The translations under genes were made by a program, and so were the position numbers. Of a stretch of DNA of 55,660 nucleotides, positions 1 to 55,660 are shown piece by piece; position 1 is the first letter of the stretch; every line of letters starts with the position of its first letter. Under the pieces are notes generated by a model, which was not told the DNA's origin, did no database searches, and worked only from the letters and a program-made list of their open reading frames with translations. Origin of the DNA: Planctomycetota bacterium (lineage in GTDB: Bacteria; Planctomycetota; B15-G4; JADJEK01); contig JAZDLC010000258.1 of assembly GCA_043802345.1 (NCBI GenBank), forward strand, positions 1 to 55,660. The letters run 5' to 3'.

Positions 1-66
1 TGAATGTGGGGCGCCACGGAGCTTCAGGATTCGGGGTGGGTGTGACGCGGCTGGGGGGGGCGTTGA

Positions 67-2217
67 TCAGTCGGTCTGGAGGATCCGGTTCGTGTCTGCC
101 AGCGAGCGCAGGGCCTGGAGGGCGCGGCAGGCCTGGTTGGCGTCGAGGCGGGTAGTGGGGAGCTTCCGGGTGGCGATCAGCATCAGGTCGACGGCGCTTG
201 CTCGGCCTGCCCGCCCCATGCCGTTCACCAGATCATCTCCGAAGTAGACCTTCTTCGAGAAGGCACCGTCCTCATCCCGGGCGTCTCGCATCAGGAACTC
301 GGCCGCGAGGTCCAGGGAGGCTCTGGCCTGCCCGTCGCCCGTGCGAAGGTGGTGACGGTAGAGCGCCTCCATGGTGATCCCGGCGGTGACCCAGGGTGTC
401 GGTGCGAAGACGGCTCCCGTCTCTTCTCGGGCGGGGTCGATGCGGAAGTAGCCACGCTGGTCCTGGGTCCGGATCAGATCTCGAATCAGCCGGCGGGAGA
501 TCCCGGCCGAATCGGGATTCGGCGCCAGGAGTTGCAGGTCTTCCAGCGCCAGAATGCTCCAGCCGTACGACCGTTCCGCCCGAAATGACGCGCCATCGCC
601 GCAGACATCGGCCAGGGCGCGCCGCAGCTCCTCGGCCGCGGAGAGCCACTCCGGTTCCCCCAGGACCATGCACCCGAGCACCAATCCAGCGGCCCAGACG
701 TGGCCCGCCTCGAACGTCTCCGACCGGTGTTCCGCGCCATGCATCCACGGAAAACCGACCGGCGCCCCCTTCTCTCCGCGGGAGAAGTCATGCGTCACGA
801 GGTGGCAGAGCTGGTCCCGCGCCAGGGTCAATGACCGGCCGTCACCGTTTTCGAGGTAGCGCAGCATGAAGGCCGCGGCCGGGTCGTACTCGAGGTTCGC
901 GAATCCGTCCAGGTAGCGGTAGTCCCCGTAGTCCGTCATGCCGGCCTCCGAGACGAGGGCCTCCTCCACAACCCGCAGCAGCAGCGGCGCCGCCCCGGCA
1001 AGCGCTCCATCCTCCTCGCCCGGCAGCGGCGAGAGCCCGGGCATGACTTCCTGCTGGTTGAGCAGGCCGGGAAGGGAAGGCAGGTGCTCCCGCGTCAGGC
1101 AGGGGAGCACCCGGGAGCGGGCCGCCCTGGAGAATGCGGCAAGCGCGAAATCGCAGCGATACGACTGCCCCGCCTCCAGGAAGAACGGTCCCGCGTACAG
1201 CGCGAGACGCAGGTCGCCTGGCGGCATTGCCTCCAGCATCCGGGGGGCGTTCGGGAGCATCCTCGACACTGCCATGGCCACCGCCGCGCAGGGTGAACCA
1301 GACAGGAGCAGACCTGCGCGGCGGGCGGGGTCGAGAACGAGCCGCTCGCCGGCGGCCAATCCGAGCAGCCGCCGGCCGTCCAGGGCCGCCACCTGCGCGC
1401 CCCTCCGTTCCAGTGCCAGGCGGGAACCGGTGCCGAGAATCTCCACCGCAGGAGTGTGCCCCAGCTCGAGCGGAAGCTCAAAGCAGAGATCCTCCGCCAG
1501 CCCGCAATCGCTGAGAGCCTCCACGGTCAACTCGAGTTCCACAATCGCGGAACCCGCCAGGAACGCCAGCCCGATCCGGTAGCTCGCCGCGGCGTCTCCC
1601 TCGGGGCCGGTCAGCAATCCCCTCACGGTCACACAGCACCGGATCGGTCCCCGCTGCGAGACCCCCACGGCCCGGCTCGTCTCGAACTCGCTCGAGAAGA
1701 GCCCCGCGCCCGCCGATACCAGAACCCGCGCCGGCCGGCTCGGCGAGTGAAGCGCGCAGCCACCCACCCGCAGTGAATCGATCAGATCGGGTCCCACCCG
1801 GGAGAGCGCCAGCTCCAGGGCGCCCGTATCCACCGTGACACCACCGTTCCGCTCGGTCACACGCAGCCGCTTCGAGGGTGGCGGCGAGGCCCCCTTGACC
1901 ACCTCCAGCCGCGCCGCCGAGCGGGTCAGCCGGCTCGGAACCTCCGCCACGAGCCGCAGGCTTCGCACCGACCGGTCCGCGTACTCCGAGGTCCCCCACG
2001 CCTGTGTCGGGTGCCTCGCCCCGGATCCCGAACGCAGGCAAATTTCCTTCTGATTCGCCGCGAGAGCGCCCTTTGGGAGGAAGACGAAGCCGGACAGCAG
2101 GCAGGTTGGGCCCAGATCGACCCGGGTCCCTTCCGGCGCCAGCGTAATCTGCGGCCAGCCTTCGCCAGCCAGGAATCGAAGAAGAACAAGCACCAGACAG
2201 AAGTTGAGAGTGTTCAT
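67..2217 (-). CDS. Secreted hypothetical protein (716 aa); possible glycan-active enzyme, family not recognised
   Basis: Dominant frame of ORF 67..2262(-). The internal ATG at 2217 gives a signal-peptide-like N-terminus (MNTLNFCLVLVLLRFLAG). Third-position GC is high. The C-terminal half has W/H/E-rich helical segments (FPWMHGAEHRSETFEAGHVWAAGLVLG) reminiscent of alpha/alpha-toroid enzymes, but I cannot name a family. Confidence 0.6.
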   Translation of the reverse strand: MNTLNFCLVLVLLRFLAGEGWPQITLAPEGTRVDLGPTCLLSGFVFLPKGALAANQKEICLRSGSGARHPTQAWGTSEYADRSVRSLRLVAEVPSRLTRSAARLEVVKGASPPPSKRLRVTERNGGVTVDTGALELALSRVGPDLIDSLRVGGCALHSPSRPARVLVSAGAGLFSSEFETSRAVGVSQRGPIRCCVTVRGLLTGPEGDAAASYRIGLAFLAGSAIVELELTVEALSDCGLAEDLCFELPLELGHTPAVEILGTGSRLALERRGAQVAALDGRRLLGLAAGERLVLDPARRAGLLLSGSPCAAVAMAVSRMLPNAPRMLEAMPPGDLRLALYAGPFFLEAGQSYRCDFALAAFSRAARSRVLPCLTREHLPSLPGLLNQQEVMPGLSPLPGEEDGALAGAAPLLLRVVEEALVSEAGMTDYGDYRYLDGFANLEYDPAAAFMLRYLENGDGRSLTLARDQLCHLVTHDFSRGEKGAPVGFPWMHGAEHRSETFEAGHVWAAGLVLGCMVLGEPEWLSAAEELRRALADVCGDGASFRAERSYGWSILALEDLQLLAPNPDSAGISRRLIRDLIRTQDQRGYFRIDPAREETGAVFAPTPWVTAGITMEALYRHHLRTGDGQARASLDLAAEFLMRDARDEDGAFSKKVYFGDDLVNGMGRAGRASAVDLMLIATRKLPTTRLDANQACRALQALRSLADTNRILQTD

Positions 2218-2341
2218 GTCCGATAGGGACGATGTGGCGGGCGCCCGGGTACGGCTACCCACTCCCTTGCCCTCCGCCCGCTACAGGGTAGAATGGGTCA
2301 CTCGGCCTGCAGGAACAGCACCTTCAACGGGATAGCGACAA

Positions 2342-2482
2342 ATGGGTGAATTCTGGAAGTTCCTCATGGAAAACAAGGCCTGGTGGATCACCCCCACGGT
2401 GGTGATCATCCTTGGCCTGGTAGCCCTGATCTGGCTCACCGACGGTGAGAGCATCGCACCGTTCGTCTACAACCTTTTCTGA
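2342..2482 (+). CDS. DUF5989-like 46-aa single-pass membrane microprotein
   Basis: Hand translation gives MGEFWKFLMENKAWWITPTVVIILGLVALIWLTDGESIAPFVYNLF*. It is below the ORF-track length cutoff. The pattern (amphipathic start, W-W, one TM helix, C-terminal IAPFVYxLF) matches my recollection of the DUF5989 family consensus. Confidence 0.6.
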   Translation: MGEFWKFLMENKAWWITPTVVIILGLVALIWLTDGESIAPFVYNLF

Positions 2483-2521
2483 GACCTCCCCATCCCTGTC
2501 GAACGGCGGGCGACCATACCT

Positions 2522-3151
2522 TTGCGACTGGCCCTTTTCGGCGGCTCTTTTGACCCGGTGCATCTGGGCCATCTGCACGTGGCGGACTGCGCCCGCCGCC
2601 ACTTCGGCTTCGACCTGATTCACTTTCTTCCGGCCCTGATCCCGCCCCACAAGCAGGACCGCGTGCTGCTGCCGATCGCGCAACGGCTCGAACTCCTGCG
2701 AGCCGCCCTGGCGGACGAGCCCCGCTGCCGCATCGAAGAGAGCGAAATCCGGTCCGGAGGGAACTCGTATACCCTCGACACCCTGACCAGGCTGCAGTCG
2801 GCCCTTCCCCTTCACGCCCGACTCTTCTTCCTGATTGGCGGCGATTCCCTGGTCGACCTGCCCGCCTGGTACCGCGCCGGCGAGTTGATCCGGCGCTTCA
2901 CCTTGGTCACGGTGCCGCGAGAATCGGGGCAGTCTCCAGCAGACCTGCTGAAGCCCCTTCAAGGCGCGTTCTCTCGCGAGGATCTCGACCGGCTGGAGCG
3001 GCACATCCTGCCCGTCACGCCACTCCCGATTTCATCCACGGACATCAGGGAGAGAATCAGGCAGGGGCTGCCGATCGAAGATCTGGTCCCCGCAGCCGTG
3101 TCCCGGCTCATCCGCGAGAAGGGGTACTACTCAGCCGGCTCCGCGGGTTGA
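2522..3151 (+). CDS. nadD: Nicotinate-nucleotide adenylyltransferase
   Basis: The N-terminus MRLALFGGSFDPVHLGHL carries the (H/T)xGH nucleotidyltransferase motif in typical NadD context. The 209-aa length fits, and ISSTDIRERI near the C-terminus matches the NadD ISST motif. The start is TTG at 2522. Confidence 0.85.
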   Translation: MRLALFGGSFDPVHLGHLHVADCARRHFGFDLIHFLPALIPPHKQDRVLLPIAQRLELLRAALADEPRCRIEESEIRSGGNSYTLDTLTRLQSALPLHARLFFLIGGDSLVDLPAWYRAGELIRRFTLVTVPRESGQSPADLLKPLQGAFSREDLDRLERHILPVTPLPISSTDIRERIRQGLPIEDLVPAAVSRLIREKGYYSAGSAG

Positions 3152-4680
3152 GCCCCCGCCTCCCCGTCCCGGATCACCATCGTCCCGGCCATCAGATCCC
3201 CCAGCCTCTGGCGCCTTCTCGTGAAGGTGACCAGCGCCATCCCGACCAGCCCGAACGACCAGAACCAGTCGAGCAGCAACATCAGCGAGCGCGTGGTCGC
3301 GGCGCCCGCCGAGGGCGCCGCGCCGTTCAACGCCACCACCCTCAGACCCAGCAACGACTTCCCCGGAGACCGGCCGAACGCCAGGTCGGCGAACGCCAAT
3401 ACGCCCGTGAACAGGAGAACGAACAGCAGCATGGCGTCCTGCAGCATCGCATCCAGCGCCGCACTGATGATGACCCTGCTGTCGCCGGCCTGCTGCGCCC
3501 CCTCCATGGCTCCCTGGAACGAGAAGTCGACATACTCGAGTTCGTTCGGATCGAGCACCCTGTAGTAGACGACGCTGAAAAGGAAGAACAGGAGCACCAC
3601 ATCCACCGCGAAGGCCAGAATCCTGCGCACAAGCCCCGCCGGCTTCAGCATGACCGCCGCCGCCTCGGGCTCGCCCGCGGCCGGGTGGGTCCGCCGGACA
3701 TCGCGCAGCCTCCGGCTGAAGAGACCCAGCAGCACGAACAGCCCGACCTGCAGCCCCAACGGCTTCTCGAACCGGCTCCAGTTGGCGGCCCAGGCGACCA
3801 GGAACATCGGGCGAGAACCGGGCTCCTCGACCCGGGCCGCTGAAACGATCCGCAGCGAGTCACCCTCGGCAACGAGCGCCACCAGAGACTCATCCCGCGA
3901 GCCTCGCCGATCCGATTCGGCCACACCGACGAGCCGGGCTCCATCGCCAACCGACAGTTGCCTCCGCCTGACCGGAAGTACCGGCGACCCGTCCTCGCCC
4001 AGGGCGACCCGAACCAGATCGGTCTCGCCGTCATCAGTCCGGTCCAGAAGCCATGCCTCCGGGAGCTCCCCCGCCGCGAAGAGCACCAGCCCGTCTCCCG
4101 CCGACCGCAGGCGAACCGAGCCTCGCCAGCTCAATCTCTCCCCGCTCACCACACCCGTCCAGAGCTCCATGCCCGCTCTCAGCACGACGTGGAAGCGCCC
4201 CACCCCGGCCAACCCCACCGCCACCTCTTCGCCGCGAACAGGCTCCCCCGCATCCGGCGGCGCCAGCTCCTGGAATCCGACTCCGTCGAACAGAGTCAGA
4301 CCGAGGGTGCCATCCTCCTCCAACCCCGCGATCAGCGCCTTGTTCCCGTCCGAAGCCGCGTCAAGGACCCGTTCGGTCAGGTCTCGCCCCAGGAAGCGGT
4401 CGATCTCGAACGCCGGATTCGCAGAAGGCTCTTCAAGGTTCTCGGACAGCGCGGTCGCCCCGTCCGCGCCGAACAGATACAGCTTCCCATCCACGCGGGC
4501 CGACGCCCCGGCCGCCCGCTGGAGATACGTCGATCCCAGGGGCCGCAACTGGTCATCCAGCCGCACCAGCTCCACGAACGACGAATCCTCGCCGCTTTGA
4601 GCCAGGAACAGAACCTGTTCCCCCGGCGCGGCGCCCCGAATGGAGCGCACGAGCCCCGGGGCTGGAGGCATGCTCGTCAT
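3127..4680 (-). CDS. RDD-family membrane protein with a large unknown N-terminal domain (517 aa)
   Basis: The C-terminal third has several TM helices and RDD-like features (RRILAFAVDVVLLFFLF ... GKSLLGLRVV ... RRQRLGDLMAGTMVI). I did not recognise the N-terminal ~290 aa. Its 3' end overlaps the nadD 3' end convergently by 25 nt. Confidence 0.75.
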   Translation of the reverse strand: MTSMPPAPGLVRSIRGAAPGEQVLFLAQSGEDSSFVELVRLDDQLRPLGSTYLQRAAGASARVDGKLYLFGADGATALSENLEEPSANPAFEIDRFLGRDLTERVLDAASDGNKALIAGLEEDGTLGLTLFDGVGFQELAPPDAGEPVRGEEVAVGLAGVGRFHVVLRAGMELWTGVVSGERLSWRGSVRLRSAGDGLVLFAAGELPEAWLLDRTDDGETDLVRVALGEDGSPVLPVRRRQLSVGDGARLVGVAESDRRGSRDESLVALVAEGDSLRIVSAARVEEPGSRPMFLVAWAANWSRFEKPLGLQVGLFVLLGLFSRRLRDVRRTHPAAGEPEAAAVMLKPAGLVRRILAFAVDVVLLFFLFSVVYYRVLDPNELEYVDFSFQGAMEGAQQAGDSRVIISAALDAMLQDAMLLFVLLFTGVLAFADLAFGRSPGKSLLGLRVVALNGAAPSAGAATTRSLMLLLDWFWSFGLVGMALVTFTRRRQRLGDLMAGTMVIRDGEAGAQPAEPAE

Positions 4681-4752
4681 CCCGTAGGCAAGCAGGCCTG
4701 CTTCGGCCAGAAGGAGCAGCAGCGGTGCGAGTCGAATGGTCTTGCTCAGCCT

Positions 4753-6312
4753 TCAGGAGTCGTAGTGAATACCGGCGCGGTCGTCCAGCCGGGGCTTCGG
4801 TGCCGGGAGGATCCCGTATTGCTGAAGCAAGGAGCCCTGAGCCGCGCCGAGCGACGCCCGGGCGATCTGGAAGCCGAACAGCGCCCGCAATTCAGCGTCC
4901 TTGGCTTCCTGCCAGGACGCCTGTGCGTCCCGCACCTGGAAGGTCGTGGAGTATCCCACCTCCTGACGCTTCTGCTCGGCGTTCCATCGCTCCTCCGCCA
5001 GGCGGACCGCCTCGTGAGCCGCATCAATTTCTTCCTTCCGGTTGCGGACTTCCCGCACACCGTTCCGAACCTCCTGGATAACCTGATTCTCCATGTTCTT
5101 GTATTCCAGCAAGGCGCGGATCTTCCGCAGGCGGGCCGCGGCCAACCCGTACCGGGCCGTCCGGTTGCCGATCGGCATCTCCATCGAGACCCCCGCGGTG
5201 ATGGTGTAGAACTCGTCGTCGTAGTTGAGAACCTCACCCTTCGAAGCCGCCAGCTGGTTGAAGCGCAGGGAAGCATTCAAGTCGAATTGCGGCAGCGTCT
5301 GGTTCTCCGCCACCAGGATGTCCAGATCGTTGTTCTTCAGGAACTCCCGCTGCCGGAGAAGCTCCGGCCTCTGCTCCAGCGCCACCTGGGCCGCATCCTG
5401 CCACGCGGGCACATCAAAGATCTCCTCGGACGCCTCGGTGAGAGGAATCAGGTCCACTTCCCATTCGTCCCGCTCATCGAACGGGAAGACCAACCGCTTC
5501 AGCGCGTCCGCCGTGCGTCCGATCTCGTTGCGGGCCGTGATCAACTCCTGATTCCTGGCGGCCAGATCCGACTCCGCCTCGACCACATCCAGCTTGCGGG
5601 CGTCCCCCACTTCGAGCTTCTTCTGGTTGATCCGGACCAGCTTCTGCGCCTGGTCCACCAGGAAGCTCCTGGTTTCCACGTTCTTGCGGGCGAAGTAATA
5701 CTCCCAGTAGGCCGAGATCACCTCGGCCGCGCGCAGGATCCGGCTCTCCTCCAGCACCTCCGCGGCGCCCATCATGGCGTTCCGGGCGCTCAGGATCCCC
5801 GCCTTGTTGACCGCGGTCCCGAAGTTCCGCAGCAGCGGCTGGATGAACGAGAGCCCGATGTCCGAGCGGTACTCCGGGTTGAACCCGCCGAAGGTACCCG
5901 CGCTCGTCATCGACTTGCTCCAGTTCACGTCCGCCTGGTAGGAGGCGCCGTTCAGCAGCGTGCCCCGGAAGCCGGTGTTCAACACATGGCTCTTCCGCAG
6001 GATGCCGGTGATCACCACCTCCGGAGAAGCGGCGCCAGGCCCGAAGAGATCACCCCGCGCCAGGGCGGAGGCGGTCGGGTTGATGTCCTTGGTGAAGGTG
6101 TAGTTCAGGAACGCGACCGTGTCGAAGGTGCCGAGAGTCCCGCCCAGCTCCGCCTTCGAGATCTGCACGTCCACCTGATCCATCCGGAGCGCGAGCGAAT
6201 TCTTCTCCGCCAGATAGATGCACTGCTGCATCGTGATCGGCATGGTGACCACGCTGCCCGGCTCCTCCGCCGGAAACAGCAAAGCGCAGAAGACCAGGAT
6301 CGGATTCATCAT
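4753..6312 (-). CDS. TolC-family outer membrane efflux/channel protein
   Basis: 519 aa with a signal peptide (MMNPILVFCALLFPA). It has the two-fold repeated helical/beta architecture and typical OEP phrasing (ITMQQCIYLAEKNSLALRMDQVDVQISKAELGG ... ARASLGAAQGSLL). Confidence 0.85.
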   Translation of the reverse strand: MMNPILVFCALLFPAEEPGSVVTMPITMQQCIYLAEKNSLALRMDQVDVQISKAELGGTLGTFDTVAFLNYTFTKDINPTASALARGDLFGPGAASPEVVITGILRKSHVLNTGFRGTLLNGASYQADVNWSKSMTSAGTFGGFNPEYRSDIGLSFIQPLLRNFGTAVNKAGILSARNAMMGAAEVLEESRILRAAEVISAYWEYYFARKNVETRSFLVDQAQKLVRINQKKLEVGDARKLDVVEAESDLAARNQELITARNEIGRTADALKRLVFPFDERDEWEVDLIPLTEASEEIFDVPAWQDAAQVALEQRPELLRQREFLKNNDLDILVAENQTLPQFDLNASLRFNQLAASKGEVLNYDDEFYTITAGVSMEMPIGNRTARYGLAAARLRKIRALLEYKNMENQVIQEVRNGVREVRNRKEEIDAAHEAVRLAEERWNAEQKRQEVGYSTTFQVRDAQASWQEAKDAELRALFGFQIARASLGAAQGSLLQQYGILPAPKPRLDDRAGIHYDS

Positions 6313-6318
6313 CCTTCT

Positions 6319-6969
6319 CTACCTCTCGATCCGGATTCCGAGCTTCTCCAGAATCCGGCGCAGTTCTCGCCTGAACGTGGGCGACGCATCCTTGCCAAAC
6401 ACCTCGACCAGGCGTGCCTTCTCAGCCGGTCCGAACAGACTCCGGTGCATCTCTACGAACGGAGCCAGCTCCGCGAGAGCATTCCACTTGATGAAAAGCT
6501 CCGGATCACCCACGTTCTTCAGCAGAATCGACCGAATCTCCAGCGCGCGCTTCTTGCTGTCCTTGATCTGATCGGCCTCCAGGAACTCCCGCAGGACCTT
6601 CAGCTTGGCCGCAAAGTCCCGCTCGCCCCGGGCGATCCGGTTGACCACGGTCAGCCGCCCGCTCTCCTGGAAGCGGTCCAGGAACATCAGGTAGCTCACC
6701 CCCACGCTGAACTGCCCCGGCGCCGTCAGCACCACCAACTCCCGTTCGGTCGCGTCCCCGCGGAAGACCTCCAGAACCTCGAAGTGGGCTACCGACACTC
6801 CCCGGCCCGCCAGGATGACCGAGGTCGGCTTCGCCTCGACCACCACTTTCGACTTCTTCAGGGTCTGCTCCCCGAACGTCCGGAACTCGAACCGCTCCCG
6901 CACGACCCTCGGAGTTTCCTCCTGGGCGAACAGAATCCCGGTCAAGAGCAGCAGGCAGCTCGCGAGCAT
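6319..6969 (-). CDS. Secreted hypothetical protein (216 aa)
   Basis: Signal-like N-terminus MLASCLLLLTGILFAQE and coding-type codon bias. It lies 7 nt upstream of the TolC-like gene in the same operon. No family recognised. Confidence 0.6.
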   Translation of the reverse strand: MLASCLLLLTGILFAQEETPRVVRERFEFRTFGEQTLKKSKVVVEAKPTSVILAGRGVSVAHFEVLEVFRGDATERELVVLTAPGQFSVGVSYLMFLDRFQESGRLTVVNRIARGERDFAAKLKVLREFLEADQIKDSKKRALEIRSILLKNVGDPELFIKWNALAELAPFVEMHRSLFGPAEKARLVEVFGKDASPTFRRELRRILEKLGIRIER

Positions 6970-7011
6970 CCCGCGATTGTACAGAACGGCCCCTGCAATG
7001 ACACCGGGCCC

Positions 7012-8652
7012 CTACCGCGCGATTCGCTCCTCCACCGAGAGGATCATCACGGAAAGCGCGGTCTCGTACAGATCGCCGCCCATCGACCCCACCGGATCCC
7101 AGTGGAACGTCTGATTCCAGGATCCGTCCTCATTCTGGGTCGAAAGCAGCTCCTCGGTGGCCGCGGTCTCCCAGCGATCCCAGTCCACTCCTCCCCGGCC
7201 CAGCAGGTCGAGCGCAGCGAAGAAGATCTTGGTCGGCTCCCGGAGCGATTCCTGCCGCAGGTGCTGGAGCAGCAGGTCGGCAGGCGGCTCGTATCGGCCC
7301 GAGTCCCGGACGCTGTCAAACAGCGGATCGAGCGCGGAGGCGCACGCGATCGCGCAGAGCTGGTCACCCGGCGTGAGGGCGAGTCCGGTCGCTGGATCAA
7401 GGTCCACCAGCAGGGCGACGAACGATTGGGCGTCCTCCGCCGCCCGCTCCAGGTCGATCACGGCCGGCACGCCGGCGGCCCGGGCCGTCTCCAGCGCCAG
7501 GGCGACCCAGGGAGCGGTGATGTTGTCCGCGGTCTGGCGCTCCCGGAACTTCCGCCGGGCGCCCAGGTCTTCCAGGCGCTCCAGCGCGTCCGCGAGCAGC
7601 GCCGCATCCGACCCCGGGCTCAGCAGGTAGTGCTCGGCAAACGCCAGGGTCGCCACGGCATGGTTGAACAGGACCACGTCCTCGTCTCCCCGAACGGCGC
7701 CGATGGTCCGATCCGCCGTGACCGAGGCGCGCAGGAAGGAGAGCCCCCGGTCCACATGCTGCCGGTACAGACCGCCGGGAATCCCCCGCTCCGCGTTGAC
7801 CAGGAAGGCCAGCACGCACAGTCCGGTCATGCCGACCCGGGCCTCCCGTTCGCCGTGGAAGGCGGCCGGATCCCACGAGCCATCCTCCTCCTGCGCCTCC
7901 GCCAGGAAACGCAGGCTCCGCAAGACCGCCCGGTCCACCGGGCGATCACCGCGCTGGCCGAAGCGGTGCCGCATGCGGAACCGGGCCTGGACGAACAGGT
8001 TCTCCCGCGAGGTCTGCGCCTTCGCCTCCCGGACCAACGCGGTCGAAAGCGTCTCCTCCGGCGGCTCCGGAACCGGCAGCGGCGAATCGGGCGGCTCGAT
8101 GTACACGTCCTGCGCCCTGGGTGGAGACAGCGACTCCAGAGCCACGAGCGACGGCCGTTCGGACAGTTTCGCTTCTTCCTCCTGGCCCGATTCCGGCCCA
8201 GGCTGCCCTTCCTCGACCCTCTCCGCGGTCGCCTGGACCGCCTCCGGATCAACCTGCCGCGCACTGCTCCACGCCAGGAAGCCCAGGAACGCCACCAGAT
8301 GAATCGCCGCGGCCGTCAGCAACACCCGCAGGCCAAAAGAGGTGGAAACCCGGAATCTTGCGTACGCCGCCAGCGAGGCGACGCGATCGATGAAGCCCGC
8401 TTCACTGAGCAGCTGCTCATCCTCGAGGCGCTGCTCCTGGCCGAGGCGCCGGGTGAGCCGAGCCCGGAACGAATGCGAGGCCGGCTGCTCCGCCACGTTC
8501 CTCACCAGCCGCAGCAGGCGCTCCAGCTCGGAAGCCTCGGCGTCGCAGCTCTCGCACTCGCGGCGATGCTGCTGGAATCCGGCCACCAGGTCGGGATCCT
8601 CCTGCCCCAGCACCAGATGAACCGTCTGGCCCTCATACCTGCGACATCTCAT
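7012..8652 (-). CDS. Anti-sigma factor (zf-HC2) with periplasmic prenyltransferase/terpene-cyclase-like repeat domain
   Basis: It has an N-terminal HxxxCxxC motif (HRRECESC) and a single TM helix (LRVLLTAAAIHLVAFLGFLAW). The C-terminal region carries repeated DGSW motifs (EEDGSWDPAAF, NEDGSWNQTF). Its ATG overlaps the sigma-factor stop (ATGA at 8649-8652). Confidence 0.75.
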   Translation of the reverse strand: MRCRRYEGQTVHLVLGQEDPDLVAGFQQHRRECESCDAEASELERLLRLVRNVAEQPASHSFRARLTRRLGQEQRLEDEQLLSEAGFIDRVASLAAYARFRVSTSFGLRVLLTAAAIHLVAFLGFLAWSSARQVDPEAVQATAERVEEGQPGPESGQEEEAKLSERPSLVALESLSPPRAQDVYIEPPDSPLPVPEPPEETLSTALVREAKAQTSRENLFVQARFRMRHRFGQRGDRPVDRAVLRSLRFLAEAQEEDGSWDPAAFHGEREARVGMTGLCVLAFLVNAERGIPGGLYRQHVDRGLSFLRASVTADRTIGAVRGDEDVVLFNHAVATLAFAEHYLLSPGSDAALLADALERLEDLGARRKFRERQTADNITAPWVALALETARAAGVPAVIDLERAAEDAQSFVALLVDLDPATGLALTPGDQLCAIACASALDPLFDSVRDSGRYEPPADLLLQHLRQESLREPTKIFFAALDLLGRGGVDWDRWETAATEELLSTQNEDGSWNQTFHWDPVGSMGGDLYETALSVMILSVEERIAR

Positions 8653-9251
8653 TCAGGCGCCTCGCTTTCGCCCGAGCCCATCAGGCGCCGCAGATTCTGC
8701 ACCGCCGCGTGGACCCGGGACTTCACGGTCCCGATCGGAATCCCGAGGACCTCCGCCACCTGCTCGTACTTCATTCCCTGACCTCCGGCCAGCGCCAGAA
8801 CCGACTGCTGGATCTGCGGGAGCTGGGCCATGGCAACCTGCAACTGCGCCAGATCCTCCTCGTGGGACAACCGCTCGCCGGGCTGCTCGTCCTCCGCGGC
8901 AAGACGCTTTCCCAGCGAGGGCCCCGCCGGCTCGGCATCACTCTCTTCCGCCCGATCATCCAACGCTCGTTCCTCCGGCCGCACCTTTCGACTCCTGTAG
9001 ACGTCGATCCAGTAGTTCTTCGCGATCCGGAACAGGAACGTCGCCAGCGCCGCATCGGGCGAGTAGGACTCCCGTGCCCTGTAAAGCCGGATGAAGACCT
9101 CCTGCGCGCAGTCCTCGGACAGATGCCGATCGCCCGAGAAACTGAAGAAGTACCCGATGAGCCGTCGCTCGTATCGTTCCACGATCCGGTCGAAAGCGGA
9201 CTCATCGCCCTCGCGCAGCCGAATCAGCAGTTCCGAATCGCGTCGGTCCAT
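8649..9251 (-). CDS. ECF-type RNA polymerase sigma-70 factor
   Basis: 200 aa with region 2 (LIGYFFSFSGDRHLSEDCAQEVFIRLY ... FLFRIAKNYWIDVYR) and a region 4 HTH (MKYEQVAEVLGIPIGTVKSRVHAAVQNLR). Confidence 0.9.
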   Translation of the reverse strand: MDRRDSELLIRLREGDESAFDRIVERYERRLIGYFFSFSGDRHLSEDCAQEVFIRLYRARESYSPDAALATFLFRIAKNYWIDVYRSRKVRPEERALDDRAEESDAEPAGPSLGKRLAAEDEQPGERLSHEEDLAQLQVAMAQLPQIQQSVLALAGGQGMKYEQVAEVLGIPIGTVKSRVHAAVQNLRRLMGSGESEAPE

Positions 9252-9270
9252 TCAAGTCCCGTCCCAAGCA

Positions 9271-9296
9271 AACGGCTCGCGGGCGCATCGGTTCAG
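9271..9296 (-). promoter_or_regulatory. Candidate ECF-type (autoregulated) promoter
   Basis: The minus strand reads TGAACC-N16-CGTT, about 20 nt upstream of the sigma gene ATG (9251), and resembles the GAAC-N16/17-CGT ECF consensus. The spacing to the start codon is tight, so this is weak. Confidence 0.3.
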
Positions 9297-9352
9297 CGGA
9301 AACTGAGGAGTCCGAAGTAATTGCCATGTCCGGACTTGCGCTTGTGGTGCCC

Positions 9353-9919
9353 TCAGAACACGTCACTCAGATCGCGCACCAGCCGATCCAGGCAGTCCCT
9401 CGTGGCCAGACCGAAGGGAGAGTTCCAGTACGCCCCCGACTCCACCTGCTCGACCGTCGGAACCTCGAGCCGGTCGACTCCCGTCACCAGCGTATCCCCC
9501 CTGAGCAGCCCGTCGAGAAACACCCCCTGCCCCTGATCGAGCAACCTGTACGTCATCTCCACCACCGCCCGCCTGCGGTGGCCGATCGACTTCGCCTGCC
9601 CAAAGATCACTCCCTCCGAAGCGTCGTCATCCTGGAAGGCGACGATGGCCGTCTCAAGGTAGTACCGGGCAGCCTGCTCCTCCGCGCACGCCTCGAAGCG
9701 GCCCGTGCGTTCGAGCAACCTCTCCAGCATGGCGCGAGTCGCGTCGGTCAACTCGGCCACCACCGCGATCGGAGACTCGTTCAGCGTCTCCCGCACGATC
9801 ACGGGGGTCCGTCTCTCGATGTTCACAGGTTCGATCGGATCCGGCAAATCCCGGTCCGGTCCCATGCATCCCGAGAGCATCGTCATCAGCAGAAGTCCGA
9901 GCGGCCCGATACGCTTCAT
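9353..9919 (-). CDS. Lipoprotein, function unknown (188 aa)
   Basis: The internal ATG at 9919 gives MKRIGPLGLLLMTMLSGC with a canonical lipobox (LSGC). This ATG overlaps the tsaE stop (ATGA). The upstream part of ORF 9353..10072 lies inside tsaE. Confidence 0.65.
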   Translation of the reverse strand: MKRIGPLGLLLMTMLSGCMGPDRDLPDPIEPVNIERRTPVIVRETLNESPIAVVAELTDATRAMLERLLERTGRFEACAEEQAARYYLETAIVAFQDDDASEGVIFGQAKSIGHRRRAVVEMTYRLLDQGQGVFLDGLLRGDTLVTGVDRLEVPTVEQVESGAYWNSPFGLATRDCLDRLVRDLSDVF

Positions 9920-10395
9920 CTTGCCTCCCAGGCCGTTCTCAATTCCGAGATCCGCCGGGTCATTTCCTCTCCGCCGGGACGGAGCGTCACCCGGCGTCGT
10001 TCTCCAGGCAGGTGTTCGAGGAGGATCGTGAGATCCGGATCCTCGAACGCCCCGGGGAACCTGTCGGCCCATTCAACCGCCACCACGTGCCGAAGCTCCA
10101 GGAATTCTTCCAGGCCGTTGCGTCGAAACTCCTCCTCCTCGCGGACGAAATAGGCGTCGAAGTGGTCCAGAGGGATGCGCGGCTCCGCGTACTGCCTCAG
10201 GATGTTGTACGAGGGGGAGCGGACCTGCCGCTCGTTCCCGCCAAGACCCCGGACCAGTCCGCGCACGAAGCAGGTCTTGCCGGCGCCCAGTTCTCCCAGC
10301 AGCAGCAGCAATTCACCCCCTGAAAGGAGGGCCGCCAGCAGGCCGGCCAGCCGCTCCGTGTCGCTCCTGGAGCCGGTCTCGACCGTGAGGGTCAC
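9916..10395 (-). CDS. tsaE: tRNA t6A37 threonylcarbamoyl-adenosine biosynthesis ATPase TsaE
   Basis: 159 aa with a P-loop in typical TsaE context (LLLGELGAGKTCFVRGL) and a downstream HFDAY-type segment. The GTG start overlaps the thiL stop (GTGA). Confidence 0.85.
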   Translation of the reverse strand: MTLTVETGSRSDTERLAGLLAALLSGGELLLLLGELGAGKTCFVRGLVRGLGGNERQVRSPSYNILRQYAEPRIPLDHFDAYFVREEEEFRRNGLEEFLELRHVVAVEWADRFPGAFEDPDLTILLEHLPGERRRVTLRPGGEEMTRRISELRTAWEAR

Positions 10396-11348
10396 CGCTT
10401 GTCCCCTGCGTCGCCCGCGTCAAAGGAATGCTCGAAGCCACCGGCGGGAAGCGGCGACTCCAGGCCTTCGCGCGAGATCCGGCAACCCTGGCCCGGGTCG
10501 GTGCAGCCGCCGATGCGCGAGATCAGCGGGCCGAGATCCGGGTCCGCGAGCAGCTCGCTTGCACGGCCGGGCGGGAGGGCAAACAGGAGCTCGTAGTCCT
10601 CGCCATCAAGAAGGGCATGCAGCAGTCCCTCGCGCCCGTCCGCCCGCCCGGCCCGCGCCGCGTCCGGCGAAACAGGAATCGACTCCGCCTGAAGGACCGC
10701 GCCCACGCCGCTGGCCCGGCAGAGCCGCGGGAGGTCGGCCGCCAACCCATCCGAGAGGTCGATCATCGCGGAGGGACGATACCGTTGGTTCAGCAGCAGT
10801 CCCTCAAGGACGCGCGGCGTGAAGCTCAGGTGGTGGCCCAGCATCGACCCGCCCAGCCGCCCGGTGACGAACAGGGAATCGCCCGCGCGAGCGCCGCTTC
10901 TCCTCACGGCCGGAGCCGTCCCCGACCGGCCGGCCACCGCCACGTTCAGGACCAGCGGTCCGGGCGAGCGCTTGGTATCGCCTCCCGCCACCACGCAATC
11001 GAACGACTCCGCCAAGCCCACCAGGCCTTCGAGCAACTCCCGGCCGTCGCCCGGACCGGCGCCTCCGGGAAGGGCCACCGAGACGAAGCAGCACCACGGT
11101 TCGACCCCCATGGCCGCGATGTCGCTCAGGTTCTTGGCCATCGCCTTCCGACCGGCCCGCCGGTAGCCGCACTCCTCCAACCGGAAGTCGATTCCATCCA
11201 GGGCCATGTCGGTGGTCAGTGAGATGACGCGCCCCTCCGCGTCGAGCAGGGCCGCGTCATCGCCAATCCCCAGCAGGATGTCCGGGCCGGCCGCTTCGCG
11301 AGCGCGGGCTTCGAGCAGCCGCAGGAAATCGCTTTCGGAGAAGGACAT
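10392..11348 (-). CDS. thiL: Thiamine-monophosphate kinase
   Basis: It carries the GIGDDAALLD motif and AIR-synthase-like PurM-fold features (DIAAMG, VAGGDT). The start is taken at the internal ATG 11348 (MSFSESDFLRLLE), which abuts the upstream gene stop. The 80-codon extension to 11588 overlaps that gene. Confidence 0.85.
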   Translation of the reverse strand: MSFSESDFLRLLEARAREAAGPDILLGIGDDAALLDAEGRVISLTTDMALDGIDFRLEECGYRRAGRKAMAKNLSDIAAMGVEPWCCFVSVALPGGAGPGDGRELLEGLVGLAESFDCVVAGGDTKRSPGPLVLNVAVAGRSGTAPAVRRSGARAGDSLFVTGRLGGSMLGHHLSFTPRVLEGLLLNQRYRPSAMIDLSDGLAADLPRLCRASGVGAVLQAESIPVSPDAARAGRADGREGLLHALLDGEDYELLFALPPGRASELLADPDLGPLISRIGGCTDPGQGCRISREGLESPLPAGGFEHSFDAGDAGDKR

Positions 11349-11830
11349 CAGAAGGGAAGCACTCCGAAGACCCGGGCCAGGACCTGACCCGGCGAGAGGA
11401 TGGCACCCGCTTCCCGTCGAAGCGGATTTTCCACCAGGACCAGCAACTGCCCCTCCTGGAGCGGCAGCCGGTCGAGGACCTGGTCGGGAGCAGGATACCA
11501 GCTCTCCGTGCCCGAGCGGCGGACGCGTCCCTTGATCAGGTCGAGTTCCAGACTCTCGCCAAAGGTCGCCACCAACCGGCCGATGCATGTCACCTGCCGC
11601 TGGTCCCGGTACAGGACCGCGTCCCCGCTCCTTGGCGGACGATCCTGGCCGAACAGCCGGACCAGCAACCGGCTCCCTCCCGGATAGTCGAACAGGACCG
11701 GTTCCCCGGCGGGCACGGCGATCACCGTGATCCCGGAGAGCCCGTGCCAGAGGAGCAGCAGCACCGCCAGCAGCGCCACGATGCGGATCGGCCGGATCAG
11801 CCTTCTGGGGGAGATCCTCGGTATCCTCAA
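11348..11830 (-). CDS. Small membrane-anchored hypothetical protein (about 160 aa), possibly a degenerate S26/S24 peptidase-like barrel
   Basis: This is the in-frame part of ORF 11348..12214 downstream of thiE. The putative TTG start overlaps the thiE stop (cTTGA). It has a TM anchor (IVALLAVLLLLWHGL). Segments such as GDAVLYRD ... CIGRLVATFGESL resemble the signal-peptidase box around the catalytic Lys, but no Ser/Lys dyad is evident. Confidence 0.45.
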   Translation of the reverse strand: MRIPRISPRRLIRPIRIVALLAVLLLLWHGLSGITVIAVPAGEPVLFDYPGGSRLLVRLFGQDRPPRSGDAVLYRDQRQVTCIGRLVATFGESLELDLIKGRVRRSGTESWYPAPDQVLDRLPLQEGQLLVLVENPLRREAGAILSPGQVLARVFGVLPF

Positions 11831-12453
11831 GGGCGCGCCTCCTCCACCAGCATCCTGAGTCTGGCCGTGGCCCGGCCCGGATCGGCCGCCGCGGTCACGG
11901 CCCGCATCACCGCGACACCATCCGCGCCGGCCCGCATGGCCGCCGCCGCGTGCTTCAGTCCGATCCCGCCCAGGGCGACGACCGGCAGGCTGATCAAGGA
12001 CGCGAGCGCGCGGAACCGCTCCAGCCCCAGGGCCGGGAGCGGCTTGCTCGGCACCGCGAACAGCGGCGAGAGGGTGATGTAGTCGCACGCACCGAACCAG
12101 TCCGGATCGAGCGGATCGTGTCCGGAGAAGCCGAGCAAGGGAGCAGGCCCGACACGTTCCCGAACCCGGGCCGGCGGGTCGTCTCGAAAGCCGAGGTGCA
12201 ACCCCGAGAGACATGGGCTGGCCGCAAGCTCTTCATGTCCGCTGCAGATCAGCAGCGCGGAGGAGTCGTCCGCCCGCGGCGAGAGCGCGAGGAGCAGCGA
12301 CTCCAGCTCCTCGCGCGGCCGTGACCGCTCGCGAATCCAGAGCGCCGAAGCGCCGTTCTCCAGGCAGGCGAGGCACAGCTCCAAGAGCCGCGTGAGATCC
12401 CCTTCGCCCGGCGTGATGACCACCAGGCGAAGTCGCCCAGCGGCCCGGCTCAT
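11827..12453 (-). CDS. thiE: Thiamine-phosphate synthase
   Basis: 208 aa with ThiE-like motifs (RLVVITPG, CDYITLSPLFAVPSK, LPVVALGGI). Its ATG overlaps the upstream stop (ATGA 12450-12453). Confidence 0.8.
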   Translation of the reverse strand: MSRAAGRLRLVVITPGEGDLTRLLELCLACLENGASALWIRERSRPREELESLLLALSPRADDSSALLICSGHEELAASPCLSGLHLGFRDDPPARVRERVGPAPLLGFSGHDPLDPDWFGACDYITLSPLFAVPSKPLPALGLERFRALASLISLPVVALGGIGLKHAAAAMRAGADGVAVMRAVTAAADPGRATARLRMLVEEARP

Positions 12454-14570
12454 GTTTCTTCGATCGGGCCTGGCTCAGCCTCCGGCTGATCGACCTGCTG
12501 CCCCAATCCCTGGTCGAGAAAGAGCCCTCCCTTGGAGAGTTCCTGCTCCAACGTCGCGAGGTCGGCGCTCTCCTCCACCACGATGGCGGTGGGTGAAAGA
12601 CGTTCCGAGTTCACCTCCTTGGCGGAGAGCGCGCGCAAGACCCGGTCCATGATCTCCCGATTGCGCCCGCGCAGCACGACCATCTTCCGCGCGCTCACGA
12701 ACCGCACCTTGCCCGCCCATTCCTTGACCGAGTAGACGACATTCTGGGGGATGGTGCCCCGGGCGTTCTCCGAGAGCACTCTCAGAATCTCGGACACGTC
12801 CAGCCCCTCCGCCACCGCCTTCTCGATCGACGATGCGGTCAGGCGGTAGCGATAGACCGAGTCGGAGCTCTGCCGCTCCGCGAATCGATCCAGTCGGGTG
12901 ATCAGATCGTACGTCTCGCCCCCTTCCGGGAAGAGCAGGACCTCGAAGTCGGGGTTGACCATCAGCGGCCGGCCGGCCTGCGCCAGGTCGTCCGGAAGCG
13001 CCCGGCCGAGGGCTCTCGCGCCCAGCGGGGTCAAGCGCACGCAGACCGCCACGCTGTCCTTCACTCCCAGGTCGACCAGCCCCATCAGGTAGAGCCGGTC
13101 CCTGAGCCACTGGAACAGCCACTGCGCCAGACCCGCGGCATCTCGCATGACGGCGGTGGGCGCATACTGGTAACGGTTCTGGAAGGCGTCCCGCACATGG
13201 TCCTCTTCCAGCCGGGCAAGGTACGCGTTCCGCGCGGCGAGCGGCAGAGCCATCACATGATGGAAGGTGCCGACCTGCTGGGTGGCCAGGATCTCGAGCA
13301 ACTGATCCCGCAACCTTGGGGCGTGGAAGGAGTCGCCGTCCTTGAGCTGCTCCCGGAAGGCGAAGTCGAGCAGGACCCGGAGCTTCTTCTCCAGCTTCTC
13401 CGTCTCCCACATCCGCCCCTTGACGGTGATGTGCAGGTTGCGGTCCTTCCTGCCTTCCACCAGCTTCCTCGAGACGCAGAAGTCGTAGATGTACTGAAAG
13501 GAATCGATCCCCACCAACTCCGACTTCTTGGCCAGGATGAACTGGTCGATCAGCTTCTTCGTCACCGTGCGGTAGATCTGGCCGTTCAAGGTCAAGCGCA
13601 CGCGGTTGTGCGCCACGAACGAGAGCAGATTCGAGATGTCGGAGATCATGTCGACACCACACGTCTTGATGTCGTCGATGTCCTTCGCGGAGTCGGGCCC
13701 GACTTCCCGGCGGTGCGCGGCGACCACCTCGTCGAACAGGACGAGAGTGTCGTCAAAGTGGTTGATGCCGTACTCGCCGAGGGCCAGATGCCGGAGAGTC
13801 CCCAGATAGAGCCTCTCGATCTCGCACTTGAATCGCTTGCGATCCCATCTGGGAGCAGATCCGCGAACACGGTCGTACTGCGACTTCGGTATGAACCCGC
13901 CTGTCTCCTTCACGGACACGCCAACCGCCTGCTTCAGGTCGTCGTCCAGGAGCCCCAGGCGATGGACGATTTCGGCAGGGGTGCAGAGCAGGCGGATCGC
14001 CTCATCCAGGTCGCTCAGCGGTCTCGGTTCGGAGAGAACCTGCGACATCCGTTCCAGCTCGGCCGGACCGAGCCGTCTCAGGAAGACCCGCAGGCTGAAC
14101 ATCTCCTTCGGCGTGCTCTCGTCGTCCCAGAGGAAGGCGTGCAGCACCTCTCCCAGATCTCCTGGAATGGAGAAGGAAGTGTCGCCGTTGCGCTGGCTGC
14201 CGGGAGGATCGAGCTGGAACACGAAGCCCCGCTTCTGCAGGGCGTTGAGCGCGGCTTCCACCTCGTACTGGCTCATGTAGTTGAACAGGCGCGACCGGAC
14301 CACGTTCTCCCTGCTCACGGTGAACGCCCGATCCCGCAGCAGGAACCGGAGCAGATCGACCAGCTTCTTGGAGAGGAACTTGAGCCGCTTGCGGACCGAT
14401 TCATCATCGGTCATCTTCACGACCAGTGAGTCGATCAGCGCATCGGAAGTTTTCGGCGCGGGACTCCCGCCGTCCCAGAACGAGTAGAACTCCCGCAATT
14501 CCTCACGGGTCCGCTCCCGGAGCAGCCGCTCCAGGCTAGGGGCCCTGGGACCTCGCGTCGTGTCGCTCAT
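12450..14570 (-). CDS. XPB-associated large uncharacterised protein (helicase-associated-domain type, about 706 aa)
   Basis: Long ORF with good coding bias immediately downstream of, and overlapping, the XPB helicase gene. From memory, bacterial XPB genes (for example in actinobacteria) are followed by a protein of similar size and unknown function. I recognised no catalytic motif by eye. The start is ambiguous: ATG 14570 gives a 35-nt overlap and ATG 14612 a 77-nt overlap. Confidence 0.75.
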   Translation of the reverse strand: MSDTTRGPRAPSLERLLRERTREELREFYSFWDGGSPAPKTSDALIDSLVVKMTDDESVRKRLKFLSKKLVDLLRFLLRDRAFTVSRENVVRSRLFNYMSQYEVEAALNALQKRGFVFQLDPPGSQRNGDTSFSIPGDLGEVLHAFLWDDESTPKEMFSLRVFLRRLGPAELERMSQVLSEPRPLSDLDEAIRLLCTPAEIVHRLGLLDDDLKQAVGVSVKETGGFIPKSQYDRVRGSAPRWDRKRFKCEIERLYLGTLRHLALGEYGINHFDDTLVLFDEVVAAHRREVGPDSAKDIDDIKTCGVDMISDISNLLSFVAHNRVRLTLNGQIYRTVTKKLIDQFILAKKSELVGIDSFQYIYDFCVSRKLVEGRKDRNLHITVKGRMWETEKLEKKLRVLLDFAFREQLKDGDSFHAPRLRDQLLEILATQQVGTFHHVMALPLAARNAYLARLEEDHVRDAFQNRYQYAPTAVMRDAAGLAQWLFQWLRDRLYLMGLVDLGVKDSVAVCVRLTPLGARALGRALPDDLAQAGRPLMVNPDFEVLLFPEGGETYDLITRLDRFAERQSSDSVYRYRLTASSIEKAVAEGLDVSEILRVLSENARGTIPQNVVYSVKEWAGKVRFVSARKMVVLRGRNREIMDRVLRALSAKEVNSERLSPTAIVVEESADLATLEQELSKGGLFLDQGLGQQVDQPEAEPGPIEET

Positions 14571-16281
14571 CGTCACTCGCTTCGTTCCGCTGGATGTCCA
14601 TCTGGTCCACATCCCGGATCTCGTAGGAGTACCCCTGTTCGGTCAGGAAGAGCTGCCGGTGATTGGCGAACTCCGACTCCTTCGATTCGCAGGTAACCAG
14701 GCTGTAGAACCATGCTGGCGATCCATTCGATTTCGGCCGCAGGATGCGCCCCAGGCGCTGGGCCTCCTCCTGGCGGGACCCGAAGGTCCCGGAGACCTGA
14801 ATCGCCACGGCTGCATCTGGCAGGTCGATTGCAAAATTTCCTACCTTAGAGACCAGGAGCAGCGGAAGCTCACCTTCTCGGAACAACTTGTAGAGCCGCT
14901 CTCGCTCCCGATTCGGTGTCTTGCCGGTGATCAGTGGCGCCTTTAGCCGGATCGCAAGTTTCTCCAGTTGATCTATGTACTGTCCGATTATCAACTTCCG
15001 TTCGTCCGGATGCTGCTCGATCAGCCATTCTGCCACCGCCTCCTTGGCGGGATTCTCCGAAGCCATGCGAAACTGGGTCCGAGCCGAACTGCTCTGGTAC
15101 TCGTGCTTCATGTCGTCCGGGATCGGAATCCGAACCTCGACACAGATGGCCCGGGCGATCCAGCCCTGTCGTTCCAGGACCTTCCATGGGACATCACACT
15201 TCTTCGGCCCGATGAGGGAGAAGACTTCATCCTCTTTGTGGTCTTCCCGGACCAGCGTGGCCGTCAGTCCCAGGCGCCTGGTGGCCTGGATCTCGGCGGT
15301 CACGCGGAAGACCGGCGCCGGCAGCAGGTGGACCTCGTCGTAGATGACCAGGCCCCAGTCGTTGGCCGAGAAGAGGTTGAAGTGCACGAACGGGGTGTTC
15401 TTCTTCCTGCGGTAGGTCAGGATCTGGTACGTGGCGATGGTGACCGGCCGCACTTCCTTCGTGTCGCCGGTGTACTCGCCGATCTGGTCCTCCGGAATGT
15501 CGGTCTTGTCCAGCAGTTCCGCCCGCCACTGGCGCACGGCCACCACGTTGGTGGTGAGAATCAACGTCTGGGAGCGCACCCGGTCCATCACGCCGAGGCC
15601 GACCACCGTCTTGCCCGCTCCGCAGGGCAGCACGATCACTCCGGAGCCGCCCCGCTCTGATCCGCCGGCGTAGAACACGTCCGCGGCATCCCTCTGGTAC
15701 GGCCGCAGCCGGAACGGCTCGCCGCTGCGCATGACCTCGCGCAGTTGGAACTGGAACGGCGCCCCCGGCGCATATCCCGCGAGATCCTCCACCGGGTAGC
15801 CGATCCGGATCAGCGCCTGCTTCACCTCGCCCCGGTACTCAGGCGGAACCTCGATGCTGTCTCCCGTGGCCGGCTTGCCCAGGAGCTTGCGGATCGCCGG
15901 ACTCTTCGTGACATCGTTGAGCAGCTTCGGTTCGGTCGAGGAGAGGACGATCCGTTCTCCGATCCTCTCCAGCCGCAGCAGACCGAACTTGCGAATGTTG
16001 TCCCGCACGTCCCGGTCGATGTTCGGGGGGACCGGATAGCGCGACCGGTCCTGAAGAAAAGCGAGGATGGTGTCCGCGTCCAGGCCGGCAGCCGCGGCGT
16101 TCCAGATCGAGAGCGGAGTGATGCGGTAGGTGTGGAAGAACTCCGGCGACTTCTCCAGCTCGGCGAAGCTGGACAGAAAGTCCCGTGCCTCGGCGAACCC
16201 GGGGGCGTTCACCTCCAGCAGGACGGTGCGGTCGCCCTGGACCGTCAGAGGCTTCGCGCCGGTCTCCGGATCGTGGCTCAT
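14536..16281 (-). CDS. xpb: XPB/Ssl2 (ERCC3/Rad25)-type SF2 DNA helicase
   Basis: 581 aa. The N-terminal damage-recognition-like domain reads LLEVNAPGFAEARDFLSSFAELEKSPEFFHTYRITPLSIWNA. It has Walker A LPCGAGKT, a DEVH box (IYDEVHLLP), motif III with the XPB RED signature (GLTATLVRED), and a C-terminal RecA2 domain. Confidence 0.9.
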   Translation of the reverse strand: MSHDPETGAKPLTVQGDRTVLLEVNAPGFAEARDFLSSFAELEKSPEFFHTYRITPLSIWNAAAAGLDADTILAFLQDRSRYPVPPNIDRDVRDNIRKFGLLRLERIGERIVLSSTEPKLLNDVTKSPAIRKLLGKPATGDSIEVPPEYRGEVKQALIRIGYPVEDLAGYAPGAPFQFQLREVMRSGEPFRLRPYQRDAADVFYAGGSERGGSGVIVLPCGAGKTVVGLGVMDRVRSQTLILTTNVVAVRQWRAELLDKTDIPEDQIGEYTGDTKEVRPVTIATYQILTYRRKKNTPFVHFNLFSANDWGLVIYDEVHLLPAPVFRVTAEIQATRRLGLTATLVREDHKEDEVFSLIGPKKCDVPWKVLERQGWIARAICVEVRIPIPDDMKHEYQSSSARTQFRMASENPAKEAVAEWLIEQHPDERKLIIGQYIDQLEKLAIRLKAPLITGKTPNRERERLYKLFREGELPLLLVSKVGNFAIDLPDAAVAIQVSGTFGSRQEEAQRLGRILRPKSNGSPAWFYSLVTCESKESEFANHRQLFLTEQGYSYEIRDVDQMDIQRNEASDDERHDARSQGP

Positions 16282-19200
16282 GCGGTGTGCTCCAATTCGG
16301 ATACCGACCGGGATTTTGTCAATTCCTGCCTGAGGCGTTGCCCGGTGTGCGATGCTCCGCAGGCCGCGACATCTTCCGGAGTTCCCTGCACGACCAGCCT
16401 GCCGCCCCGGAGACCTCCTTCAGGCCCGAGGTCGATCACATGGTCCGCGCACTTCACGACGTCCGGATTGTGCTCGATCACCAGCACGGTGTTGCCGCCG
16501 TCCACCAGTCGGCCGAGCACCGCGACCAGGCGAGCCACATCATCCAGATGCAGCCCCGTGGTCGGCTCGTCGAGCAGGTAGAGCGTCTCTCCCCGGGCCG
16601 GTCCCGCCAGCTCCGAGGCCAGCTTGACTCTCTGGGCCTCGCCACCCGAGAGGGTGGTCGCGGACTGGCCCAGCCGCAGGTAGCCCAGGCCCACGTCGTC
16701 CAGAAGACGCAGCGTTCGCCGGATTCTCGGGTGGTTCCGGAAAAACTCCAGGGCCTCGCAGACCTCCATCTCCAGGACGTCCGCGATCGACTTGCCGCCA
16801 AACGTCACGCCCAGCGTCTCCCGCTCGAACCGTTTCCCCTCGCACGCCTCACAAGTCACGTAGACATCCGACAGGAAGTGCATCTCCACCTGCACCATCC
16901 CCCTTCCCTCGCACGCCTCGCACCGCCCTCCGGAGAGATTGAACGAGAAGCGTCCCTTCTGGAAGCCTCTCATGCGCGCCTCGGGCGTGGCGGCGAAGAC
17001 CTCCCGGATGCGGTCGAAGATTCCGGTGTAGGTGGCGGGATTCGAGGATGGCGTCGGCCCGAGCGGAGACTGGTCCACCACCGCGAGGTTCCGCACCCTC
17101 TCTGAAATCGAGAGGGACTGGAACGTCCCCCGCAGATCCCGGTCGCCCCGCAGCCGGCGCCGCACCGCCGGCTCGAGCAGGTCCATCACCAGCGTCGACT
17201 TGCCCGACCCGGACACGCCGGTCACGCAGGTCATGGCCCCCGCCGGGATGCTCACGTCGAGCGACCGCAGATTGTGCAGGCACGCTCCCTCCAGCCGGAT
17301 CGCGGTCTTGCTGGTGTCCCGCCGGGCCGCGGGCAGGGGGACCTGCTTCTGATTCCGCAGATACGCTCCGGTGAGGGAGCGCGGATCGTTCTCCACGTGC
17401 GAGACAGGGCCCGCGGAAACGACCTGCCCGCCCCGATGTCCAGCGCCCGGGCCGATGTCGATCAGGTAGTCCGCAGCCCGGATCACGTCCAGATCGTGCT
17501 CCACCACCAGGATCGTGTTCCCGAGCTGCTTCAGGTTCTCCAGGGTCTCGATCAGGCGCGCGGTGTCCCGGGGATGGAGGCCGATGGTCGGCTCGTCCAG
17601 CACGTACAGGACTCCCACGAGGCGGTTTCCGAGCTGGGTCGCGAGCCGCAGTCGCTGCGCTTCCCCTCCGGACAGGGTCGAGGAGCGGCGATCGAGCTGC
17701 AGGTAGTCGAGCCCGATCTCGTTCAGGACCTCGATCCGGTTCTGGATCTCCTTCAGGATCTCCCTGGCGATCTCGCCCCTGGAGCCTTCCAGCTTCAGCT
17801 CCCTGAAGAAGCGGAGCGCCTCCTCCACCGTCAGGCGGGAGAGCTCCCCAAGGGTCTTGCCGCCAAGACGGAACGAACGGGAAAGCGGATTGAGCCGCTC
17901 TCCATGGCAAGCGGGACACTCCCCCTCCACCATCAGGGGATGCAGCCGCTGGCGCCACCACCTCCCCTCGCCGGGAACCTGGTACTTCGCCTCGAACATG
18001 CCGCAGATCCCGGCCCACTTGACGTCGAACGAGTACTCCCTCCGGGAGTGGCGGGAGTTGCGCACCACCTCGACCCGGACCGGATCGGGGTGCCCCCTCA
18101 GGATGATCCGCCGGACTGCCTCCGGCAGGTCCCCAAAAGGCGCATCGAGATCGAAGTCATGCCGCTCCGCCAGGGCGCTCAAGACGCGGCTCACGCCGAA
18201 GTGACGTCTCGAGAGCGTCCGTTTCCAGGGAGCCACCAGCGCTCCCTTGAACAGGGGGCGGCCCGGATTCTCGATCAGCCGGTCCTCGTCGCAACGCTCC
18301 AGCCGTCCCAGCCCGTCGCATTCCCCGCAGGCGCCCAGATGCGAGTTGAACGAGAACAGGCGCGGGTGCGGCTCCTCGGCCAGACGAATGCCGTGCGCCG
18401 GGCAGGCCGGCTCCCTGGTGAACAGTCGCTCCTCTCCGTCCTGGTCCCTCACCAGCGCCAGGTTGTTGCCACGGCGGTACGCCTGCTCGAACGACTCCGC
18501 GAGCCTGGTCCTGGAGGAGCCGCGCACCAGGACGCGATCGACGATCAGATCGATCCGCCGGACCTCGGCGAGCCTTCTCGGCGGCGCATCCTCAAGGCGC
18601 AATTCCTCCCCATCCAGCGCGTAGCGGACGAACCCCTCCTTCAGCAGCTCCTCCCGGATCTCAAGGAAGCGGGCGGGCCGCTCCAGCGGCTGCCGGCCGC
18701 CCAGGCTCTTCCGGTAGAGGGGCGCCAGCAGATGGATCTTCCGTCCCGGGAACCGGGCGACGGTTTCCCGCGCGGCGAGACCGGGAGGCGATGCCTCCAG
18801 CACACGGCCGCACTCTGGACAGTGTGCGGTTCCCACGCGGGCGTACAAGACCCGGAGGTAGTCATGGATCTCGGTGGAAGTCGCCACGGTGGAGCGCGGG
18901 TTTTTCGAGGCCGCCCGCCGGTCGATCGCGACGGCCGGCGAGAGGCCCTCGATCAGGTCGACCGGGGCGCGGTCCATCCTGGAAAGGAAGCGCCGGGCGT
19001 AGGTCGACATCGATTCCACGAACCTGCGCTGAGCCTCGGAGAAGATGGTGTCGAAGGCCAGGGAGGTCTTGCCGGAACCGGACACGCCGGTCACCACCGT
19101 GAAGGAGCCCCTGGGAATCTCCACGTCCAGCCGCTTCAGGTTGTTCACGCTGGCCCCGACCACCCGCAACGGTACCTCTCCTCCGGGTCCGGACTCCTTC

Positions 19201-22058
19201 ACCACCGGGCTTCGGTTCGGGGAAGGAGGCAACAGGTATTCCTTCAGCAACCGGCCCGTCCACGACGTCTTGCTGCGCATCGCCTGCCGTGGCGTGCCGT
19301 AGAAGACCACTTCGCCGCCGCCCTTCCCCCCCTCCGGTCCCAGGTCGATGATGCGGTCGGCCGTCTTGATCACGTCCATGTTGTGTTCGATCACCACGAC
19401 CGTGTTGCCGGAGTCGACCAGCACAGCGAGCGCGGACAGCAGGCACTCGATGTCGGCGAAGTGCAAGCCGGTGGTCGGCTCGTCCAGGAGGTACAGGGTG
19501 CTCCCGGTGCCGGGCCGTCCCAGTTCGCGGGCCAGCTTCAGCCGCTGGGCCTCGCCCCCCGACAGGGTGGTCGCCGTCTGGCCGAGCCGCACGTACCCCA
19601 GGCCCACGTCACACATCGTCTTCAAGACCCGGCCCAGCTTCGGATGGGCCTCGAAGAAGGCCGCCGCCTCGACGACCGTCATCTCCAGCACCTGGCGGAT
19701 GTTCTTCGAGCGGTATTCGACCTCCAGCGTTTCCCGGTTGTAGCGCAGCCCGCCACACTCGTCACACGGGATCTCCACGTCCGCCAGGAACTGCATTTCC
19801 ACGACCTTCACGCCGGCTCCCCCGCATTCCTCGCACCGGCCGCCCGCCACGTTGAAGGAGAAGCGTCCCTTGAGATAGCCTCGCGCCTTCGACTCGGGCA
19901 GCATCGCGAACAGGTCTCGAATGTGGGTGAGGGCCCCGCTGTACGTGGCCGGGTTCGAACGAGGTGTGCGCCCGATCGGCGCCTGACCGATCTCGATCAC
20001 CTTGTCGATCCGCTCGGCCCCCTCGATCCGGTCGTGTTCTCCCACCGGCTCCCGCGCGCCGTGAAGGTCCCTTGCCAGCGCCCGCTTCAGCACCCGGTCC
20101 AGCAACGTCGACTTGCCGGAACCGGACACGCCGGTCATGACCACGAAGCATCCCAGCGGGATGCGCACGTCGATGTTCTTCAGGTTGTGGTGCCGGGCTC
20201 CCCGGACGATCAGCTCACCACGGTTCGCCTGCCGCGTCTTCCGCGGCATCGCGATGCTCCGCTCGCCTCTCAGGAACTGCGCGGTCACGGACGTTGCCGA
20301 CCTGAAGACCGCTTCCGGCCGCCCGCTGGCGACCACGTGTCCCCCCTCGTTCCCCGCTCCCGGCCCGATATCGACCAGGAAATCGGAGGCGAGCATGGTG
20401 TCCCGATCGTGCTCCACCACCAGCACCGTGTTCCCGCGGTCCCGGAGCTGCTGCAGGGTCCGGATCAGGCGGTGATTGTCGCGCTGGTGCAAGCCGATCG
20501 ACGGCTCGTCCAGGACATACAACACCCCCTGAAGCTGGGAGCCGACCTGGGTGGCGAGCCGGACTCTCTGCGCCTCGCCGCCCGACAGGGTCCGGGCGCC
20601 GCGATCGAGCGGCAGGTACCCCAGCCCCACATCCGCGAGGAAGCGGAGCCGCGAGCGGATCTCCCGCAGGACCTCCCGGCCGATCTGTTCCTCGGCCGGG
20701 CGCAGCTCGAGTCCGGAGAACCACTCGCACAGCTCCTCCACCGTGGCCGCGGACAGGTCGCTGATGGCGCGGTCGCGGAAGGTGACCGCCCGCGCTTCCG
20801 GCCGCAACCTCGTGCCCTCGCAGAGGCCGCAGACCACGCGCGACATGTACTTCTCGAGATGGGGCGTGCGAGTCACCTTGTACGCCCGCTCCATCGAGGG
20901 GATCAGCCCCCTCAGCGGCCGGTGGTCCGAGCCGCGAACGGTGCGCCCGCTGCTGCCGTCCACATATTCCCAGCTCAGGCGCAGCTTCCTCGTGCCCGAA
21001 CCGAACAGCAGGACATTGCGTTGTTCCTCCGTCAGATCCTTCCAGGGCGTGTCGAGGGAGAAGCGGAAGGCGCTGGCGACCCTCTCCAGCGACTCCGGCC
21101 CGAGCCGCGAGTAGGTCACATAGCCGGTCCTGGAGGTGGTCGCGATCGCCCCCTCCCGGATGGAGAGGTTCTCGTCCGGCACCAGCAGGCGCGGATCGAA
21201 TCGCTGGCTCATGCCCAGTCCGGAGCAACTCCTGCAGGCGCCATACGGTGAGTTGAAGGAGAAGAGCCGCGGCTCCAGCTCGGGAAAGTCGAGTTCGCAG
21301 TCGGGGCAGGCGAGCCGCGAGGAGAACAGCGCGTGCTCCTCGCCGATCAGCGCTGCCACCACGCCGTCCGCCAGCTTGAAGGCCGCCTCGACCGCCTCGG
21401 CGAGCCGGCCGCGGCGCTCCGCAGTGGCGCGCAGCCGATCGACCACGACCTCGATGGTGTGCTTCTGGTACCGCGAGAGGCTGATTTCCTCGTCCAGGCG
21501 GCGCACGGTTCCGTCGATTCGGGCCCGCACGAACCCCTTCAGCCGCAATCCCTCCAGATCCTTGCGATACTCCCCCTTGCGGCCCCGAATGATCGGCGCC
21601 AGCACCTGCACCGTGCCCCCCTTGGCCTGGCCCAGGAGCCGGTCCGCGATCTGATCCCGCGTCTGCGCCACCAGCCCCCGGCCGCATTTCGGGCAGTGCG
21701 CCTCCCCCAACCTGGCGAACAGGAGCCGCAGATGGTCGTGGATCTCGGTGATGGTGCCGACCGTCGAGCGCGGGTTCCGGTTGACCGTCTTCTGATCGAT
21801 CGAGATGGTCGGCGAGAGCCCGTCGACCCGGTCGACCCTCGGCTTGTCCAGATTCCCCAGGAACTGGCGCGCGTAGGCGGACAGCGACTCGATGAACCGC
21901 CTCTGTCCTTCCTGGAAGATCGTGTCAAAGGCGAGCGACGACTTCCCAGACCCGGAGACGCCGGTAATGGTCGTCAAAGCCGACCTGGGAATCCGCAGAT
22001 CGATGCTCTTCAGGTTGTGCTCACGAGCACCTTCTACGACAATCTCGTTGAGGGACAT
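16278..22058 (-). CDS. uvrA: Tandem-fused excinuclease ABC subunit A (two complete UvrA units in one 1926-aa polypeptide)
   Basis: There are four Walker A motifs: GVSGSGKSS near residue 33, GVSGSGKST near 643, GVSGSGKTS near 991, and GVSGSGKST in the last quarter. There are four LSGGEAQR signatures, and CxxC zinc modules occur in both halves. Unit 1 is about residues 1-945, a P/S-rich linker spans about 946-962, and unit 2 runs from about 963 to 1926. The stop overlaps the XPB ATG (ATGA 16278-16281). Confidence 0.9.
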   Translation of the reverse strand: MSLNEIVVEGAREHNLKSIDLRIPRSALTTITGVSGSGKSSLAFDTIFQEGQRRFIESLSAYARQFLGNLDKPRVDRVDGLSPTISIDQKTVNRNPRSTVGTITEIHDHLRLLFARLGEAHCPKCGRGLVAQTRDQIADRLLGQAKGGTVQVLAPIIRGRKGEYRKDLEGLRLKGFVRARIDGTVRRLDEEISLSRYQKHTIEVVVDRLRATAERRGRLAEAVEAAFKLADGVVAALIGEEHALFSSRLACPDCELDFPELEPRLFSFNSPYGACRSCSGLGMSQRFDPRLLVPDENLSIREGAIATTSRTGYVTYSRLGPESLERVASAFRFSLDTPWKDLTEEQRNVLLFGSGTRKLRLSWEYVDGSSGRTVRGSDHRPLRGLIPSMERAYKVTRTPHLEKYMSRVVCGLCEGTRLRPEARAVTFRDRAISDLSAATVEELCEWFSGLELRPAEEQIGREVLREIRSRLRFLADVGLGYLPLDRGARTLSGGEAQRVRLATQVGSQLQGVLYVLDEPSIGLHQRDNHRLIRTLQQLRDRGNTVLVVEHDRDTMLASDFLVDIGPGAGNEGGHVVASGRPEAVFRSATSVTAQFLRGERSIAMPRKTRQANRGELIVRGARHHNLKNIDVRIPLGCFVVMTGVSGSGKSTLLDRVLKRALARDLHGAREPVGEHDRIEGAERIDKVIEIGQAPIGRTPRSNPATYSGALTHIRDLFAMLPESKARGYLKGRFSFNVAGGRCEECGGAGVKVVEMQFLADVEIPCDECGGLRYNRETLEVEYRSKNIRQVLEMTVVEAAAFFEAHPKLGRVLKTMCDVGLGYVRLGQTATTLSGGEAQRLKLARELGRPGTGSTLYLLDEPTTGLHFADIECLLSALAVLVDSGNTVVVIEHNMDVIKTADRIIDLGPEGGKGGGEVVFYGTPRQAMRSKTSWTGRLLKEYLLPPSPNRSPVVKESGPGGEVPLRVVGASVNNLKRLDVEIPRGSFTVVTGVSGSGKTSLAFDTIFSEAQRRFVESMSTYARRFLSRMDRAPVDLIEGLSPAVAIDRRAASKNPRSTVATSTEIHDYLRVLYARVGTAHCPECGRVLEASPPGLAARETVARFPGRKIHLLAPLYRKSLGGRQPLERPARFLEIREELLKEGFVRYALDGEELRLEDAPPRRLAEVRRIDLIVDRVLVRGSSRTRLAESFEQAYRRGNNLALVRDQDGEERLFTREPACPAHGIRLAEEPHPRLFSFNSHLGACGECDGLGRLERCDEDRLIENPGRPLFKGALVAPWKRTLSRRHFGVSRVLSALAERHDFDLDAPFGDLPEAVRRIILRGHPDPVRVEVVRNSRHSRREYSFDVKWAGICGMFEAKYQVPGEGRWWRQRLHPLMVEGECPACHGERLNPLSRSFRLGGKTLGELSRLTVEEALRFFRELKLEGSRGEIAREILKEIQNRIEVLNEIGLDYLQLDRRSSTLSGGEAQRLRLATQLGNRLVGVLYVLDEPTIGLHPRDTARLIETLENLKQLGNTILVVEHDLDVIRAADYLIDIGPGAGHRGGQVVSAGPVSHVENDPRSLTGAYLRNQKQVPLPAARRDTSKTAIRLEGACLHNLRSLDVSIPAGAMTCVTGVSGSGKSTLVMDLLEPAVRRRLRGDRDLRGTFQSLSISERVRNLAVVDQSPLGPTPSSNPATYTGIFDRIREVFAATPEARMRGFQKGRFSFNLSGGRCEACEGRGMVQVEMHFLSDVYVTCEACEGKRFERETLGVTFGGKSIADVLEMEVCEALEFFRNHPRIRRTLRLLDDVGLGYLRLGQSATTLSGGEAQRVKLASELAGPARGETLYLLDEPTTGLHLDDVARLVAVLGRLVDGGNTVLVIEHNPDVVKCADHVIDLGPEGGLRGGRLVVQGTPEDVAACGASHTGQRLRQELTKSRSVSELEHTA

Positions 22059-22236
22059 CGGTGCGGCTGTCTAACCGGTGCGCGGCGCCGAGCTCCTTTC
22101 CTTCTGATGGTCGACCCAACGATCAACATGTTTCTCTCGATCAGAGGGAAGCGGTTGATACTACTGCCTCCGGTCCGCGCGGTGGAAGGGTGTTGCCGGA
22201 AGAATCTCCAGACTTGAGAGGAGCCTGCCGACCCTG

Positions 22237-23088
22237 TTGAATGTCGGTGACGACCGATCCCAAGTTGGGGGCCAATCTGCCTTGACGGAGAACTCGAACG
22301 AGCTGGCGACGTCGGAGGGGCCGCCCCGCGCTCTTCTGAAGGTGATCGTGGTCATGCCGGCGTACAACGCGGCGGACACGCTCGAGCGGACCTATCGCGA
22401 CATTCCCCGGGATTGCGTCGACGAGATCATCCTCGTGGACGACGTCTCCAGCGACGACACGGTCGAGGTTTCGCGGCGGCTGGACGTCACAACCATCCAG
22501 CACGAGCGGAATACCGGCTACGGCGGCAACCAGAAGACCTGCTACAGAGAGGCCCTGGCCCGCGGCGCCGACATCGTGATCATGGTGCACCCGGACTACC
22601 AGTACGACTCCCGGGTGATTCCCGCGATGATCTCGTTCCTGCGCCTGAACATCTGCGACGCGGTGTTCGGCTCCCGCATCCGGACGCGCGAGGAGGCGCT
22701 CCAGGGCGGCATGCCGTGGTGGAAGTACATCGCCAACCGGTGCCTGACGATGACCGAGAACATCGTTCTCGGCCAGAACCTCAGCGACGCCCACACCGGC
22801 CTTCGGGCCTACACCCGGCAGGTGCTCGAGACCATTCCGTTCCAGAACAACTCGGACGATTTCGTGTTCGATTCCCAGTTCATCTCGCAGTTGGTCTACT
22901 TCGGGTTCAGGATCGGGGATGTCCCGGTGCCGACGCGGTATTTCCGCGAGGCCTCCTCGATCAACTTCAAGCGCAGCGTGGAATACGGGCTCTCCACCCT
23001 GGCGACCATGGGACGGTATCTCCTGCAAAGAGCCGGCCTGGCCCACTTCGCGATCTACGCCGCGGACAGGGATTCCAAGACCCGGTGA
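22237..23088 (+). CDS. GT2 family glycosyltransferase, polyprenyl-phosphate sugar synthase type (ArnC/Dpm1-like)
   Basis: It has [14 protein letters not shown] and [11 protein letters not shown] motifs, [10 protein letters not shown], and a C-terminal amphipathic region. The start is uncertain: ATG 22237, or a GTG just before VIVVMPAYN. Confidence 0.85.
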
Positions 23089-24596
23089 AGCGCACCATCC
23101 TGCTGTTCTTCCTGCTGCTCATGCTCGGCAAGACCTTTGCCGCGTCCCGGCTGGACCTGTTTGGCGACGAGGCGTTCTACTTCATGTGCAGCGGCCGGAT
23201 GGACGTCGCCTTCGCGGACCATCCCTTCATGACCGCGCTCCTCGTCAAGATCGGAACCAGCCTGCTGGGTCCCGTCGAGCTCGGCTGCAGGCTGGTCTTC
23301 CTGCTGCTGGGCGCCCTTTTCCCGCTGCTGATCTTCCGCCTGGCGCGCCCCCTCGTGGGCTCCAGGGACGCATGGCTCGCGGCCGGCCTGAGTCTGGTCA
23401 TGCCGGCCACCGCGCACCTCGGGCTGCTGGCGCTTCCGGACGTGCCCCATCTGTTCCTGGCCGCGCTGGCGCTGCTCCTGTTTCTGAGGGCCGTCGAGCG
23501 GCCGGCGACCTGGCTGTTCGTCGCCGCCGGGGTGGTCACGGCGCTCGGCCTCTCGACCCACTACCGATTCGTCCTGGTGCCGTTCTCGTTCGGGTTGTGT
23601 CTGATCCTGACGCGATCGGGCCGGGCTCTGCTTCGCACCAGGGGCCCCTGGCTTGCGTTGCTGACGATGCTGCCCGGCCTGCTGCCGGCACTCCTCTATA
23701 ACGTGCGGCTCGACTTCGCCCCCTTCCGCTACCAGGCAATGGACCGCCACGGTTCCGGCTTCGACCTGAAGGCCCTGGCCGAGCATATCCCGGCCCAGAT
23801 GGTGGCAACAACTCCCCTGATGTACGTGGTCCTCGTCGCCACCCTGGTCGTGATGCTGCGGAGGATGCGGCAAGGCGACGCGCGCATGGCTCCCCTGGCT
23901 CTCTTCAGCCTTTCGCACCTCGGTCTCTACCTCCTGGCGAGCCCCATCACCGACGCGAGCCACGCCAGCATCCACTGGCCGGCGCCCGGGTACCTGCCGC
24001 TGCTCGTCTTCGCGCCGGGAATCCTGCGGGAGTTCCTGCAGAGGAAGCCGACCCGCCTGCGGCGCGCGCTGGTCGTGGCCACACCCGGACTGGGGGTGCT
24101 GGTCCTCTCGCTGGCCTTCCTCGAGCTGAACACACACCTGTTCCGGATTCAGTCCCTCGCACGCCCCTTCGCCGGCTGGACGGAGGTGGCCCGGGAGGCC
24201 GGCCGCCAGCTCGCGGACCATCCGGAGCTCGCGCGGGCAGGGTCGCTGCCGCTGCTGGTGGCGGACAACTACATGCTCGCCGGCAACCTCGAGCTCAAGC
24301 TTGCGGGCCGGGCGGAGCTGTTCGTCCTGGACCACCAGAAGGGTTACGAACACGGCCGAGCGGCACAGTTCGCGCAGTGGGGAAACGGCGAGGAGGGGCT
24401 GAGAGGGAGGACCGGAGAGGATGCCCTGGTCGTGGTCGAGCGGACCCGCACCAGTTCCCGAGGCTGGGAAGCCTGGCGAGCGCATGTCGCTGCCTTCTTC
24501 CAGAAGCTGGAGCCGTTGGCGGAGATCGAGACGCCCGGCGGGAAGAGCGGCAAGCCGAAACGGTTCGAGTTCTATGTGGGGCGTGGCATCAGGTAG
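23085..24596 (+). CDS. GT-C fold glycosyltransferase, ArnT/PMT (GT39/GT83-like) family, polytopic membrane protein
   Basis: The GTG at 23085 overlaps the GT2 stop (GTGA). It has a first-loop DE motif (LFGDEAFYF), about 10 or more hydrophobic helices, and a soluble C-terminal domain. The upstream part of ORF 22413..24596 lies out of frame inside the GT2 gene. Confidence 0.8.
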
Positions 24597-24717
24597 TTCC
24601 CGTTCGCGCCCGTGCCCCAACGGAGGTTTGGAATCCCGGGAAGGAACCCGCTCGTCCGTCGTCCCAGTATGGCGGCCACGGGAAGCGTGGCGTTGCTCCA
24701 CCAGGAAGGGTGTTCCC

Positions 24718-25902
24718 ATGCTCATACAAACACTGCTCTTCGTCGCACTCTTCTGTGGCCCGCGGGGGCCGGCCACGGACGACTTCTCCAGTTTCGTCCA
24801 GCGCAAGGGTGACTCGATCACGATCCAGTTCGACACCGTGGGCGGCACCCCGCTCGTCGACTTTGTCGAATTCGCCCAGACGATCATCGCTGTGCCGCTC
24901 GACTTCGACGAGCGGGATCTCTCTGGGATCGTGCTGAAGACGATGGGCGCGAAGACCGTCACCACCAGGACGTTCTGGCCCTACTTTCAGGCCGTCCTGA
25001 GGTCCCGGGACATCGTGGTCGTACCGTATGGCAATGTGCTCTCGTCCGATCGTCCCGGGAGCGGTCCCGACACCGGTTTCTATGCACTCAGGAAGAGCGC
25101 CGGTGGAGTGAGCGGCGCCAAGCCGGGCTACATCAAGTCCCAGGCTCCCGTGGTGTCGCCGGAGGAGTTGGTCAGCTTCCAGTATCAAACGGGCATTGTC
25201 CTCACCACCTCGTTTACTCTGGAGCATTTGGCCTGCCAGGAAGCGGCGAACATGCTCCAGACCTACTTCACCGATCCGATGCTCGAGAGCGTCCGCGCGG
25301 TCTCGAACTCGAACACGATCGTGGCAACAGGCTTTGCCGGGACCCTCTACGGAATCCACGAGTTGCTGCAGCTCATCGACGTGGACCGGGTCCCCAGCAC
25401 ACAGGAGCTCCGGAGAATCGTCCTGAAGAACGCAGTGGCGGAGGAGGTCAAGCCGATCGTGCTCTCGATGCTCGGCTCGATCGCGGACTTCTCAGGTCAG
25501 CAGGGTCAGCCTCGGCGGGCGGGCCCAGGTCTGGACATGGAGCCCCGCCCCTCGGTCGAAGCTGACGCCCGGACCAACGCCCTGCTGGTCATCGCCTCCC
25601 CGCAGATCCAGCAGCAGATCTCCACGCTGGTCGAGCAACTCGATCTGGAGGTGAAGCCCGCCGGCAAGACCACGGTCATCTCCCTCGAAAACGCCGTGGC
25701 CGCGGAGCTGGCGGACACCCTGAGGGAGTGGGCGGAGAGTTCCGGCTCCGGTTGGATCAGCATCGTGCCGGACGCCCGCTTGAACGCACTGCTGATCACC
25801 ACCTCGGACGAACAATTGTCGCAGGTCCTCACGCTGGTGAAGCAACTGGACGTGCGCCAACGGCAGCCCCGGGCGGAGGAAGCCGGCGGCTCGCAGGGTT
25901 GA
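24718..25902 (+). CDS. Secretin N-domain protein (GspD N0/N1-N3-like) lacking the secretin pore domain (394 aa)
   Basis: The internal ATG at 24718 gives a signal peptide (MLIQTLLFVALFCGP). Repeated Secretin_N-type modules end in TNALLVIASPQIQQQISTLVEQLD and ARLNALLITTSDEQLSQVLTLVKQLD. The ORF stops at 25902 and no beta-barrel secretin domain follows. Confidence 0.7.
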   Translation: MLIQTLLFVALFCGPRGPATDDFSSFVQRKGDSITIQFDTVGGTPLVDFVEFAQTIIAVPLDFDERDLSGIVLKTMGAKTVTTRTFWPYFQAVLRSRDIVVVPYGNVLSSDRPGSGPDTGFYALRKSAGGVSGAKPGYIKSQAPVVSPEELVSFQYQTGIVLTTSFTLEHLACQEAANMLQTYFTDPMLESVRAVSNSNTIVATGFAGTLYGIHELLQLIDVDRVPSTQELRRIVLKNAVAEEVKPIVLSMLGSIADFSGQQGQPRRAGPGLDMEPRPSVEADARTNALLVIASPQIQQQISTLVEQLDLEVKPAGKTTVISLENAVAAELADTLREWAESSGSGWISIVPDARLNALLITTSDEQLSQVLTLVKQLDVRQRQPRAEEAGGSQG

Positions 25903-26122
25903 GATCCGGTTCCGTGCGCGAACAGGTACTCGTACACATCTGATCCTTGCCTGCAAGGACGAAGGGGTCCCTCTCGCGTGCTTCACATTCACAAGGAGCT
26001 CGGCGCGGAGCACGCGACAACGGTGGAGGCGGGAGCATTGCTGCACGACCTGCAAGGCGCGTGCCACCGGGCAACGCGTTTCGTACTCGAACCGGATTCC
26101 GTTGGTCCGCTCCCAGCAGGCC

Positions 26123-26605
26123 TCACTCGGTCAGGTACCCCGCCAAGAAGTAGAAGCAGTCCAGGCGCGACGTTCCATCGGCCGTTCGAGCCAGCACCAC
26201 GTCGGAGCCAGGCGGGAACTTGAAGCCGACTCCGGAACCTGTGTTCCCCGCGAAGTCTGAGCCCGATAACTGCCACGGAATCACGAGAGTTCCTTTCTTC
26301 GCCCCCTTCAACCGCACTTCCAGGTCCGGTTCCGGGAACAGCATCTTCTTCGTCTTGGTGGTCCGCAAATCGGTGATGACGAGCCACAAGTCGTCAGGAA
26401 CCGTGTAGAGCACCTCCTGGTCCCCCGGCTTCTTGAAACCTGCGATCCCGGTCACGTTGACGATCCGGTCCGCGACCGAGGGTGGCCAGCTACCTTGGGC
26501 GACCTGCCCTGCTTTCTCCTGGCCCTCCGCCAGACCGCCGGCCAGAGCCAGACCGGCGCAGAGCCCCAGTGCTGCGAGCGAGATTCCCTGCCTCATCGTG
26601 TGCAT
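26123..26605 (-). CDS. Secreted hypothetical protein (160 aa)
   Basis: It has a signal peptide (MRQGISLAALGLCAGLALAGG) and coding-type codon bias. No family recognised. Confidence 0.6.
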   Translation of the reverse strand: MHTMRQGISLAALGLCAGLALAGGLAEGQEKAGQVAQGSWPPSVADRIVNVTGIAGFKKPGDQEVLYTVPDDLWLVITDLRTTKTKKMLFPEPDLEVRLKGAKKGTLVIPWQLSGSDFAGNTGSGVGFKFPPGSDVVLARTADGTSRLDCFYFLAGYLTE

Positions 26606-26681
26606 TCCTCCGGATTCGATGGGAACTGTGGTGCGACGATTGTCCAGGGGATCATACGCGATCCGGCACGCACGTCACCGC

Positions 26682-26711
26682 TTGACTTCTCGAGAGATCA
26701 AGGCGTAGGTT
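26682..26711 (+). promoter_or_regulatory. Candidate sigma-70-type promoter for serA
   Basis: TTGACT-N18-TAGGTT lies about 55 nt upstream of the serA ATG, in a divergent intergenic region. Motif match only. Confidence 0.3.
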
Positions 26712-26765
26712 CCGTGCCGAACTTTCCCTGCCCGCCGGATCCGGGCTGAAGACAACCAAGAACTG

Positions 26766-27995
26766 ATGGCCGCCACGTCCCTCGACAAGAACAAGATCGT
26801 GTTCGCCCTGCTGGAGGGCGTCAACCAGAGCGCGGTCGATCTGTTGGCCGCCCACGGGTATCGAAACGTCGTGCGCCACGATGGAGCGCTCTCCAGAGCG
26901 GAGCTGCTCGACGTTGTCTCGGAGGCCCACTTCGTGGGGATTCGATCGAGAACCCGCCTCGACGAATCGGTCCTGCGGGAAGCGCGGCGGCTCATCGCGG
27001 TCGGTTGTTTCTGCATCGGCACCAATCAGGTCGATCTCGAGGTGGCCAGAAGGCAGGGAATCCCTGTCTTCAACGCCCCCTACGCCAACACGCGGAGCGT
27101 GGCCGAGCTGGTGCTGGGCGAACTGATCCTGCTGATGCGCGGAGTGCTCGAGAAGAACATGGGCGCCCACCGCGGAGAGTGGCAGAAAAGCGCGCGCAAC
27201 TCCTTCGAGGTTCGAGGCAAGACTCTCGGCATCATCGGGTACGGGCATATCGGCACCCAGGTCGGAATCCTGGCCGAGAACCTGGGGATGAACGTCCTGT
27301 ACCACGATATCGAGAGCAAGCTCTCGCTCGGGAACGCCCGCAAGGCGGACTCCCTCGAGCATCTCCTCGGCTGCTCGGACGTGGTCACCCTGCATGTTCC
27401 GGACACGCCCTTGACCCGGCAGATGATCTCCACGGAGCAGCTCCGCAGGATGAAGCCGGGCGCGGTCCTGATCAATGCGTCCCGGGGAACGGTCGTTGAC
27501 ATCGACGCGCTGATCCCGTGCCTCCGCTCCGGGCAGATCCGGGGCGCGGCCGTGGACGTTTTTCCGACGGAGCCGAAGACCCTCGGGGACGAGTTCATGT
27601 CGCCGCTACGGGAGTTCGACAACGTCCTGCTCACGCCCCACGTGGGCGGCTCCACCGTGGAGGCCCAGGAGCAGATCGGCCGCGAGGTGGCGGAGAAGCT
27701 CGTGCTCTACAGCGACAATGGATCGACCGCCTCGTCCGTGAATTTCCCGCAGGTCGCTCTTCCCGAGTACGCGGGCAAGCACCGCCTGCTCCACATCCAC
27801 CGGAACGTCCCCGGAGTGATGGCCCGCATCAACGGGGTCTTCTCCGACAACGGTGTCAACATCGCCAGTCAGTACCTGCAAACCGATTCCGAGATCGGAT
27901 ACGTGGTGATCGATCTGGACCAGGACTACAGCGCCGCCGCCCAGGCCATGCTGAGAGAGATCCCCGGGACCCTCCACTGCCGCGTGCTGCACTGA
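26766..27995 (+). CDS. serA: D-3-phosphoglycerate dehydrogenase (with C-terminal ACT domain)
   Basis: 409 aa with NAD-binding GIIGYGHIGTQVG, 2-hydroxyacid dehydrogenase catalytic-region motifs (LLGCSDVVTLHVP, INASRGTVVD, TPHVGGST), and an ACT-like tail (HRLLHIHRNVPGVMARINGVF). Confidence 0.9.
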   Translation: MAATSLDKNKIVFALLEGVNQSAVDLLAAHGYRNVVRHDGALSRAELLDVVSEAHFVGIRSRTRLDESVLREARRLIAVGCFCIGTNQVDLEVARRQGIPVFNAPYANTRSVAELVLGELILLMRGVLEKNMGAHRGEWQKSARNSFEVRGKTLGIIGYGHIGTQVGILAENLGMNVLYHDIESKLSLGNARKADSLEHLLGCSDVVTLHVPDTPLTRQMISTEQLRRMKPGAVLINASRGTVVDIDALIPCLRSGQIRGAAVDVFPTEPKTLGDEFMSPLREFDNVLLTPHVGGSTVEAQEQIGREVAEKLVLYSDNGSTASSVNFPQVALPEYAGKHRLLHIHRNVPGVMARINGVFSDNGVNIASQYLQTDSEIGYVVIDLDQDYSAAAQAMLREIPGTLHCRVLH

Positions 27996-28035
27996 TTCGT
28001 GGAAGTTGCCTCTGGATGCTTCGCGGGGTGCGCAG

Positions 28036-28120
28036 CAATCGAAATCGGGATCGGCGTCGATTGGATGCGCCTTCCGAGTGGCATGAGACCAATCGATCCC
28101 GATTTCGATCCCGATTTCGA
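28036..28120. repeat. Long imperfect inverted repeat plus 12-bp tandem duplication downstream of serA
   Basis: The left arm caATCGAAATCGGGATCGgcgtcGATTGG (28036-28064) pairs with the right arm CCAATCGATCCCGATTTCGAT (28089-28109) around a ~24-nt loop. The right arm continues as the tandem GATCCCGATTTC x2 (about 28094-28117). Confidence 0.6.
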
Positions 28121-28216
28121 TGGCGATTCTTCGGTGGCCAGCCGAGCAAGTCAGGAACCTCTCTTCGGTGCTATCATGGGTACCCGCGACGACCCGAAGC
28201 GCCGGAGACCGTTCTC

Positions 28217-29755
28217 ATGAGACACTGCCTGATACTTCTGCTTGGGCTGCTGCTGATTTCACCAGTGGCCGAGGCCAAAAAGCTCGTCGTCAAGAAGGGG
28301 ACCGATCTGCCCACGATCCAGAGCGGCGTCGACGCCGCCACCGCCGGTGACAGGATCGTCGTCAAGAGCGGCGTTTATCAGGAGAACGTCGTGATCCCCT
28401 CGACTCACACGGGGCTCACCCTCAAGGCCAGCGGGCAGGTGACGATCGAGGCCCGCGCTGCCGGCGGTGTGGGCGCGGGACCGGCGGTCCGGATCGAGTG
28501 CGCCGATGTCACGGTGCAGGGTTTCACGATCCAGAACGCCGCCACGGATCCCTCGCCGCCGAACGATCCGGGGTGCGGCATCTTGACCACAGAGAGCAGT
28601 CTGACCGTGCGCCAGGTCATGTTTCGGGACAATGCAGCGGCCGCGATCTGGGCACCTCAGGGGGATGGTACCCATGTTCAGGACTGCGTGTTCCTGGGAA
28701 ACAGGTCGGCCTTGAACATCACCGGTGACGATGTCATCGTGACCGGCCTGCGGGTCGCAAACTCCGATCAGTCCGCGCTCATCATCGCCGGCGGCTCGGC
28801 CTCCATCACCAGTTGCGACGTTTCCAACTGCGGCGGAACTGCATTCGACATCACCGGTCCGTCCTGCCTGGTATTCAAGAACACTGTCAACCTTGCTGGC
28901 GGTCACGGCGTCGTGGTCGACGGCAACTGGGCCAAGATCCGCGACAACAAGCTGTGCGACCTCGGGAGTGACGCGATTTCCGTGGTCGGAGACTACGCGG
29001 ATGTCAATGACAACCAGATCGAGCAGACCGCGGGCGGCACGGGAGTCTTCCTGGATGGAAACAACCATTCCGTCAGGGGCAACCGGATCCGCCGCACCCG
29101 CTCGCACTGTATCCATGTGGTCGGCGAGAACGCCAGCATCCACGACAACAACGTGAGCCATCCGACTGCCGGATCGGGCATCGTGGCCGATGGGGACAAC
29201 CCGCTGGTGACGGAGAATCGCGTCGCCCATGTGATGGGCGACCATACCGGGATCACCATGCAGAACGCCGTGACGGTCGGCCTGCTCGACGGGAACTCCG
29301 TCGACAATGTCACCGATGCCGGAATCGAGGTCGCCGTCACCTGCCTCGACGTCACGATCCGCGGCAACACGGTCACCCGGGCCGGAAACAACCATGAGGA
29401 CGGATTCAGCATCCTGGGCGACGGTCACGTCTTGCGCAACAACACGGCCTCGAACAACGGCGGGGATGGCTTCAACATCACCGGCATCGACATCCTGCTG
29501 CGCGGCAACACCGCCACCGAGAATGGCCGAGACGGTTTTGACATCGAGGGAGGCTCCAGCGTCTCCATTCTGGAGAACCGCGCGGAGGGGAACGCCGCGG
29601 AAGGGATCGAGAACAACGCCACCGGCACGATCATCGCCGACAACTTCAGCAAGCAGAACCGAATCGACTACGCCAACAGCGGCACGGTGCAGAGCTTCAC
29701 CGGCAACGCCAGTGGCGACGGCTCCGACGACACGACCCTTCCCGAGATCGACTGA
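28217..29755 (+). CDS. Secreted right-handed parallel beta-helix repeat protein (512 aa)
   Basis: The internal ATG at 28217 gives a signal peptide (MRHCLILLLGLLLISPVAEA). Many PbH1-like repeats are present (GNRIRR..., ITGDDVIVTG, GFNITGIDILLRGNTATENGRDGFDIEG, NAAEGIENN). The upstream part of ORF 27518..29755 overlaps serA. Confidence 0.8.
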   Translation: MRHCLILLLGLLLISPVAEAKKLVVKKGTDLPTIQSGVDAATAGDRIVVKSGVYQENVVIPSTHTGLTLKASGQVTIEARAAGGVGAGPAVRIECADVTVQGFTIQNAATDPSPPNDPGCGILTTESSLTVRQVMFRDNAAAAIWAPQGDGTHVQDCVFLGNRSALNITGDDVIVTGLRVANSDQSALIIAGGSASITSCDVSNCGGTAFDITGPSCLVFKNTVNLAGGHGVVVDGNWAKIRDNKLCDLGSDAISVVGDYADVNDNQIEQTAGGTGVFLDGNNHSVRGNRIRRTRSHCIHVVGENASIHDNNVSHPTAGSGIVADGDNPLVTENRVAHVMGDHTGITMQNAVTVGLLDGNSVDNVTDAGIEVAVTCLDVTIRGNTVTRAGNNHEDGFSILGDGHVLRNNTASNNGGDGFNITGIDILLRGNTATENGRDGFDIEGGSSVSILENRAEGNAAEGIENNATGTIIADNFSKQNRIDYANSGTVQSFTGNASGDGSDDTTLPEID

Positions 29756-29881
29756 GGAGGGACCTGGGAGCGGCCGGAGCGGCCCCGTCTGGCAAGCCGG
29801 TTGCTTCCCCTGCCAAGGAGTTCCGCTCGCCCGGACAACTCGTTCCCGCGTGGTAACAACTCCTGCCTTGGGGTCACCAGA

Positions 29882-30196
29882 ATGAAGCCTCACCTGATCT
29901 TCAGACTGTTTCCGTGCCTCTGCTTGCTCACCGAACCGGTCCTTCTGGCAAAGGGCCTCGACCTCTCGCTCGAGTCGAGCTACTCCGTCGGCGTGACCGG
30001 AGAGGAACGCAGGAAACTAGAAGCTCCGCCGCTGCTTCGACTCGCTCGACCCCCCACCTCCGCCCTGCCTGCCTTCCTCAGCGCCATTCCCCGTATTTCA
30101 CCCGGGACCGTCCGACCCAACCCGATTGACCCCATCTGCGCGGCACTTGACGTTGCAGCGTTTCACAGACGCTCCGAACCCCCGTCACATCAGTGA
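29882..30196 (+). CDS. Possible small secreted protein (104 aa), weak call
   Basis: An internal ATG in ORF 29801..30196 gives a hydrophobic N-terminus (MKPHLIFRLFPCLCLLTEPVLLA) within an otherwise empty 546-nt gap. Codon bias is only moderate and decays toward the 3' end. Confidence 0.25.
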   Translation: MKPHLIFRLFPCLCLLTEPVLLAKGLDLSLESSYSVGVTGEERRKLEAPPLLRLARPPTSALPAFLSAIPRISPGTVRPNPIDPICAALDVAAFHRRSEPPSHQ

Positions 30197-30301
30197 GTTG
30201 AGACGAACATCTTCCGTGCTTCGGGCGCTTTTCGGAGGTACAATCACGGCAAGTCAACCAGCAAGCCCGCTCCCTTACTCAATCTCCTCGGGAGACTCTC
30301 C

Positions 30302-32224
30302 ATGACCTTCACCCAGTTCATGCGGTTCGGCGCGATCGCCGGACTCCTGACCGTCGTTTCTGGAACGCAGAGCGCCAGCGGACAGACCGACTCGGAAACG
30401 CCACCCGTAACGTCGTACGTCATCACGGAGTACACCACCGGCATCTGCTACCCGGTGATCTCCTCCACCTACGACCACCAGCCCCAGATCGAGCTGCTTC
30501 CGGATGCGCCGACCCAGCGGATCGTCCCCTTCCGGCGGACTCCCTGGCTGGGTGAAGACAAGGAGAACGACCAGACCGTCCCTCCTCCGGGCAAGCGGAT
30601 CAAGGAGTTCGGCGGGTTTGGCGGGATCTCCCAGACTCCCTGGGCGCCGCCCGACCCCACCCTGGCGGTCGGACCGAATCACATCGTCTCGACCACCAAC
30701 ATGCAGGTGGCCTGGTGGACCAAGGGGGGAACGATGCAGTTCAGCCAGCGGCTGGACAGCTCGGGCAATCCGGGCTTCCTGGAGCCTGCCGGTGCGGGGG
30801 ACTTCACCTTCGATCCGAAGTGCCTCTACGACGAGATCGAGGGGCGCTTCCTGGTGCTGGCGCTCGAGGTCTACTCCAGCACGGCCTACATCACCTTCGC
30901 GATCTCCGACGACAGCGATCCGAACGGCACCTGGTACCTGTATCGCACCGACGCCAAGACTTCGATCAGCGGCAGCAACTTCTGGGTCGACTATCCGGGC
31001 CTCGGCTTTGACGACGACGCCTACTACGTCACCGGAAACCTGTTCGGCTTCAGTAGCGGCTGGGGCGGCGTGAAGTACCGCATCTTCGACAAGACGCCGC
31101 TCCTGACCGGCGCCCCGGTGGTGTACACGGACCTGCGCGACGGCGATTCCGGCTCGGTTCAGGTCGCCCACATGCACAGCACTCCGGTCGCGCCCCTCTT
31201 CGTGTCGGTCAAGGACTCGAACGAGATCCGGATCCAGGCGATCACCAACCCGATCACGTCTCCGGCTCTGCACACAACCGATATTATCGTGCCGAGCTTC
31301 TCCAATCCCACGGGCGCCCCGAATCTGGGTGGCGGCACGATCAGCACGGTCGACGAACGGATCATGACCGCGGACTTCAGGGGTCTGTCGTTGCTCGCCG
31401 GACACAACATCGAGGCCTCCGGGAGGAACCAGGCTCGCTGGTACGAGTTCTGGCCCGGCACGTGGCCCAACTCCGGCACTGTGACCTTGCTGCAGAGCGG
31501 CAACATCGACCTGGGTTCGGGCAAGCACACCTTCTTCCCGGCCATCGCCCGCAATGCCGCCGGCAACACCGCCATCTGCTTTGCCCGCTCGGCCACCACC
31601 GAATACTGCAGCATCTGGTACACCCACCGGGAGAGTGGCGATGCCGCCGGCACCATGCGCGCCGCCCGCGAACTCAAGGACGGCGAGGGTAACTACTCCG
31701 GACGCTGGGGCGACTACTTCGACATCGCTATCGACCCGACCAACGACACCACCTTCTGGGGAATCGGCGAGTACGCCGACTCGGGTGGATCGTGGCGCAC
31801 CTGGATCGGAGTGCTCGGCATCGTCGACGGACAGGTGACCCAGATCGGCGCCGGATCACCCGGCGCGTCCGGACTGGTGCCGACCCTCACCGCGGACGTT
31901 CCCGCGATCGGCGAGGCGGTGTCGGTCACCACCGGAAACAGCGTCGGCGGGCTCAACTACTACCACGCCCTCTCGTTCACGCAAGGCAGCTTCACGCTCA
32001 AGGGGGCGGCCATCCATGTGGCCCTGCCCTGGGCCCTGGTGGGACCGTATGCCATGGGCGGCATCCCGGCCCCTGGATTCGGGTCGCACGTCACCAGCTA
32101 CAACATTCCGCTCAACCCGAATCTGATCGGCGCCAGCATCTACCTGCAGTCGCTGATCCTGGATCCGGGAGCGCCGCTGGGCCTTGCCGCCTCGCCAGGT
32201 CTCCAGTTGACCTTCGGCGAGTAG
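30302..32224 (+). CDS. Secreted hypothetical protein (640 aa), possibly beta-propeller/sialidase-like
   Basis: It has a signal peptide (MTFTQFMRFGAIAGLLTVVSGTQSASG), strong coding bias and BNR-like fragments (SDDSDPNGTWY, WGDYFDIAIDP). The family is not firmly recognised. Confidence 0.7.
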   Translation: MTFTQFMRFGAIAGLLTVVSGTQSASGQTDSETPPVTSYVITEYTTGICYPVISSTYDHQPQIELLPDAPTQRIVPFRRTPWLGEDKENDQTVPPPGKRIKEFGGFGGISQTPWAPPDPTLAVGPNHIVSTTNMQVAWWTKGGTMQFSQRLDSSGNPGFLEPAGAGDFTFDPKCLYDEIEGRFLVLALEVYSSTAYITFAISDDSDPNGTWYLYRTDAKTSISGSNFWVDYPGLGFDDDAYYVTGNLFGFSSGWGGVKYRIFDKTPLLTGAPVVYTDLRDGDSGSVQVAHMHSTPVAPLFVSVKDSNEIRIQAITNPITSPALHTTDIIVPSFSNPTGAPNLGGGTISTVDERIMTADFRGLSLLAGHNIEASGRNQARWYEFWPGTWPNSGTVTLLQSGNIDLGSGKHTFFPAIARNAAGNTAICFARSATTEYCSIWYTHRESGDAAGTMRAARELKDGEGNYSGRWGDYFDIAIDPTNDTTFWGIGEYADSGGSWRTWIGVLGIVDGQVTQIGAGSPGASGLVPTLTADVPAIGEAVSVTTGNSVGGLNYYHALSFTQGSFTLKGAAIHVALPWALVGPYAMGGIPAPGFGSHVTSYNIPLNPNLIGASIYLQSLILDPGAPLGLAASPGLQLTFGE

Positions 32225-32255
32225 ACTTCTCGGAAACCAACCGGAACAGAGATCC

Positions 32256-33227
32256 ATGATGGTGCCCTTGCTCTTCGCGCTCATCCCATGCCTGCTTCCC
32301 TTGCAGGAGGGTTCGTCCGGCCGTTTCGCCGAGATCAACGGACAGGTGATCTCCAGGGCCGAGTTCAGCGAGTGGCTGCTGGAAACCCACGGGTGGCGGC
32401 ACGCCGAGGACTTCACGATCCTGGTCCTGTTCCGGCAGGAGGCCGCCCGGCTCGGCATCGTGCTGGAGCCGGACGCGCTGGAGCAGGCGTTCCAGCGCTT
32501 CTGGAACGACCAGGTGCTCCTGCGGTACGCCGGCGACGAGAAGAAGTTCCTGGACGAACTGGCTCAGGCCGGCATCGATCAGGAGGGGTATCGGCGGCGG
32601 CACTGGGCCCACCTGGAAACGCAGGAGCTCGGCCGCCGCATCATCTTGAAGACCCGGGCGCCGGAGGAAAGCGCCCTGAAGGAACTCTTCAATGAGCTGT
32701 TTCCCGGCGGCAAGCGCGTGCGCCTGCAGATCGCCTTCTTCAACCGTTTCCGGGATTTCAAGGAGCACGGCACCCCCACCGAGACGGCGCTTGAGGAGCT
32801 GGACGCGGCGGCGAAGCTCCGGGCCGATCGCTTCGTCGAGGCGGTCAGGGAGCATCCGGACCGCTTCGCCGCCCTGGCGAAAGAGTCCGCCGACCTGCTC
32901 CAGATCAAGCGCTTCGACGAGTACGTTCGGTACCTGCGCGATTCCGCGTCGGAACTTCCGTACTACAACAAGGCGCTCTTTCGCGGCGCCCTGGAGCCTC
33001 TCCTGGACGGCTCGCCCGGGCCGGGCGAGCTGCTCGGGCCGGTCTTTTCGTCCACGGGGTTCTATGTGGTGCGCGTCGTGCGGATCGAGCCGGTCGAGTA
33101 CGACGCTGTCGTGGAGGAGTTGCGAGAGCAATTCCGTTCCCACGATCCGACCGGCCGCGAGATCTATGGACTGCGCGTGAAGCTCCTCGAGCAAGCCGAC
33201 ATTGATCCGCCACTCCGCTCGCAATAG
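32256..33227 (+). CDS. SurA/PrsA-like periplasmic chaperone with parvulin-type PPIase-like C-terminal region (tentative)
   Basis: It has an N-terminal signal/anchor (MMVPLLFALIPCLLPL), the opening AEINGQVISRAEF typical of SurA_N-type proteins, and a C-terminal GELLGPVFSSTGFYVVRVVRIEP resembling the end of a parvulin domain. Confidence 0.55.
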   Translation: MMVPLLFALIPCLLPLQEGSSGRFAEINGQVISRAEFSEWLLETHGWRHAEDFTILVLFRQEAARLGIVLEPDALEQAFQRFWNDQVLLRYAGDEKKFLDELAQAGIDQEGYRRRHWAHLETQELGRRIILKTRAPEESALKELFNELFPGGKRVRLQIAFFNRFRDFKEHGTPTETALEELDAAAKLRADRFVEAVREHPDRFAALAKESADLLQIKRFDEYVRYLRDSASELPYYNKALFRGALEPLLDGSPGPGELLGPVFSSTGFYVVRVVRIEPVEYDAVVEELREQFRSHDPTGREIYGLRVKLLEQADIDPPLRSQ

Positions 33228-33236
33228 GCCTGTTCC

Positions 33237-35288
33237 TTGAAGAGCCTGCGCTTTCGGGCCGCCGCCGGTCGTCCAGCATTGCATGAACTCCTCACCCTGG
33301 CCTGGCGGCACTCCCTTGCGGATCAACGGCGGGCGGCCCTGCTCTCCGACTCGGTTCGGGTGGCGCACAGAATCGAGCGCGACGGACAGTTCCGGGTGCC
33401 GCCAGGAACCCTGGTGACCGCCTCCGTTTCCCGGGGAGAGGCCGTTCCCGCTCCGCCCGGGATCGACATCCTCCAGAGGGGAGCGGACTTCTGTGTGGTC
33501 GACAAGCCGGCCGGTTGGCCGAGCCTGCCCGCGACGCCCGGGGGAAGGAGCGCGCGCGCCCTGGTGGCGAACATCCTGAACCTGCCGGAGGAGAGCGTCT
33601 GGCCCTGCCACCGACTCGACGGGGATGTCTCGGGAGCGTGGCTCCTCGCCCTCACGCAGGAGGCTGCCTCGAGGCTGTCTGTCGCCTTTCAGGAAGGGCG
33701 GGTCCAGAAGGAGTACCGGGCCCTCGTGCCCGCCCCGTCCTTCTCCTCGGGACGATTCCTGGCCGGGATCGATGGCAAGCCTGCCGAGACCCGTTTCGAG
33801 ACCGTCCGTGACCTGGGACCGATCTCGGAGCTTTCCCTGTCACCGGTCACGGGCCGAACCCATCAACTGCGGATCCACCTGGCGGAGGCAGGCAGCCCGA
33901 TTCTGGGAGATCCCCTGTATGGAGGAGTCGCCCTCGCCGGCGGCCTGCGCCTCCGCAGCCGCCGAATCGCCATCGAGAGCGAGGGGATCGATGCGGTCCA
34001 GCCGGAACCGCGGGCGTTTGTTCCGCCGGGCGATCCGGCCGCCCTGTTCCCCGATCAGCGGAAGGTCGCCAGCATTCAGGTCTCCGACGCCACCATCTCC
34101 GCGCTGACGCGCGGCCATCCCTGGATTCTGACCGACAGCGAGACGGACGACCTGGGAGGATTCTTGCCGGGCACCCGCGCCACGATTCACTCCGCGAGCA
34201 GGAGCGACCCCGGCAGTTTCCTGATCGAAGGTCCGGGTCGCATCGCCGCCAGGCGCTGGACGGAGCCGAACGAAGGAGCGGACGGCCCGGACATCGGCCA
34301 GCGGGTCGCCTCCGCACTGGTCCGTCGCAAGGGGCTTCTCGGAAAGCTGCATGTCACCAGCGCGCTGCGCCTGATCCATGGCGAGGCGGACCGGCTTCCG
34401 GGACTGATGGTCGATCTCCTGGCCGGCCAGCTCCGCGTGCTCCTGGTCGGACGCTCCGCCGAACCCCTTGTGCCGGCGGTGCTCGCGGCCCTGAACCGGG
34501 ACCTCCCTGCCTGGATCGACGAGCCTCTGGCCGCGGTCCTGGTCCGCCACCCTCCCTCGCCGGCGAAGGGCGAATTCACCCGCGTCATTCCTCTTCAGGG
34601 CGAGCCCGGTCCGGAGCCGTTCCTGGTGCGGGAGCGAGGGCTCCAGTTCTGGGTGCGGAGCGGGCTCCACGAACCGGCCCGTTCCCGCCCTGGCGTCGAT
34701 CTCTATCTCGACCAGCGCATGAACCGGCAGCGAATCGCCGACCAGATCGAGAGGCGGGGCGGCGGGAACTGGCTCAATCTCTTCGCCCATACCGGCGCCT
34801 TCTCGGTCGCCGCCCTGGCCGCCGGGGCGGCCGCGGTCACCAGCGTCGACCTGTCCGCGGCCTACCTGGCGATTCTGGGCCGGAACCTGGAGGCGAACCG
34901 GCTGGAGTCCAGCCGGCACCTCATGCTGAAGCTCGACTCGCGCCGCTACCTGGAGCGACTGAAGCCGAAGCAGCGCTTCGACGGGATCATCCTCGATCCC
35001 CCCACCGCGGCCGCCGGCGGCAAGCGCTTCTGGTCCCAGAAAAAGGAACTGGGCGAGCTGATCTCCCTTTGCCTTCCCCGCCTCGCGCCAGGCGGCTGCC
35101 TGCTGGTCTGCCGCAACGAGCATCGCGCCCGCGGCCCGCTCCAGGATGTCGTCAGCCAGGCCGCGGCCCAGTCAAGGACCACTCTGGACTCTCTCAAACC
35201 CGCCGACCCCTCTCCCGACTTTCCAAACCTGCGCGGGTTCCCCGAGGGGCGCGCGTTCGAGGGGATCCTGGCCACCGTGCGGGGCTAG
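33237..35288 (+). CDS. Fusion protein: RluA-family pseudouridine synthase (N) + PUA/SAM-dependent RlmI-like rRNA m5C methyltransferase (C)
   Basis: The N-terminal half has VVDKPAGWPS, the catalytic-Asp motif HRLDGDVSG, and GRTHQLRIHLAEAGSPILGDPLYG. The C-terminal half has GHPWIL (PUA-like), LRLIHGEADRLPGLMVDLLAG, LYLDQRMNR, NLFAHTGAFSVAA...VTSVDLS, and DGIILDPP. The start is TTG at 33237. Confidence 0.8.
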   Translation: MKSLRFRAAAGRPALHELLTLAWRHSLADQRRAALLSDSVRVAHRIERDGQFRVPPGTLVTASVSRGEAVPAPPGIDILQRGADFCVVDKPAGWPSLPATPGGRSARALVANILNLPEESVWPCHRLDGDVSGAWLLALTQEAASRLSVAFQEGRVQKEYRALVPAPSFSSGRFLAGIDGKPAETRFETVRDLGPISELSLSPVTGRTHQLRIHLAEAGSPILGDPLYGGVALAGGLRLRSRRIAIESEGIDAVQPEPRAFVPPGDPAALFPDQRKVASIQVSDATISALTRGHPWILTDSETDDLGGFLPGTRATIHSASRSDPGSFLIEGPGRIAARRWTEPNEGADGPDIGQRVASALVRRKGLLGKLHVTSALRLIHGEADRLPGLMVDLLAGQLRVLLVGRSAEPLVPAVLAALNRDLPAWIDEPLAAVLVRHPPSPAKGEFTRVIPLQGEPGPEPFLVRERGLQFWVRSGLHEPARSRPGVDLYLDQRMNRQRIADQIERRGGGNWLNLFAHTGAFSVAALAAGAAAVTSVDLSAAYLAILGRNLEANRLESSRHLMLKLDSRRYLERLKPKQRFDGIILDPPTAAAGGKRFWSQKKELGELISLCLPRLAPGGCLLVCRNEHRARGPLQDVVSQAAAQSRTTLDSLKPADPSPDFPNLRGFPEGRAFEGILATVRG

Positions 35289-35295
35289 CCCGGAC

Positions 35296-36489
35296 CTACC
35301 CGCCCGACTTCCAGGGGGAGTACCCCTCGATCACGAACGGCGGAGAGCGCTCGATATCCTGGTAGGCGTCGTAGTACGGCGTGACGATCGCTTCCTTGAT
35401 GAACTCCGGTTCGGTCTGCGCCGGATCGTACGTCACGCGGACCGGCGCGAACCCCGGCCCGGGCCAGGCCTCCAGCTTGACGTAGCCGGGCAGCATCAGG
35501 ATGTCATCCCGGAAGAGGAAGTAGGTCAGCAGCGTCGCGCTGCCGCGGCAGGTCACGCCCTCGATCCGGAGGTCGATCGACGCGGTGACGGCGGGCGGAT
35601 CCCCCTTCTCCTTGACGAACGCCGGCAGCGGGAAGAGCTGGGCCGAGGCGACCACCACCGCCGTCACCAGGACCAGTACCGACGCCACCGCCGTCTTCGG
35701 CCAGTGCCGCCGCGCCGGTCCCGGCACGCTGAAGGTGAGCGCGCCCTTCTTGCGCGAGGGACACGAGGCCACGCAGGTCTGGCACCCGGTGCAGCGGGCC
35801 GCCGTGACATCACCCGCCTTCATGACCGCGATGTTCATCGGGCAGACCTGCTCGCAGAAGCCGCAGTCGTTGCATGCCTGCTCGTCCTTCCGGATCCGGA
35901 AGAGGCCGAAGCGGGAGAACGGATTCATCACCGCCGCCAGCGGACAGAGCCACCGGCAGAACGGAACCGTCGTGAACAGGCCTCCCACGAGAATGCCGCC
36001 AGCGACGAGGTACGCCCAGAAGGTGATGTCCTCGCCGTGGCGGCTGAGCAGGGCGTAGCACGGGTCGGCCGCGCGAAAGTGCAGCTCACCCGCCCTCCAG
36101 GTGATCCAGAGGATCAGGGCCAGCACGCCATATTTGAGCAGGCCGAGGACGGCATCGACCGCGCGCGGCACGCGGTGCGGCTTCAATCCCACCATCCCCC
36201 CCGCCTTGCCGACCCACTCCGTGATCGCCCCGATCGGACAGGCGTAGCCGCAGAAGGCGCGGCGCAGGAGGAAGAGGCTGAGGATCACCCCGAAAAGCGC
36301 GAAGAAGTTCGACACGCCGAGAGAACAGATCATGGTCCCCTCGGTGACGTAGGTGTAGATCGCCTCCACACCCCCGAACGGGCACCAGCGCTCGGCGTTC
36401 CCCATCACCACGAAGACCCCGATCAGGGTCACGGCCAAAAAGCCGATCTGTGTCAGTCGGCGTGGTTCGTTCCAGGGAGATCTTCGCAT
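35296..36489 (-). CDS. Polytopic membrane 4Fe-4S (NapH/MauN/NosR-like polyferredoxin) protein with extra C-terminal soluble domain
   Basis: TM-embedded CP motifs are present (WCPFGG, CGYACPIG, CRWLCPLA), plus two ferredoxin clusters (CNDCGFCEQVCP, CTGCQTCVASCP). After a further TM helix there is a ~130-aa domain beginning IDLRIEGVTCRGSA, which is HMA-like but has only one Cys. Confidence 0.8.
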   Translation of the reverse strand: MRRSPWNEPRRLTQIGFLAVTLIGVFVVMGNAERWCPFGGVEAIYTYVTEGTMICSLGVSNFFALFGVILSLFLLRRAFCGYACPIGAITEWVGKAGGMVGLKPHRVPRAVDAVLGLLKYGVLALILWITWRAGELHFRAADPCYALLSRHGEDITFWAYLVAGGILVGGLFTTVPFCRWLCPLAAVMNPFSRFGLFRIRKDEQACNDCGFCEQVCPMNIAVMKAGDVTAARCTGCQTCVASCPSRKKGALTFSVPGPARRHWPKTAVASVLVLVTAVVVASAQLFPLPAFVKEKGDPPAVTASIDLRIEGVTCRGSATLLTYFLFRDDILMLPGYVKLEAWPGPGFAPVRVTYDPAQTEPEFIKEAIVTPYYDAYQDIERSPPFVIEGYSPWKSGG

Positions 36490-36566
36490 CGATCCGTCAG
36501 GGAGCTGCCGGCCGGACAGCCGGCAGCTCCCTCAGCAGGCTGGCTCGGGAACCGTGGAGACCGTTG

Positions 36567-37433
36567 TCAGGGCTTCGCCTCGCCCTCGCAACCACCCTTC
36601 GACGGGCAGGAGCCGCAGTCGCCGCCGGAGCTGCAGGCCGACTCCTTCACCTTCGACTTGGTCTTCAGGACCATCTCGAAGTTCGCGTCCGCCGGCAGGG
36701 CCGCGAACTCGGGCGTGTTCTTGACGAAGTCCTTGAACGACGCGCTCGCCATCGGGGCGGTCGACTCAATCGCGGTCGTCAGGGTGGCCATGCCTCCGTC
36801 GACGTCGCCGCACAGCACCTTCAGGCGCGCCACGTCGTACATGAAGCGCGGGCTCGATCCCTCCGGAACGTCAATCTCACCAGCGAGCGCCTTCGCCTCA
36901 TCGACCTTCTTCAGCCGGCCGAGCGCGATCCCCTTCAGGATCTTCACATGATCACCCATCTCCTCGTCGGAAAAGGGCGCCAGTACCTCGACCGCCTCGG
37001 CGTTCCTCTCGAGGATCAGCAGCGCGTCGACCAGCAGCGTCGCCGAGCCGACCGTGTTCTTCCGCGAGTGCATCTCGCGCGCGATCTTCTCGAGTTCGCC
37101 GTAGAGGTGGTTCTTGTAGTAGAAGTTCTTGAGCGCGTTCGCCGTGCTCGCCCACTTCTCGGCGTCCTGCTCGCTCTCGATCGCCTCGCGCATGGCGATC
37201 ATCCGCTTCACGAGCATGTAGTTCTGGCGGTACTCGGCGTTCTTCTCGTCCGCCGAGGCGGCGTTCGAGTAGGCGTTCAGCGCGGCCTCGAAGTCTCCCT
37301 GCTGCAGCAGCTCCTGCCCCTTGGCAAAGGCCTGCGCCGCGTTGTCGGCACCGGCCTCTTCCGCGGCGAACACGCCGGGGGCGGCGAAGAGGGAAAAGGC
37401 AAGTCCGGCAATGATCAATCGCATGGGTGTCAT
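36567..37433 (-). CDS. Secreted TPR-like helical-repeat protein with C-terminal Cys-rich tail (288 aa)
   Basis: The ATG at 37433 is preceded by GAGGA and followed by a signal peptide (MTPMRLIIAGLAFSLFAAPGVFA). Helical repeats are present (FAKGQELLQQGDFEAALNAYSNA...). The tail ACSSGGDCGSCPSKGGCEGEAKP has 5 Cys in about 20 residues. Confidence 0.7.
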   Translation of the reverse strand: MTPMRLIIAGLAFSLFAAPGVFAAEEAGADNAAQAFAKGQELLQQGDFEAALNAYSNAASADEKNAEYRQNYMLVKRMIAMREAIESEQDAEKWASTANALKNFYYKNHLYGELEKIAREMHSRKNTVGSATLLVDALLILERNAEAVEVLAPFSDEEMGDHVKILKGIALGRLKKVDEAKALAGEIDVPEGSSPRFMYDVARLKVLCGDVDGGMATLTTAIESTAPMASASFKDFVKNTPEFAALPADANFEMVLKTKSKVKESACSSGGDCGSCPSKGGCEGEAKP

Positions 37434-37627
37434 CGGTTTCCTCGAAGCTTTGGAGTGGTTCAGAGGGGACGATTCTAGCAGCTTCTCCACAGGGCATGAA
37501 ACATTTCGCCGGATCAACGCGATCCCGTGGATGGAACGACTTTCCACGTTTCACTGGCGACGATGAACGTATTGGCTCCATCCGGCCGAATGGCAACGTC
37601 CAGTGCGAGCCTCATCGTGGGCGGGGT

Positions 37628-38113
37628 TCAGCCCGGCTTCATTCCAGGCCGGTTCATCCCCGGCCGGCCCTCGCGGCGGAGCGACACGCTGCCGAGGGGG
37701 ACCCCTTCGAGGAGGCTGACGCTCTCCTCGAGCCAGGTGGCATTGGGACGCCACCGGTCGCCGCGCGGGAGAACCACCGTCGCGCTCTCCAGGCGGCTCT
37801 CGAACTAGCCGCCCCTGGGACTGCGCCGTGCCTGAGAGGACGTCCGGAGCCGGACTGTCCGGCCCCCTTCCGCCGTCAGGACGAGTTCCTGGGAGCGCGA
37901 GCCGTCGAATTGGATGAATCGGTCCAGAAGAGAGCATTCCGGCCCCCCTCCGGAGAGCCGACCGGTCCGGCTCAACAGCCTCCACCCATCCTGCACTGGA
38001 TGCCCCCCACAGTCCTGAACCAACTCCCTTCGTCTCAAGTGCTGCGACTGTCGCGCGGCGCGGCCTGTGGCCGCAACCCAGAAGAGAGCGGCGCTCCCGA
38101 CCTGGATTGGCAG
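37628..38113 (-). pseudogene. Possible disrupted ORF (in-frame TAG at 37805-37807), product unknown
   Basis: One minus-strand frame keeps high third-position GC on both sides of a TAG: ...CSLLDRFIQFDGSRSQELVLTAEGGRTVRLRTSS...GG*FESRLESATVVLPRGDRWRPNATWLEESVSLLEGVPLGSVSLRREG...*. The upstream boundary is arbitrary and no family was recognised. Confidence 0.25.
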
Positions 38114-38452
38114 TCGGCCAAGTGATCGGGGTCGGGGGTGACTGAGTCTCGGTTTGGTGTGAGCGGCATGAGCCTCGGGTCGTGGTGAGGGTTCTGGGTG
38201 GCTCTCGGTCGCGCTTCTTGGGCGGGCCTGGCTGGGGAGGGGGACGTGCGCGCTCGGGGCGCGACGAACGGGGGGTGTCCTGCTGGCGGGGAAGGCGAGT
38301 GGTGGCGTGCGGGTTTGGAGAATGATGGGTCCAGGGTGACTCCTGGTTCGGGTTCTTCCTGGCCCGCCCGGGAAGCGCGACCGAGAGCTACTGCATCGTT
38401 CTTCTGGAGTCTGCGGGCTGCCGGACTGCTTCGTCCGGAGCACCGTTGCGGA

Positions 38453-38884
38453 TCATGACATAAACAGAAGGTACGACCCGATGACCACACCTCCCTGATC
38501 GTAGAGGACGAACTCGAAGTACATGTGTCGCCCGCAGAGCACTTCTCCATGGTCCTCGCGGGTCACAGTGAACGCATCGTACGTTTCCGGAGTGCCTTTG
38601 CCCTTGCTTGCGCAGTCGCGAACACACCAGGCATAGAACCCTGCCGATTCGGTGAGAAATGACACCTCGCCTTGCTGGGCCGGCCTTCCGTTCTTCGCTC
38701 TGACTTCGGCTCTGGTACTTCCAGGAGGGTACGTGTCGGCCAGATCGGTGGCGAAATGCTGGTTCAATCTCTCCCATCGCTGCTCAGCGGTCAGGCAACC
38801 GATCTGGATGAGTGCGAGCAGCATGAGGGCGAGACACACCAGGTGGCGGAGGCATCCGGCGGTGACTCTTGGGTGGTCTGACAT
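38453..38884 (-). CDS. Small membrane-anchored/lipoprotein-like hypothetical protein (143 aa)
   Basis: It has a hydrophobic N-terminus with a possible weak lipobox (LALMLLALIQIGC). It is visibly less GC-rich than its neighbours. No family recognised. Confidence 0.6.
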   Translation of the reverse strand: MSDHPRVTAGCLRHLVCLALMLLALIQIGCLTAEQRWERLNQHFATDLADTYPPGSTRAEVRAKNGRPAQQGEVSFLTESAGFYAWCVRDCASKGKGTPETYDAFTVTREDHGEVLCGRHMYFEFVLYDQGGVVIGSYLLFMS

Positions 38885-39016
38885 TCGCGCTTCCTCCCGA
38901 TTCGCTCCCTGTCCGTCGCTGGGGTGAAGCCGAATCTGGCACGGGAGGGGTTGGGATTCAAGGCGGTTGTCGTGGGGACGGGCGTCCTGGATTCCGAGGT
39001 CTCGTCACCTTGTCTT

Positions 39017-39044
39017 TTGGGTCGGGCTGGTCCGGGCCTACAAT
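39017..39044 (+). promoter_or_regulatory. Candidate sigma-70-type promoter, possibly giving a leaderless mRNA
   Basis: TTGGGT-N16-TACAAT ends 7 nt before the ATG at 39052, so the predicted transcription start falls at or next to the start codon. Motif match only. Confidence 0.3.
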
Positions 39045-39051
39045 CGGCGTG

Positions 39052-41016
39052 ATGAACAGTGAACCTTCCCGGATCGGGCTGGCCTTGCGGTGCCTGGGCG
39101 CTGCTTCCGTGGCGGCGCTGGTGGTGGCGGTGGCTGAGGTCTGCCTGGCTGTCGCCGGCGGGAATGCGTTGTTGGGGGCGGTTCCGGCTTCTGAGCGGGT
39201 CGCGTACCTGCTGCTGGTGGTGGCGGTCTTTTGGGTGATCGCGGTGCCGGCGGCGGTGGTCGGGTTCGTCGTGTCGCTGGTTCGGGCCAGGGTTGGGGTG
39301 GCGGTGGCGGCGCTGTTGCCGTGCCTGTTGGTCGCGGAGGCGGCGTGGCGGGCGGCGGGGGATCTGCGCGGGGGGATGGCGCAGGTCCTGGCGGGGATTG
39401 CGTTGGGAGCCGGGGTGGTGCTGGGGGCGCTGTTCTGGTGGCGGCCGTTGCTGATTTCGGGGCGCGGCGCTCTAGGCATGGTGGGTGCTGGAGTGTTGCT
39501 GTTCGTCTGTCTGCGGCTGGTTCCCTTGGGGCCAGGGGAGGTGGAGTCCGGGGAGGCGGTGTTGGAGGCTCCGGCTGGGTTGCCGGTGAATTCGGTGGCG
39601 CCGGTGAGGAACCTGCTGGTGCTGCTGGTCGACACGCTGCGGGCGGACCATCTCGGGTGTTACGGCTACCCGCGGCAGACGAGTCCGCGGATGGATGCCT
39701 GCGCGCTCGAGGGGACTCTGTTCGAGAACGCGGCAACGCCGAAGGCGAAGACCTCTCCGGCGGTCGCGTCGCTGTTCACCGGCACCTGGCCGAGAACTCA
39801 CCGGGTGCTGGCGACCCAGTACGAGCTGGTCGGCGAGAATGTCACTCTGGCCGAGACGTTGAAGGAGTCCGGGTTCACGACGTTCGGAGTGAGCGCCAAT
39901 CCGAACGTCACCACTCCCTTCGGCTTCGGTCAGGGTTTTGACGAGTTCTGGTACGTGGGGAAGGTCCAGACGCAGGACGGGAGGAGGATTGGCAGCCATG
40001 CGGGCCGGCTCAGGGACCAGACGATCGCCTGGCTCAAGGAACATCAGGGCGAGCGGTTCTTCGCCTACGTGCACTTCATCGACCCGCACTCGCCCTACAA
40101 TCCGCCCCCGCCCTACCGAACGATGTTCAAGGGAGACGCGCTGGACGGCGAACTCGGTACGCGGGAACTCGAGATCCTGGACGAGAGCTACTTCGACGGC
40201 CTGCATCGGTCAGTGTATTTGCCGGAAGCGGGGCTCGATCTGGACAAGTATGTCCTCCGCTACGATGGGGAAATCCGGTACACGGATGAGGCGATCGGCG
40301 CGATCCTGGACAGTCTCGCGGAGTCCGGCCTCGACGACTCCACGCTCGTGGTGATCACCGCCGACCACGGCGAGTCGAAAACCGAGCATCACTGCTACTT
40401 CAATCACGGCCTGCTGCCGTATGAAGAGCACGTTCACGTTCCGCTCGTCGTCAGAGGTCCGGGCATCCCCGCGGGCCTGCGCAGGCGGGAGCAGGTTTCC
40501 CTGGTCGGCCTCATGCCGACTCTTCTCGACCTGGTCGGCGTGCCGGTGCCGGACCGGGTCGAGGCAGCCTCGTTCGCCGGTCTGCTCGGGCAGGATGTTC
40601 CCACGGTCGAGGGGGAACCGACGCAGATCTCCTCCATCGGGGAGAAGAAGGCGGAGCCCACTCAGGGACTGCGTACGAACCGGTGGAAGTACCTCTTCAA
40701 TCCGGGGGGACGCTCATTGCGAGAGGCCCTGCGATTCGCCAACCTGGCCGTCCCGGGAAGGCGGCTCGCCTTCACGCTGGACGACATCCGCGACTACCAG
40801 CTCGAGGAGGAACTGTACGACCTGAACGCAGATCCTCTGGAACTGACGAACCTCTCCTACCGGAGTGCGGCGATCCGGCAGGGTTTTCATCGTCAGATGG
40901 TGTCGCTCCGGGAGTCGTCCCGTCCGGTGTCCGAGGAGCCCCGAATCCTCGACACGGAGGATTTCAACGCCGAGCTGAGGAACGCGCTCATCCAGCTGGG
41001 CTACGTCGGCAAGTGA
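39052..41016 (+). CDS. Membrane-anchored alkaline-phosphatase-superfamily (sulfatase-fold) hydrolase/transferase
   Basis: The N-terminal ~190 aa are A/V/G-rich TM helices. The sulfatase-fold core follows (LLVLLVDTLRADHLGCYGY ... AKTSPAVASLFTG ... VVITADHGE). At the position of the C/S-x-P-x-R formylglycine motif the sequence reads T-S-P-A-V. The start is taken at ATG 39052. Confidence 0.8.
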   Translation: MNSEPSRIGLALRCLGAASVAALVVAVAEVCLAVAGGNALLGAVPASERVAYLLLVVAVFWVIAVPAAVVGFVVSLVRARVGVAVAALLPCLLVAEAAWRAAGDLRGGMAQVLAGIALGAGVVLGALFWWRPLLISGRGALGMVGAGVLLFVCLRLVPLGPGEVESGEAVLEAPAGLPVNSVAPVRNLLVLLVDTLRADHLGCYGYPRQTSPRMDACALEGTLFENAATPKAKTSPAVASLFTGTWPRTHRVLATQYELVGENVTLAETLKESGFTTFGVSANPNVTTPFGFGQGFDEFWYVGKVQTQDGRRIGSHAGRLRDQTIAWLKEHQGERFFAYVHFIDPHSPYNPPPPYRTMFKGDALDGELGTRELEILDESYFDGLHRSVYLPEAGLDLDKYVLRYDGEIRYTDEAIGAILDSLAESGLDDSTLVVITADHGESKTEHHCYFNHGLLPYEEHVHVPLVVRGPGIPAGLRRREQVSLVGLMPTLLDLVGVPVPDRVEAASFAGLLGQDVPTVEGEPTQISSIGEKKAEPTQGLRTNRWKYLFNPGGRSLREALRFANLAVPGRRLAFTLDDIRDYQLEEELYDLNADPLELTNLSYRSAAIRQGFHRQMVSLRESSRPVSEEPRILDTEDFNAELRNALIQLGYVGK

Positions 41017-41033
41017 CAGAAGCGGGGTTCGGG

Positions 41034-41564
41034 TCACCCCACCGACGTGATCTTCACCCCGTAGTACTCGTCCACCACCACGATCTCGCCCATGGCAACG
41101 CGCTTGCCGTGGACATACATGGAGACTGGTGAGTCCGCGGTGTTGTCGAGTTCGACCACGGAACCGGGACCCAGCTGGAGAATTTCGTGGATGGAGAGAG
41201 TGGACTTCCCCAGCTCCACGCTCACCGGAACCTTGAGGTCGTAGATCCGGTCCAGTGGCAGATTGGCGTGTCCCAGGCCGCCACTGACTTCCGGAAACCG
41301 CACGGGGGAGGCTTCCGCCACCTGCTGTTCCATCCTTGCTGCGCCCGCCAGTTCGAATTCCCGCACGGCCTCGTCAGCCAGGCCGTCTTCTGGCGCGGCG
41401 CCGACGGCAGGCCCGTCGTCCGACCCGTCTGCGGATTCCACGGCCGCCTCCCCAGCCTCCTCGGCAGCCACCTCGGCCGCCAGCTGTTCCCATTCCGCCC
41501 GCGAGGCAGGGAGTTCGGCGTCCTGACCCTCACCTTCGGCTGATATACTCTGCTCGTCGCTCAT
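41034..41564 (-). CDS. fliN: Flagellar motor switch protein FliN with acidic N-terminal extension
   Basis: The C-terminal SpoA domain reads LKVPVSVELGKSTLSIHEILQLGPGSVVELDNTADSPVSMYVHGKRVAMGEIVVVDEYYGVKITSV. The ATG at 41564 overlaps the fliM stop (ATGA). Confidence 0.85.
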   Translation of the reverse strand: MSDEQSISAEGEGQDAELPASRAEWEQLAAEVAAEEAGEAAVESADGSDDGPAVGAAPEDGLADEAVREFELAGAARMEQQVAEASPVRFPEVSGGLGHANLPLDRIYDLKVPVSVELGKSTLSIHEILQLGPGSVVELDNTADSPVSMYVHGKRVAMGEIVVVDEYYGVKITSVG

Positions 41565-42574
41565 ATCGACTCCTTCACTTCTGTGCGTTCGGTGATGCGG
41601 ATCGCCAGCCTCGTTCGGGACCTGCCCGGAGAACACATGAATTCGGTCTTCTCGCCAATCATGACTTCGAGCGGCTCCCCGATCCTGCGATCCAGAACCA
41701 GGACATCTCCTGGTGAAAGACTGCTGAATTCACCCAGGTCGACGATCGCCTGCCCCAGGCGCGCGGACACGGTCATCTTCATGGAGCGCACGAACTTCTC
41801 AAGACGGCGGTCAACCTCCTCCGGCCGCCCCGGCTGGGCATCCCCCTCGTCCGGCGTCAGCAGACTCATGACTGACGCATGCTGCACCACCAGGGCCAGC
41901 ATTCCTCCCTCTTCTCCATCTCTCAGGTCGGTCGCCAGCAGGACCACGTTGTCCGTTCCCCGCATCAGGCGGGTGGGCGCCTGATTCAGGCGTTCGAGAT
42001 CAATGCTGTACGCCAGATCCGGGCCCTTGCCGGTGCGACGCCCCCGCATCAGCTGATTCACTCTCCGCAGCAACCCGGCCACGAAGGGGCGCAGGGCGGA
42101 ACGGCTGATCTCCCCGATCGGGGACGGCGGCCTGTCCTCCTCTCTCTCCTCCTCGGACGGCTCCTCTCCCTCCTCGGGCTCACGCTTCTTCCACCCCAGC
42201 AGGAATCCGATCAGGAACCGCTGCAGCTCATCGTCCAGCACCAGGACCGCGCGCTCTCCGGTGTTGGCCCGGAGTGGAATGAACCAGCCGTCCTCGCTGA
42301 GTTCCGTCACGGCGGCCCCGAATGAGAGAACCTCCACGTCCCTTGCCTCGCCGCCCGTGGGCGCTCGGGTGTGGCTGGAGAGAGTCTCCTTCATTCGCCT
42401 GGAGAAGCGAATCGAGAACAACCGAAGCTCCTCCAGAATCCGGCCGCTGGGAGGAGCCGGCCTGCGGAAGTCGCGACTCCTGACGGAGCGGTTCCGGTCG
42501 CTCTTGCGGCGCCCTCCGAGAATCGGACCAACCGCGAGTTTCCTTTCGTACATCATCCGGGAAGCCTCGGTCAC
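41561..42574 (-). CDS. fliM: Flagellar motor switch protein FliM (divergent)
   Basis: It has the conserved RDFRRP segment followed by ELRLFSIRFSRRMKETLSS, a middle domain, and a C-terminal SpoA domain (LSPGDVLVLDRRIGEPLEVMIGEKTEFMCSPG). The start is either GTG 42574 (overlapping the fliL stop) or ATG 42556. Confidence 0.8.
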   Translation of the reverse strand: MTEASRMMYERKLAVGPILGGRRKSDRNRSVRSRDFRRPAPPSGRILEELRLFSIRFSRRMKETLSSHTRAPTGGEARDVEVLSFGAAVTELSEDGWFIPLRANTGERAVLVLDDELQRFLIGFLLGWKKREPEEGEEPSEEEREEDRPPSPIGEISRSALRPFVAGLLRRVNQLMRGRRTGKGPDLAYSIDLERLNQAPTRLMRGTDNVVLLATDLRDGEEGGMLALVVQHASVMSLLTPDEGDAQPGRPEEVDRRLEKFVRSMKMTVSARLGQAIVDLGEFSSLSPGDVLVLDRRIGEPLEVMIGEKTEFMCSPGRSRTRLAIRITERTEVKESI

Positions 42575-43089
42575 TGCAGCACGAACTCGAGGAAGAAGAC
42601 ATCCACCACGCGCCGTGTGGTGCCAGCGAAGATCCCCTCGTTGATGTGGTCCTTGATGCGCGTCTGCACGAACTCCTTGCTGGCCCCGCCGGTCAAGGAT
42701 CGCTCATCCATGGAAGACAGGATCTTGATCAGCTGGTCCTGAACCCTGGGCAGCAGCTTGTTGATGTCGTCCTCCTCCCCTTTCTTCCCGCCCAGCTCGA
42801 TCTCGAGAGTGATTGTCGCCTGGAGCAGCGCGTGCTGGCCCGCTCCCACGACGTTCACCAGGATCTGGGGAACCGGCAGTTCGAATGTCTCCCTGACCAC
42901 CGGATGGTGTTCGGCGATTGCGTTCTTGTCCGTTCCCGCGTCCGGGAAGGCGAGAATGCCAACCGCCACGGAGCTACCCACGCAGAAAAGGACCGATCCG
43001 ACGAAGGCCACCAGGTTCTTCCTGGAACGGCCATCGCTTCCCGGGCTTTCCGAGTTCTCGCTCCGCTTCTTGTCGGCCTCGTCAGCCAT
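42571..43089 (-). CDS. fliL: Flagellar basal-body-associated protein FliL
   Basis: 172 aa with a charged N-terminus, a single TM helix (LVAFVGSVLFCVGSSVAVGILAF), a FliL-like periplasmic domain (LLQATITLEI ... LPRVQDQLIKILSS ... IKDHIN) and the expected position upstream of fliM. Confidence 0.75.
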   Translation of the reverse strand: MADEADKKRSENSESPGSDGRSRKNLVAFVGSVLFCVGSSVAVGILAFPDAGTDKNAIAEHHPVVRETFELPVPQILVNVVGAGQHALLQATITLEIELGGKKGEEDDINKLLPRVQDQLIKILSSMDERSLTGGASKEFVQTRIKDHINEGIFAGTTRRVVDVFFLEFVLQ

Positions 43090-43090
43090 C

Positions 43091-43897
43091 TCACTTCTCT
43101 CCTTTCACCTGCCCGGCTCGTGGTTTCAGGATTCCCAGCATTCGCTCGGTAATGTCCGCCGCCAGTTCCGCGGGCATCCCCGCCAGGATCTTGCCGGCCT
43201 CCCTGGCCTTGATGAACGAGAGGATCAGGGCCGCCTTGTCCGGCTCCTTCTCCAGGAGCAGGGCCGCCGCCTTGTCGGACGTCATCTTCTCGATATCCGC
43301 CGCCAGGGCCTCGATGTTCGACCTCTCGATCTCGGTCATGGTCAGGGCACGGTCTGCCATCGCGCCCTTCTGTTCAGACAGGACCATCTGCTCACCCTTC
43401 AGCGACTTGTCCTTCTCCTCCAGATCCTCCTCCCGCCGGTTGAGCTCATCCCAGCGGTGATTCAGGTCTGCGCGAACCAGATCGAGGTCCTTTTCCTCTC
43501 TCGTCACCCGGGCCACCCGTTCCCGGAGTTCGGCCCTGGCCTGCTCCAGTTCCTCGAACAGCAGACGGACCTCCTCGGCCGAGAAGGGCGACGGGAGCGA
43601 GATGTCCGGCATCAGCCCGGACTGCGACGCTTCCCTCCGGGAGGGGTGCCCGCGCGAACCTGGCCCGGTCTCGGCCGGAACCTTCGGAGCCGGCTGGGAT
43701 GACGCCAGCAGCTCATGAAGTTCGTCCATGTTGGTCTCCGCGACCTCCATCCCGACCAGCGGACCCAAGTACGCCTTGTTCAGCTTCCCCTGAACTCCGA
43801 GCGTACCCACCAGCCCGGCGGAGAAGAGGCCGACCGCTCCGCCGGCCAGCATCACGAACCGGATAATCTGGTTTCCCTTGCCTGGACTGTCACTCAT
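43091..43897 (-). CDS. MgtE-N-domain flagellar protein (MotE/FlbB/YlxF-like)
   Basis: It has an N-terminal TM anchor, a central coiled coil, and a C-terminal MgtE_N-like segment (KMTSDKAAALLLEKEPDKAALILSFIKAREAGKILAGMPAELAADITERM). It sits after fliJ, as ylxF does in Bacillus-type fla operons. Confidence 0.65.
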   Translation of the reverse strand: MSDSPGKGNQIIRFVMLAGGAVGLFSAGLVGTLGVQGKLNKAYLGPLVGMEVAETNMDELHELLASSQPAPKVPAETGPGSRGHPSRREASQSGLMPDISLPSPFSAEEVRLLFEELEQARAELRERVARVTREEKDLDLVRADLNHRWDELNRREEDLEEKDKSLKGEQMVLSEQKGAMADRALTMTEIERSNIEALAADIEKMTSDKAAALLLEKEPDKAALILSFIKAREAGKILAGMPAELAADITERMLGILKPRAGQVKGEK

Positions 43898-44390
43898 CAG
43901 AATCCTCCATCATCCCGCCCTCACCGCTGGCCCGGACCCGAGCCGTGGTTTCGGCGAATCTGCGCAGCGCCACCTCGTCCGCGCTCTTCTGTTCCGCTCT
44001 CCGAAGTCCGACCGCCTCCGCTTCGGCGCGCCGTTCTTCCAGGCGCTCCAATGAAAGCGACTTCCTCCGGGCTTCCTGATACTCCTGCCGGGCCCGAATC
44101 CGCTGCTCCTGTTTCTTCTCAAACTGGAGCTTCAGCATCTCCCACTGCCGTTCGCAGAACCGCACCTGTCGGGCCACGGATCTCAGCGCCTCGACCGTGA
44201 CTCTCCCGGCGCCGACTTGCTGCCGGAAGCCGTCGTGGGCGCCGTTCATGACACCTTTGCCCCGCTCGCACCGATCCTCGGCTTCCTGCTCTTTCCGCAC
44301 GGCGATGCCGAACTCCTGGCGGCTGGCCGCCTCCTGGTAGCGCCTGATCTCCAGCAGGCGCACGAGCTTGCGCATGTTGCGGCCGCTCAT
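43890..44390 (-). CDS. fliJ: Flagellar export chaperone/stalk protein FliJ
   Basis: A 166-aa coiled-coil protein rich in R/E/Q. Its ATG overlaps the fliI stop (ATGA). Position and composition are typical of FliJ. Confidence 0.65.
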   Translation of the reverse strand: MSGRNMRKLVRLLEIRRYQEAASRQEFGIAVRKEQEAEDRCERGKGVMNGAHDGFRQQVGAGRVTVEALRSVARQVRFCERQWEMLKLQFEKKQEQRIRARQEYQEARRKSLSLERLEERRAEAEAVGLRRAEQKSADEVALRRFAETTARVRASGEGGMMEDSDE

Positions 44391-45718
44391 GACTTGTCTC
44401 CGACCGCCCGCTCCAGCGCCGACAGGGTCTCCTTGAACGAGCTGGGCTTCGAGAGGTCCTGCTTGAGAAACTGTTCCAGCCGGGCAATCTTGCGCACCGA
44501 CTCGTCCACCAGCGGATCCGCGCCTTCCTTGTACGCGCCCACGTCGATCAGGTCCTTGTGGTCACGATGCACTGCCAACAGCCTGCGAAACTTCTCCGCG
44601 GCCGATTTCTGGGCGTCGCCGATCAGGTTCGGCATGAGCCTGGACACGCTGCCCAGCACGTCCACGGAGGGGAAGTGGCCTCTCTCCGCCAGGGCGCGGG
44701 ACAGGACGATATGTCCGTCGAGAAGCGAGCGAATCGAGTCCGCCACGGGATCGTTCAGGTCGTCCCCTTCCACCAGCACGGTGTAGATTCCCGTAATGCT
44801 CCCGTCGCGATAGTTCCCCGGTCTCTCCACGAGACGGGGAAGCTCGCTGAACAGCGAGGGCGGGTACCCCTTGGATGTCGGCGGCTCGCCCAGGGCCAGG
44901 CCGACCTGCCGGGCGGCCGCGCCGAAACGGGTGAGCGAGTCCATCACCAGCAGCACGTCGTGACCGGCGTCCTTGAACGACTCCGCGATGGAGGTCGCCA
45001 CGAATGGAGCCTTCAATCGCTGGAGTGGCGGCGCGTCCGAGGGCGCGGCGACGACCACCGACCGCTTGAGGCCGTCCGGACCCAACGACTCCCGGACGAA
45101 GTCGTAGACCTCTCGCCCGCGCTCGCCAATGAGGCCGATGACCGTGACGTCCGCCTGGGAGCGGGACGCCAGCGCGCCGAGGATGGTGCTCTTGCCGACG
45201 CCCGCGCCGGCGAAGATGCCGATCCGCTGCCCCTTGCCGAGGGTCAGCAACCCGTCGAGCGCCCTGATTCCAGTCTCGCACACATCGACGATCGGCATCC
45301 GCTCCGCCGGTGGGGGCGCCGCCCGGTGCACGGCAACCCTGCGGCAATCGACGAGCGCCGGCCCCCCATCCTGAGGCCGCCCGATTCCATCGAGCACCCG
45401 TCCGAGCAGCGCCTCTCCCGCCGGCGCGGACATCCGCCGCGAGAGCGCGCGCACCCTCGCGCCCGGACCCACCCCCTGGAGATCCGAGAGCGGCATCAGC
45501 ACCGTGGTGCCGTCCTTGAATCCGATCGCCTCGGCCTGGATCGTCTCCCCCGACTGATTCTCGATCGCGCAGAGTTCTCCCAGGGTGATCGAGAGCCCTC
45601 TGCACTCGGCCGTGATCCCGATGATCTGAGTGACCGCCCCCTCGGCCGCATAGGCCGGGAACTTTTCCACGAGGTCGATGTACCCGCTCAGGTCGATCCT
45701 GGAGGTCTCAGCAGTCAT
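44387..45718 (-). CDS. fliI: Flagellum-specific ATP synthase FliI
   Basis: It has Walker A GIFAGAGVGKST, Walker B VLLVMDSLTR and F1/T3SS-ATPase-like flanks (IGERGREV, SITGIYTVLVEGDD). The start is taken at the internal ATG 45718 (MTAETSRIDL). Confidence 0.9.
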   Translation of the reverse strand: MTAETSRIDLSGYIDLVEKFPAYAAEGAVTQIIGITAECRGLSITLGELCAIENQSGETIQAEAIGFKDGTTVLMPLSDLQGVGPGARVRALSRRMSAPAGEALLGRVLDGIGRPQDGGPALVDCRRVAVHRAAPPPAERMPIVDVCETGIRALDGLLTLGKGQRIGIFAGAGVGKSTILGALASRSQADVTVIGLIGERGREVYDFVRESLGPDGLKRSVVVAAPSDAPPLQRLKAPFVATSIAESFKDAGHDVLLVMDSLTRFGAAARQVGLALGEPPTSKGYPPSLFSELPRLVERPGNYRDGSITGIYTVLVEGDDLNDPVADSIRSLLDGHIVLSRALAERGHFPSVDVLGSVSRLMPNLIGDAQKSAAEKFRRLLAVHRDHKDLIDVGAYKEGADPLVDESVRKIARLEQFLKQDLSKPSSFKETLSALERAVGDKS

Positions 45719-46427
45719 TCTGACCTCCTCCCAGAAGCGCGCTGGTGATCCGCTGCAGCTCCCGTTCCAGGTCAATGTTGACCTGCCGCATGTCGCAGTG
45801 AATCTCGCAGGCGAACGGCTTCAGCGCCCGGTCGACCTCGATCCGAATCCGCGCCCCCTGGTCTTGTCGTTCCGCGAGGACCTCTCTCACCACCGCTTCG
45901 TGGTCCGATCCGATGCGAACCACGAGGCGCTTCTTCTCCAGCACACCGCAGGAGACCTTTGCCAGTCCGTCCCGGATCAAACTCGCGAGGTCGACGCCGT
46001 TCTCTTCGGAGGCCTTTCCAACCACCTTCCGGGTCGCCGCCAGCGCGAGGCGCACCAACTGCGGCTCGAGACCTCGGACCTCCTCGGCGAACCGCCGCTC
46101 CAGGTTCGTCGCCTCGCTCTCGATCCGCTTCATCAGCTCCTCGAAGCGCCCGACCGCGACAGCCCAATCAGGCGCGGGCGTATCGATCCTCGCGCCCTCA
46201 GGGAAGGAGGTGGCCGCCGGAGTCTCCGAGAACCCCGGAGGAACCGTGTCGTCCGCGTCCCTGGCCGATCGATCCTCCATCGGGTGGCCGGCGGCTTCTC
46301 GCTGCTCGAACTGCTGATGCTCCGCTCCGCCGGGGTTGCGTCGCCGCACCGGCAGAGGACGGTTCGGCAGGCGAATGGCCGCCGGAGGCTGGATGAATCG
46401 AATGCGCAGGTCAGGTGACAAGCTCAT
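45708..46427 (-). CDS. fliH: Flagellar assembly protein FliH
   Basis: 239 aa located between fliG and fliI, with a FliH/T3SS stator-like C-terminal region (LVRLALAATRKVVGK ... RIGSDHEAVVREVL ... IEVDRALKPFACEIHCD). Confidence 0.7.
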   Translation of the reverse strand: MSLSPDLRIRFIQPPAAIRLPNRPLPVRRRNPGGAEHQQFEQREAAGHPMEDRSARDADDTVPPGFSETPAATSFPEGARIDTPAPDWAVAVGRFEELMKRIESEATNLERRFAEEVRGLEPQLVRLALAATRKVVGKASEENGVDLASLIRDGLAKVSCGVLEKKRLVVRIGSDHEAVVREVLAERQDQGARIRIEVDRALKPFACEIHCDMRQVNIDLERELQRITSALLGGGQNDC

Positions 46428-47418
46428 CCTCCCCGCCCGAGGCGTACTGGATCTCGCCCCTCTGAATCAGATCCCGGGCCACGCCGGCCATCTCCTGCTG
46501 GGCCTGCCTGACCTCCGACAGTCGCACAGCGCCCATGGTCTCCCGCTCCTCGCTGACCCGATCCTGGGTACGCTTCGAGACATTCCCGAGCAGGAAAATG
46601 GTCGCCTCCGGGCTCGCGCCCTTGAGAGCGGTCGCCAGGATCTTGGTGTCGATTCCACCGAGAACCCGCTGGACCTCGCGCGGGCCGAGCTTCACCAGGT
46701 CGTCGAAGGTGAATAGTTGCTCGCGCACTCGCTGGGCCTTCTCCGGATCGTTCAGTTCGAGGTTCATCAGCAGGTTCTGCTGCGCCTCCTCGTCGAATCG
46801 ATTGAGGATCGTCGCCACGGTCTTGAGCCTCTCGTTCTCGGGAGACGGCTCCCCTACCGACTCCAGCATCTTCGATTTCTCCGCGGCCGCGTCGAGCAAC
46901 TCCGTGACCAACTCCTTCGGCGGCCGCCGCATGGTGACCATCCGCTCGATCACGTCCTGCTGCAGCTCCTCCGGCATTTTCGGCAGCACCGTCGCCGCAA
47001 CGCTCGAGTTGATCTCGAGCAAGATCGTGGCCACGGCCTGGGGATGCTCATCGTTCAGGACGAACGCCAGGGATTGCCCGTCCAGCCGCTCCAGCACCGC
47101 CTTGGCGTGCTCGCCGCGGTCCTGCGATCCGACCTGATCGGCGATCGTCTCCCCCTCGGCCCCCAGCGCTTCGTTCAGCAGGGCGCAGACGTCAGTCGAT
47201 CCGAGCAGTGCACCGTCTGATTTCAGCATGTCGGTGTGGAACTGCCGCAGCAGCCCCTCCTGCTCAGCATGGGGCACGAAGACGTCCGTCATGGAGGCCA
47301 GCGCCTGGATCACCACCTGGCGGAACATCTCCGGAAGGGCCTTCAGAAGACCCGCGGCGGTGCTGCGGTCCAGCGTGAGCAGCAGCGTGGCAACCTTCTC
47401 TGGTCCGCTGTGGCCCAT
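46411..47418 (-). CDS. fliG: Flagellar motor switch protein FliG
   Basis: 335 aa with typical FliG N, middle and C domains (EKVATLLLTLD, EHPQAVATILLEINSSVAATVL, FTFDDLVKLGPREVQRVL, MGAVRLSEVRQAQQEM). Confidence 0.9.
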   Translation of the reverse strand: MGHSGPEKVATLLLTLDRSTAAGLLKALPEMFRQVVIQALASMTDVFVPHAEQEGLLRQFHTDMLKSDGALLGSTDVCALLNEALGAEGETIADQVGSQDRGEHAKAVLERLDGQSLAFVLNDEHPQAVATILLEINSSVAATVLPKMPEELQQDVIERMVTMRRPPKELVTELLDAAAEKSKMLESVGEPSPENERLKTVATILNRFDEEAQQNLLMNLELNDPEKAQRVREQLFTFDDLVKLGPREVQRVLGGIDTKILATALKGASPEATIFLLGNVSKRTQDRVSEERETMGAVRLSEVRQAQQEMAGVARDLIQRGEIQYASGGEDELVT

Positions 47419-48959
47419 CAGTTCACCTCTCCGCCACTGATCCAGGTCCGGAGCACCCGACTCGCCGCACGCGGATCAGAGGCCACGCTCTGCCGCACGA
47501 GATCCTCGAGACCCGGCACGAGGGCCGGCTCTTCTTTCACTTGCGGTTCGTGCTCATGCTCCGAGCCCGGCGACGCGGCAGTCCTGTGATGCTCGACGTG
47601 ATCCACGCTCTTTTCGGCCACGGCCGGCCGCTTCCGATCCACGGCCCTGAGCACCTTCATCAACAGGAAGAGCGCCCCGAGAATGCCGACAATCTGCACT
47701 CCCCTCTCGAGCAGCATCGGCAGCATCGACGCGCCGCCGTCCTCGTCCAGGGGCAGTTCTCCGCCGCCCACTTCGAACTCGTGCACCATCGAGCTCAGCG
47801 TGTCGGAACGGCTCTCATCGAACATGACCGCGGCCTTCACCAGATCCTCGATTTCCTGCAGGCGATCTTCGTGGTCAGTGTGCACGACCAGGCTGACCGA
47901 AAGCCGCTTCACCCTGGGGGTGTTGATGTCCTCGCTCCGCACCGACTTGCCGAACGCGTACTTGCTCGTGATCTTCTCATCGGTCTCCGAAAGCAAGCCG
48001 CCGCCCGACGGGAGGCTGAGCCCGTCCTGGATCTTCGCTCCGGTTCCGACCTCCCCGCCTATGCCGCTGGTGGCCGGTTCCGAGTTGCGGTTCTCCACGG
48101 TCTCCTCAACCACTGTTCCCTTCGGGTCAACTGTCTCGGTGGTCTGTTTGATCTGCTGGAACTCAACCTCGGCCGCCACCCTCACATCGGCCTTGATGTG
48201 CATCCGGTCCAGTTGATCCTGCGCCTGCTTCCGTCTATTCTCTCCCTCCTGCAGCTGGAGCTTCTGCAGCTTGTCGCCATATGCAGCCACCGAGCCGTCG
48301 CTCCCCTCGTCGCTCAGCAGGCGCATCTTGGAGTCCATCACCTTCACGTCGCTGCTGTCCAACCCCTCCACCGCCCCGGAGATCAGATGGGCGATCGCCA
48401 GCACGTTCTCCTCGGAGAGACTGCGCCCGCTCCGGACCTTCACGATGACCGACGCCTTCGGCTTCTGGTCGTTGCTCAGGAAGGCGGAGCGCTTCGGTCG
48501 CGTGATATTGACTGTCGCCTTCTCTACGGCGTCGAAGCTCTGGATATCGCGCGCCAGAGCCCCCTGCAGCGCCCGGCGGAAGGTGACGTTCTGGACGAAG
48601 TCGGACACTCCGAACGTGGATTTGTCGAACAGCTCCCAACCAGATCCCGATCCCTGCGGCAGGCCTCCGGCCGAGACCAGCATGCGCATCTCGGAGATCT
48701 TCTGCCTGGGAACGAAGATATCCCGCCCGCCGCCGCGAACCTCCGCGGGCACTCCGGCGCCTCGCACCTCCTCGACCACCTGGGACGCGTCGCTGGGATC
48801 GAGATTGCCGAACAGAAGGGCGTAGTCGGGGCGCGTCGAGAGGTAGATCGACCCGCCGATGCCCAGCAGCACTACCAGGGCACTGAGCACGCCCAGGGCC
48901 CGCTGCGCGGGAGTGCCGCCGGTCCAGATCTCCACTAGCTGGGCAAACAGTTGTTTCAC
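47418..48959 (-). CDS. fliF: Flagellar M-ring protein FliF
   Basis: 513 aa with an N-terminal TM helix, YscJ/FliF ring-building motifs (LFGNLDPSDASQVVEEVRGAGVPAEV, ALQGALARDIQSFDAVEKATVNITRP) and a C-terminal TM helix. GTG start. The stop shares 1 nt with the fliG ATG (TGATG). Confidence 0.9.
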   Translation of the reverse strand: MKQLFAQLVEIWTGGTPAQRALGVLSALVVLLGIGGSIYLSTRPDYALLFGNLDPSDASQVVEEVRGAGVPAEVRGGGRDIFVPRQKISEMRMLVSAGGLPQGSGSGWELFDKSTFGVSDFVQNVTFRRALQGALARDIQSFDAVEKATVNITRPKRSAFLSNDQKPKASVIVKVRSGRSLSEENVLAIAHLISGAVEGLDSSDVKVMDSKMRLLSDEGSDGSVAAYGDKLQKLQLQEGENRRKQAQDQLDRMHIKADVRVAAEVEFQQIKQTTETVDPKGTVVEETVENRNSEPATSGIGGEVGTGAKIQDGLSLPSGGGLLSETDEKITSKYAFGKSVRSEDINTPRVKRLSVSLVVHTDHEDRLQEIEDLVKAAVMFDESRSDTLSSMVHEFEVGGGELPLDEDGGASMLPMLLERGVQIVGILGALFLLMKVLRAVDRKRPAVAEKSVDHVEHHRTAASPGSEHEHEPQVKEEPALVPGLEDLVRQSVASDPRAASRVLRTWISGGEVN

Positions 48960-48996
48960 GAGGTCTTTCCGAGATTCTCGAATTCAGGACGTTCTG

Positions 48997-49308
48997 CTAG
49001 ACCGGCATCCTCTGGATCTCCTGGTATGCGTCGACCAGGCGGTTGCGGACTTCCACCAGCATGCGGAAGGAAAGGTCGGCCTCCGTCATCGCCAGCATCA
49101 CCGAGTGGATGTCAGTCGGCTCTCCTCGGGCCATCTGATTCACCAGCTCATCCGACTTGACACTGGTCTGGTTGGCCTCGTTCACCAGTTCCTTGAAGAT
49201 CGCCTTGAACCCCCCGGACCCACCAGATCCCCCGGAGTCCTGGGCGGGCAACTTCAGGCCGATCTGCTCCGACCCGGTCAGCGCATGGCCGATTCCCTGC
49301 ACACTCAT
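48997..49308 (-). CDS. fliE: Flagellar hook-basal body complex protein FliE
   Basis: 103 aa whose C-terminus (DIHSVMLAMTEADLSFRMLVEVRNRLVDAYQEIQRMPV) is a textbook FliE tail. Confidence 0.85.
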   Translation of the reverse strand: MSVQGIGHALTGSEQIGLKLPAQDSGGSGGSGGFKAIFKELVNEANQTSVKSDELVNQMARGEPTDIHSVMLAMTEADLSFRMLVEVRNRLVDAYQEIQRMPV

Positions 49309-49311
49309 CGT

Positions 49312-49737
49312 CTATCTCCCAATCTGCAGCGCCGACTCGAACATCGACTTGAAGGACTTGGCCGTCTTCACGTTCGCCTCGTAGGCACGCATCGATTCCA
49401 TGAGATCGACCATCTCGAAGATCATGTCGACGTTCGGCATGGCCACATAGCCGTCCTTATCCGCCAGCGGGTGGCCGGGATCCTGCACCATGCGGAAGTC
49501 GCTCATGTCGGAAACCACATCGGAGACTTCCACTTCCGGAAGTCGATCGGTCTGCCCCCCGATGCGCTTCATGATCGACCGGAAGAGAACCTCCTGCCGG
49601 CGATACGGGCCGCCCTGCTCGGTCCTGAGCGTGTGCGCATTCGCGATGTTGGCGGCGACGACCTCCATCCTTCTCTGTTCGGCGTTCATGCCGGAGCCGG
49701 CGATGTCAAGGGCGCGAAAAGCGTTCATGCTGGTCAT
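49312..49737 (-). CDS. flgC: Flagellar basal-body rod protein FlgC
   Basis: 141 aa with the rod-protein N-terminal motif (ALDIAGSGMNAEQRRMEVVAANIANAHT) and a C-terminus (ESMRAYEANVKTAKSFKSMFESALQI). Confidence 0.9.
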   Translation of the reverse strand: MTSMNAFRALDIAGSGMNAEQRRMEVVAANIANAHTLRTEQGGPYRRQEVLFRSIMKRIGGQTDRLPEVEVSDVVSDMSDFRMVQDPGHPLADKDGYVAMPNVDMIFEMVDLMESMRAYEANVKTAKSFKSMFESALQIGR

Positions 49738-49747
49738 GATTCAGGTC

Positions 49748-50089
49748 CTAACTGCGGTTGCTCATGGCCAGGCGCATCATCTGCGCCCGGTGCGTAATTG
49801 CCCGAGTCAGCGTCTGGTACGTCAGCTCGACGCGCAGCAGGGCGCCGACCTCGGTTTCGGCGACGACGTTGTTGCCGTCCGCGTTCCCCTGGCTCCGATC
49901 AAGGGTGACTCTCGGCTCGAACCGACTCCCTTCGGCCGCCCGCTCCAGCTGATCCTCGAACGACACGTCACGCCGCTTGAAGCCTGGCGTGGACGCGTTG
50001 GCAAGATTCGAGGCAACCACCTTGTGACGCAGGCTGAGGCCGTCCAGCGTTTTCACGACGGTCGACACTTCTCCCAGAAGGCTGCTCAT
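49748..50089 (-). CDS. flgB: Flagellar basal-body rod protein FlgB
   Basis: The internal ATG at 50089 gives a 113-aa protein with LSLRHKVVASNLANASTPGFKRRDVSFE and the tail YQTLTRAITHRAQMMRLAM. This ATG overlaps the regulator stop (ATGA). The longer ORF extension to 50443 lies inside the regulator gene. Confidence 0.85.
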   Translation of the reverse strand: MSSLLGEVSTVVKTLDGLSLRHKVVASNLANASTPGFKRRDVSFEDQLERAAEGSRFEPRVTLDRSQGNADGNNVVAETEVGALLRVELTYQTLTRAITHRAQMMRLAMSNRS

Positions 50090-51507
50090 GATGAACTCTC
50101 CGCTCTCTGCGGTTCTTGACTGCGGCGCCGTGGCGCGCCGACGTGGATTCCCTGCTTCCTGTAGCGGGCGATCTTGTTCGTCAGGGTTCTGGCGGTCACT
50201 CCCAGGATCTCGGCCGCGTCCTTGCGGCTGTTGCCAGTGCTCTCCAGGGTGCGCAGGATCAGCGCCCGTTCCACGTTCTCGAGGGAGTAGCCGACGTGAC
50301 GGGAGACATCGGGGCCGTCCTTGGCTTCGGTGACGCCGAGCGTGATGTGCTCCGGATGCAAGATCCGGCCGGGATCGAGCACGACCGCACGTTCGATGCT
50401 GTTCTCGAGCTCCCTCACGTTGCCCGGCCAGTGATACGTGCACAGAATCTGGATCGCGCGATCGGAGATCGATTCGACCTGGAATCCGTTCTCCCTGGCG
50501 TATCGCTTCACGAAATGATCCGCCAGCTCGGGAATGTCCTCCCGCCGATCCCGGAGCGGAGGAACTCTCAGATTCACCACCTGAAGCCGGTAGAACAGGT
50601 CCTCGCGGAAGCTCCCCGACCCGATCCGCTCCTCCAGGTCCTGGTTGGTCGCGGCCACCGTGCGCACGTCCGAAACCAGCGTCTTCGTGCCGCCCACGCG
50701 CTCGAATTCACGTTCCTCGAGCACTCTCAGCAGCTTCGCCTGCAGGGCTGGACTGGTCTCGGCGATCTCATCCAGGAAGATCGTTCCGGTGTCGGCCAGC
50801 TCGAAGCGCCCCTGCCTGCGGCCGACAGCCCCGGTAAACGCGCCCCGCTCATGCCCGAAGAGTTCGCTCTCGAGCAGCGACTCCGCCAGCGCGGCGCAGT
50901 TGACCCTGACAAAGGGGCGCTCATGCCGGGGGCTCTCCTGATGGATCAGCCGGGCGAACAACTCCTTGCCGGTGCCACTTTCACCAGTGATCAGGACCGT
51001 TGCCCGCGACCGGGCCACGCGGATCGTCGTGTCGACGAGCGACCGCAGCGCCTGACTCCGCCCGATCAGCGGGACATGACTCCGCGGCACGGCGCATGTC
51101 ATTCTGGCCTTTTCTTCCGCCGGCCGCTCCGCATCGAGGTGCTGCGAGACCCTCTCCAGAAGATCCTCGACCTTCTCGGGTGAGAGCGGCTTGGTGAGGA
51201 AGTCCAACGCGCCGCTCTTCAGTGCCTCCACCGCCGTATCCACTGATCCGTAGGCGGTCATCACTACGACCGGCAGCTCCCTGCCCGAGTTCCTGATCCT
51301 GCGGAGCAGCGTCAGGCCGTCATCCCCCGGCATGCGCAGGTCGGTCAGCACCATGTCCGCGCCCCGGTCCACCAGGAGGCGAAACGCCTCCGCTGCGTTC
51401 TCCGCGCACACGGCCTCGACGCCCTTCATCTCGAGGAACTCCGAGATGAACTCCCTTGCCAACCGGTCGTCGTCGGCGATCAGAACTCTTCGTATCGCTC
51501 CGGTCAT
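50086..51507 (-). CDS. Sigma-54-dependent two-component response regulator (NtrC/FlrC/FleR family)
   Basis: It has a receiver domain (RVLIADDD ... VLTDLRMPGDDG), an AAA+ domain (GESGTGKE, GAFTGA sigma-54 contact motif, LFLDEI, ESELFGHE) and a Fis-type HTH (SRKDAAEILGVTARTLTNKI). The ATG at 51507 overlaps the kinase stop. Confidence 0.9.
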   Translation of the reverse strand: MTGAIRRVLIADDDRLAREFISEFLEMKGVEAVCAENAAEAFRLLVDRGADMVLTDLRMPGDDGLTLLRRIRNSGRELPVVVMTAYGSVDTAVEALKSGALDFLTKPLSPEKVEDLLERVSQHLDAERPAEEKARMTCAVPRSHVPLIGRSQALRSLVDTTIRVARSRATVLITGESGTGKELFARLIHQESPRHERPFVRVNCAALAESLLESELFGHERGAFTGAVGRRQGRFELADTGTIFLDEIAETSPALQAKLLRVLEEREFERVGGTKTLVSDVRTVAATNQDLEERIGSGSFREDLFYRLQVVNLRVPPLRDRREDIPELADHFVKRYARENGFQVESISDRAIQILCTYHWPGNVRELENSIERAVVLDPGRILHPEHITLGVTEAKDGPDVSRHVGYSLENVERALILRTLESTGNSRKDAAEILGVTARTLTNKIARYRKQGIHVGAPRRRSQEPQRAESSS

Positions 51508-52754
51508 TGGGCACACGCTTCCTGGGGAACTTCCATTGCAGGCAGGGCCAATACGAACGATGCGCCCGAACCGATTCCCGGACGCAGCATCACCTTGCCT
51601 CCATGCAGCTCGGCGATGCGCTGGACCAGGGCCAGGCCCAGCCCGGCTCCCTCTGTTCTGGTGGTGAAGAACGCCTCGAAGAGCCGCTCCCTGGCCTCAT
51701 CCGGAACACCCGGTCCGGAATCGCGTACCACGAATTCGACGGTCTTCTTGACCTGCTCCGCCCGCAGCTCGAGGCGCCCCTTTCCTTCCAGGGACTCCAG
51801 CGCGTTCTGCATGAGATTCGACAGAGCCTGCTGCAGGCGGGTGCGGTCGGCCAGGACCACCAACCCTCCCGGATTCACCTCCAGGGAGACATGGACCCCG
51901 CGGGTCCGGTTCGGGTCAGCCTGCGCCACCAGTTCGAAGGTGTCGCACAGGAAGGCCTCCGCATCGATCCGCTCGCGCCTGAGCGGATTCGGTCTCGCCA
52001 GGAACAGGACGCTGTCGATGATCGCGTCTGCCCGCTCGACACCCTCGACGATCTTCCTGGTCCAGCGCAGCTGCTTGCCGCACCCATCCTCCTCCTTCAG
52101 GAATCGTTCGAGCATGCCGGCAAACCCCCGGATTCCCGAGAGCGGGTTCCTGATCTCGTGAGCGATGATGGCCGCAACCCGTCCCAACTCCGCCAGGCCG
52201 TCGAGGCGTTCCACCTCGAGCTGCAGTGCCTTGATCTCGGATCGATCGCTGAGCACCTCCACCAGCCCCAGCTGGCAGCCGTTGGTGTCGCTGACCGGAA
52301 CCACACGGCCATCCACGAAGCGAGCACCCTTCGCCGTCTGGATGGTCCGCTCCTCCACGTCCCCCGGGCCCTCCTGAACCCGCAGCAGCGGCTGCCCGCC
52401 CGCGTCCTGGAAGCGCGCGGCGTTTTCGCCCAGCAGCCGCTCGCCCTTGACATCCAGGATCTCCTCGGCCGCGGGGTTCATCATCAGCACGGTTCCGTCC
52501 GGACCGGCGACCACCACGCCGCACGGTATCGCGCGTAGAACGGCAGCCAGCGAGCCGGACAGGTTCTCCAACTCCACCACCTGGGCCTTTAGCTGCTGAT
52601 TCGCCTCGGCCAGTTCCTGGTCCAGCCTCGTCGCACTGAGCTGCAGGCTCTGGTACGCGGTCTGGAGCTGCTCGGCCACCTCCGCGAAGGCGCTGAAGGC
52701 TTCACCCAGTTGCGCGGCCTCGCTTGCCCGGACTTCCTTGCACTCTTCAATCAT
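51504..52754 (-). CDS. Cytoplasmic PAS sensor histidine kinase (FlrB/FleS-like)
   Basis: I see no TM helix. It has an N-terminal coiled coil, a PAS-like region (IPCGVVVAGPDGTVLMMNPAAEEIL), a HisKA H-box (AAIIAHEIRNPLSGIRG), and HATPase N and G boxes (NLMQNALES, DSGPGV, GAGLGLALV). Confidence 0.85.
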   Translation of the reverse strand: MIEECKEVRASEAAQLGEAFSAFAEVAEQLQTAYQSLQLSATRLDQELAEANQQLKAQVVELENLSGSLAAVLRAIPCGVVVAGPDGTVLMMNPAAEEILDVKGERLLGENAARFQDAGGQPLLRVQEGPGDVEERTIQTAKGARFVDGRVVPVSDTNGCQLGLVEVLSDRSEIKALQLEVERLDGLAELGRVAAIIAHEIRNPLSGIRGFAGMLERFLKEEDGCGKQLRWTRKIVEGVERADAIIDSVLFLARPNPLRRERIDAEAFLCDTFELVAQADPNRTRGVHVSLEVNPGGLVVLADRTRLQQALSNLMQNALESLEGKGRLELRAEQVKKTVEFVVRDSGPGVPDEARERLFEAFFTTRTEGAGLGLALVQRIAELHGGKVMLRPGIGSGASFVLALPAMEVPQEACAQ

Positions 52755-53650
52755 TGCCCGCTCCGTTCCTTGAGCTTTGCCCCCGGCCCGACGATTCCGT
52801 GTTCCAGGTGTTGCATGCGGGTCAGCTGGTACCCGGCGCTCTCGCTGAGAGCCTTCCTGTCGGTGAACCCCTTCACCCGTTCGAATACCTGACGCGCGGT
52901 CTCGAAGTTCCGGATCTCCACCAGGGCGCAGCCGTAGGCATAGAGTGCATCGACCTCGATCTCCCGGGGCTCGAACGTCTTCAAGATCTCGATGACGCCG
53001 CCGTAGTCGCCCTGCTTGAAGGCCAGAAGCGCCTCGCGGGAGGGATACAGCGAACGCTGCTGCCGGGAGCTCTTGCTCTTGCTGCCTCTCTGCTCCGCCA
53101 GGCGCGCCGCCAGCTCCTCGGCCTCGTGGGTCGCCTGATCTTCGAGGGGGTCGAAGCTCGCGAGAGGGTCCTTCTCCAGCAGCTTGGTGTCCTCCGGGGA
53201 GCGCAGCTCGATCAATCTCAGCTTCGCGCGCAGGGCTCGAACCTCGTTCGAGATGATCCTGATCGCCTCCGCCCGTTCCTCGGAGACACCCAGCTCCCTC
53301 AGATGCTGCTCCGGCCCCTCGACTTCCTGGAGCAGCTCCACACCCATCTCGCCTTCCGACACCAGGCTGCCGAGGGTCTCCCGCAACTTGGCAACTTCCG
53401 CTTCCAGAGCCTCGGCCGCGGCGATGTGCATCTCCGGATCCTCGAGCAGCTTCTCCAGGTTCGGAGCGCTCTTCTTCGACGGCTGGACAGCTCCGTCACC
53501 GGAGGCCGGAGCCTCCTTCGCCGGCACCTGCGGGGACGCTTTCGGCGCGGCGGGCTTTTGCCCGCGCGCTTTCTGTGCGGGCGCGTCCTCCGCGGTCGCC
53601 GGACCGTGCTGGAGCAGGAGAATCAGGGCGAGGGCGACTCCGTTCATCAT
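52751..53650 (-). CDS. Secreted coiled-coil protein with TPR-like C-terminus (299 aa)
   Basis: The ATG at 53650 overlaps the upstream stop. It has a signal peptide (MMNGVALALILLLQHGPATA), a K/P/A-rich linker, long E/L/R coiled-coil segments, and a C-terminal helical-repeat region (LAFKQGDYGGVIEIL ... YAYGCALVEIRNFETARQVFE). The ORF extension to 54178 lies inside the upstream gene. Confidence 0.6.
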   Translation of the reverse strand: MMNGVALALILLLQHGPATAEDAPAQKARGQKPAAPKASPQVPAKEAPASGDGAVQPSKKSAPNLEKLLEDPEMHIAAAEALEAEVAKLRETLGSLVSEGEMGVELLQEVEGPEQHLRELGVSEERAEAIRIISNEVRALRAKLRLIELRSPEDTKLLEKDPLASFDPLEDQATHEAEELAARLAEQRGSKSKSSRQQRSLYPSREALLAFKQGDYGGVIEILKTFEPREIEVDALYAYGCALVEIRNFETARQVFERVKGFTDRKALSESAGYQLTRMQHLEHGIVGPGAKLKERSGQ

Positions 53651-55212
53651 GGTTTCTGGTCCCTGCGCAGAGCCGCAAGATCTCCGTTCAGGACCTTGCG
53701 GGCGGACTCGAACTCTCCAAGAGCCTCCAGACAGTCCACCGCGAGCATCGTCAGCGGCTTCCGGTACCGTTCCGGAAACTGCTCCTCCGACATGAGGGTC
53801 AAAGCCGTGCGGGCGCGCTCGGCGTCCCCCGCCGCCAGCAGCGCCCGGGCGATCCCCAGCTCCGACTCCCGCCGCACCAGCTCCACGTCGGAGGTAGCCT
53901 GGTACAACAGCCGGGCCCGCTCCGGCTCCTCCTCCTCCAGAGCCATCCGCGCCGATTCCAGCGCCAGGGCGGCCGCCTCCTCGACGCTGCTGAGCTGCTC
54001 CGCCTCGTAGAAGTGCCGCCGCGCGCGCAGCGTCAGACCGAGGCTCCGATACAATTCTCCCAGGAGGAGATTCGCCTGCAGCAGAACCGCCGGTCCGGCG
54101 TCCTTTGACCGCATGGCGGTGGTGGCGAAAATCAGCGTCTCGGCGGTGCGGCCCGTCTTTCGAGCCACCTCCGCCCACGCCATGTAGGCCGTAGCCGAGA
54201 ACTGCCCCCCTTCAATGAACCTGCTGGAGAGAGCCAGCACCTTCGAGGCCGCTTCCGGGTCCGCCACCTTCTGCGTCATCAGCCCCAGGGCCAACACCGG
54301 CCCGAGAACCGCATGCGCCTCCGGGTCGCGCCTCCAGATGTCGGAGAGCAGCAGCACGGTCGCCTCCGGGTCACCCGCCTCCACCATCGCCATGGCTGCG
54401 TCGGACAGGCGCGACAGTGACTTGGGAGAGATCGCGGGGAGCTTCAGGAATCCCTCCCTCAGATCCGCGATGTCCCGGAAGCTCCCCGTTTCAATCAGCA
54501 GGCCGAGCAGTCTGCGCAGAGCCGCGTCCCGAAGATGAGGCACCAGTTGCTTGTTGAGAAAGGACCGCAGGAGCTGGGTGGCCCGGACACCGTCTCCGAT
54601 CTCTCGATAGCAATCAGCCAGCAGGACCTCGGTGTCACGGGCGGGCTTCGATTCAGGAAACCGGGAGAGAAGCGTCTCGTAAACACCAAACGCGGAGTCG
54701 AAGTCGCCGCTCCTGCGATGGAGCTCCGCCAGCCCGCGCAGCGCGATGGCGGTCACCTTTTCGTCCCTCTGACTCAGGAGCGCGATGTTGTAGAACTTCT
54801 CGGCGGCCAGCCGCTGAGCCTCGCGGACCTCGCCCGAACCGGGCATGGGAGGGCCCATGAGGCGAAATACCTCGACCTCGCGAATGACATCGAGGCCCGC
54901 GGCGGCGGCGATCAGGTCGATCACGTAGCCAGCCCGGCGCTCATACAGATCCACCGTGACGATGGTCGTCCGCAACAGCCTTTCCGCCAGCGAATCGACG
55001 ATCACGGTCACGTCCCCGGCCTCGACCATCATCGTGAGCACCTCGGAGGCGCGCGTGTCCCGCCCCCGCAGGGTGTACAGCTCGGTGTCCCCGGCCTGCT
55101 TCTTGATCGACACCTCCGTCTGGGCGGGAAGCAGTCGATCGTTTCCCTGGGCCCACAGGGCGCCGCCGAGAAGAACGGTCAGGGCCGCAGTCAAGCTCGC
55201 CAGACGCAGCAT
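53647..55212 (-). CDS. Secreted TPR-repeat protein with N-terminal secretin/TonB short N-terminal (STN)-like domain
   Basis: It has a signal peptide (MLRLASLTAALTVLLGGALWA) and an N-terminal ~90 aa resembling STN/secretin N0 modules (YTLRGRDTRASEVLTMMVEAGDVTVIVDS ... VTVDLYERRAGYVIDLIAAAAGLDV). Multiple TPR-like repeats follow. The start is ATG 55212 or TTG 55215. Confidence 0.7.
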   Translation of the reverse strand: MLRLASLTAALTVLLGGALWAQGNDRLLPAQTEVSIKKQAGDTELYTLRGRDTRASEVLTMMVEAGDVTVIVDSLAERLLRTTIVTVDLYERRAGYVIDLIAAAAGLDVIREVEVFRLMGPPMPGSGEVREAQRLAAEKFYNIALLSQRDEKVTAIALRGLAELHRRSGDFDSAFGVYETLLSRFPESKPARDTEVLLADCYREIGDGVRATQLLRSFLNKQLVPHLRDAALRRLLGLLIETGSFRDIADLREGFLKLPAISPKSLSRLSDAAMAMVEAGDPEATVLLLSDIWRRDPEAHAVLGPVLALGLMTQKVADPEAASKVLALSSRFIEGGQFSATAYMAWAEVARKTGRTAETLIFATTAMRSKDAGPAVLLQANLLLGELYRSLGLTLRARRHFYEAEQLSSVEEAAALALESARMALEEEEPERARLLYQATSDVELVRRESELGIARALLAAGDAERARTALTLMSEEQFPERYRKPLTMLAVDCLEALGEFESARKVLNGDLAALRRDQKP

Positions 55213-55660
55213 CAATGACCTCCCTCCACGCCCGGCTTCTGCTCCCCCTCCGCCCGCGCCCTGGCCGGCTCATCCGCTCCCAGTTCCTCAGCTCCCCCCC
55301 GCAGCGACCTTTCGTAGTCATACCTCAGCACGTCCGCCAGCAGGGCGTACGCCTCCGATGACCTGCGCGTGTCCTCGTATCCAAGCCCATCCATGCGCAG
55401 CAGAAACGCCGCGGCCGTGCGCCGCGCCCACTCCACATCTCCCATGTCGAGTCTCTCCCTGGCGACTTCCAGCTCGTGCGGCTCTGAGGGAGCCGCGGCC
55501 GCTTCGACCGGGGCGTGCTCTGGAGAATGTTTTTCGTTGCCGGCCGCTTCGGCGCGGTTCTTGTCGCGCCCACGCTCTGCGCCCTCCTCGACATCCGGAT
55601 TCTCTTCCGCGAATTTTCCGGCATTGGTGCTCAAGCGCTCTGGCTCTCCGTCGAACAACA
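55212..55660 (-). CDS. Hypothetical protein, 5'-truncated by the window edge (acidic, with TPR-like C-terminal helices)
   Basis: The open frame runs off the window end. The C-terminal EAYALLADVLRYDYERSL is helical-repeat-like. The stop abuts the next gene start. Confidence 0.5.
   Translation of the reverse strand, partial: LFDGEPERLSTNAGKFAEENPDVEEGAERGRDKNRAEAAGNEKHSPEHAPVEAAAAPSEPHELEVARERLDMGDVEWARRTAAAFLLRMDGLGYEDTRRSSEAYALLADVLRYDYERSLRGGAEELGADEPARARAEGEQKPGVEGGH

Follow-up and report, generated by a model that had tools for sequence, protein, structure and literature searches.

A head-to-tail fusion of uvrA is the published form of UvrA in Planctomycetes (Front Microbiol 2021, PMC8567305). 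For one of them, Tuwongella, proteome data contain UvrA, UvrB, UvrC and UvrD (PMC8567305). The long UvrA of the Chlamydia type (NF001885) is likewise a head-to-tail fusion, both being ca. twice the size of E. coli UvrA. In eukaryotes, XPB is recruited to TFIIH through a pseudo-symmetric dimer formed by its N-terminal domain and the homologous clutch of p52 (PMC6422496), and in archaea the XPB gene adjoins a dedicated partner gene, that of Bax1. The XPB N-terminal domain is lacking in most archaeal XPBs and is considered unrelated to the archaeal DRD (PMC3353954). In bacteria, XPB of M. tuberculosis (Rv0861c) has been biochemically characterised as a 3'->5' helicase and annealing enzyme, and the 2012 paper describing it credited bacteria with no other known homologue of a TFIIH subunit (PMC3353954).

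A fused uvrA followed by xpb and its partner gene

The window analysed here is a DNA stretch of 55,660 nt in which a tandem uvrA, an xpb gene and a gene of ca. 706 codons lie one after the other. An ORF check found all three on the minus strand, at the coordinates that the sequence-only reading had assigned to them. The features are as follows.

16278..22058, minus strand: uvrA-uvrA tandem fusion, 1926 aa
~19185-22058 (N module) and ~16278-19184 (C module), minus strand: two complete class I UvrA modules
16278..16281, minus strand: ATGA overlap of the uvrA stop and XPB start, read directly from the sequence
14536..16281, minus strand: XPB (ERCC3/Rad25-type SF2 translocase/helicase), 581 aa
14536..14570, minus strand: overlap of 35 nt between the XPB 3' end and the partner start, with the XPB TAG at 14538-14536
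12450..14570, minus strand: predicted p52/Tfb2-like XPB partner, 706 aa
~12981-14570, minus strand: N-terminal ~530 aa of the partner, predicted winged-helix-type repeats
12531..12965, minus strand: clutch-like domain at the partner C-terminus (aa ~536-680), homologous to the XPB N-terminal domain and to the p52 clutch
11827..12453, minus strand: thiE, thiamine-phosphate synthase (Pfam TMP-TENI, E 1.6e-29)

Both overlaps within the trio had been noticed before and were confirmed. Read from 14612, the partner has 720 aa; the ATG at 14570 gives the 706-aa product that corresponds to database protein P0001. A further ATGA (12450-12453) is shared by the partner stop and the thiE start. No convincing promoter or terminator was found within the trio. 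The surroundings consist of housekeeping genes, with thiE, thiL, tsaE, an ECF sigma factor and flagellar genes, and neither uvrB nor uvrC occurs in the window.

The family assignments of UvrA and XPB, which were made by profile matching, are secure. The tandem UvrA scores 2520 bits against the NCBIfam UvrA equivalog NF001503 (cut-off 1147) with two full-length stretches, the best of which aligns residues 4-942 with profile positions 4-941 of 943, and PDB UvrA chains match it with E = 0. Its N and C halves are 45% identical, and the protein contains four Walker A, four LSGGE signature, four Walker B and four H-loop motifs. Pfam detects UvrA_inter and UvrA_DNA-bind twice each, and zinc modules (CxxC pairs) occur in both halves, Zn1 of the C half being formed by CxxC and CxxH. 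The chlamydial equivalog NF001885 was considered and set aside since the protein reaches only 1318 bits for a cut-off of 3054, which places it outside that family. The UvrB-binding domain, which separates class I UvrA from class II UvrA2/DrrC, is detected in both halves (UvrA_inter PF17760, two stretches, E 2.7e-48), so that each module is a complete UvrA of class I (NCBIfam NF001503 / TIGR00630) as in canonical UvrABC repair. In contrast to the canonical system, the two are joined in a single chain whose gene is predicted to be co-transcribed with a eukaryote-type translocase module. The 120 closest UvrA relatives all measure 1830-2512 aa and, with the exception of one Armatimonadota MAG, all are labelled Planctomycetota. 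A tandem UvrA is also found apart from XPB in Aquisphaera. The sequence-only reading had seen in this protein a UvrA-like damage sensor. It is no specialised one but the UvrA typical of the phylum (PMC8567305), which exists without XPB as well. What distinguishes the present clade from Planctomycetes with a fused UvrA in general is that xpb directly follows the fused gene.

The 581-aa XPB scores 844 bits against NF045503 ("DNA repair helicase XPB", cut-off 610), is 53-79% identical to the XPBs of many bacterial phyla and carries the helicase motifs initially recognised, namely GAGKT, DEVH and TATLVRED (RED motif). Its architecture, an N-terminal domain followed by two RecA-like domains (Pfam Helicase_C_3 at aa 12-135, ResIII and ERCC3_RAD25_C), is that of M. 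tuberculosis XPB, which also combines this domain with the helicase core. The DRD-like N-terminus proposed earlier has to be abandoned, aa 12-135 corresponding instead to the XPB/Ssl2 N-terminal domain PF13625. The locus differs from the mycobacterial case, for which no bacterial partner or TFIIH-like complex was known (PMC3353954), by a conserved, predicted p52-like partner and by its link to UvrA.

Resemblance of the XPB partner to p52/Tfb2

The partner had been described as uncharacterised. Its length of ca. 706 aa stands, but the protein carries at its C-terminus (aa 536-658, Pfam E 8e-18) a copy of PF13625, the XPB N-terminal domain, and has the database annotation "helicase-associated domain-containing protein". 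PF13625 was the sole significant Pfam match, and no nuclease family was found by this means. A Bax1-like partner, also considered, was rejected on this ground and because no Bax1 structure occurred among the top 50 fold matches.

The AF2 model of the partner (pLDDT 83, pTM 0.67) was compared with the PDB using Foldseek, and the top 18 matches were all p52/Tfb2 chains of TFIIH (E 9e-11 to 7e-6, probability 1.00, 348-563 aligned columns). Taken alone, the N-terminal half of p52 (6tru_A) is likewise a match to the model, with a probability of 0.96. TM-scores to p52/Tfb2 are low (0.16-0.36) because the domain arrangement differs. At the sequence level, a broad profile of the partner family (A4) matches p52/Tfb2 chains in the clutch region with E values of 3.5e-5 to 1e-3 over only ~30 residues, that is residues 346-373 of human p52 and the equivalent residues 300-329 of C. 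thermophilum Tfb2. A second profile, A1, matches residues 52-197 of human XPB (E 4e-7). The Pfam Tfb2 model PF03849 fails on the family, with one of 22 members detected at E 0.14. Model and profiles together indicate that the partner is a p52/Tfb2-like protein, with similarity at the level of the fold and partly at that of the sequence. A literature search found no paper describing such an identity for a bacterial XPB partner, and it is this identity that constitutes the new part of the locus.

When compared to eukaryotic TFIIH, the window XPB shares with its counterpart in XPB-p52(-p8) the N-terminal domain, the RED motif and the two RecA-like domains, and the partner is predicted to follow the order of p52, with winged-helix repeats preceding a clutch homologous to the XPB N-terminal domain. 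The partner is nevertheless ~250 aa longer than p52, and XPD, p62, p44, p34 and p8 were not seen at the locus, where a bacterial uvrA gene precedes the pair. In TFIIH, p52 also stimulates the XPB ATPase and contacts p8 through its C-terminal domain and p34 through its N-terminus. The archaeal XPB-Bax1 pair is similar in gene arrangement but differs in that the window partner has no nuclease domain and in that most archaeal XPBs lack the domain of which the partner C-terminus is a copy (PMC3353954).

Conservation of the trio and distribution of the XPB pair

The trio was found in 14 further loci of Planctomycetota (L001, L003, L005, L007, L010-L014, L035, L044, L060, L090 and L091), one of which is a 5.29-Mb genome. 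It is thus not unique to the genome analysed. The uvrA/xpb junction is a 4-nt overlap (ATGA, GTGA or TTGA) in 13 out of 13 loci checked; this, and the failure to find a convincing promoter or terminator between the genes, bears out the initial view of a tight unit on one strand. In most relatives, the xpb/partner junction is also a 4-nt overlap, as compared to 35 nt in the window. The trio is retained down to 35-38% partner identity to the window despite a differing upstream flank, and chance does not account for the arrangement. Nor is it restricted to the three genes: in almost every locus with the trio the next gene after the partner is thiE, a functionally unrelated member of the conserved block, and conserved synteny with overlapping junctions extends to thiL and tsaE. 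In L091, uvrA itself overlaps an upstream inositol-phosphatase gene. No regulatory motif shared across loci was found upstream of uvrA. In one case, L090, UvrA-UvrA-XPB is read as a single ORF of 2512 aa, on a single MAG contig in which a 1-nt assembly error in the GC-rich tail is possible.

Outside this clade the picture is different. A count of XPB neighbourhoods, as proposed in the sequence-only reading, gave UvrA upstream of XPB in only eight of 80 loci, all from Planctomycetota. No UvrA was found nearby in the other 72, and XPB also occurs in Planctomycetota without the UvrA link (L008). Of 64 informative loci, 38, spread over many phyla, have a partner-like ORF close to XPB. XPB and partner are a widespread bacterial two-gene module, and their occurrence in many phyla without UvrA indicates that the UvrA link is specific to one clade. 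MAGs with Asgard or archaeal labels contain the XPB/p52-like pair as well.

Possible roles of the module

These data are best explained, and probably so, by a chromosomal housekeeping repair operon of a Phycisphaerae-type planctomycete, in which an ordinary tandem UvrA and a TFIIH-like XPB/p52-like pair are encoded together, the pair acting with UvrA repair or alongside it. The tandem UvrA would be the ordinary UvrA of the phylum, two class I modules in one chain with four ATP sites, and since both modules keep the UvrB-docking domain it presumably still serves UvrB and UvrC. XPB and its partner would form a two-subunit TFIIH-like module made of a double-stranded DNA translocase/helicase and a p52/Tfb2-like protein. 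We infer the XPB-partner complex by analogy with TFIIH; in it, the clutch-like domain may pair with the XPB N-terminal domain, holding XPB and regulating its ATPase, and the winged-helix repeats may bind DNA or another protein. In this clade the pair lies right behind uvrA and would be co-expressed with it, which suggests a role in or beside UvrA-initiated excision repair; it may, for example, open or translocate DNA at lesions found by UvrA. A hand-off from UvrA to XPB, physical or functional, is plausible but unproven, gene order alone pointing to it. Given that thiE, thiL and tsaE belong to the same conserved block, co-transcription alone is insufficient to argue for such a transfer of DNA, and translational coupling, which like the synteny extends to these genes, cannot be taken to indicate a protein complex.

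The adjacency of uvrA and xpb may then be frozen synteny in a compact genome. Taken further, the XPB/p52-like pair would have a separate task, for instance in strand annealing or in the processing of intermediates of replication, of transcription or of R-loops, and would have come to lie behind uvrA by one ancestral rearrangement that became established in a lineage whose housekeeping operons are compact and overlapping. This reading, which we hold to be somewhat unlikely, draws on the equal conservation of thiE, thiL and tsaE and the ATGA by which thiE overlaps the partner, on the unrelated gene overlapping uvrA upstream in L091, on the 72 of 80 XPB loci without UvrA and the tandem UvrA without XPB in Aquisphaera, and on the absence of a common motif upstream of uvrA across loci. 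It accounts less well for an adjacency that survives a change of the upstream flank and a fall to 35% partner identity, or for the single ORF of L090. Moreover, UvrA and XPB are both NER proteins in their own domains of life, which on prior grounds rather than by computation makes a purely accidental adjacency unlikely.

A bolder version of the repair operon has the single-chain UvrA dimer physically bringing to lesions a minimal XPB/p52 module of the TFIIH kind, as a hybrid pathway beside UvrB or, for some lesions, in its place, and sees in the bacterial pair the source or closest prokaryotic relative of the XPB-p52 core of TFIIH; we regard this combination as unlikely. Still more doubtful is a hybrid bacterial/eukaryal-type excision pathway in which XPB with its partner, and not UvrB, would be what a dedicated tandem-UvrA sensor loads at lesions. 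The order of the genes and the 4-nt uvrA/xpb overlap kept across loci are in line with it, as are the possible natural UvrA-UvrA-XPB fusion of L090 and the opening of lesions by XPB and p52 in eukaryotic NER (PMC6422496). Against it, the fused form of UvrA extends through the phylum and is present away from XPB too, expression of UvrB and UvrC is on record for another planctomycete (PMC8567305), and the UvrA-UvrA-XPB fusion comes from one MAG contig with the possible 1-nt error mentioned above. Neither UvrA nor XPB has an extra domain that might serve as a docking module, and the module lacks a nuclease, the partner having no nuclease family match and not being Bax1-like. The retention of the UvrB-interaction domain in both UvrA halves leaves the "rather than UvrB" of the sequence-only reading unsupported.

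Finally, defence against phages or foreign DNA, also raised at first, by a surveillance system combining an ABC ATPase of the UvrA type with an SF2 helicase and an adaptor, appears most improbable: the family-level PADLOC matches of UvrA to mad3 (E 4e-171) and of XPB to PbeA (E 9e-20) belong to separate systems and stem from the general resemblance among ABC ATPases and among SF2 enzymes, the partner has no match in PADLOC-DB v2, no phage match and one truncated plasmid match only, UvrA lies above curated UvrA equivalog cut-offs, the module contains no nuclease or other effector domain, and the locus sits in conserved housekeeping synteny without mobile-element genes. The identity of XPB across phyla is also unlike what is generally expected of fast-evolving defence genes.

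Organisation of the locus and its tandem UvrA

The sequence-only reading had described a fused uvrA, an XPB-type helicase gene and an uncharacterised gene as translationally coupled, and all three ORFs, together with the ATGA joining the first two, were confirmed in the sequence:

16278-22058, minus strand: tandem uvrA-uvrA, 1926 aa (NCBIfam UvrA equivalogs and Pfam)
14536-16281, minus strand: xpb, 581 aa (NCBIfam XPB equivalog and Pfam)
14570 (ATG) to 12450 (end), minus strand: partner gene, 706 aa, in agreement with database entry P0001
16278-16281, minus strand: uvrA/xpb junction, ATGA, read in the sequence

The xpb and partner genes overlap by 35 nt. A promoter scan of the module found no promoter-like site inside the trio, and a terminator scan found nine weak sites against 5.2 +/- 2.3 expected, none of them at a gene junction. 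Upstream of uvrA, a sigma-70 consensus scan gave no match; a "-10"-like TAGTAT occurs at 22158-22163 (minus strand), ca. 100 nt 5' of the uvrA ATG, with TAGGAT in the close relative L001, and this is the only element common to both and is absent as a motif in more distant loci. The window is GC-rich (63-70%), and two long plus-strand ORFs (3958-8781, 1607 aa; 17274-21251, 1325 aa) were rejected as genes, being high-GC artefacts antisense to real ones.

The 1926-aa product scores far above the NCBIfam UvrA equivalog cut-offs over two full-length stretches, is matched by PDB UvrA chains at E = 0 and contains two UvrB-interaction and two insertion DNA-binding domains (Pfam). Its halves are 45% identical to one another, each with both Walker A motifs, both LSGGE signatures, both Walker B motifs, H-loops and zinc modules. 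The 120 closest relatives are all 1830-2512 aa long and labelled Planctomycetota, except one Armatimonadota MAG; the fusion has been published for Planctomycetes and all four UvrABCD subunits have been detected in a planctomycete (PMC8567305), and Aquisphaera giovannonii (complete genome, CP042997) has a fused UvrA with no XPB in its vicinity. On these grounds the fusion is the phylum's normal UvrA, already known, as is bacterial XPB, and not a specialised sensor. Since both UvrB-docking domains are kept, its domain content gives no ground to think that UvrB has been abandoned. The halves differ slightly beside the UvrB-binding domain: in the C half (ca. 18290-18310, minus strand), Zn1 has CPAH (CxxH) as its second cysteine pair in the window and its closest relatives, whereas CxxC is retained in the N module (aligned residues ca. 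251-254) and in more distant relatives.

XPB and a p52/Tfb2-like partner

The helicase scores 844 bits against the NCBIfam XPB equivalog (cut-off 610) and is composed of an N-terminal domain (PF13625), ResIII and ERCC3_RAD25_C; its N-terminus, described as DRD-like from the sequence alone, is the p52-binding N-terminal domain (PF13625) and not the archaeal DRD. Identity of XPB between phyla is 53-79%. The only Pfam match of the 706-aa partner is a C-terminal copy of this same PF13625 domain, so that the protein, although uncharacterised as noted from the sequence alone, is not featureless.

An AlphaFold2 model of the partner, built from a 22-sequence alignment, was confident (mean pLDDT 83, pTM 0.67) and displays a chain of winged-helix-type helix/strand units followed by an alpha/beta C-terminal domain. 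When this model was compared with the PDB using Foldseek, the top 18 matches were all TFIIH p52/Tfb2 chains from human, yeast and Chaetomium thermophilum (including 9pd3_D, 8ebu_D, 6nmi_D, 7o4i_2 and 6trs_A/B), with E values of 9e-11 to 7e-6, a probability of 1.00 and 348-563 aligned columns. XPB chains came next, via their N-terminal domain (ca. 160 columns). The p52 N-terminal half on its own (6tru_A) matched as well, with a probability of 0.96, and multi-winged-helix proteins (Pol III C82, AlkZ, the N.BspD6I nickase) ranked below the TFIIH chains. TM-scores are low (0.16-0.36), the domains being placed differently relative to one another.

At the sequence level, support for a relationship with p52 is mixed. 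The Pfam Tfb2 model gave no significant match even at a lax threshold (one of 22 family members, E 0.14), and matches of a planctomycete-only partner profile in the PDB were confined to the XPB N-terminal domain. Only a profile widened to 72 diverse members of the family reached C. thermophilum Tfb2 (E 3.5e-5), human p52 (2.2e-4) and yeast Tfb2 (8e-4), the match falling in the clutch region (human p52 residues 346-373). XPB enters TFIIH by way of a pseudo-symmetric dimer that its N-terminal domain forms with the homologous p52 clutch (PMC6422496), a pairing present in 6NMI; by analogy, the C-terminal domain of the partner (aa ca. 536-680) would be expected to dock onto the N-terminal domain of XPB (aa ca. 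12-135). Within TFIIH, p52 also stimulates XPB.

Other assignments were tried and rejected. Archaeal Bax1 is a nuclease, whereas no nuclease domain is present in the partner, which does not resemble Bax1. An apparent XPB-partner fusion in the databases (P0027, 1216 aa, on an ENA contig of 16108 bp) is a frameshift artefact in which a truncated XPB runs at its C-terminus into out-of-frame junk and then into the frame of the partner, and long XPB plus partner ORFs in L005, L007 and L060 are not fusions but frames that high-GC DNA leaves open from stop to stop.

The 2012 study of M. tuberculosis XPB stated that homologues of other TFIIH subunits were not identified in bacteria and that bacterial XPB is probably independent of any TFIIH-like complex (PMC3353954), so that XPB was assumed to act alone. 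The recognition that the gene conserved beside XPB encodes a p52/Tfb2-like protein is new and changes this view; XPB with its partner would make a concrete two-protein complex to reconstitute, and the finding bears on the source of the XPB-p52 core of TFIIH.

Distribution of the pair and of its linkage to uvrA

A scan with an XPB alignment, taking one genome per species, returned more than 595 matches, from which 80 loci were kept; their six-frame ORFs were scored with HMMER, with a second-round partner profile for counting pairs. A partner-like ORF was found near XPB in 38 of the 64 kept loci having at least 2.5 kb of downstream sequence, usually directly 3' and on the same strand, in phyla that include Planctomycetota, Gemmatimonadota, Chloroflexota, Bacillota, Acidobacteriota and Verrucomicrobiota, among others. 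An exhaustive search with the partner profile gave 212 clusters (50% identity) at E <= 1e-30 and 4036 at E <= 1e-3, the weaker matches including XPB N-terminal domains. The pair is thus widespread in bacteria. It is apparently undescribed: literature searches on Rv0862c, bacterial XPB partners, bacterial p52- or TFIIH-like proteins and Planctomycetes XPB found nothing relevant beyond the papers cited here, and within the searchable literature no post-2012 paper names the partner or a bacterial p52.

Three loci with archaeal MAG labels (L067, Ca. Thorarchaeota, the one Asgard; L070 and L089, uncultured archaeon) have a bacterial-type XPB, 57-58% identical to that of the window, and a partner-like ORF 1.7-3.5 kb downstream. 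"TFIIH-like" gene clusters have been described in Asgard and Theionarchaea (PMC9258230), and the archaeal-labelled loci may be relevant to how the eukaryotic XPB-p52 pair arose. The partner has a single plasmid match, a truncated 343-aa "helicase-associated domain-containing protein" in Singulisphaera acidiphila pSINAC01 (NC_019893.1, L093 5626-6654), which lies next to an IS66 transposase and is probably a gene fragment.

Linkage to uvrA is clade-specific. Relatives of the window partner come from Planctomycetota MAGs, and in L001, L003, L005 and L007 (partner identity 73%, 45%, 38% and 35%, respectively) the order tandem uvrA, xpb, partner, thiE recurs while the genes upstream of the trio vary; the adjacency is therefore not unique to one genome. 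UvrA directly 5' of XPB, a recurrence that the sequence-only reading made testable, does occur in eight of the 80 kept loci (L010-L014, L035, L044 and L060), but all are labelled Planctomycetota, Phycisphaerales/Phycisphaeraceae or Planctomycetia, and UvrA is absent from the other 72. The linkage is also broken in other Planctomycetota: XPB occurs alone in L008 (5.97-Mb contig), with a partner but with no UvrA within 10 kb upstream in L024, and with or without a partner, but never with UvrA, in Gemmatales-type loci. This tightly packed operon, placing a TFIIH-like pair behind uvrA, is new and is, to our knowledge, the first genomic-context hint tying bacterial XPB to UvrA-initiated excision repair.

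Gene order and UvrA-initiated repair

We consider it fairly probable that the locus is a repair operon whose XPB/p52-like module would act in or beside UvrA-initiated repair. In favour of a hand-off from UvrA to XPB, two excision-repair proteins remain neighbours across deep divergence, with a changing flank upstream, and the uvrA stop overlaps the xpb start (ATGA, GTGA or TTGA) in all 13 loci checked. A single-ORF version may also count, as weak evidence: in L090 (GCA_046349655.1, JAXMBY010000086.1, 6001-13539), UvrA-UvrA-XPB forms one 2512-aa ORF, with XPB intact and joined cleanly and in frame through an unconserved linker of ca. 30 aa. This may be a natural fusion, but it is known from one draft MAG contig, in which a 1-nt error within the UvrA tail, which is GC-rich and unconserved, would be enough to bring back a stop codon 8 nt ahead of the XPB ATG.

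It appears rather unlikely that the linkage is synteny of no functional consequence, although several observations speak for it. The block runs on 3' of the partner (9916-12453, minus strand, in the window): in nearly all loci with the trio (the window, L001, L003, L005, L007, L010-L014, L035, L060 and L091) the gene after the partner is thiE, with thiL and tsaE behind it where sequence is available, so that repair genes are mixed with thiamine and tRNA-modification genes; no thiE was found beside XPB/partner pairs outside this clade. The partner stop overlaps the next start as ATGA in the window, L013, L044 and L060, the next gene being thiE except in L044, where it is tsaE directly. In L091, a 5.29-Mb single-contig genome with the trio followed by thiE, thiL and tsaE, uvrA itself overlaps an unrelated upstream inositol-phosphatase gene. 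Genomes this compact therefore make overlap and synteny weak arguments for a complex. Moreover, no regulatory motif or LexA-type box is common to the regions 5' of uvrA (12 loci), and neither UvrA nor XPB has an extra domain fit as a docking module.

The stronger proposal, in which XPB replaces UvrB, is improbable given the two UvrB-docking domains of the fused UvrA. The original interpretation is partly supported. The fused UvrA, already known, and the alternative of defence against foreign DNA, which is unsupported, are not what matters here. A defence role is very improbable: PADLOC matches are generic and to different systems (UvrA to mad3, XPB to PbeA), with none for the partner, which has no phage match and only the one truncated plasmid match; XPB is conserved across phyla, and the window is ordinary chromosome with housekeeping surroundings. 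These comprise thiE, thiL, tsaE, an ECF sigma factor, an outer-membrane efflux protein and the following:

41561-48959 and 50086-52754, minus strand: flagellar cluster (fliN-like, fliI ATPase, fliG, fliF) adjoining a sigma-54 response regulator (activator) and a PAS histidine kinase
38869-41016, plus strand: sulfatase, coinciding with the only strongly positive GC-skew bin

Follow-up and report, generated by a model that had tools for sequence, protein, structure and literature searches.

A double-length class I UvrA encoded beside XPB and p52-like genes in Planctomycetota: a probable single-chain, asymmetric damage sensor

Canonical UvrA pairs two identical chains of ~940 aa as a homodimer. 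What, then, is made by a single ORF that holds two UvrA units in tandem? Such an ORF lies in a 55,660-nt stretch of contig JAZDLC010000258.1 from a Planctomycetota bacterium of the Phycisphaerae (the window, which here means this whole stretch), and we ask whether the architecture is real, how widespread and old it is, whether its two units are equivalent, and what the protein most probably does together with the products of the genes next to it.

Two UvrA units in one chain

The analysis confirmed two complete class I UvrA units, head to tail in one 1,926-residue chain (Table 1), as a preliminary description had read them from the ORF. Each half exceeds the curated cut-offs over the full model length, for both NF001503 (UvrA equivalog; 1341.2 bits for the N half and 1184.1 for the C half, cut-off 1147) and TIGR00630 (1285 and 1147 bits, cut-off 729.8), and since the E-values are 0, chance is no issue for the UvrA assignment. 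Unit borders (aa 3-942 and 964-1914) were set by a profile of 56 canonical UvrAs, of which the N unit covers positions 4-938 and the C unit positions 7-939; they agree with the earlier placement of the linker at aa 946-962 (nt 19175-19223).

Table 1. Positions of the double-length UvrA gene, its parts and the two downstream genes in the window
Feature	Position (nt)	Strand	Description
uvrA-uvrA	16278..22058	-	single ORF, ATG start, 1926 codons + stop, two class I UvrA units
N unit, canonical-like	19233..22058	-	aa 1-942; both ATPase modules, three Zn modules, UvrB-binding and insertion domains
UvrB-binding domain, N unit	21291..21707	-	aa 118-256; RGRKGEY and KHTIEVVVDR motifs kept
Inter-unit linker	19170..19232	-	~aa 943-963, LLPPSPNRSPVVKESGPGGEV; low complexity, not conserved
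C unit, complete, faster-evolving	16278..19169	-	aa 964-1926; ATPase motifs intact; Zn1 = Cys3His variant
UvrB-binding domain, C unit, diverged	18381..18833	-	aa 1076-1226; from sequence comparison and model
xpb	14536..16281	-	XPB/ERCC3/Rad25-type SF2 helicase, 581 aa; ATG overlaps uvrA stop (ATGA)
p52/Tfb2-like partner gene (P0121)	12450..14570	-	706 aa; ATG 35 nt inside the xpb 3' end

The four Walker A motifs (aa 33, 643, 991 and 1614) and four LSGGE signatures (aa 491, 832, 1462 and 1803) noticed earlier are joined by four Walker B motifs (..LDEP) and four H-loops, so that all 16 ATPase motifs are accounted for (the Walker A lysines are at aa 39, 649, 997 and 1620), and two copies each of Pfam UvrA_inter (UvrB-binding) and UvrA_DNA-bind (insertion) bear out the claim that both halves carry the UvrB-binding/insertion region. 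Zinc modules had been described as CxxC in both halves: all ligands were indeed found in the three modules of each unit, but the second pair of C-unit module 1 reads CPAH instead of CxxC. Since 7 of 68 canonical UvrAs and 23 of 128 C units also have a His here, CPAH is a normal zinc-module variant. On alignment, neither half has lost an ATPase or zinc element.

Each unit has the same full domain set as class I UvrAs (E. coli, Geobacillus stearothermophilus 2R6F/3UWX, M. tuberculosis 3ZQJ, T. maritima 3PIH) and is ~46-52% identical to canonical UvrAs, the two units being 46% identical to each other. The N unit scores 1112 bits to 9gxk/2r6f, and the AF2 model of the C unit (pLDDT 89.1) matches 3uwx_A in Foldseek with a TM of 0.85 over 968 columns. 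Class II UvrAs (D. radiodurans UvrA2 2VF7, Ecm16 7SH1, DrrC) are ABC ATPases of the same UvrA family that lack the UvrB-binding domain (PMC9328131, PMC5128194). A class II assignment was rejected, since both units have this domain and the first zinc module, and class II fold matches rank lower; the UvrB-binding domain in both units and the top-ranking matches by fold and by sequence, which are class I UvrAs, place the protein in class I. Relative to class I homodimers of identical chains, the window protein differs in being one chain with a ~21-aa linker and asymmetrically diverging units, and would at best work in the manner of a UvrA dimer.

Distribution and age of the tandem architecture

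The preliminary description had treated the tandem as a possible novelty, a suggestion that did not survive comparison. At least 120 homologues share the double-unit layout (1,830-2,512 aa, 92-100% coverage), drawn from NCBI, JGI, ENA and Logan assemblies, one of which is the complete Aquisphaera giovannonii genome. The architecture is widespread both in Planctomycetota and in other phyla, and NCBI and JGI name such proteins plain ‘UvrA’. The best 150 cluster representatives at 50% identity are all multi-unit UvrA-like proteins, and tandems built from class II-like units account for 33 of 149 representatives. NCBIfam already has a 1,809-position UvrA model, NF001885 / PRK00635 (‘excinuclease ABC subunit A’), which is also double-length and which we take to be the ~1,786-aa Chlamydia UvrA. 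The window protein aligns with it over 1,200 positions, scoring 1318.4 bits against a cut-off of 3054, and was not assigned to it; other double UvrAs, from Latescibacterota, Fibrobacteres and a Chlamydiae MAG, also fall below this cut-off. Many double UvrAs of ~1,780-1,810 aa lack the second-unit insertion domain, whereas the window protein keeps both.

The tandem UvrA is therefore a common, routinely annotated architecture and not a new one. It appears to have been characterised by nobody: a full-text literature search found no paper on double-length UvrA. Goosen and Moolenaar (2008) reportedly counted ‘class III / duplicated UvrA’ among their categories.

A phylogeny of the separate halves, as the preliminary description had proposed, placed all 90 C units in one clade (bootstrap 61, with a core of 74 at 98) and 68 single UvrAs in another (bootstrap 67), and in no protein were its own N and C units sisters. 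The tree was built by neighbour-joining from simple distances and the support for C-unit monophyly (61) is moderate; the Chlamydiae C unit lies roughly as far from other C units as from single UvrAs. Because the C units fall into one clade and own N and C units never pair, the fusion appears ancient, and this topology points to a single duplication-fusion after which N and C units would have evolved together.

Asymmetry of the two units

The preliminary description had called the second unit more diverged, and the two peptides it quoted in support proved to be segments of the UvrB-binding domains of the N and C unit. The asymmetry is real: the C unit evolves ~1.2 times faster, mostly in the UvrB-binding domain. 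Across the family the canonical-profile score is higher for the N than for the C unit in 120 of 120 homologues, C/N distance ratios have a median of 1.21, and canonical invariant positions of the UvrB-binding domain, used here to assess UvrB-contact residues by conservation and not from published contacts, are retained at 0.98 in N units vs. 0.71 in C units. Pairwise identity of this domain is 0.49 among N units and 0.36 among C units (canonical UvrAs 0.41). In our census, the insertion domain was lost from the second unit only in 39 representatives and from the first only in five.

Within the window protein, the N-unit UvrB-binding domain retains 15 of 15 invariant positions; it scores 105-110 bits against full-length UvrAs and, against 3fpn_A, the interaction domain of Geobacillus UvrA on its own, 89.7 bits. 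Its C-unit counterpart has a 9-residue-longer loop in place of RGRKGEY, has lost KHxIE and keeps the R..RLAES.E.A helix; it retains 0.73 of the invariant positions, scores 33-62 bits to solved UvrAs and matches 4dfc_B and 3fpn_A weakly (46.9 and 27.5 bits), and is confidently folded in the AF2 model (pLDDT 93-96). A degenerate second unit is ruled out by the C-unit motifs, intact family-wide (ATPase motifs are intact in ~97-100% of 128 N units and 128 C units). The search for a conserved signature specific to C units returned none in the UvrB-binding domain and one column elsewhere, so that the divergence of this domain may reflect relaxed constraint rather than a new function.

Neighbouring genes and proposed role

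The preliminary description had overlooked that the ORF lies on the minus strand, and had also missed the two genes downstream, which are the more informative context. The first encodes an XPB helicase (843.9 bits to NF045503 ‘DNA repair helicase XPB’, whose cut-off is 610, with model positions 1-547 of 548 covered) that has the XPB N-terminal domain and SF2 core (Pfam Helicase_C_3, ResIII, Helicase_C and ERCC3_RAD25_C). It aligns with human XPB over aa 9-555 at 292 bits, far more strongly than with archaeal XPBs (120 bits). The product of the second gene has a predicted p52 fold (winged-helix array and clutch domain): its AF2 model (pLDDT 85.8) had as its top 18 Foldseek matches in the PDB only TFIIH p52/Tfb2 chains, including 6trs ‘TFIIH subunit p52’, with E-values of 3.4e-11 to 3e-6, probability 1.00 and ~550 aligned columns at a TM of only 0.2-0.3. 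No Pfam Tfb2 match was found at E ≤ 0.001, and the p52 similarity is at fold level only. Pfam PF13625 matches at aa 550-672, the C-terminal domain shares homology with the N-terminal domain of XPB, and a profile of the p52-like family had the XPB N-terminal domain as its sole PDB match (E 1e-6). A profile search outside Planctomycetota, its reach limited by the word index, gave no further p52-like partners.

The order uvrA2-xpb-partner was found in the window, at loci L001-3, L005-7, L011, L085 and L087, and at 18 of 20 informative XPB loci, which together with the gene overlaps suggests a conserved, translationally coupled three-gene operon. Complete genomes with this operon include ERZ26222911 ctg1020875 (5.29 Mb), ERZ25072999 ctg322035 (4.30 Mb) and GCA_016709145.1. 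Two database proteins carry fusions, one of UvrA-UvrA-XPB (P0008, JAXMBY010000086.1), which a one-base indel at the ATGA overlap could fake, and one of XPB and the partner (P0147). Given the coupling of uvrA to xpb and the p52-like gene, joint production of all three proteins is probable; judging from the conserved gene order and these single-instance fusions, they probably also share one damage-processing pathway. The operon, rather than the fusion, is the unexpected part of this locus, as it links UvrA to XPB and a p52-like protein. Our full-text search found no paper describing a p52-like partner of XPB in bacteria. According to a 2012 study, bacteria had no other known homologues of TFIIH subunits (PMC3353954), and what XPB does in bacteria is still described as elusive (PMC13024598). 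The conserved trio offers a concrete, testable hypothesis on the job and partners of bacterial XPB.

The window itself has no uvrB, uvrC or single uvrA. Full-length UvrB orthologues, sharing 49-57% identity with the E. coli protein, are encoded in at least nine other Planctomycetota genomes (Phycisphaerae, Phycisphaeraceae, Gemmataceae and others), the matches listed coming from assemblies other than those carrying the operon loci.

Taken together, we consider it probable (roughly 70%) that the protein is a single-chain, double-length class I UvrA serving as a damage sensor in nucleotide excision repair, that is, two fused UvrA2 protomers which load UvrB, are asymmetric and are coupled to XPB and the p52-like protein. 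An ancient duplication-fusion would have permanently joined the two protomers of the UvrA2 homodimer. Both units are complete, with all four nucleotide-binding sites under purifying selection, and the ~210-kDa chain most likely folds into a UvrA2-like, two-protomer DNA-scanning assembly that most likely loads UvrB, which the phylum retains. The fusion may have freed both protomers for divergence: the N unit has stayed canonical, UvrB-binding domain included, and the C unit, evolving ~1.2 times faster, has its partner-recruitment (UvrB-binding) domain remodelled, so that the sensor would be built asymmetric. In the Phycisphaerae-type lineage, its gene is in addition translationally coupled to those of the XPB helicase and the p52-like protein. 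Such a natural ‘tethered heterodimer’ would be useful, as its four ATP sites and two UvrB-binding domains could be mutated protomer by protomer, something that a homodimer does not allow. UvrA is active as a dimer, the A2B2 vs. A2B1 stoichiometry is debated, and a tethered heterodimer bears on both this question and the choice of the damaged strand (PMC7835731).

Other readings start from the same evidence. That an assembly or frameshift error merged two adjacent uvrA genes has next to no probability: GC3 does dip in the linker (0.70 vs. 0.86-0.89 in the units), but the same uninterrupted layout recurs in at least 120 clusters, whose sources are independent assemblies and one finished genome of an isolate, and linkers vary in length across the family (10-39 aa, median 16, R/A/P/G/K-rich) with the frame always kept. 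With at least 120 independent homologues sharing the layout, the double UvrA is not an artefact. It is also very improbable that the protein is not the housekeeping sensor of excision repair but a UvrA paralogue working outside repair, for instance a class II-like ATPase for drug resistance or defence. Paralogues of UvrA that do other jobs are known (Ecm16, DrrC; PMC9328131) and PADLOC matched the UvrA-like MADS component mad3, but this is generic homology, as a 374-position ABC-ATPase profile was matched five times. An anti-phage defence system was likewise rejected, PADLOC giving only the generic mad3 (ABC-ATPase/UvrA-like) and PbeA (SF2) and no match for the p52-like partner. Against a non-repair role stand the UvrB-binding domain in both units, which class II lacks, the score of each half above the cut-offs for bona fide UvrA, the housekeeping neighbours of the gene (thiE/thiL-type, tsaE-type and flagellar) and the fact that, among the best 80 genome loci, every Planctomycetota UvrA is double-length.

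The units could also pair between chains, either in a particle of two double-length chains, with four UvrA units in all, or in an open oligomer. Some family linkers of only 10 residues, perhaps too short for intramolecular pairing, might argue for this. We hold this to be unlikely, since the canonical functional unit is a dimer (PMC7835731), and it is consistently the second unit that diverges and loses domains, which would be easier to tolerate in a fixed 1:1 N:C heterodimer than with N:N and C:C pairs. An excision route independent of UvrB, in which the double UvrA passes damaged DNA to the XPB/p52-like module as in a TFIIH-like pathway, would suit the conserved and translationally coupled gene order, the single-instance fusions P0008 and P0147, and the more diverged C-unit UvrB-binding domain of the XPB-linked clade (canonical-consensus retention 0.51 vs. 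0.64), this last contrast being a single phylogenetic event. Such a route is nonetheless improbable, as the N-unit UvrB-binding domain is fully canonical and under strong constraint, Planctomycetota, Phycisphaerae and Phycisphaeraceae among them, encode UvrB, and the operon has no nuclease gene.

The UvrB-loading, single-chain sensor could itself have a second partner. In UvrA-Mfd (4DFC) and UvrA-UvrB (3FPN), the UvrB-binding domain of UvrA recruits different partners with the UvrB domain-2 fold, a precedent for different partners of its two copies in a double UvrA. One may then speculate, though we lean against it, that Phycisphaerae-type Planctomycetota have a hybrid excision repair in which the N unit serves UvrB and the remodelled C-unit recruitment domain engages a bacterial XPB-p52 module, related to the TFIIH core and made of two subunits. 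If true, bacterial XPB would have a defined role, and the XPB-p52 pairing would predate eukaryotes or exist outside them. In TFIIH, p52 stimulates XPB. As in eukaryotic XPB-p52 (Ssl2-Tfb2), the window XPB has a eukaryote-type N-terminal domain and its neighbour a predicted p52-like fold, and the homology between the p52-like C-terminal domain and the XPB N-terminal domain mirrors TFIIH, where the p52 ‘clutch’ and XPB N-terminal domain form a pseudo-dimer (PMC6422496). Unlike TFIIH, the window has none of the other subunits, and a bacterial UvrA takes the place of XPC/XPA in the coupling. Archaeal XPB is similarly encoded beside a dedicated partner, in the XPB-Bax1 helicase-nuclease pair (PMC13024598), whereas the adjoining partner in the window is p52-like and not a Bax1 nuclease. 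Long stop-free alternative frames seen at loci L005 and L034 are artefacts of high GC content.

Two UvrA units in one chain

The double UvrA carries four Walker A motifs (aa 33, 643, 991 and 1614), four LSGGE signatures (aa 491, 832, 1462 and 1803), four Walker B motifs and four H-loops, and Pfam places the UvrA_inter (UvrB-binding) and UvrA_DNA-bind (insertion) domains twice each. Each half alone spans the whole of NF001503, the NCBI curated UvrA equivalog model, above its cut-off of 1147 bits (1341 bits for the N half, 1184 for the C half), and each aligns end to end with solved class I UvrAs (1112 and 962 bits, respectively). A profile from 56 canonical UvrAs sets the unit boundaries at aa 3-942 and 964-1914, which agrees with the linker that the preliminary description had put at about residues 946-962. 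That description, which had reported two complete units in one ORF, is correct on the sequence and right in part on the interpretation. The CxxC zinc modules it saw in both halves are there, except that the C unit has CPAH as the second pair of module 1, a normal variant since 7/68 canonical UvrAs have His at this position.

Window features discussed in the text
Feature	Position (nt)	Strand	Remarks
P0121 gene	12450-14570	minus	third gene; 706 aa, 'helicase-associated domain' protein
xpb	14536-16281	minus	directly after uvrA; XPB/ERCC3-type helicase, 581 aa
Double uvrA	16278-22058	minus	uninterrupted ORF, ATG start, 1,926 aa
ORF antisense to uvrA	17274-21251	plus	1,325 codons, stop-free; not a gene
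Divergent intergenic region	22059-22412		354 bp, between uvrA and PMT_2 gene
PMT_2 glycosyltransferase gene	22413-24596	plus	
Local skew reversal	38001-40000		GC skew +0.19, AT skew -0.24
Sulfatase gene	38869-41016	plus	
Flagellar or type III export cluster, then sigma-54 activator response regulator and PAS histidine kinase	41561-48959 and 50086-52754	minus	cluster members: FliN-like, FliI/EscN-type ATPase, FliG, FliF

The long antisense ORF has comparable alternative-frame counterparts in two other loci (L005 and L034), all of them a mechanical consequence of very high GC3 (0.86-0.89). The divergent layout of uvrA and the PMT_2 gene is present in another locus, L001.

A search of 5.8 billion proteins gave at least 120 homologues among the matches listed. 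These 120 (1,830-2,512 aa, 47-76% identity to the window protein, coverage 92-100%) stem from assemblies of NCBI, JGI, ENA and Logan. Each has two full-length units, and those with a name are 'excinuclease ABC subunit UvrA' from Planctomycetota, with Aquisphaera giovannonii (a finished genome) among the sources. Their linker (10-39 residues, median 16) is R/A/P/G/K-rich, not conserved in sequence, and always in frame. Double-length UvrA genes also occur among GTDB species genomes of Latescibacterota, a Fibrobacteres MAG, a Chlamydiae MAG and others. With the C unit as query against 1.84 billion 50%-identity representatives, the best 150 matches ranged from 1,032 to 2,343 aa and each aligned in 2-6 stretches, and the 149 whose architecture was parsed included three main types: a complete first unit followed by a second without the insertion domain (39/149), two class II-like units both without the UvrB-binding domain (33/149), and two complete units as in the window protein (31/149).

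The tandem architecture, for which the preliminary description had entertained novelty, is therefore real but widespread and already annotated: homologues are common and named UvrA, and an NCBIfam model of 1,809 positions exists (NF001885), on which the window protein scores 1318 bits, below the cut-off of 3054, as do three other double UvrAs tested. A full-text literature search returned no paper describing this architecture; a 'duplicated UvrA' class reportedly figures in a 2008 review.

Several variants were also seen. Proteins of two class II-like units (~1,600-1,680 aa; P0211, P0206, P0246 and others) form a large separate tandem family. A second double-UvrA type of ~1,765-1,810 aa, with no insertion domain in its second unit, was found at loci L008, L009, L010 and L033; the bins that hold L009 and L033 are from the human gut and carry the labels Senegalimassilia and Alistipes, apparently through mis-binning or transfer. 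Isosphaeraceae/Pirellulaceae-type double UvrAs (proteins P0030, P0101 and P0104, locus L012, and similar) carry an extra 220-370-residue C-terminal extension past the second unit.

Origin and asymmetry of the units

Evolutionarily, a neighbour-joining tree (100 bootstraps) of 247 units aligned to the canonical profile (89 N, 90 C, and 68 single UvrAs from many phyla) placed 90/90 C units in one clade (bootstrap 61; a core of 74 at 98), the single UvrAs in another (bootstrap 67), and the N units in two, of 74 (bootstrap 83) and 15 (bootstrap 98). The placement of a Chlamydiae unit is uncertain, and no protein's own N and C units paired as sisters in this tree. Within a protein the two units share 46-49% identity, a distance close to that between either one and the canonical UvrAs of other phyla. 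These clades and identities point, with moderate support, to one ancient duplication-fusion whose halves would have co-evolved since, rather than to repeated recent fusions.

As had been proposed, the second unit is the more diverged: the N unit outscored the C unit on the canonical profile in 120/120 listed homologues, and C-C distances are ~1.2 times as large as N-N distances between the same two proteins. The excess lies mostly within the UvrB-binding domain, where the C unit lacks the RGRKGEY and KHxIE motifs and keeps the R..RLA(D/E)S.E.A helix.

Conservation of the N and C units
Measure	N unit	C unit	Canonical UvrAs
Canonical invariant positions retained, UvrB-binding domain	0.98	0.71	
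Canonical invariant positions retained, other domains	0.89-1.00	0.85-0.94	
Pairwise identity, UvrB-binding domain	0.49	0.36	0.41
Window's isolated UvrB-binding domain vs. solved UvrAs (bits)	105-110	33-62	

A decaying C unit is ruled out by ATPase motifs and zinc ligands intact in ~97-100% of 128 C units, and by the confident AlphaFold model obtained for the C unit in the window (pLDDT 89.1; 93-96 over the UvrB-binding domain). This model superposes on 3uwx_A, the UvrA chain in the crystal structure with UvrB (TM 0.85, 968 columns). In the wider family (149 representatives), domain loss falls mostly on the second unit, which together with the C-unit divergence bears out the suggested 'asymmetric sensor' as a description.

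XPB and p52-like genes in a conserved operon

The unexpected part, which merits follow-up, is that the gene for the double UvrA comes first in a conserved operon, ahead of xpb and the gene for a p52-like partner (P0121). The uvrA stop overlaps the xpb ATG (ATGA), and the P0121 gene start overlaps the xpb 3' end by 35 nt. The window's XPB passes NF045503 ('DNA repair helicase XPB'; 843.9 bits, cut-off 610), has the Pfam domains Helicase_C_3, ResIII, Helicase_C and ERCC3_RAD25_C, and resembles eukaryotic XPB more than archaeal XPB (292 bits for human vs. 120). By sequence, only the C-terminal domain of P0121 is recognisable, as a copy of the XPB N-terminal domain. When its AlphaFold model (43 homologues, pLDDT 85.8) was compared to the PDB with Foldseek, the top 18 matches were all TFIIH p52/Tfb2 chains (for this predicted model, E down to 3.4e-11, ~550 columns, probability 1.00), with XPB chains ranking below; TM-scores of 0.2-0.3 are low, which is to be expected of a flexible protein with several domains. 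The 'clutch' domain of p52 shares its fold, and within TFIIH pairs, with the XPB N-terminal domain (PMC6422496). The P0121 homologues detected, within the search's limited reach, are all from Planctomycetota.

The same gene order (double uvrA, xpb, p52-like gene) is found in loci L001-L003, L005-L007, L011, L085 and L087. Across 23 XPB loci from GTDB genomes, a double uvrA lies directly upstream of xpb in 18 of the 20 whose upstream sequence is informative, and the p52-like partner directly downstream in 18 (one a Brocadiaceae MAG). The nearest relatives are Phycisphaera and Phycisphaeraceae MAGs, hence the window's placement in Phycisphaerae. Two single sequences join neighbouring genes, one UvrA-UvrA and XPB (P0008, L085 8001-15539, 2,512 aa), the other XPB and the p52-like partner (P0147, 1,216 aa); these are either real gene fusions or one-base indel errors, and lend the link weak support because out-of-frame gene overlaps let a one-base error mimic a fusion. 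In Aquisphaera, a Pirellulaceae MAG, Latescibacterota and others, the double uvrA stands without this operon beside it. Compared to the canonical consensus, the C-unit UvrB-binding domain is more diverged in the XPB-linked clade (0.51 vs. 0.64 unlinked), with no difference for the N unit (0.73 vs. 0.71); this single phylogenetic contrast suggests that C-unit divergence may go with XPB linkage. Our literature search found no description of the double UvrA, XPB and p52-like combination. Reviews still call the role of bacterial XPB elusive (PMC13024598, PMC3353954), and the conserved operon offers a testable one.

UvrB and the role of the double UvrA

Neither uvrB nor uvrC lies within the 55-kb window. 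With a codon-biased motif scan and then a further search, UvrB orthologues of full length (49-57% identity to E. coli UvrB) were found in other genomes, those of Phycisphaerae, Phycisphaeraceae, Sedimentisphaerales, Gemmataceae, Thermoguttaceae and other Planctomycetota. Given these orthologues and the tight constraint on the N-unit UvrB-binding domain, XPB probably does not stand in for UvrB, and a UvrB-independent XPB route appears improbable. We instead favour, at a probability of roughly 0.7, the double UvrA as a single-chain counterpart to the UvrA2 damage sensor, in which the N and C units would pair inside one chain and load UvrB. Fusion would fix a 1:1 heterodimer and thereby leave the C unit free to remodel its recruitment (UvrB-binding) domain, and probable co-expression with an XPB/p52-like translocase module would couple the two in the same pathway in this lineage.

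That the units pair between chains rather than within one is unlikely, though worth keeping in mind. A paralogue with a non-repair role, such as defence, is very improbable: PADLOC matches were generic only, with no recognisable defence system, and the operon's neighbours are housekeeping and flagellar genes. The chance of an assembly artefact is practically negligible, given the listed homologues from independent sources, a finished genome among them, and the consistently in-frame linker. Further along the window, the local skew reversal coincides with the plus-strand sulfatase gene, in a region otherwise dominated by minus-strand genes.
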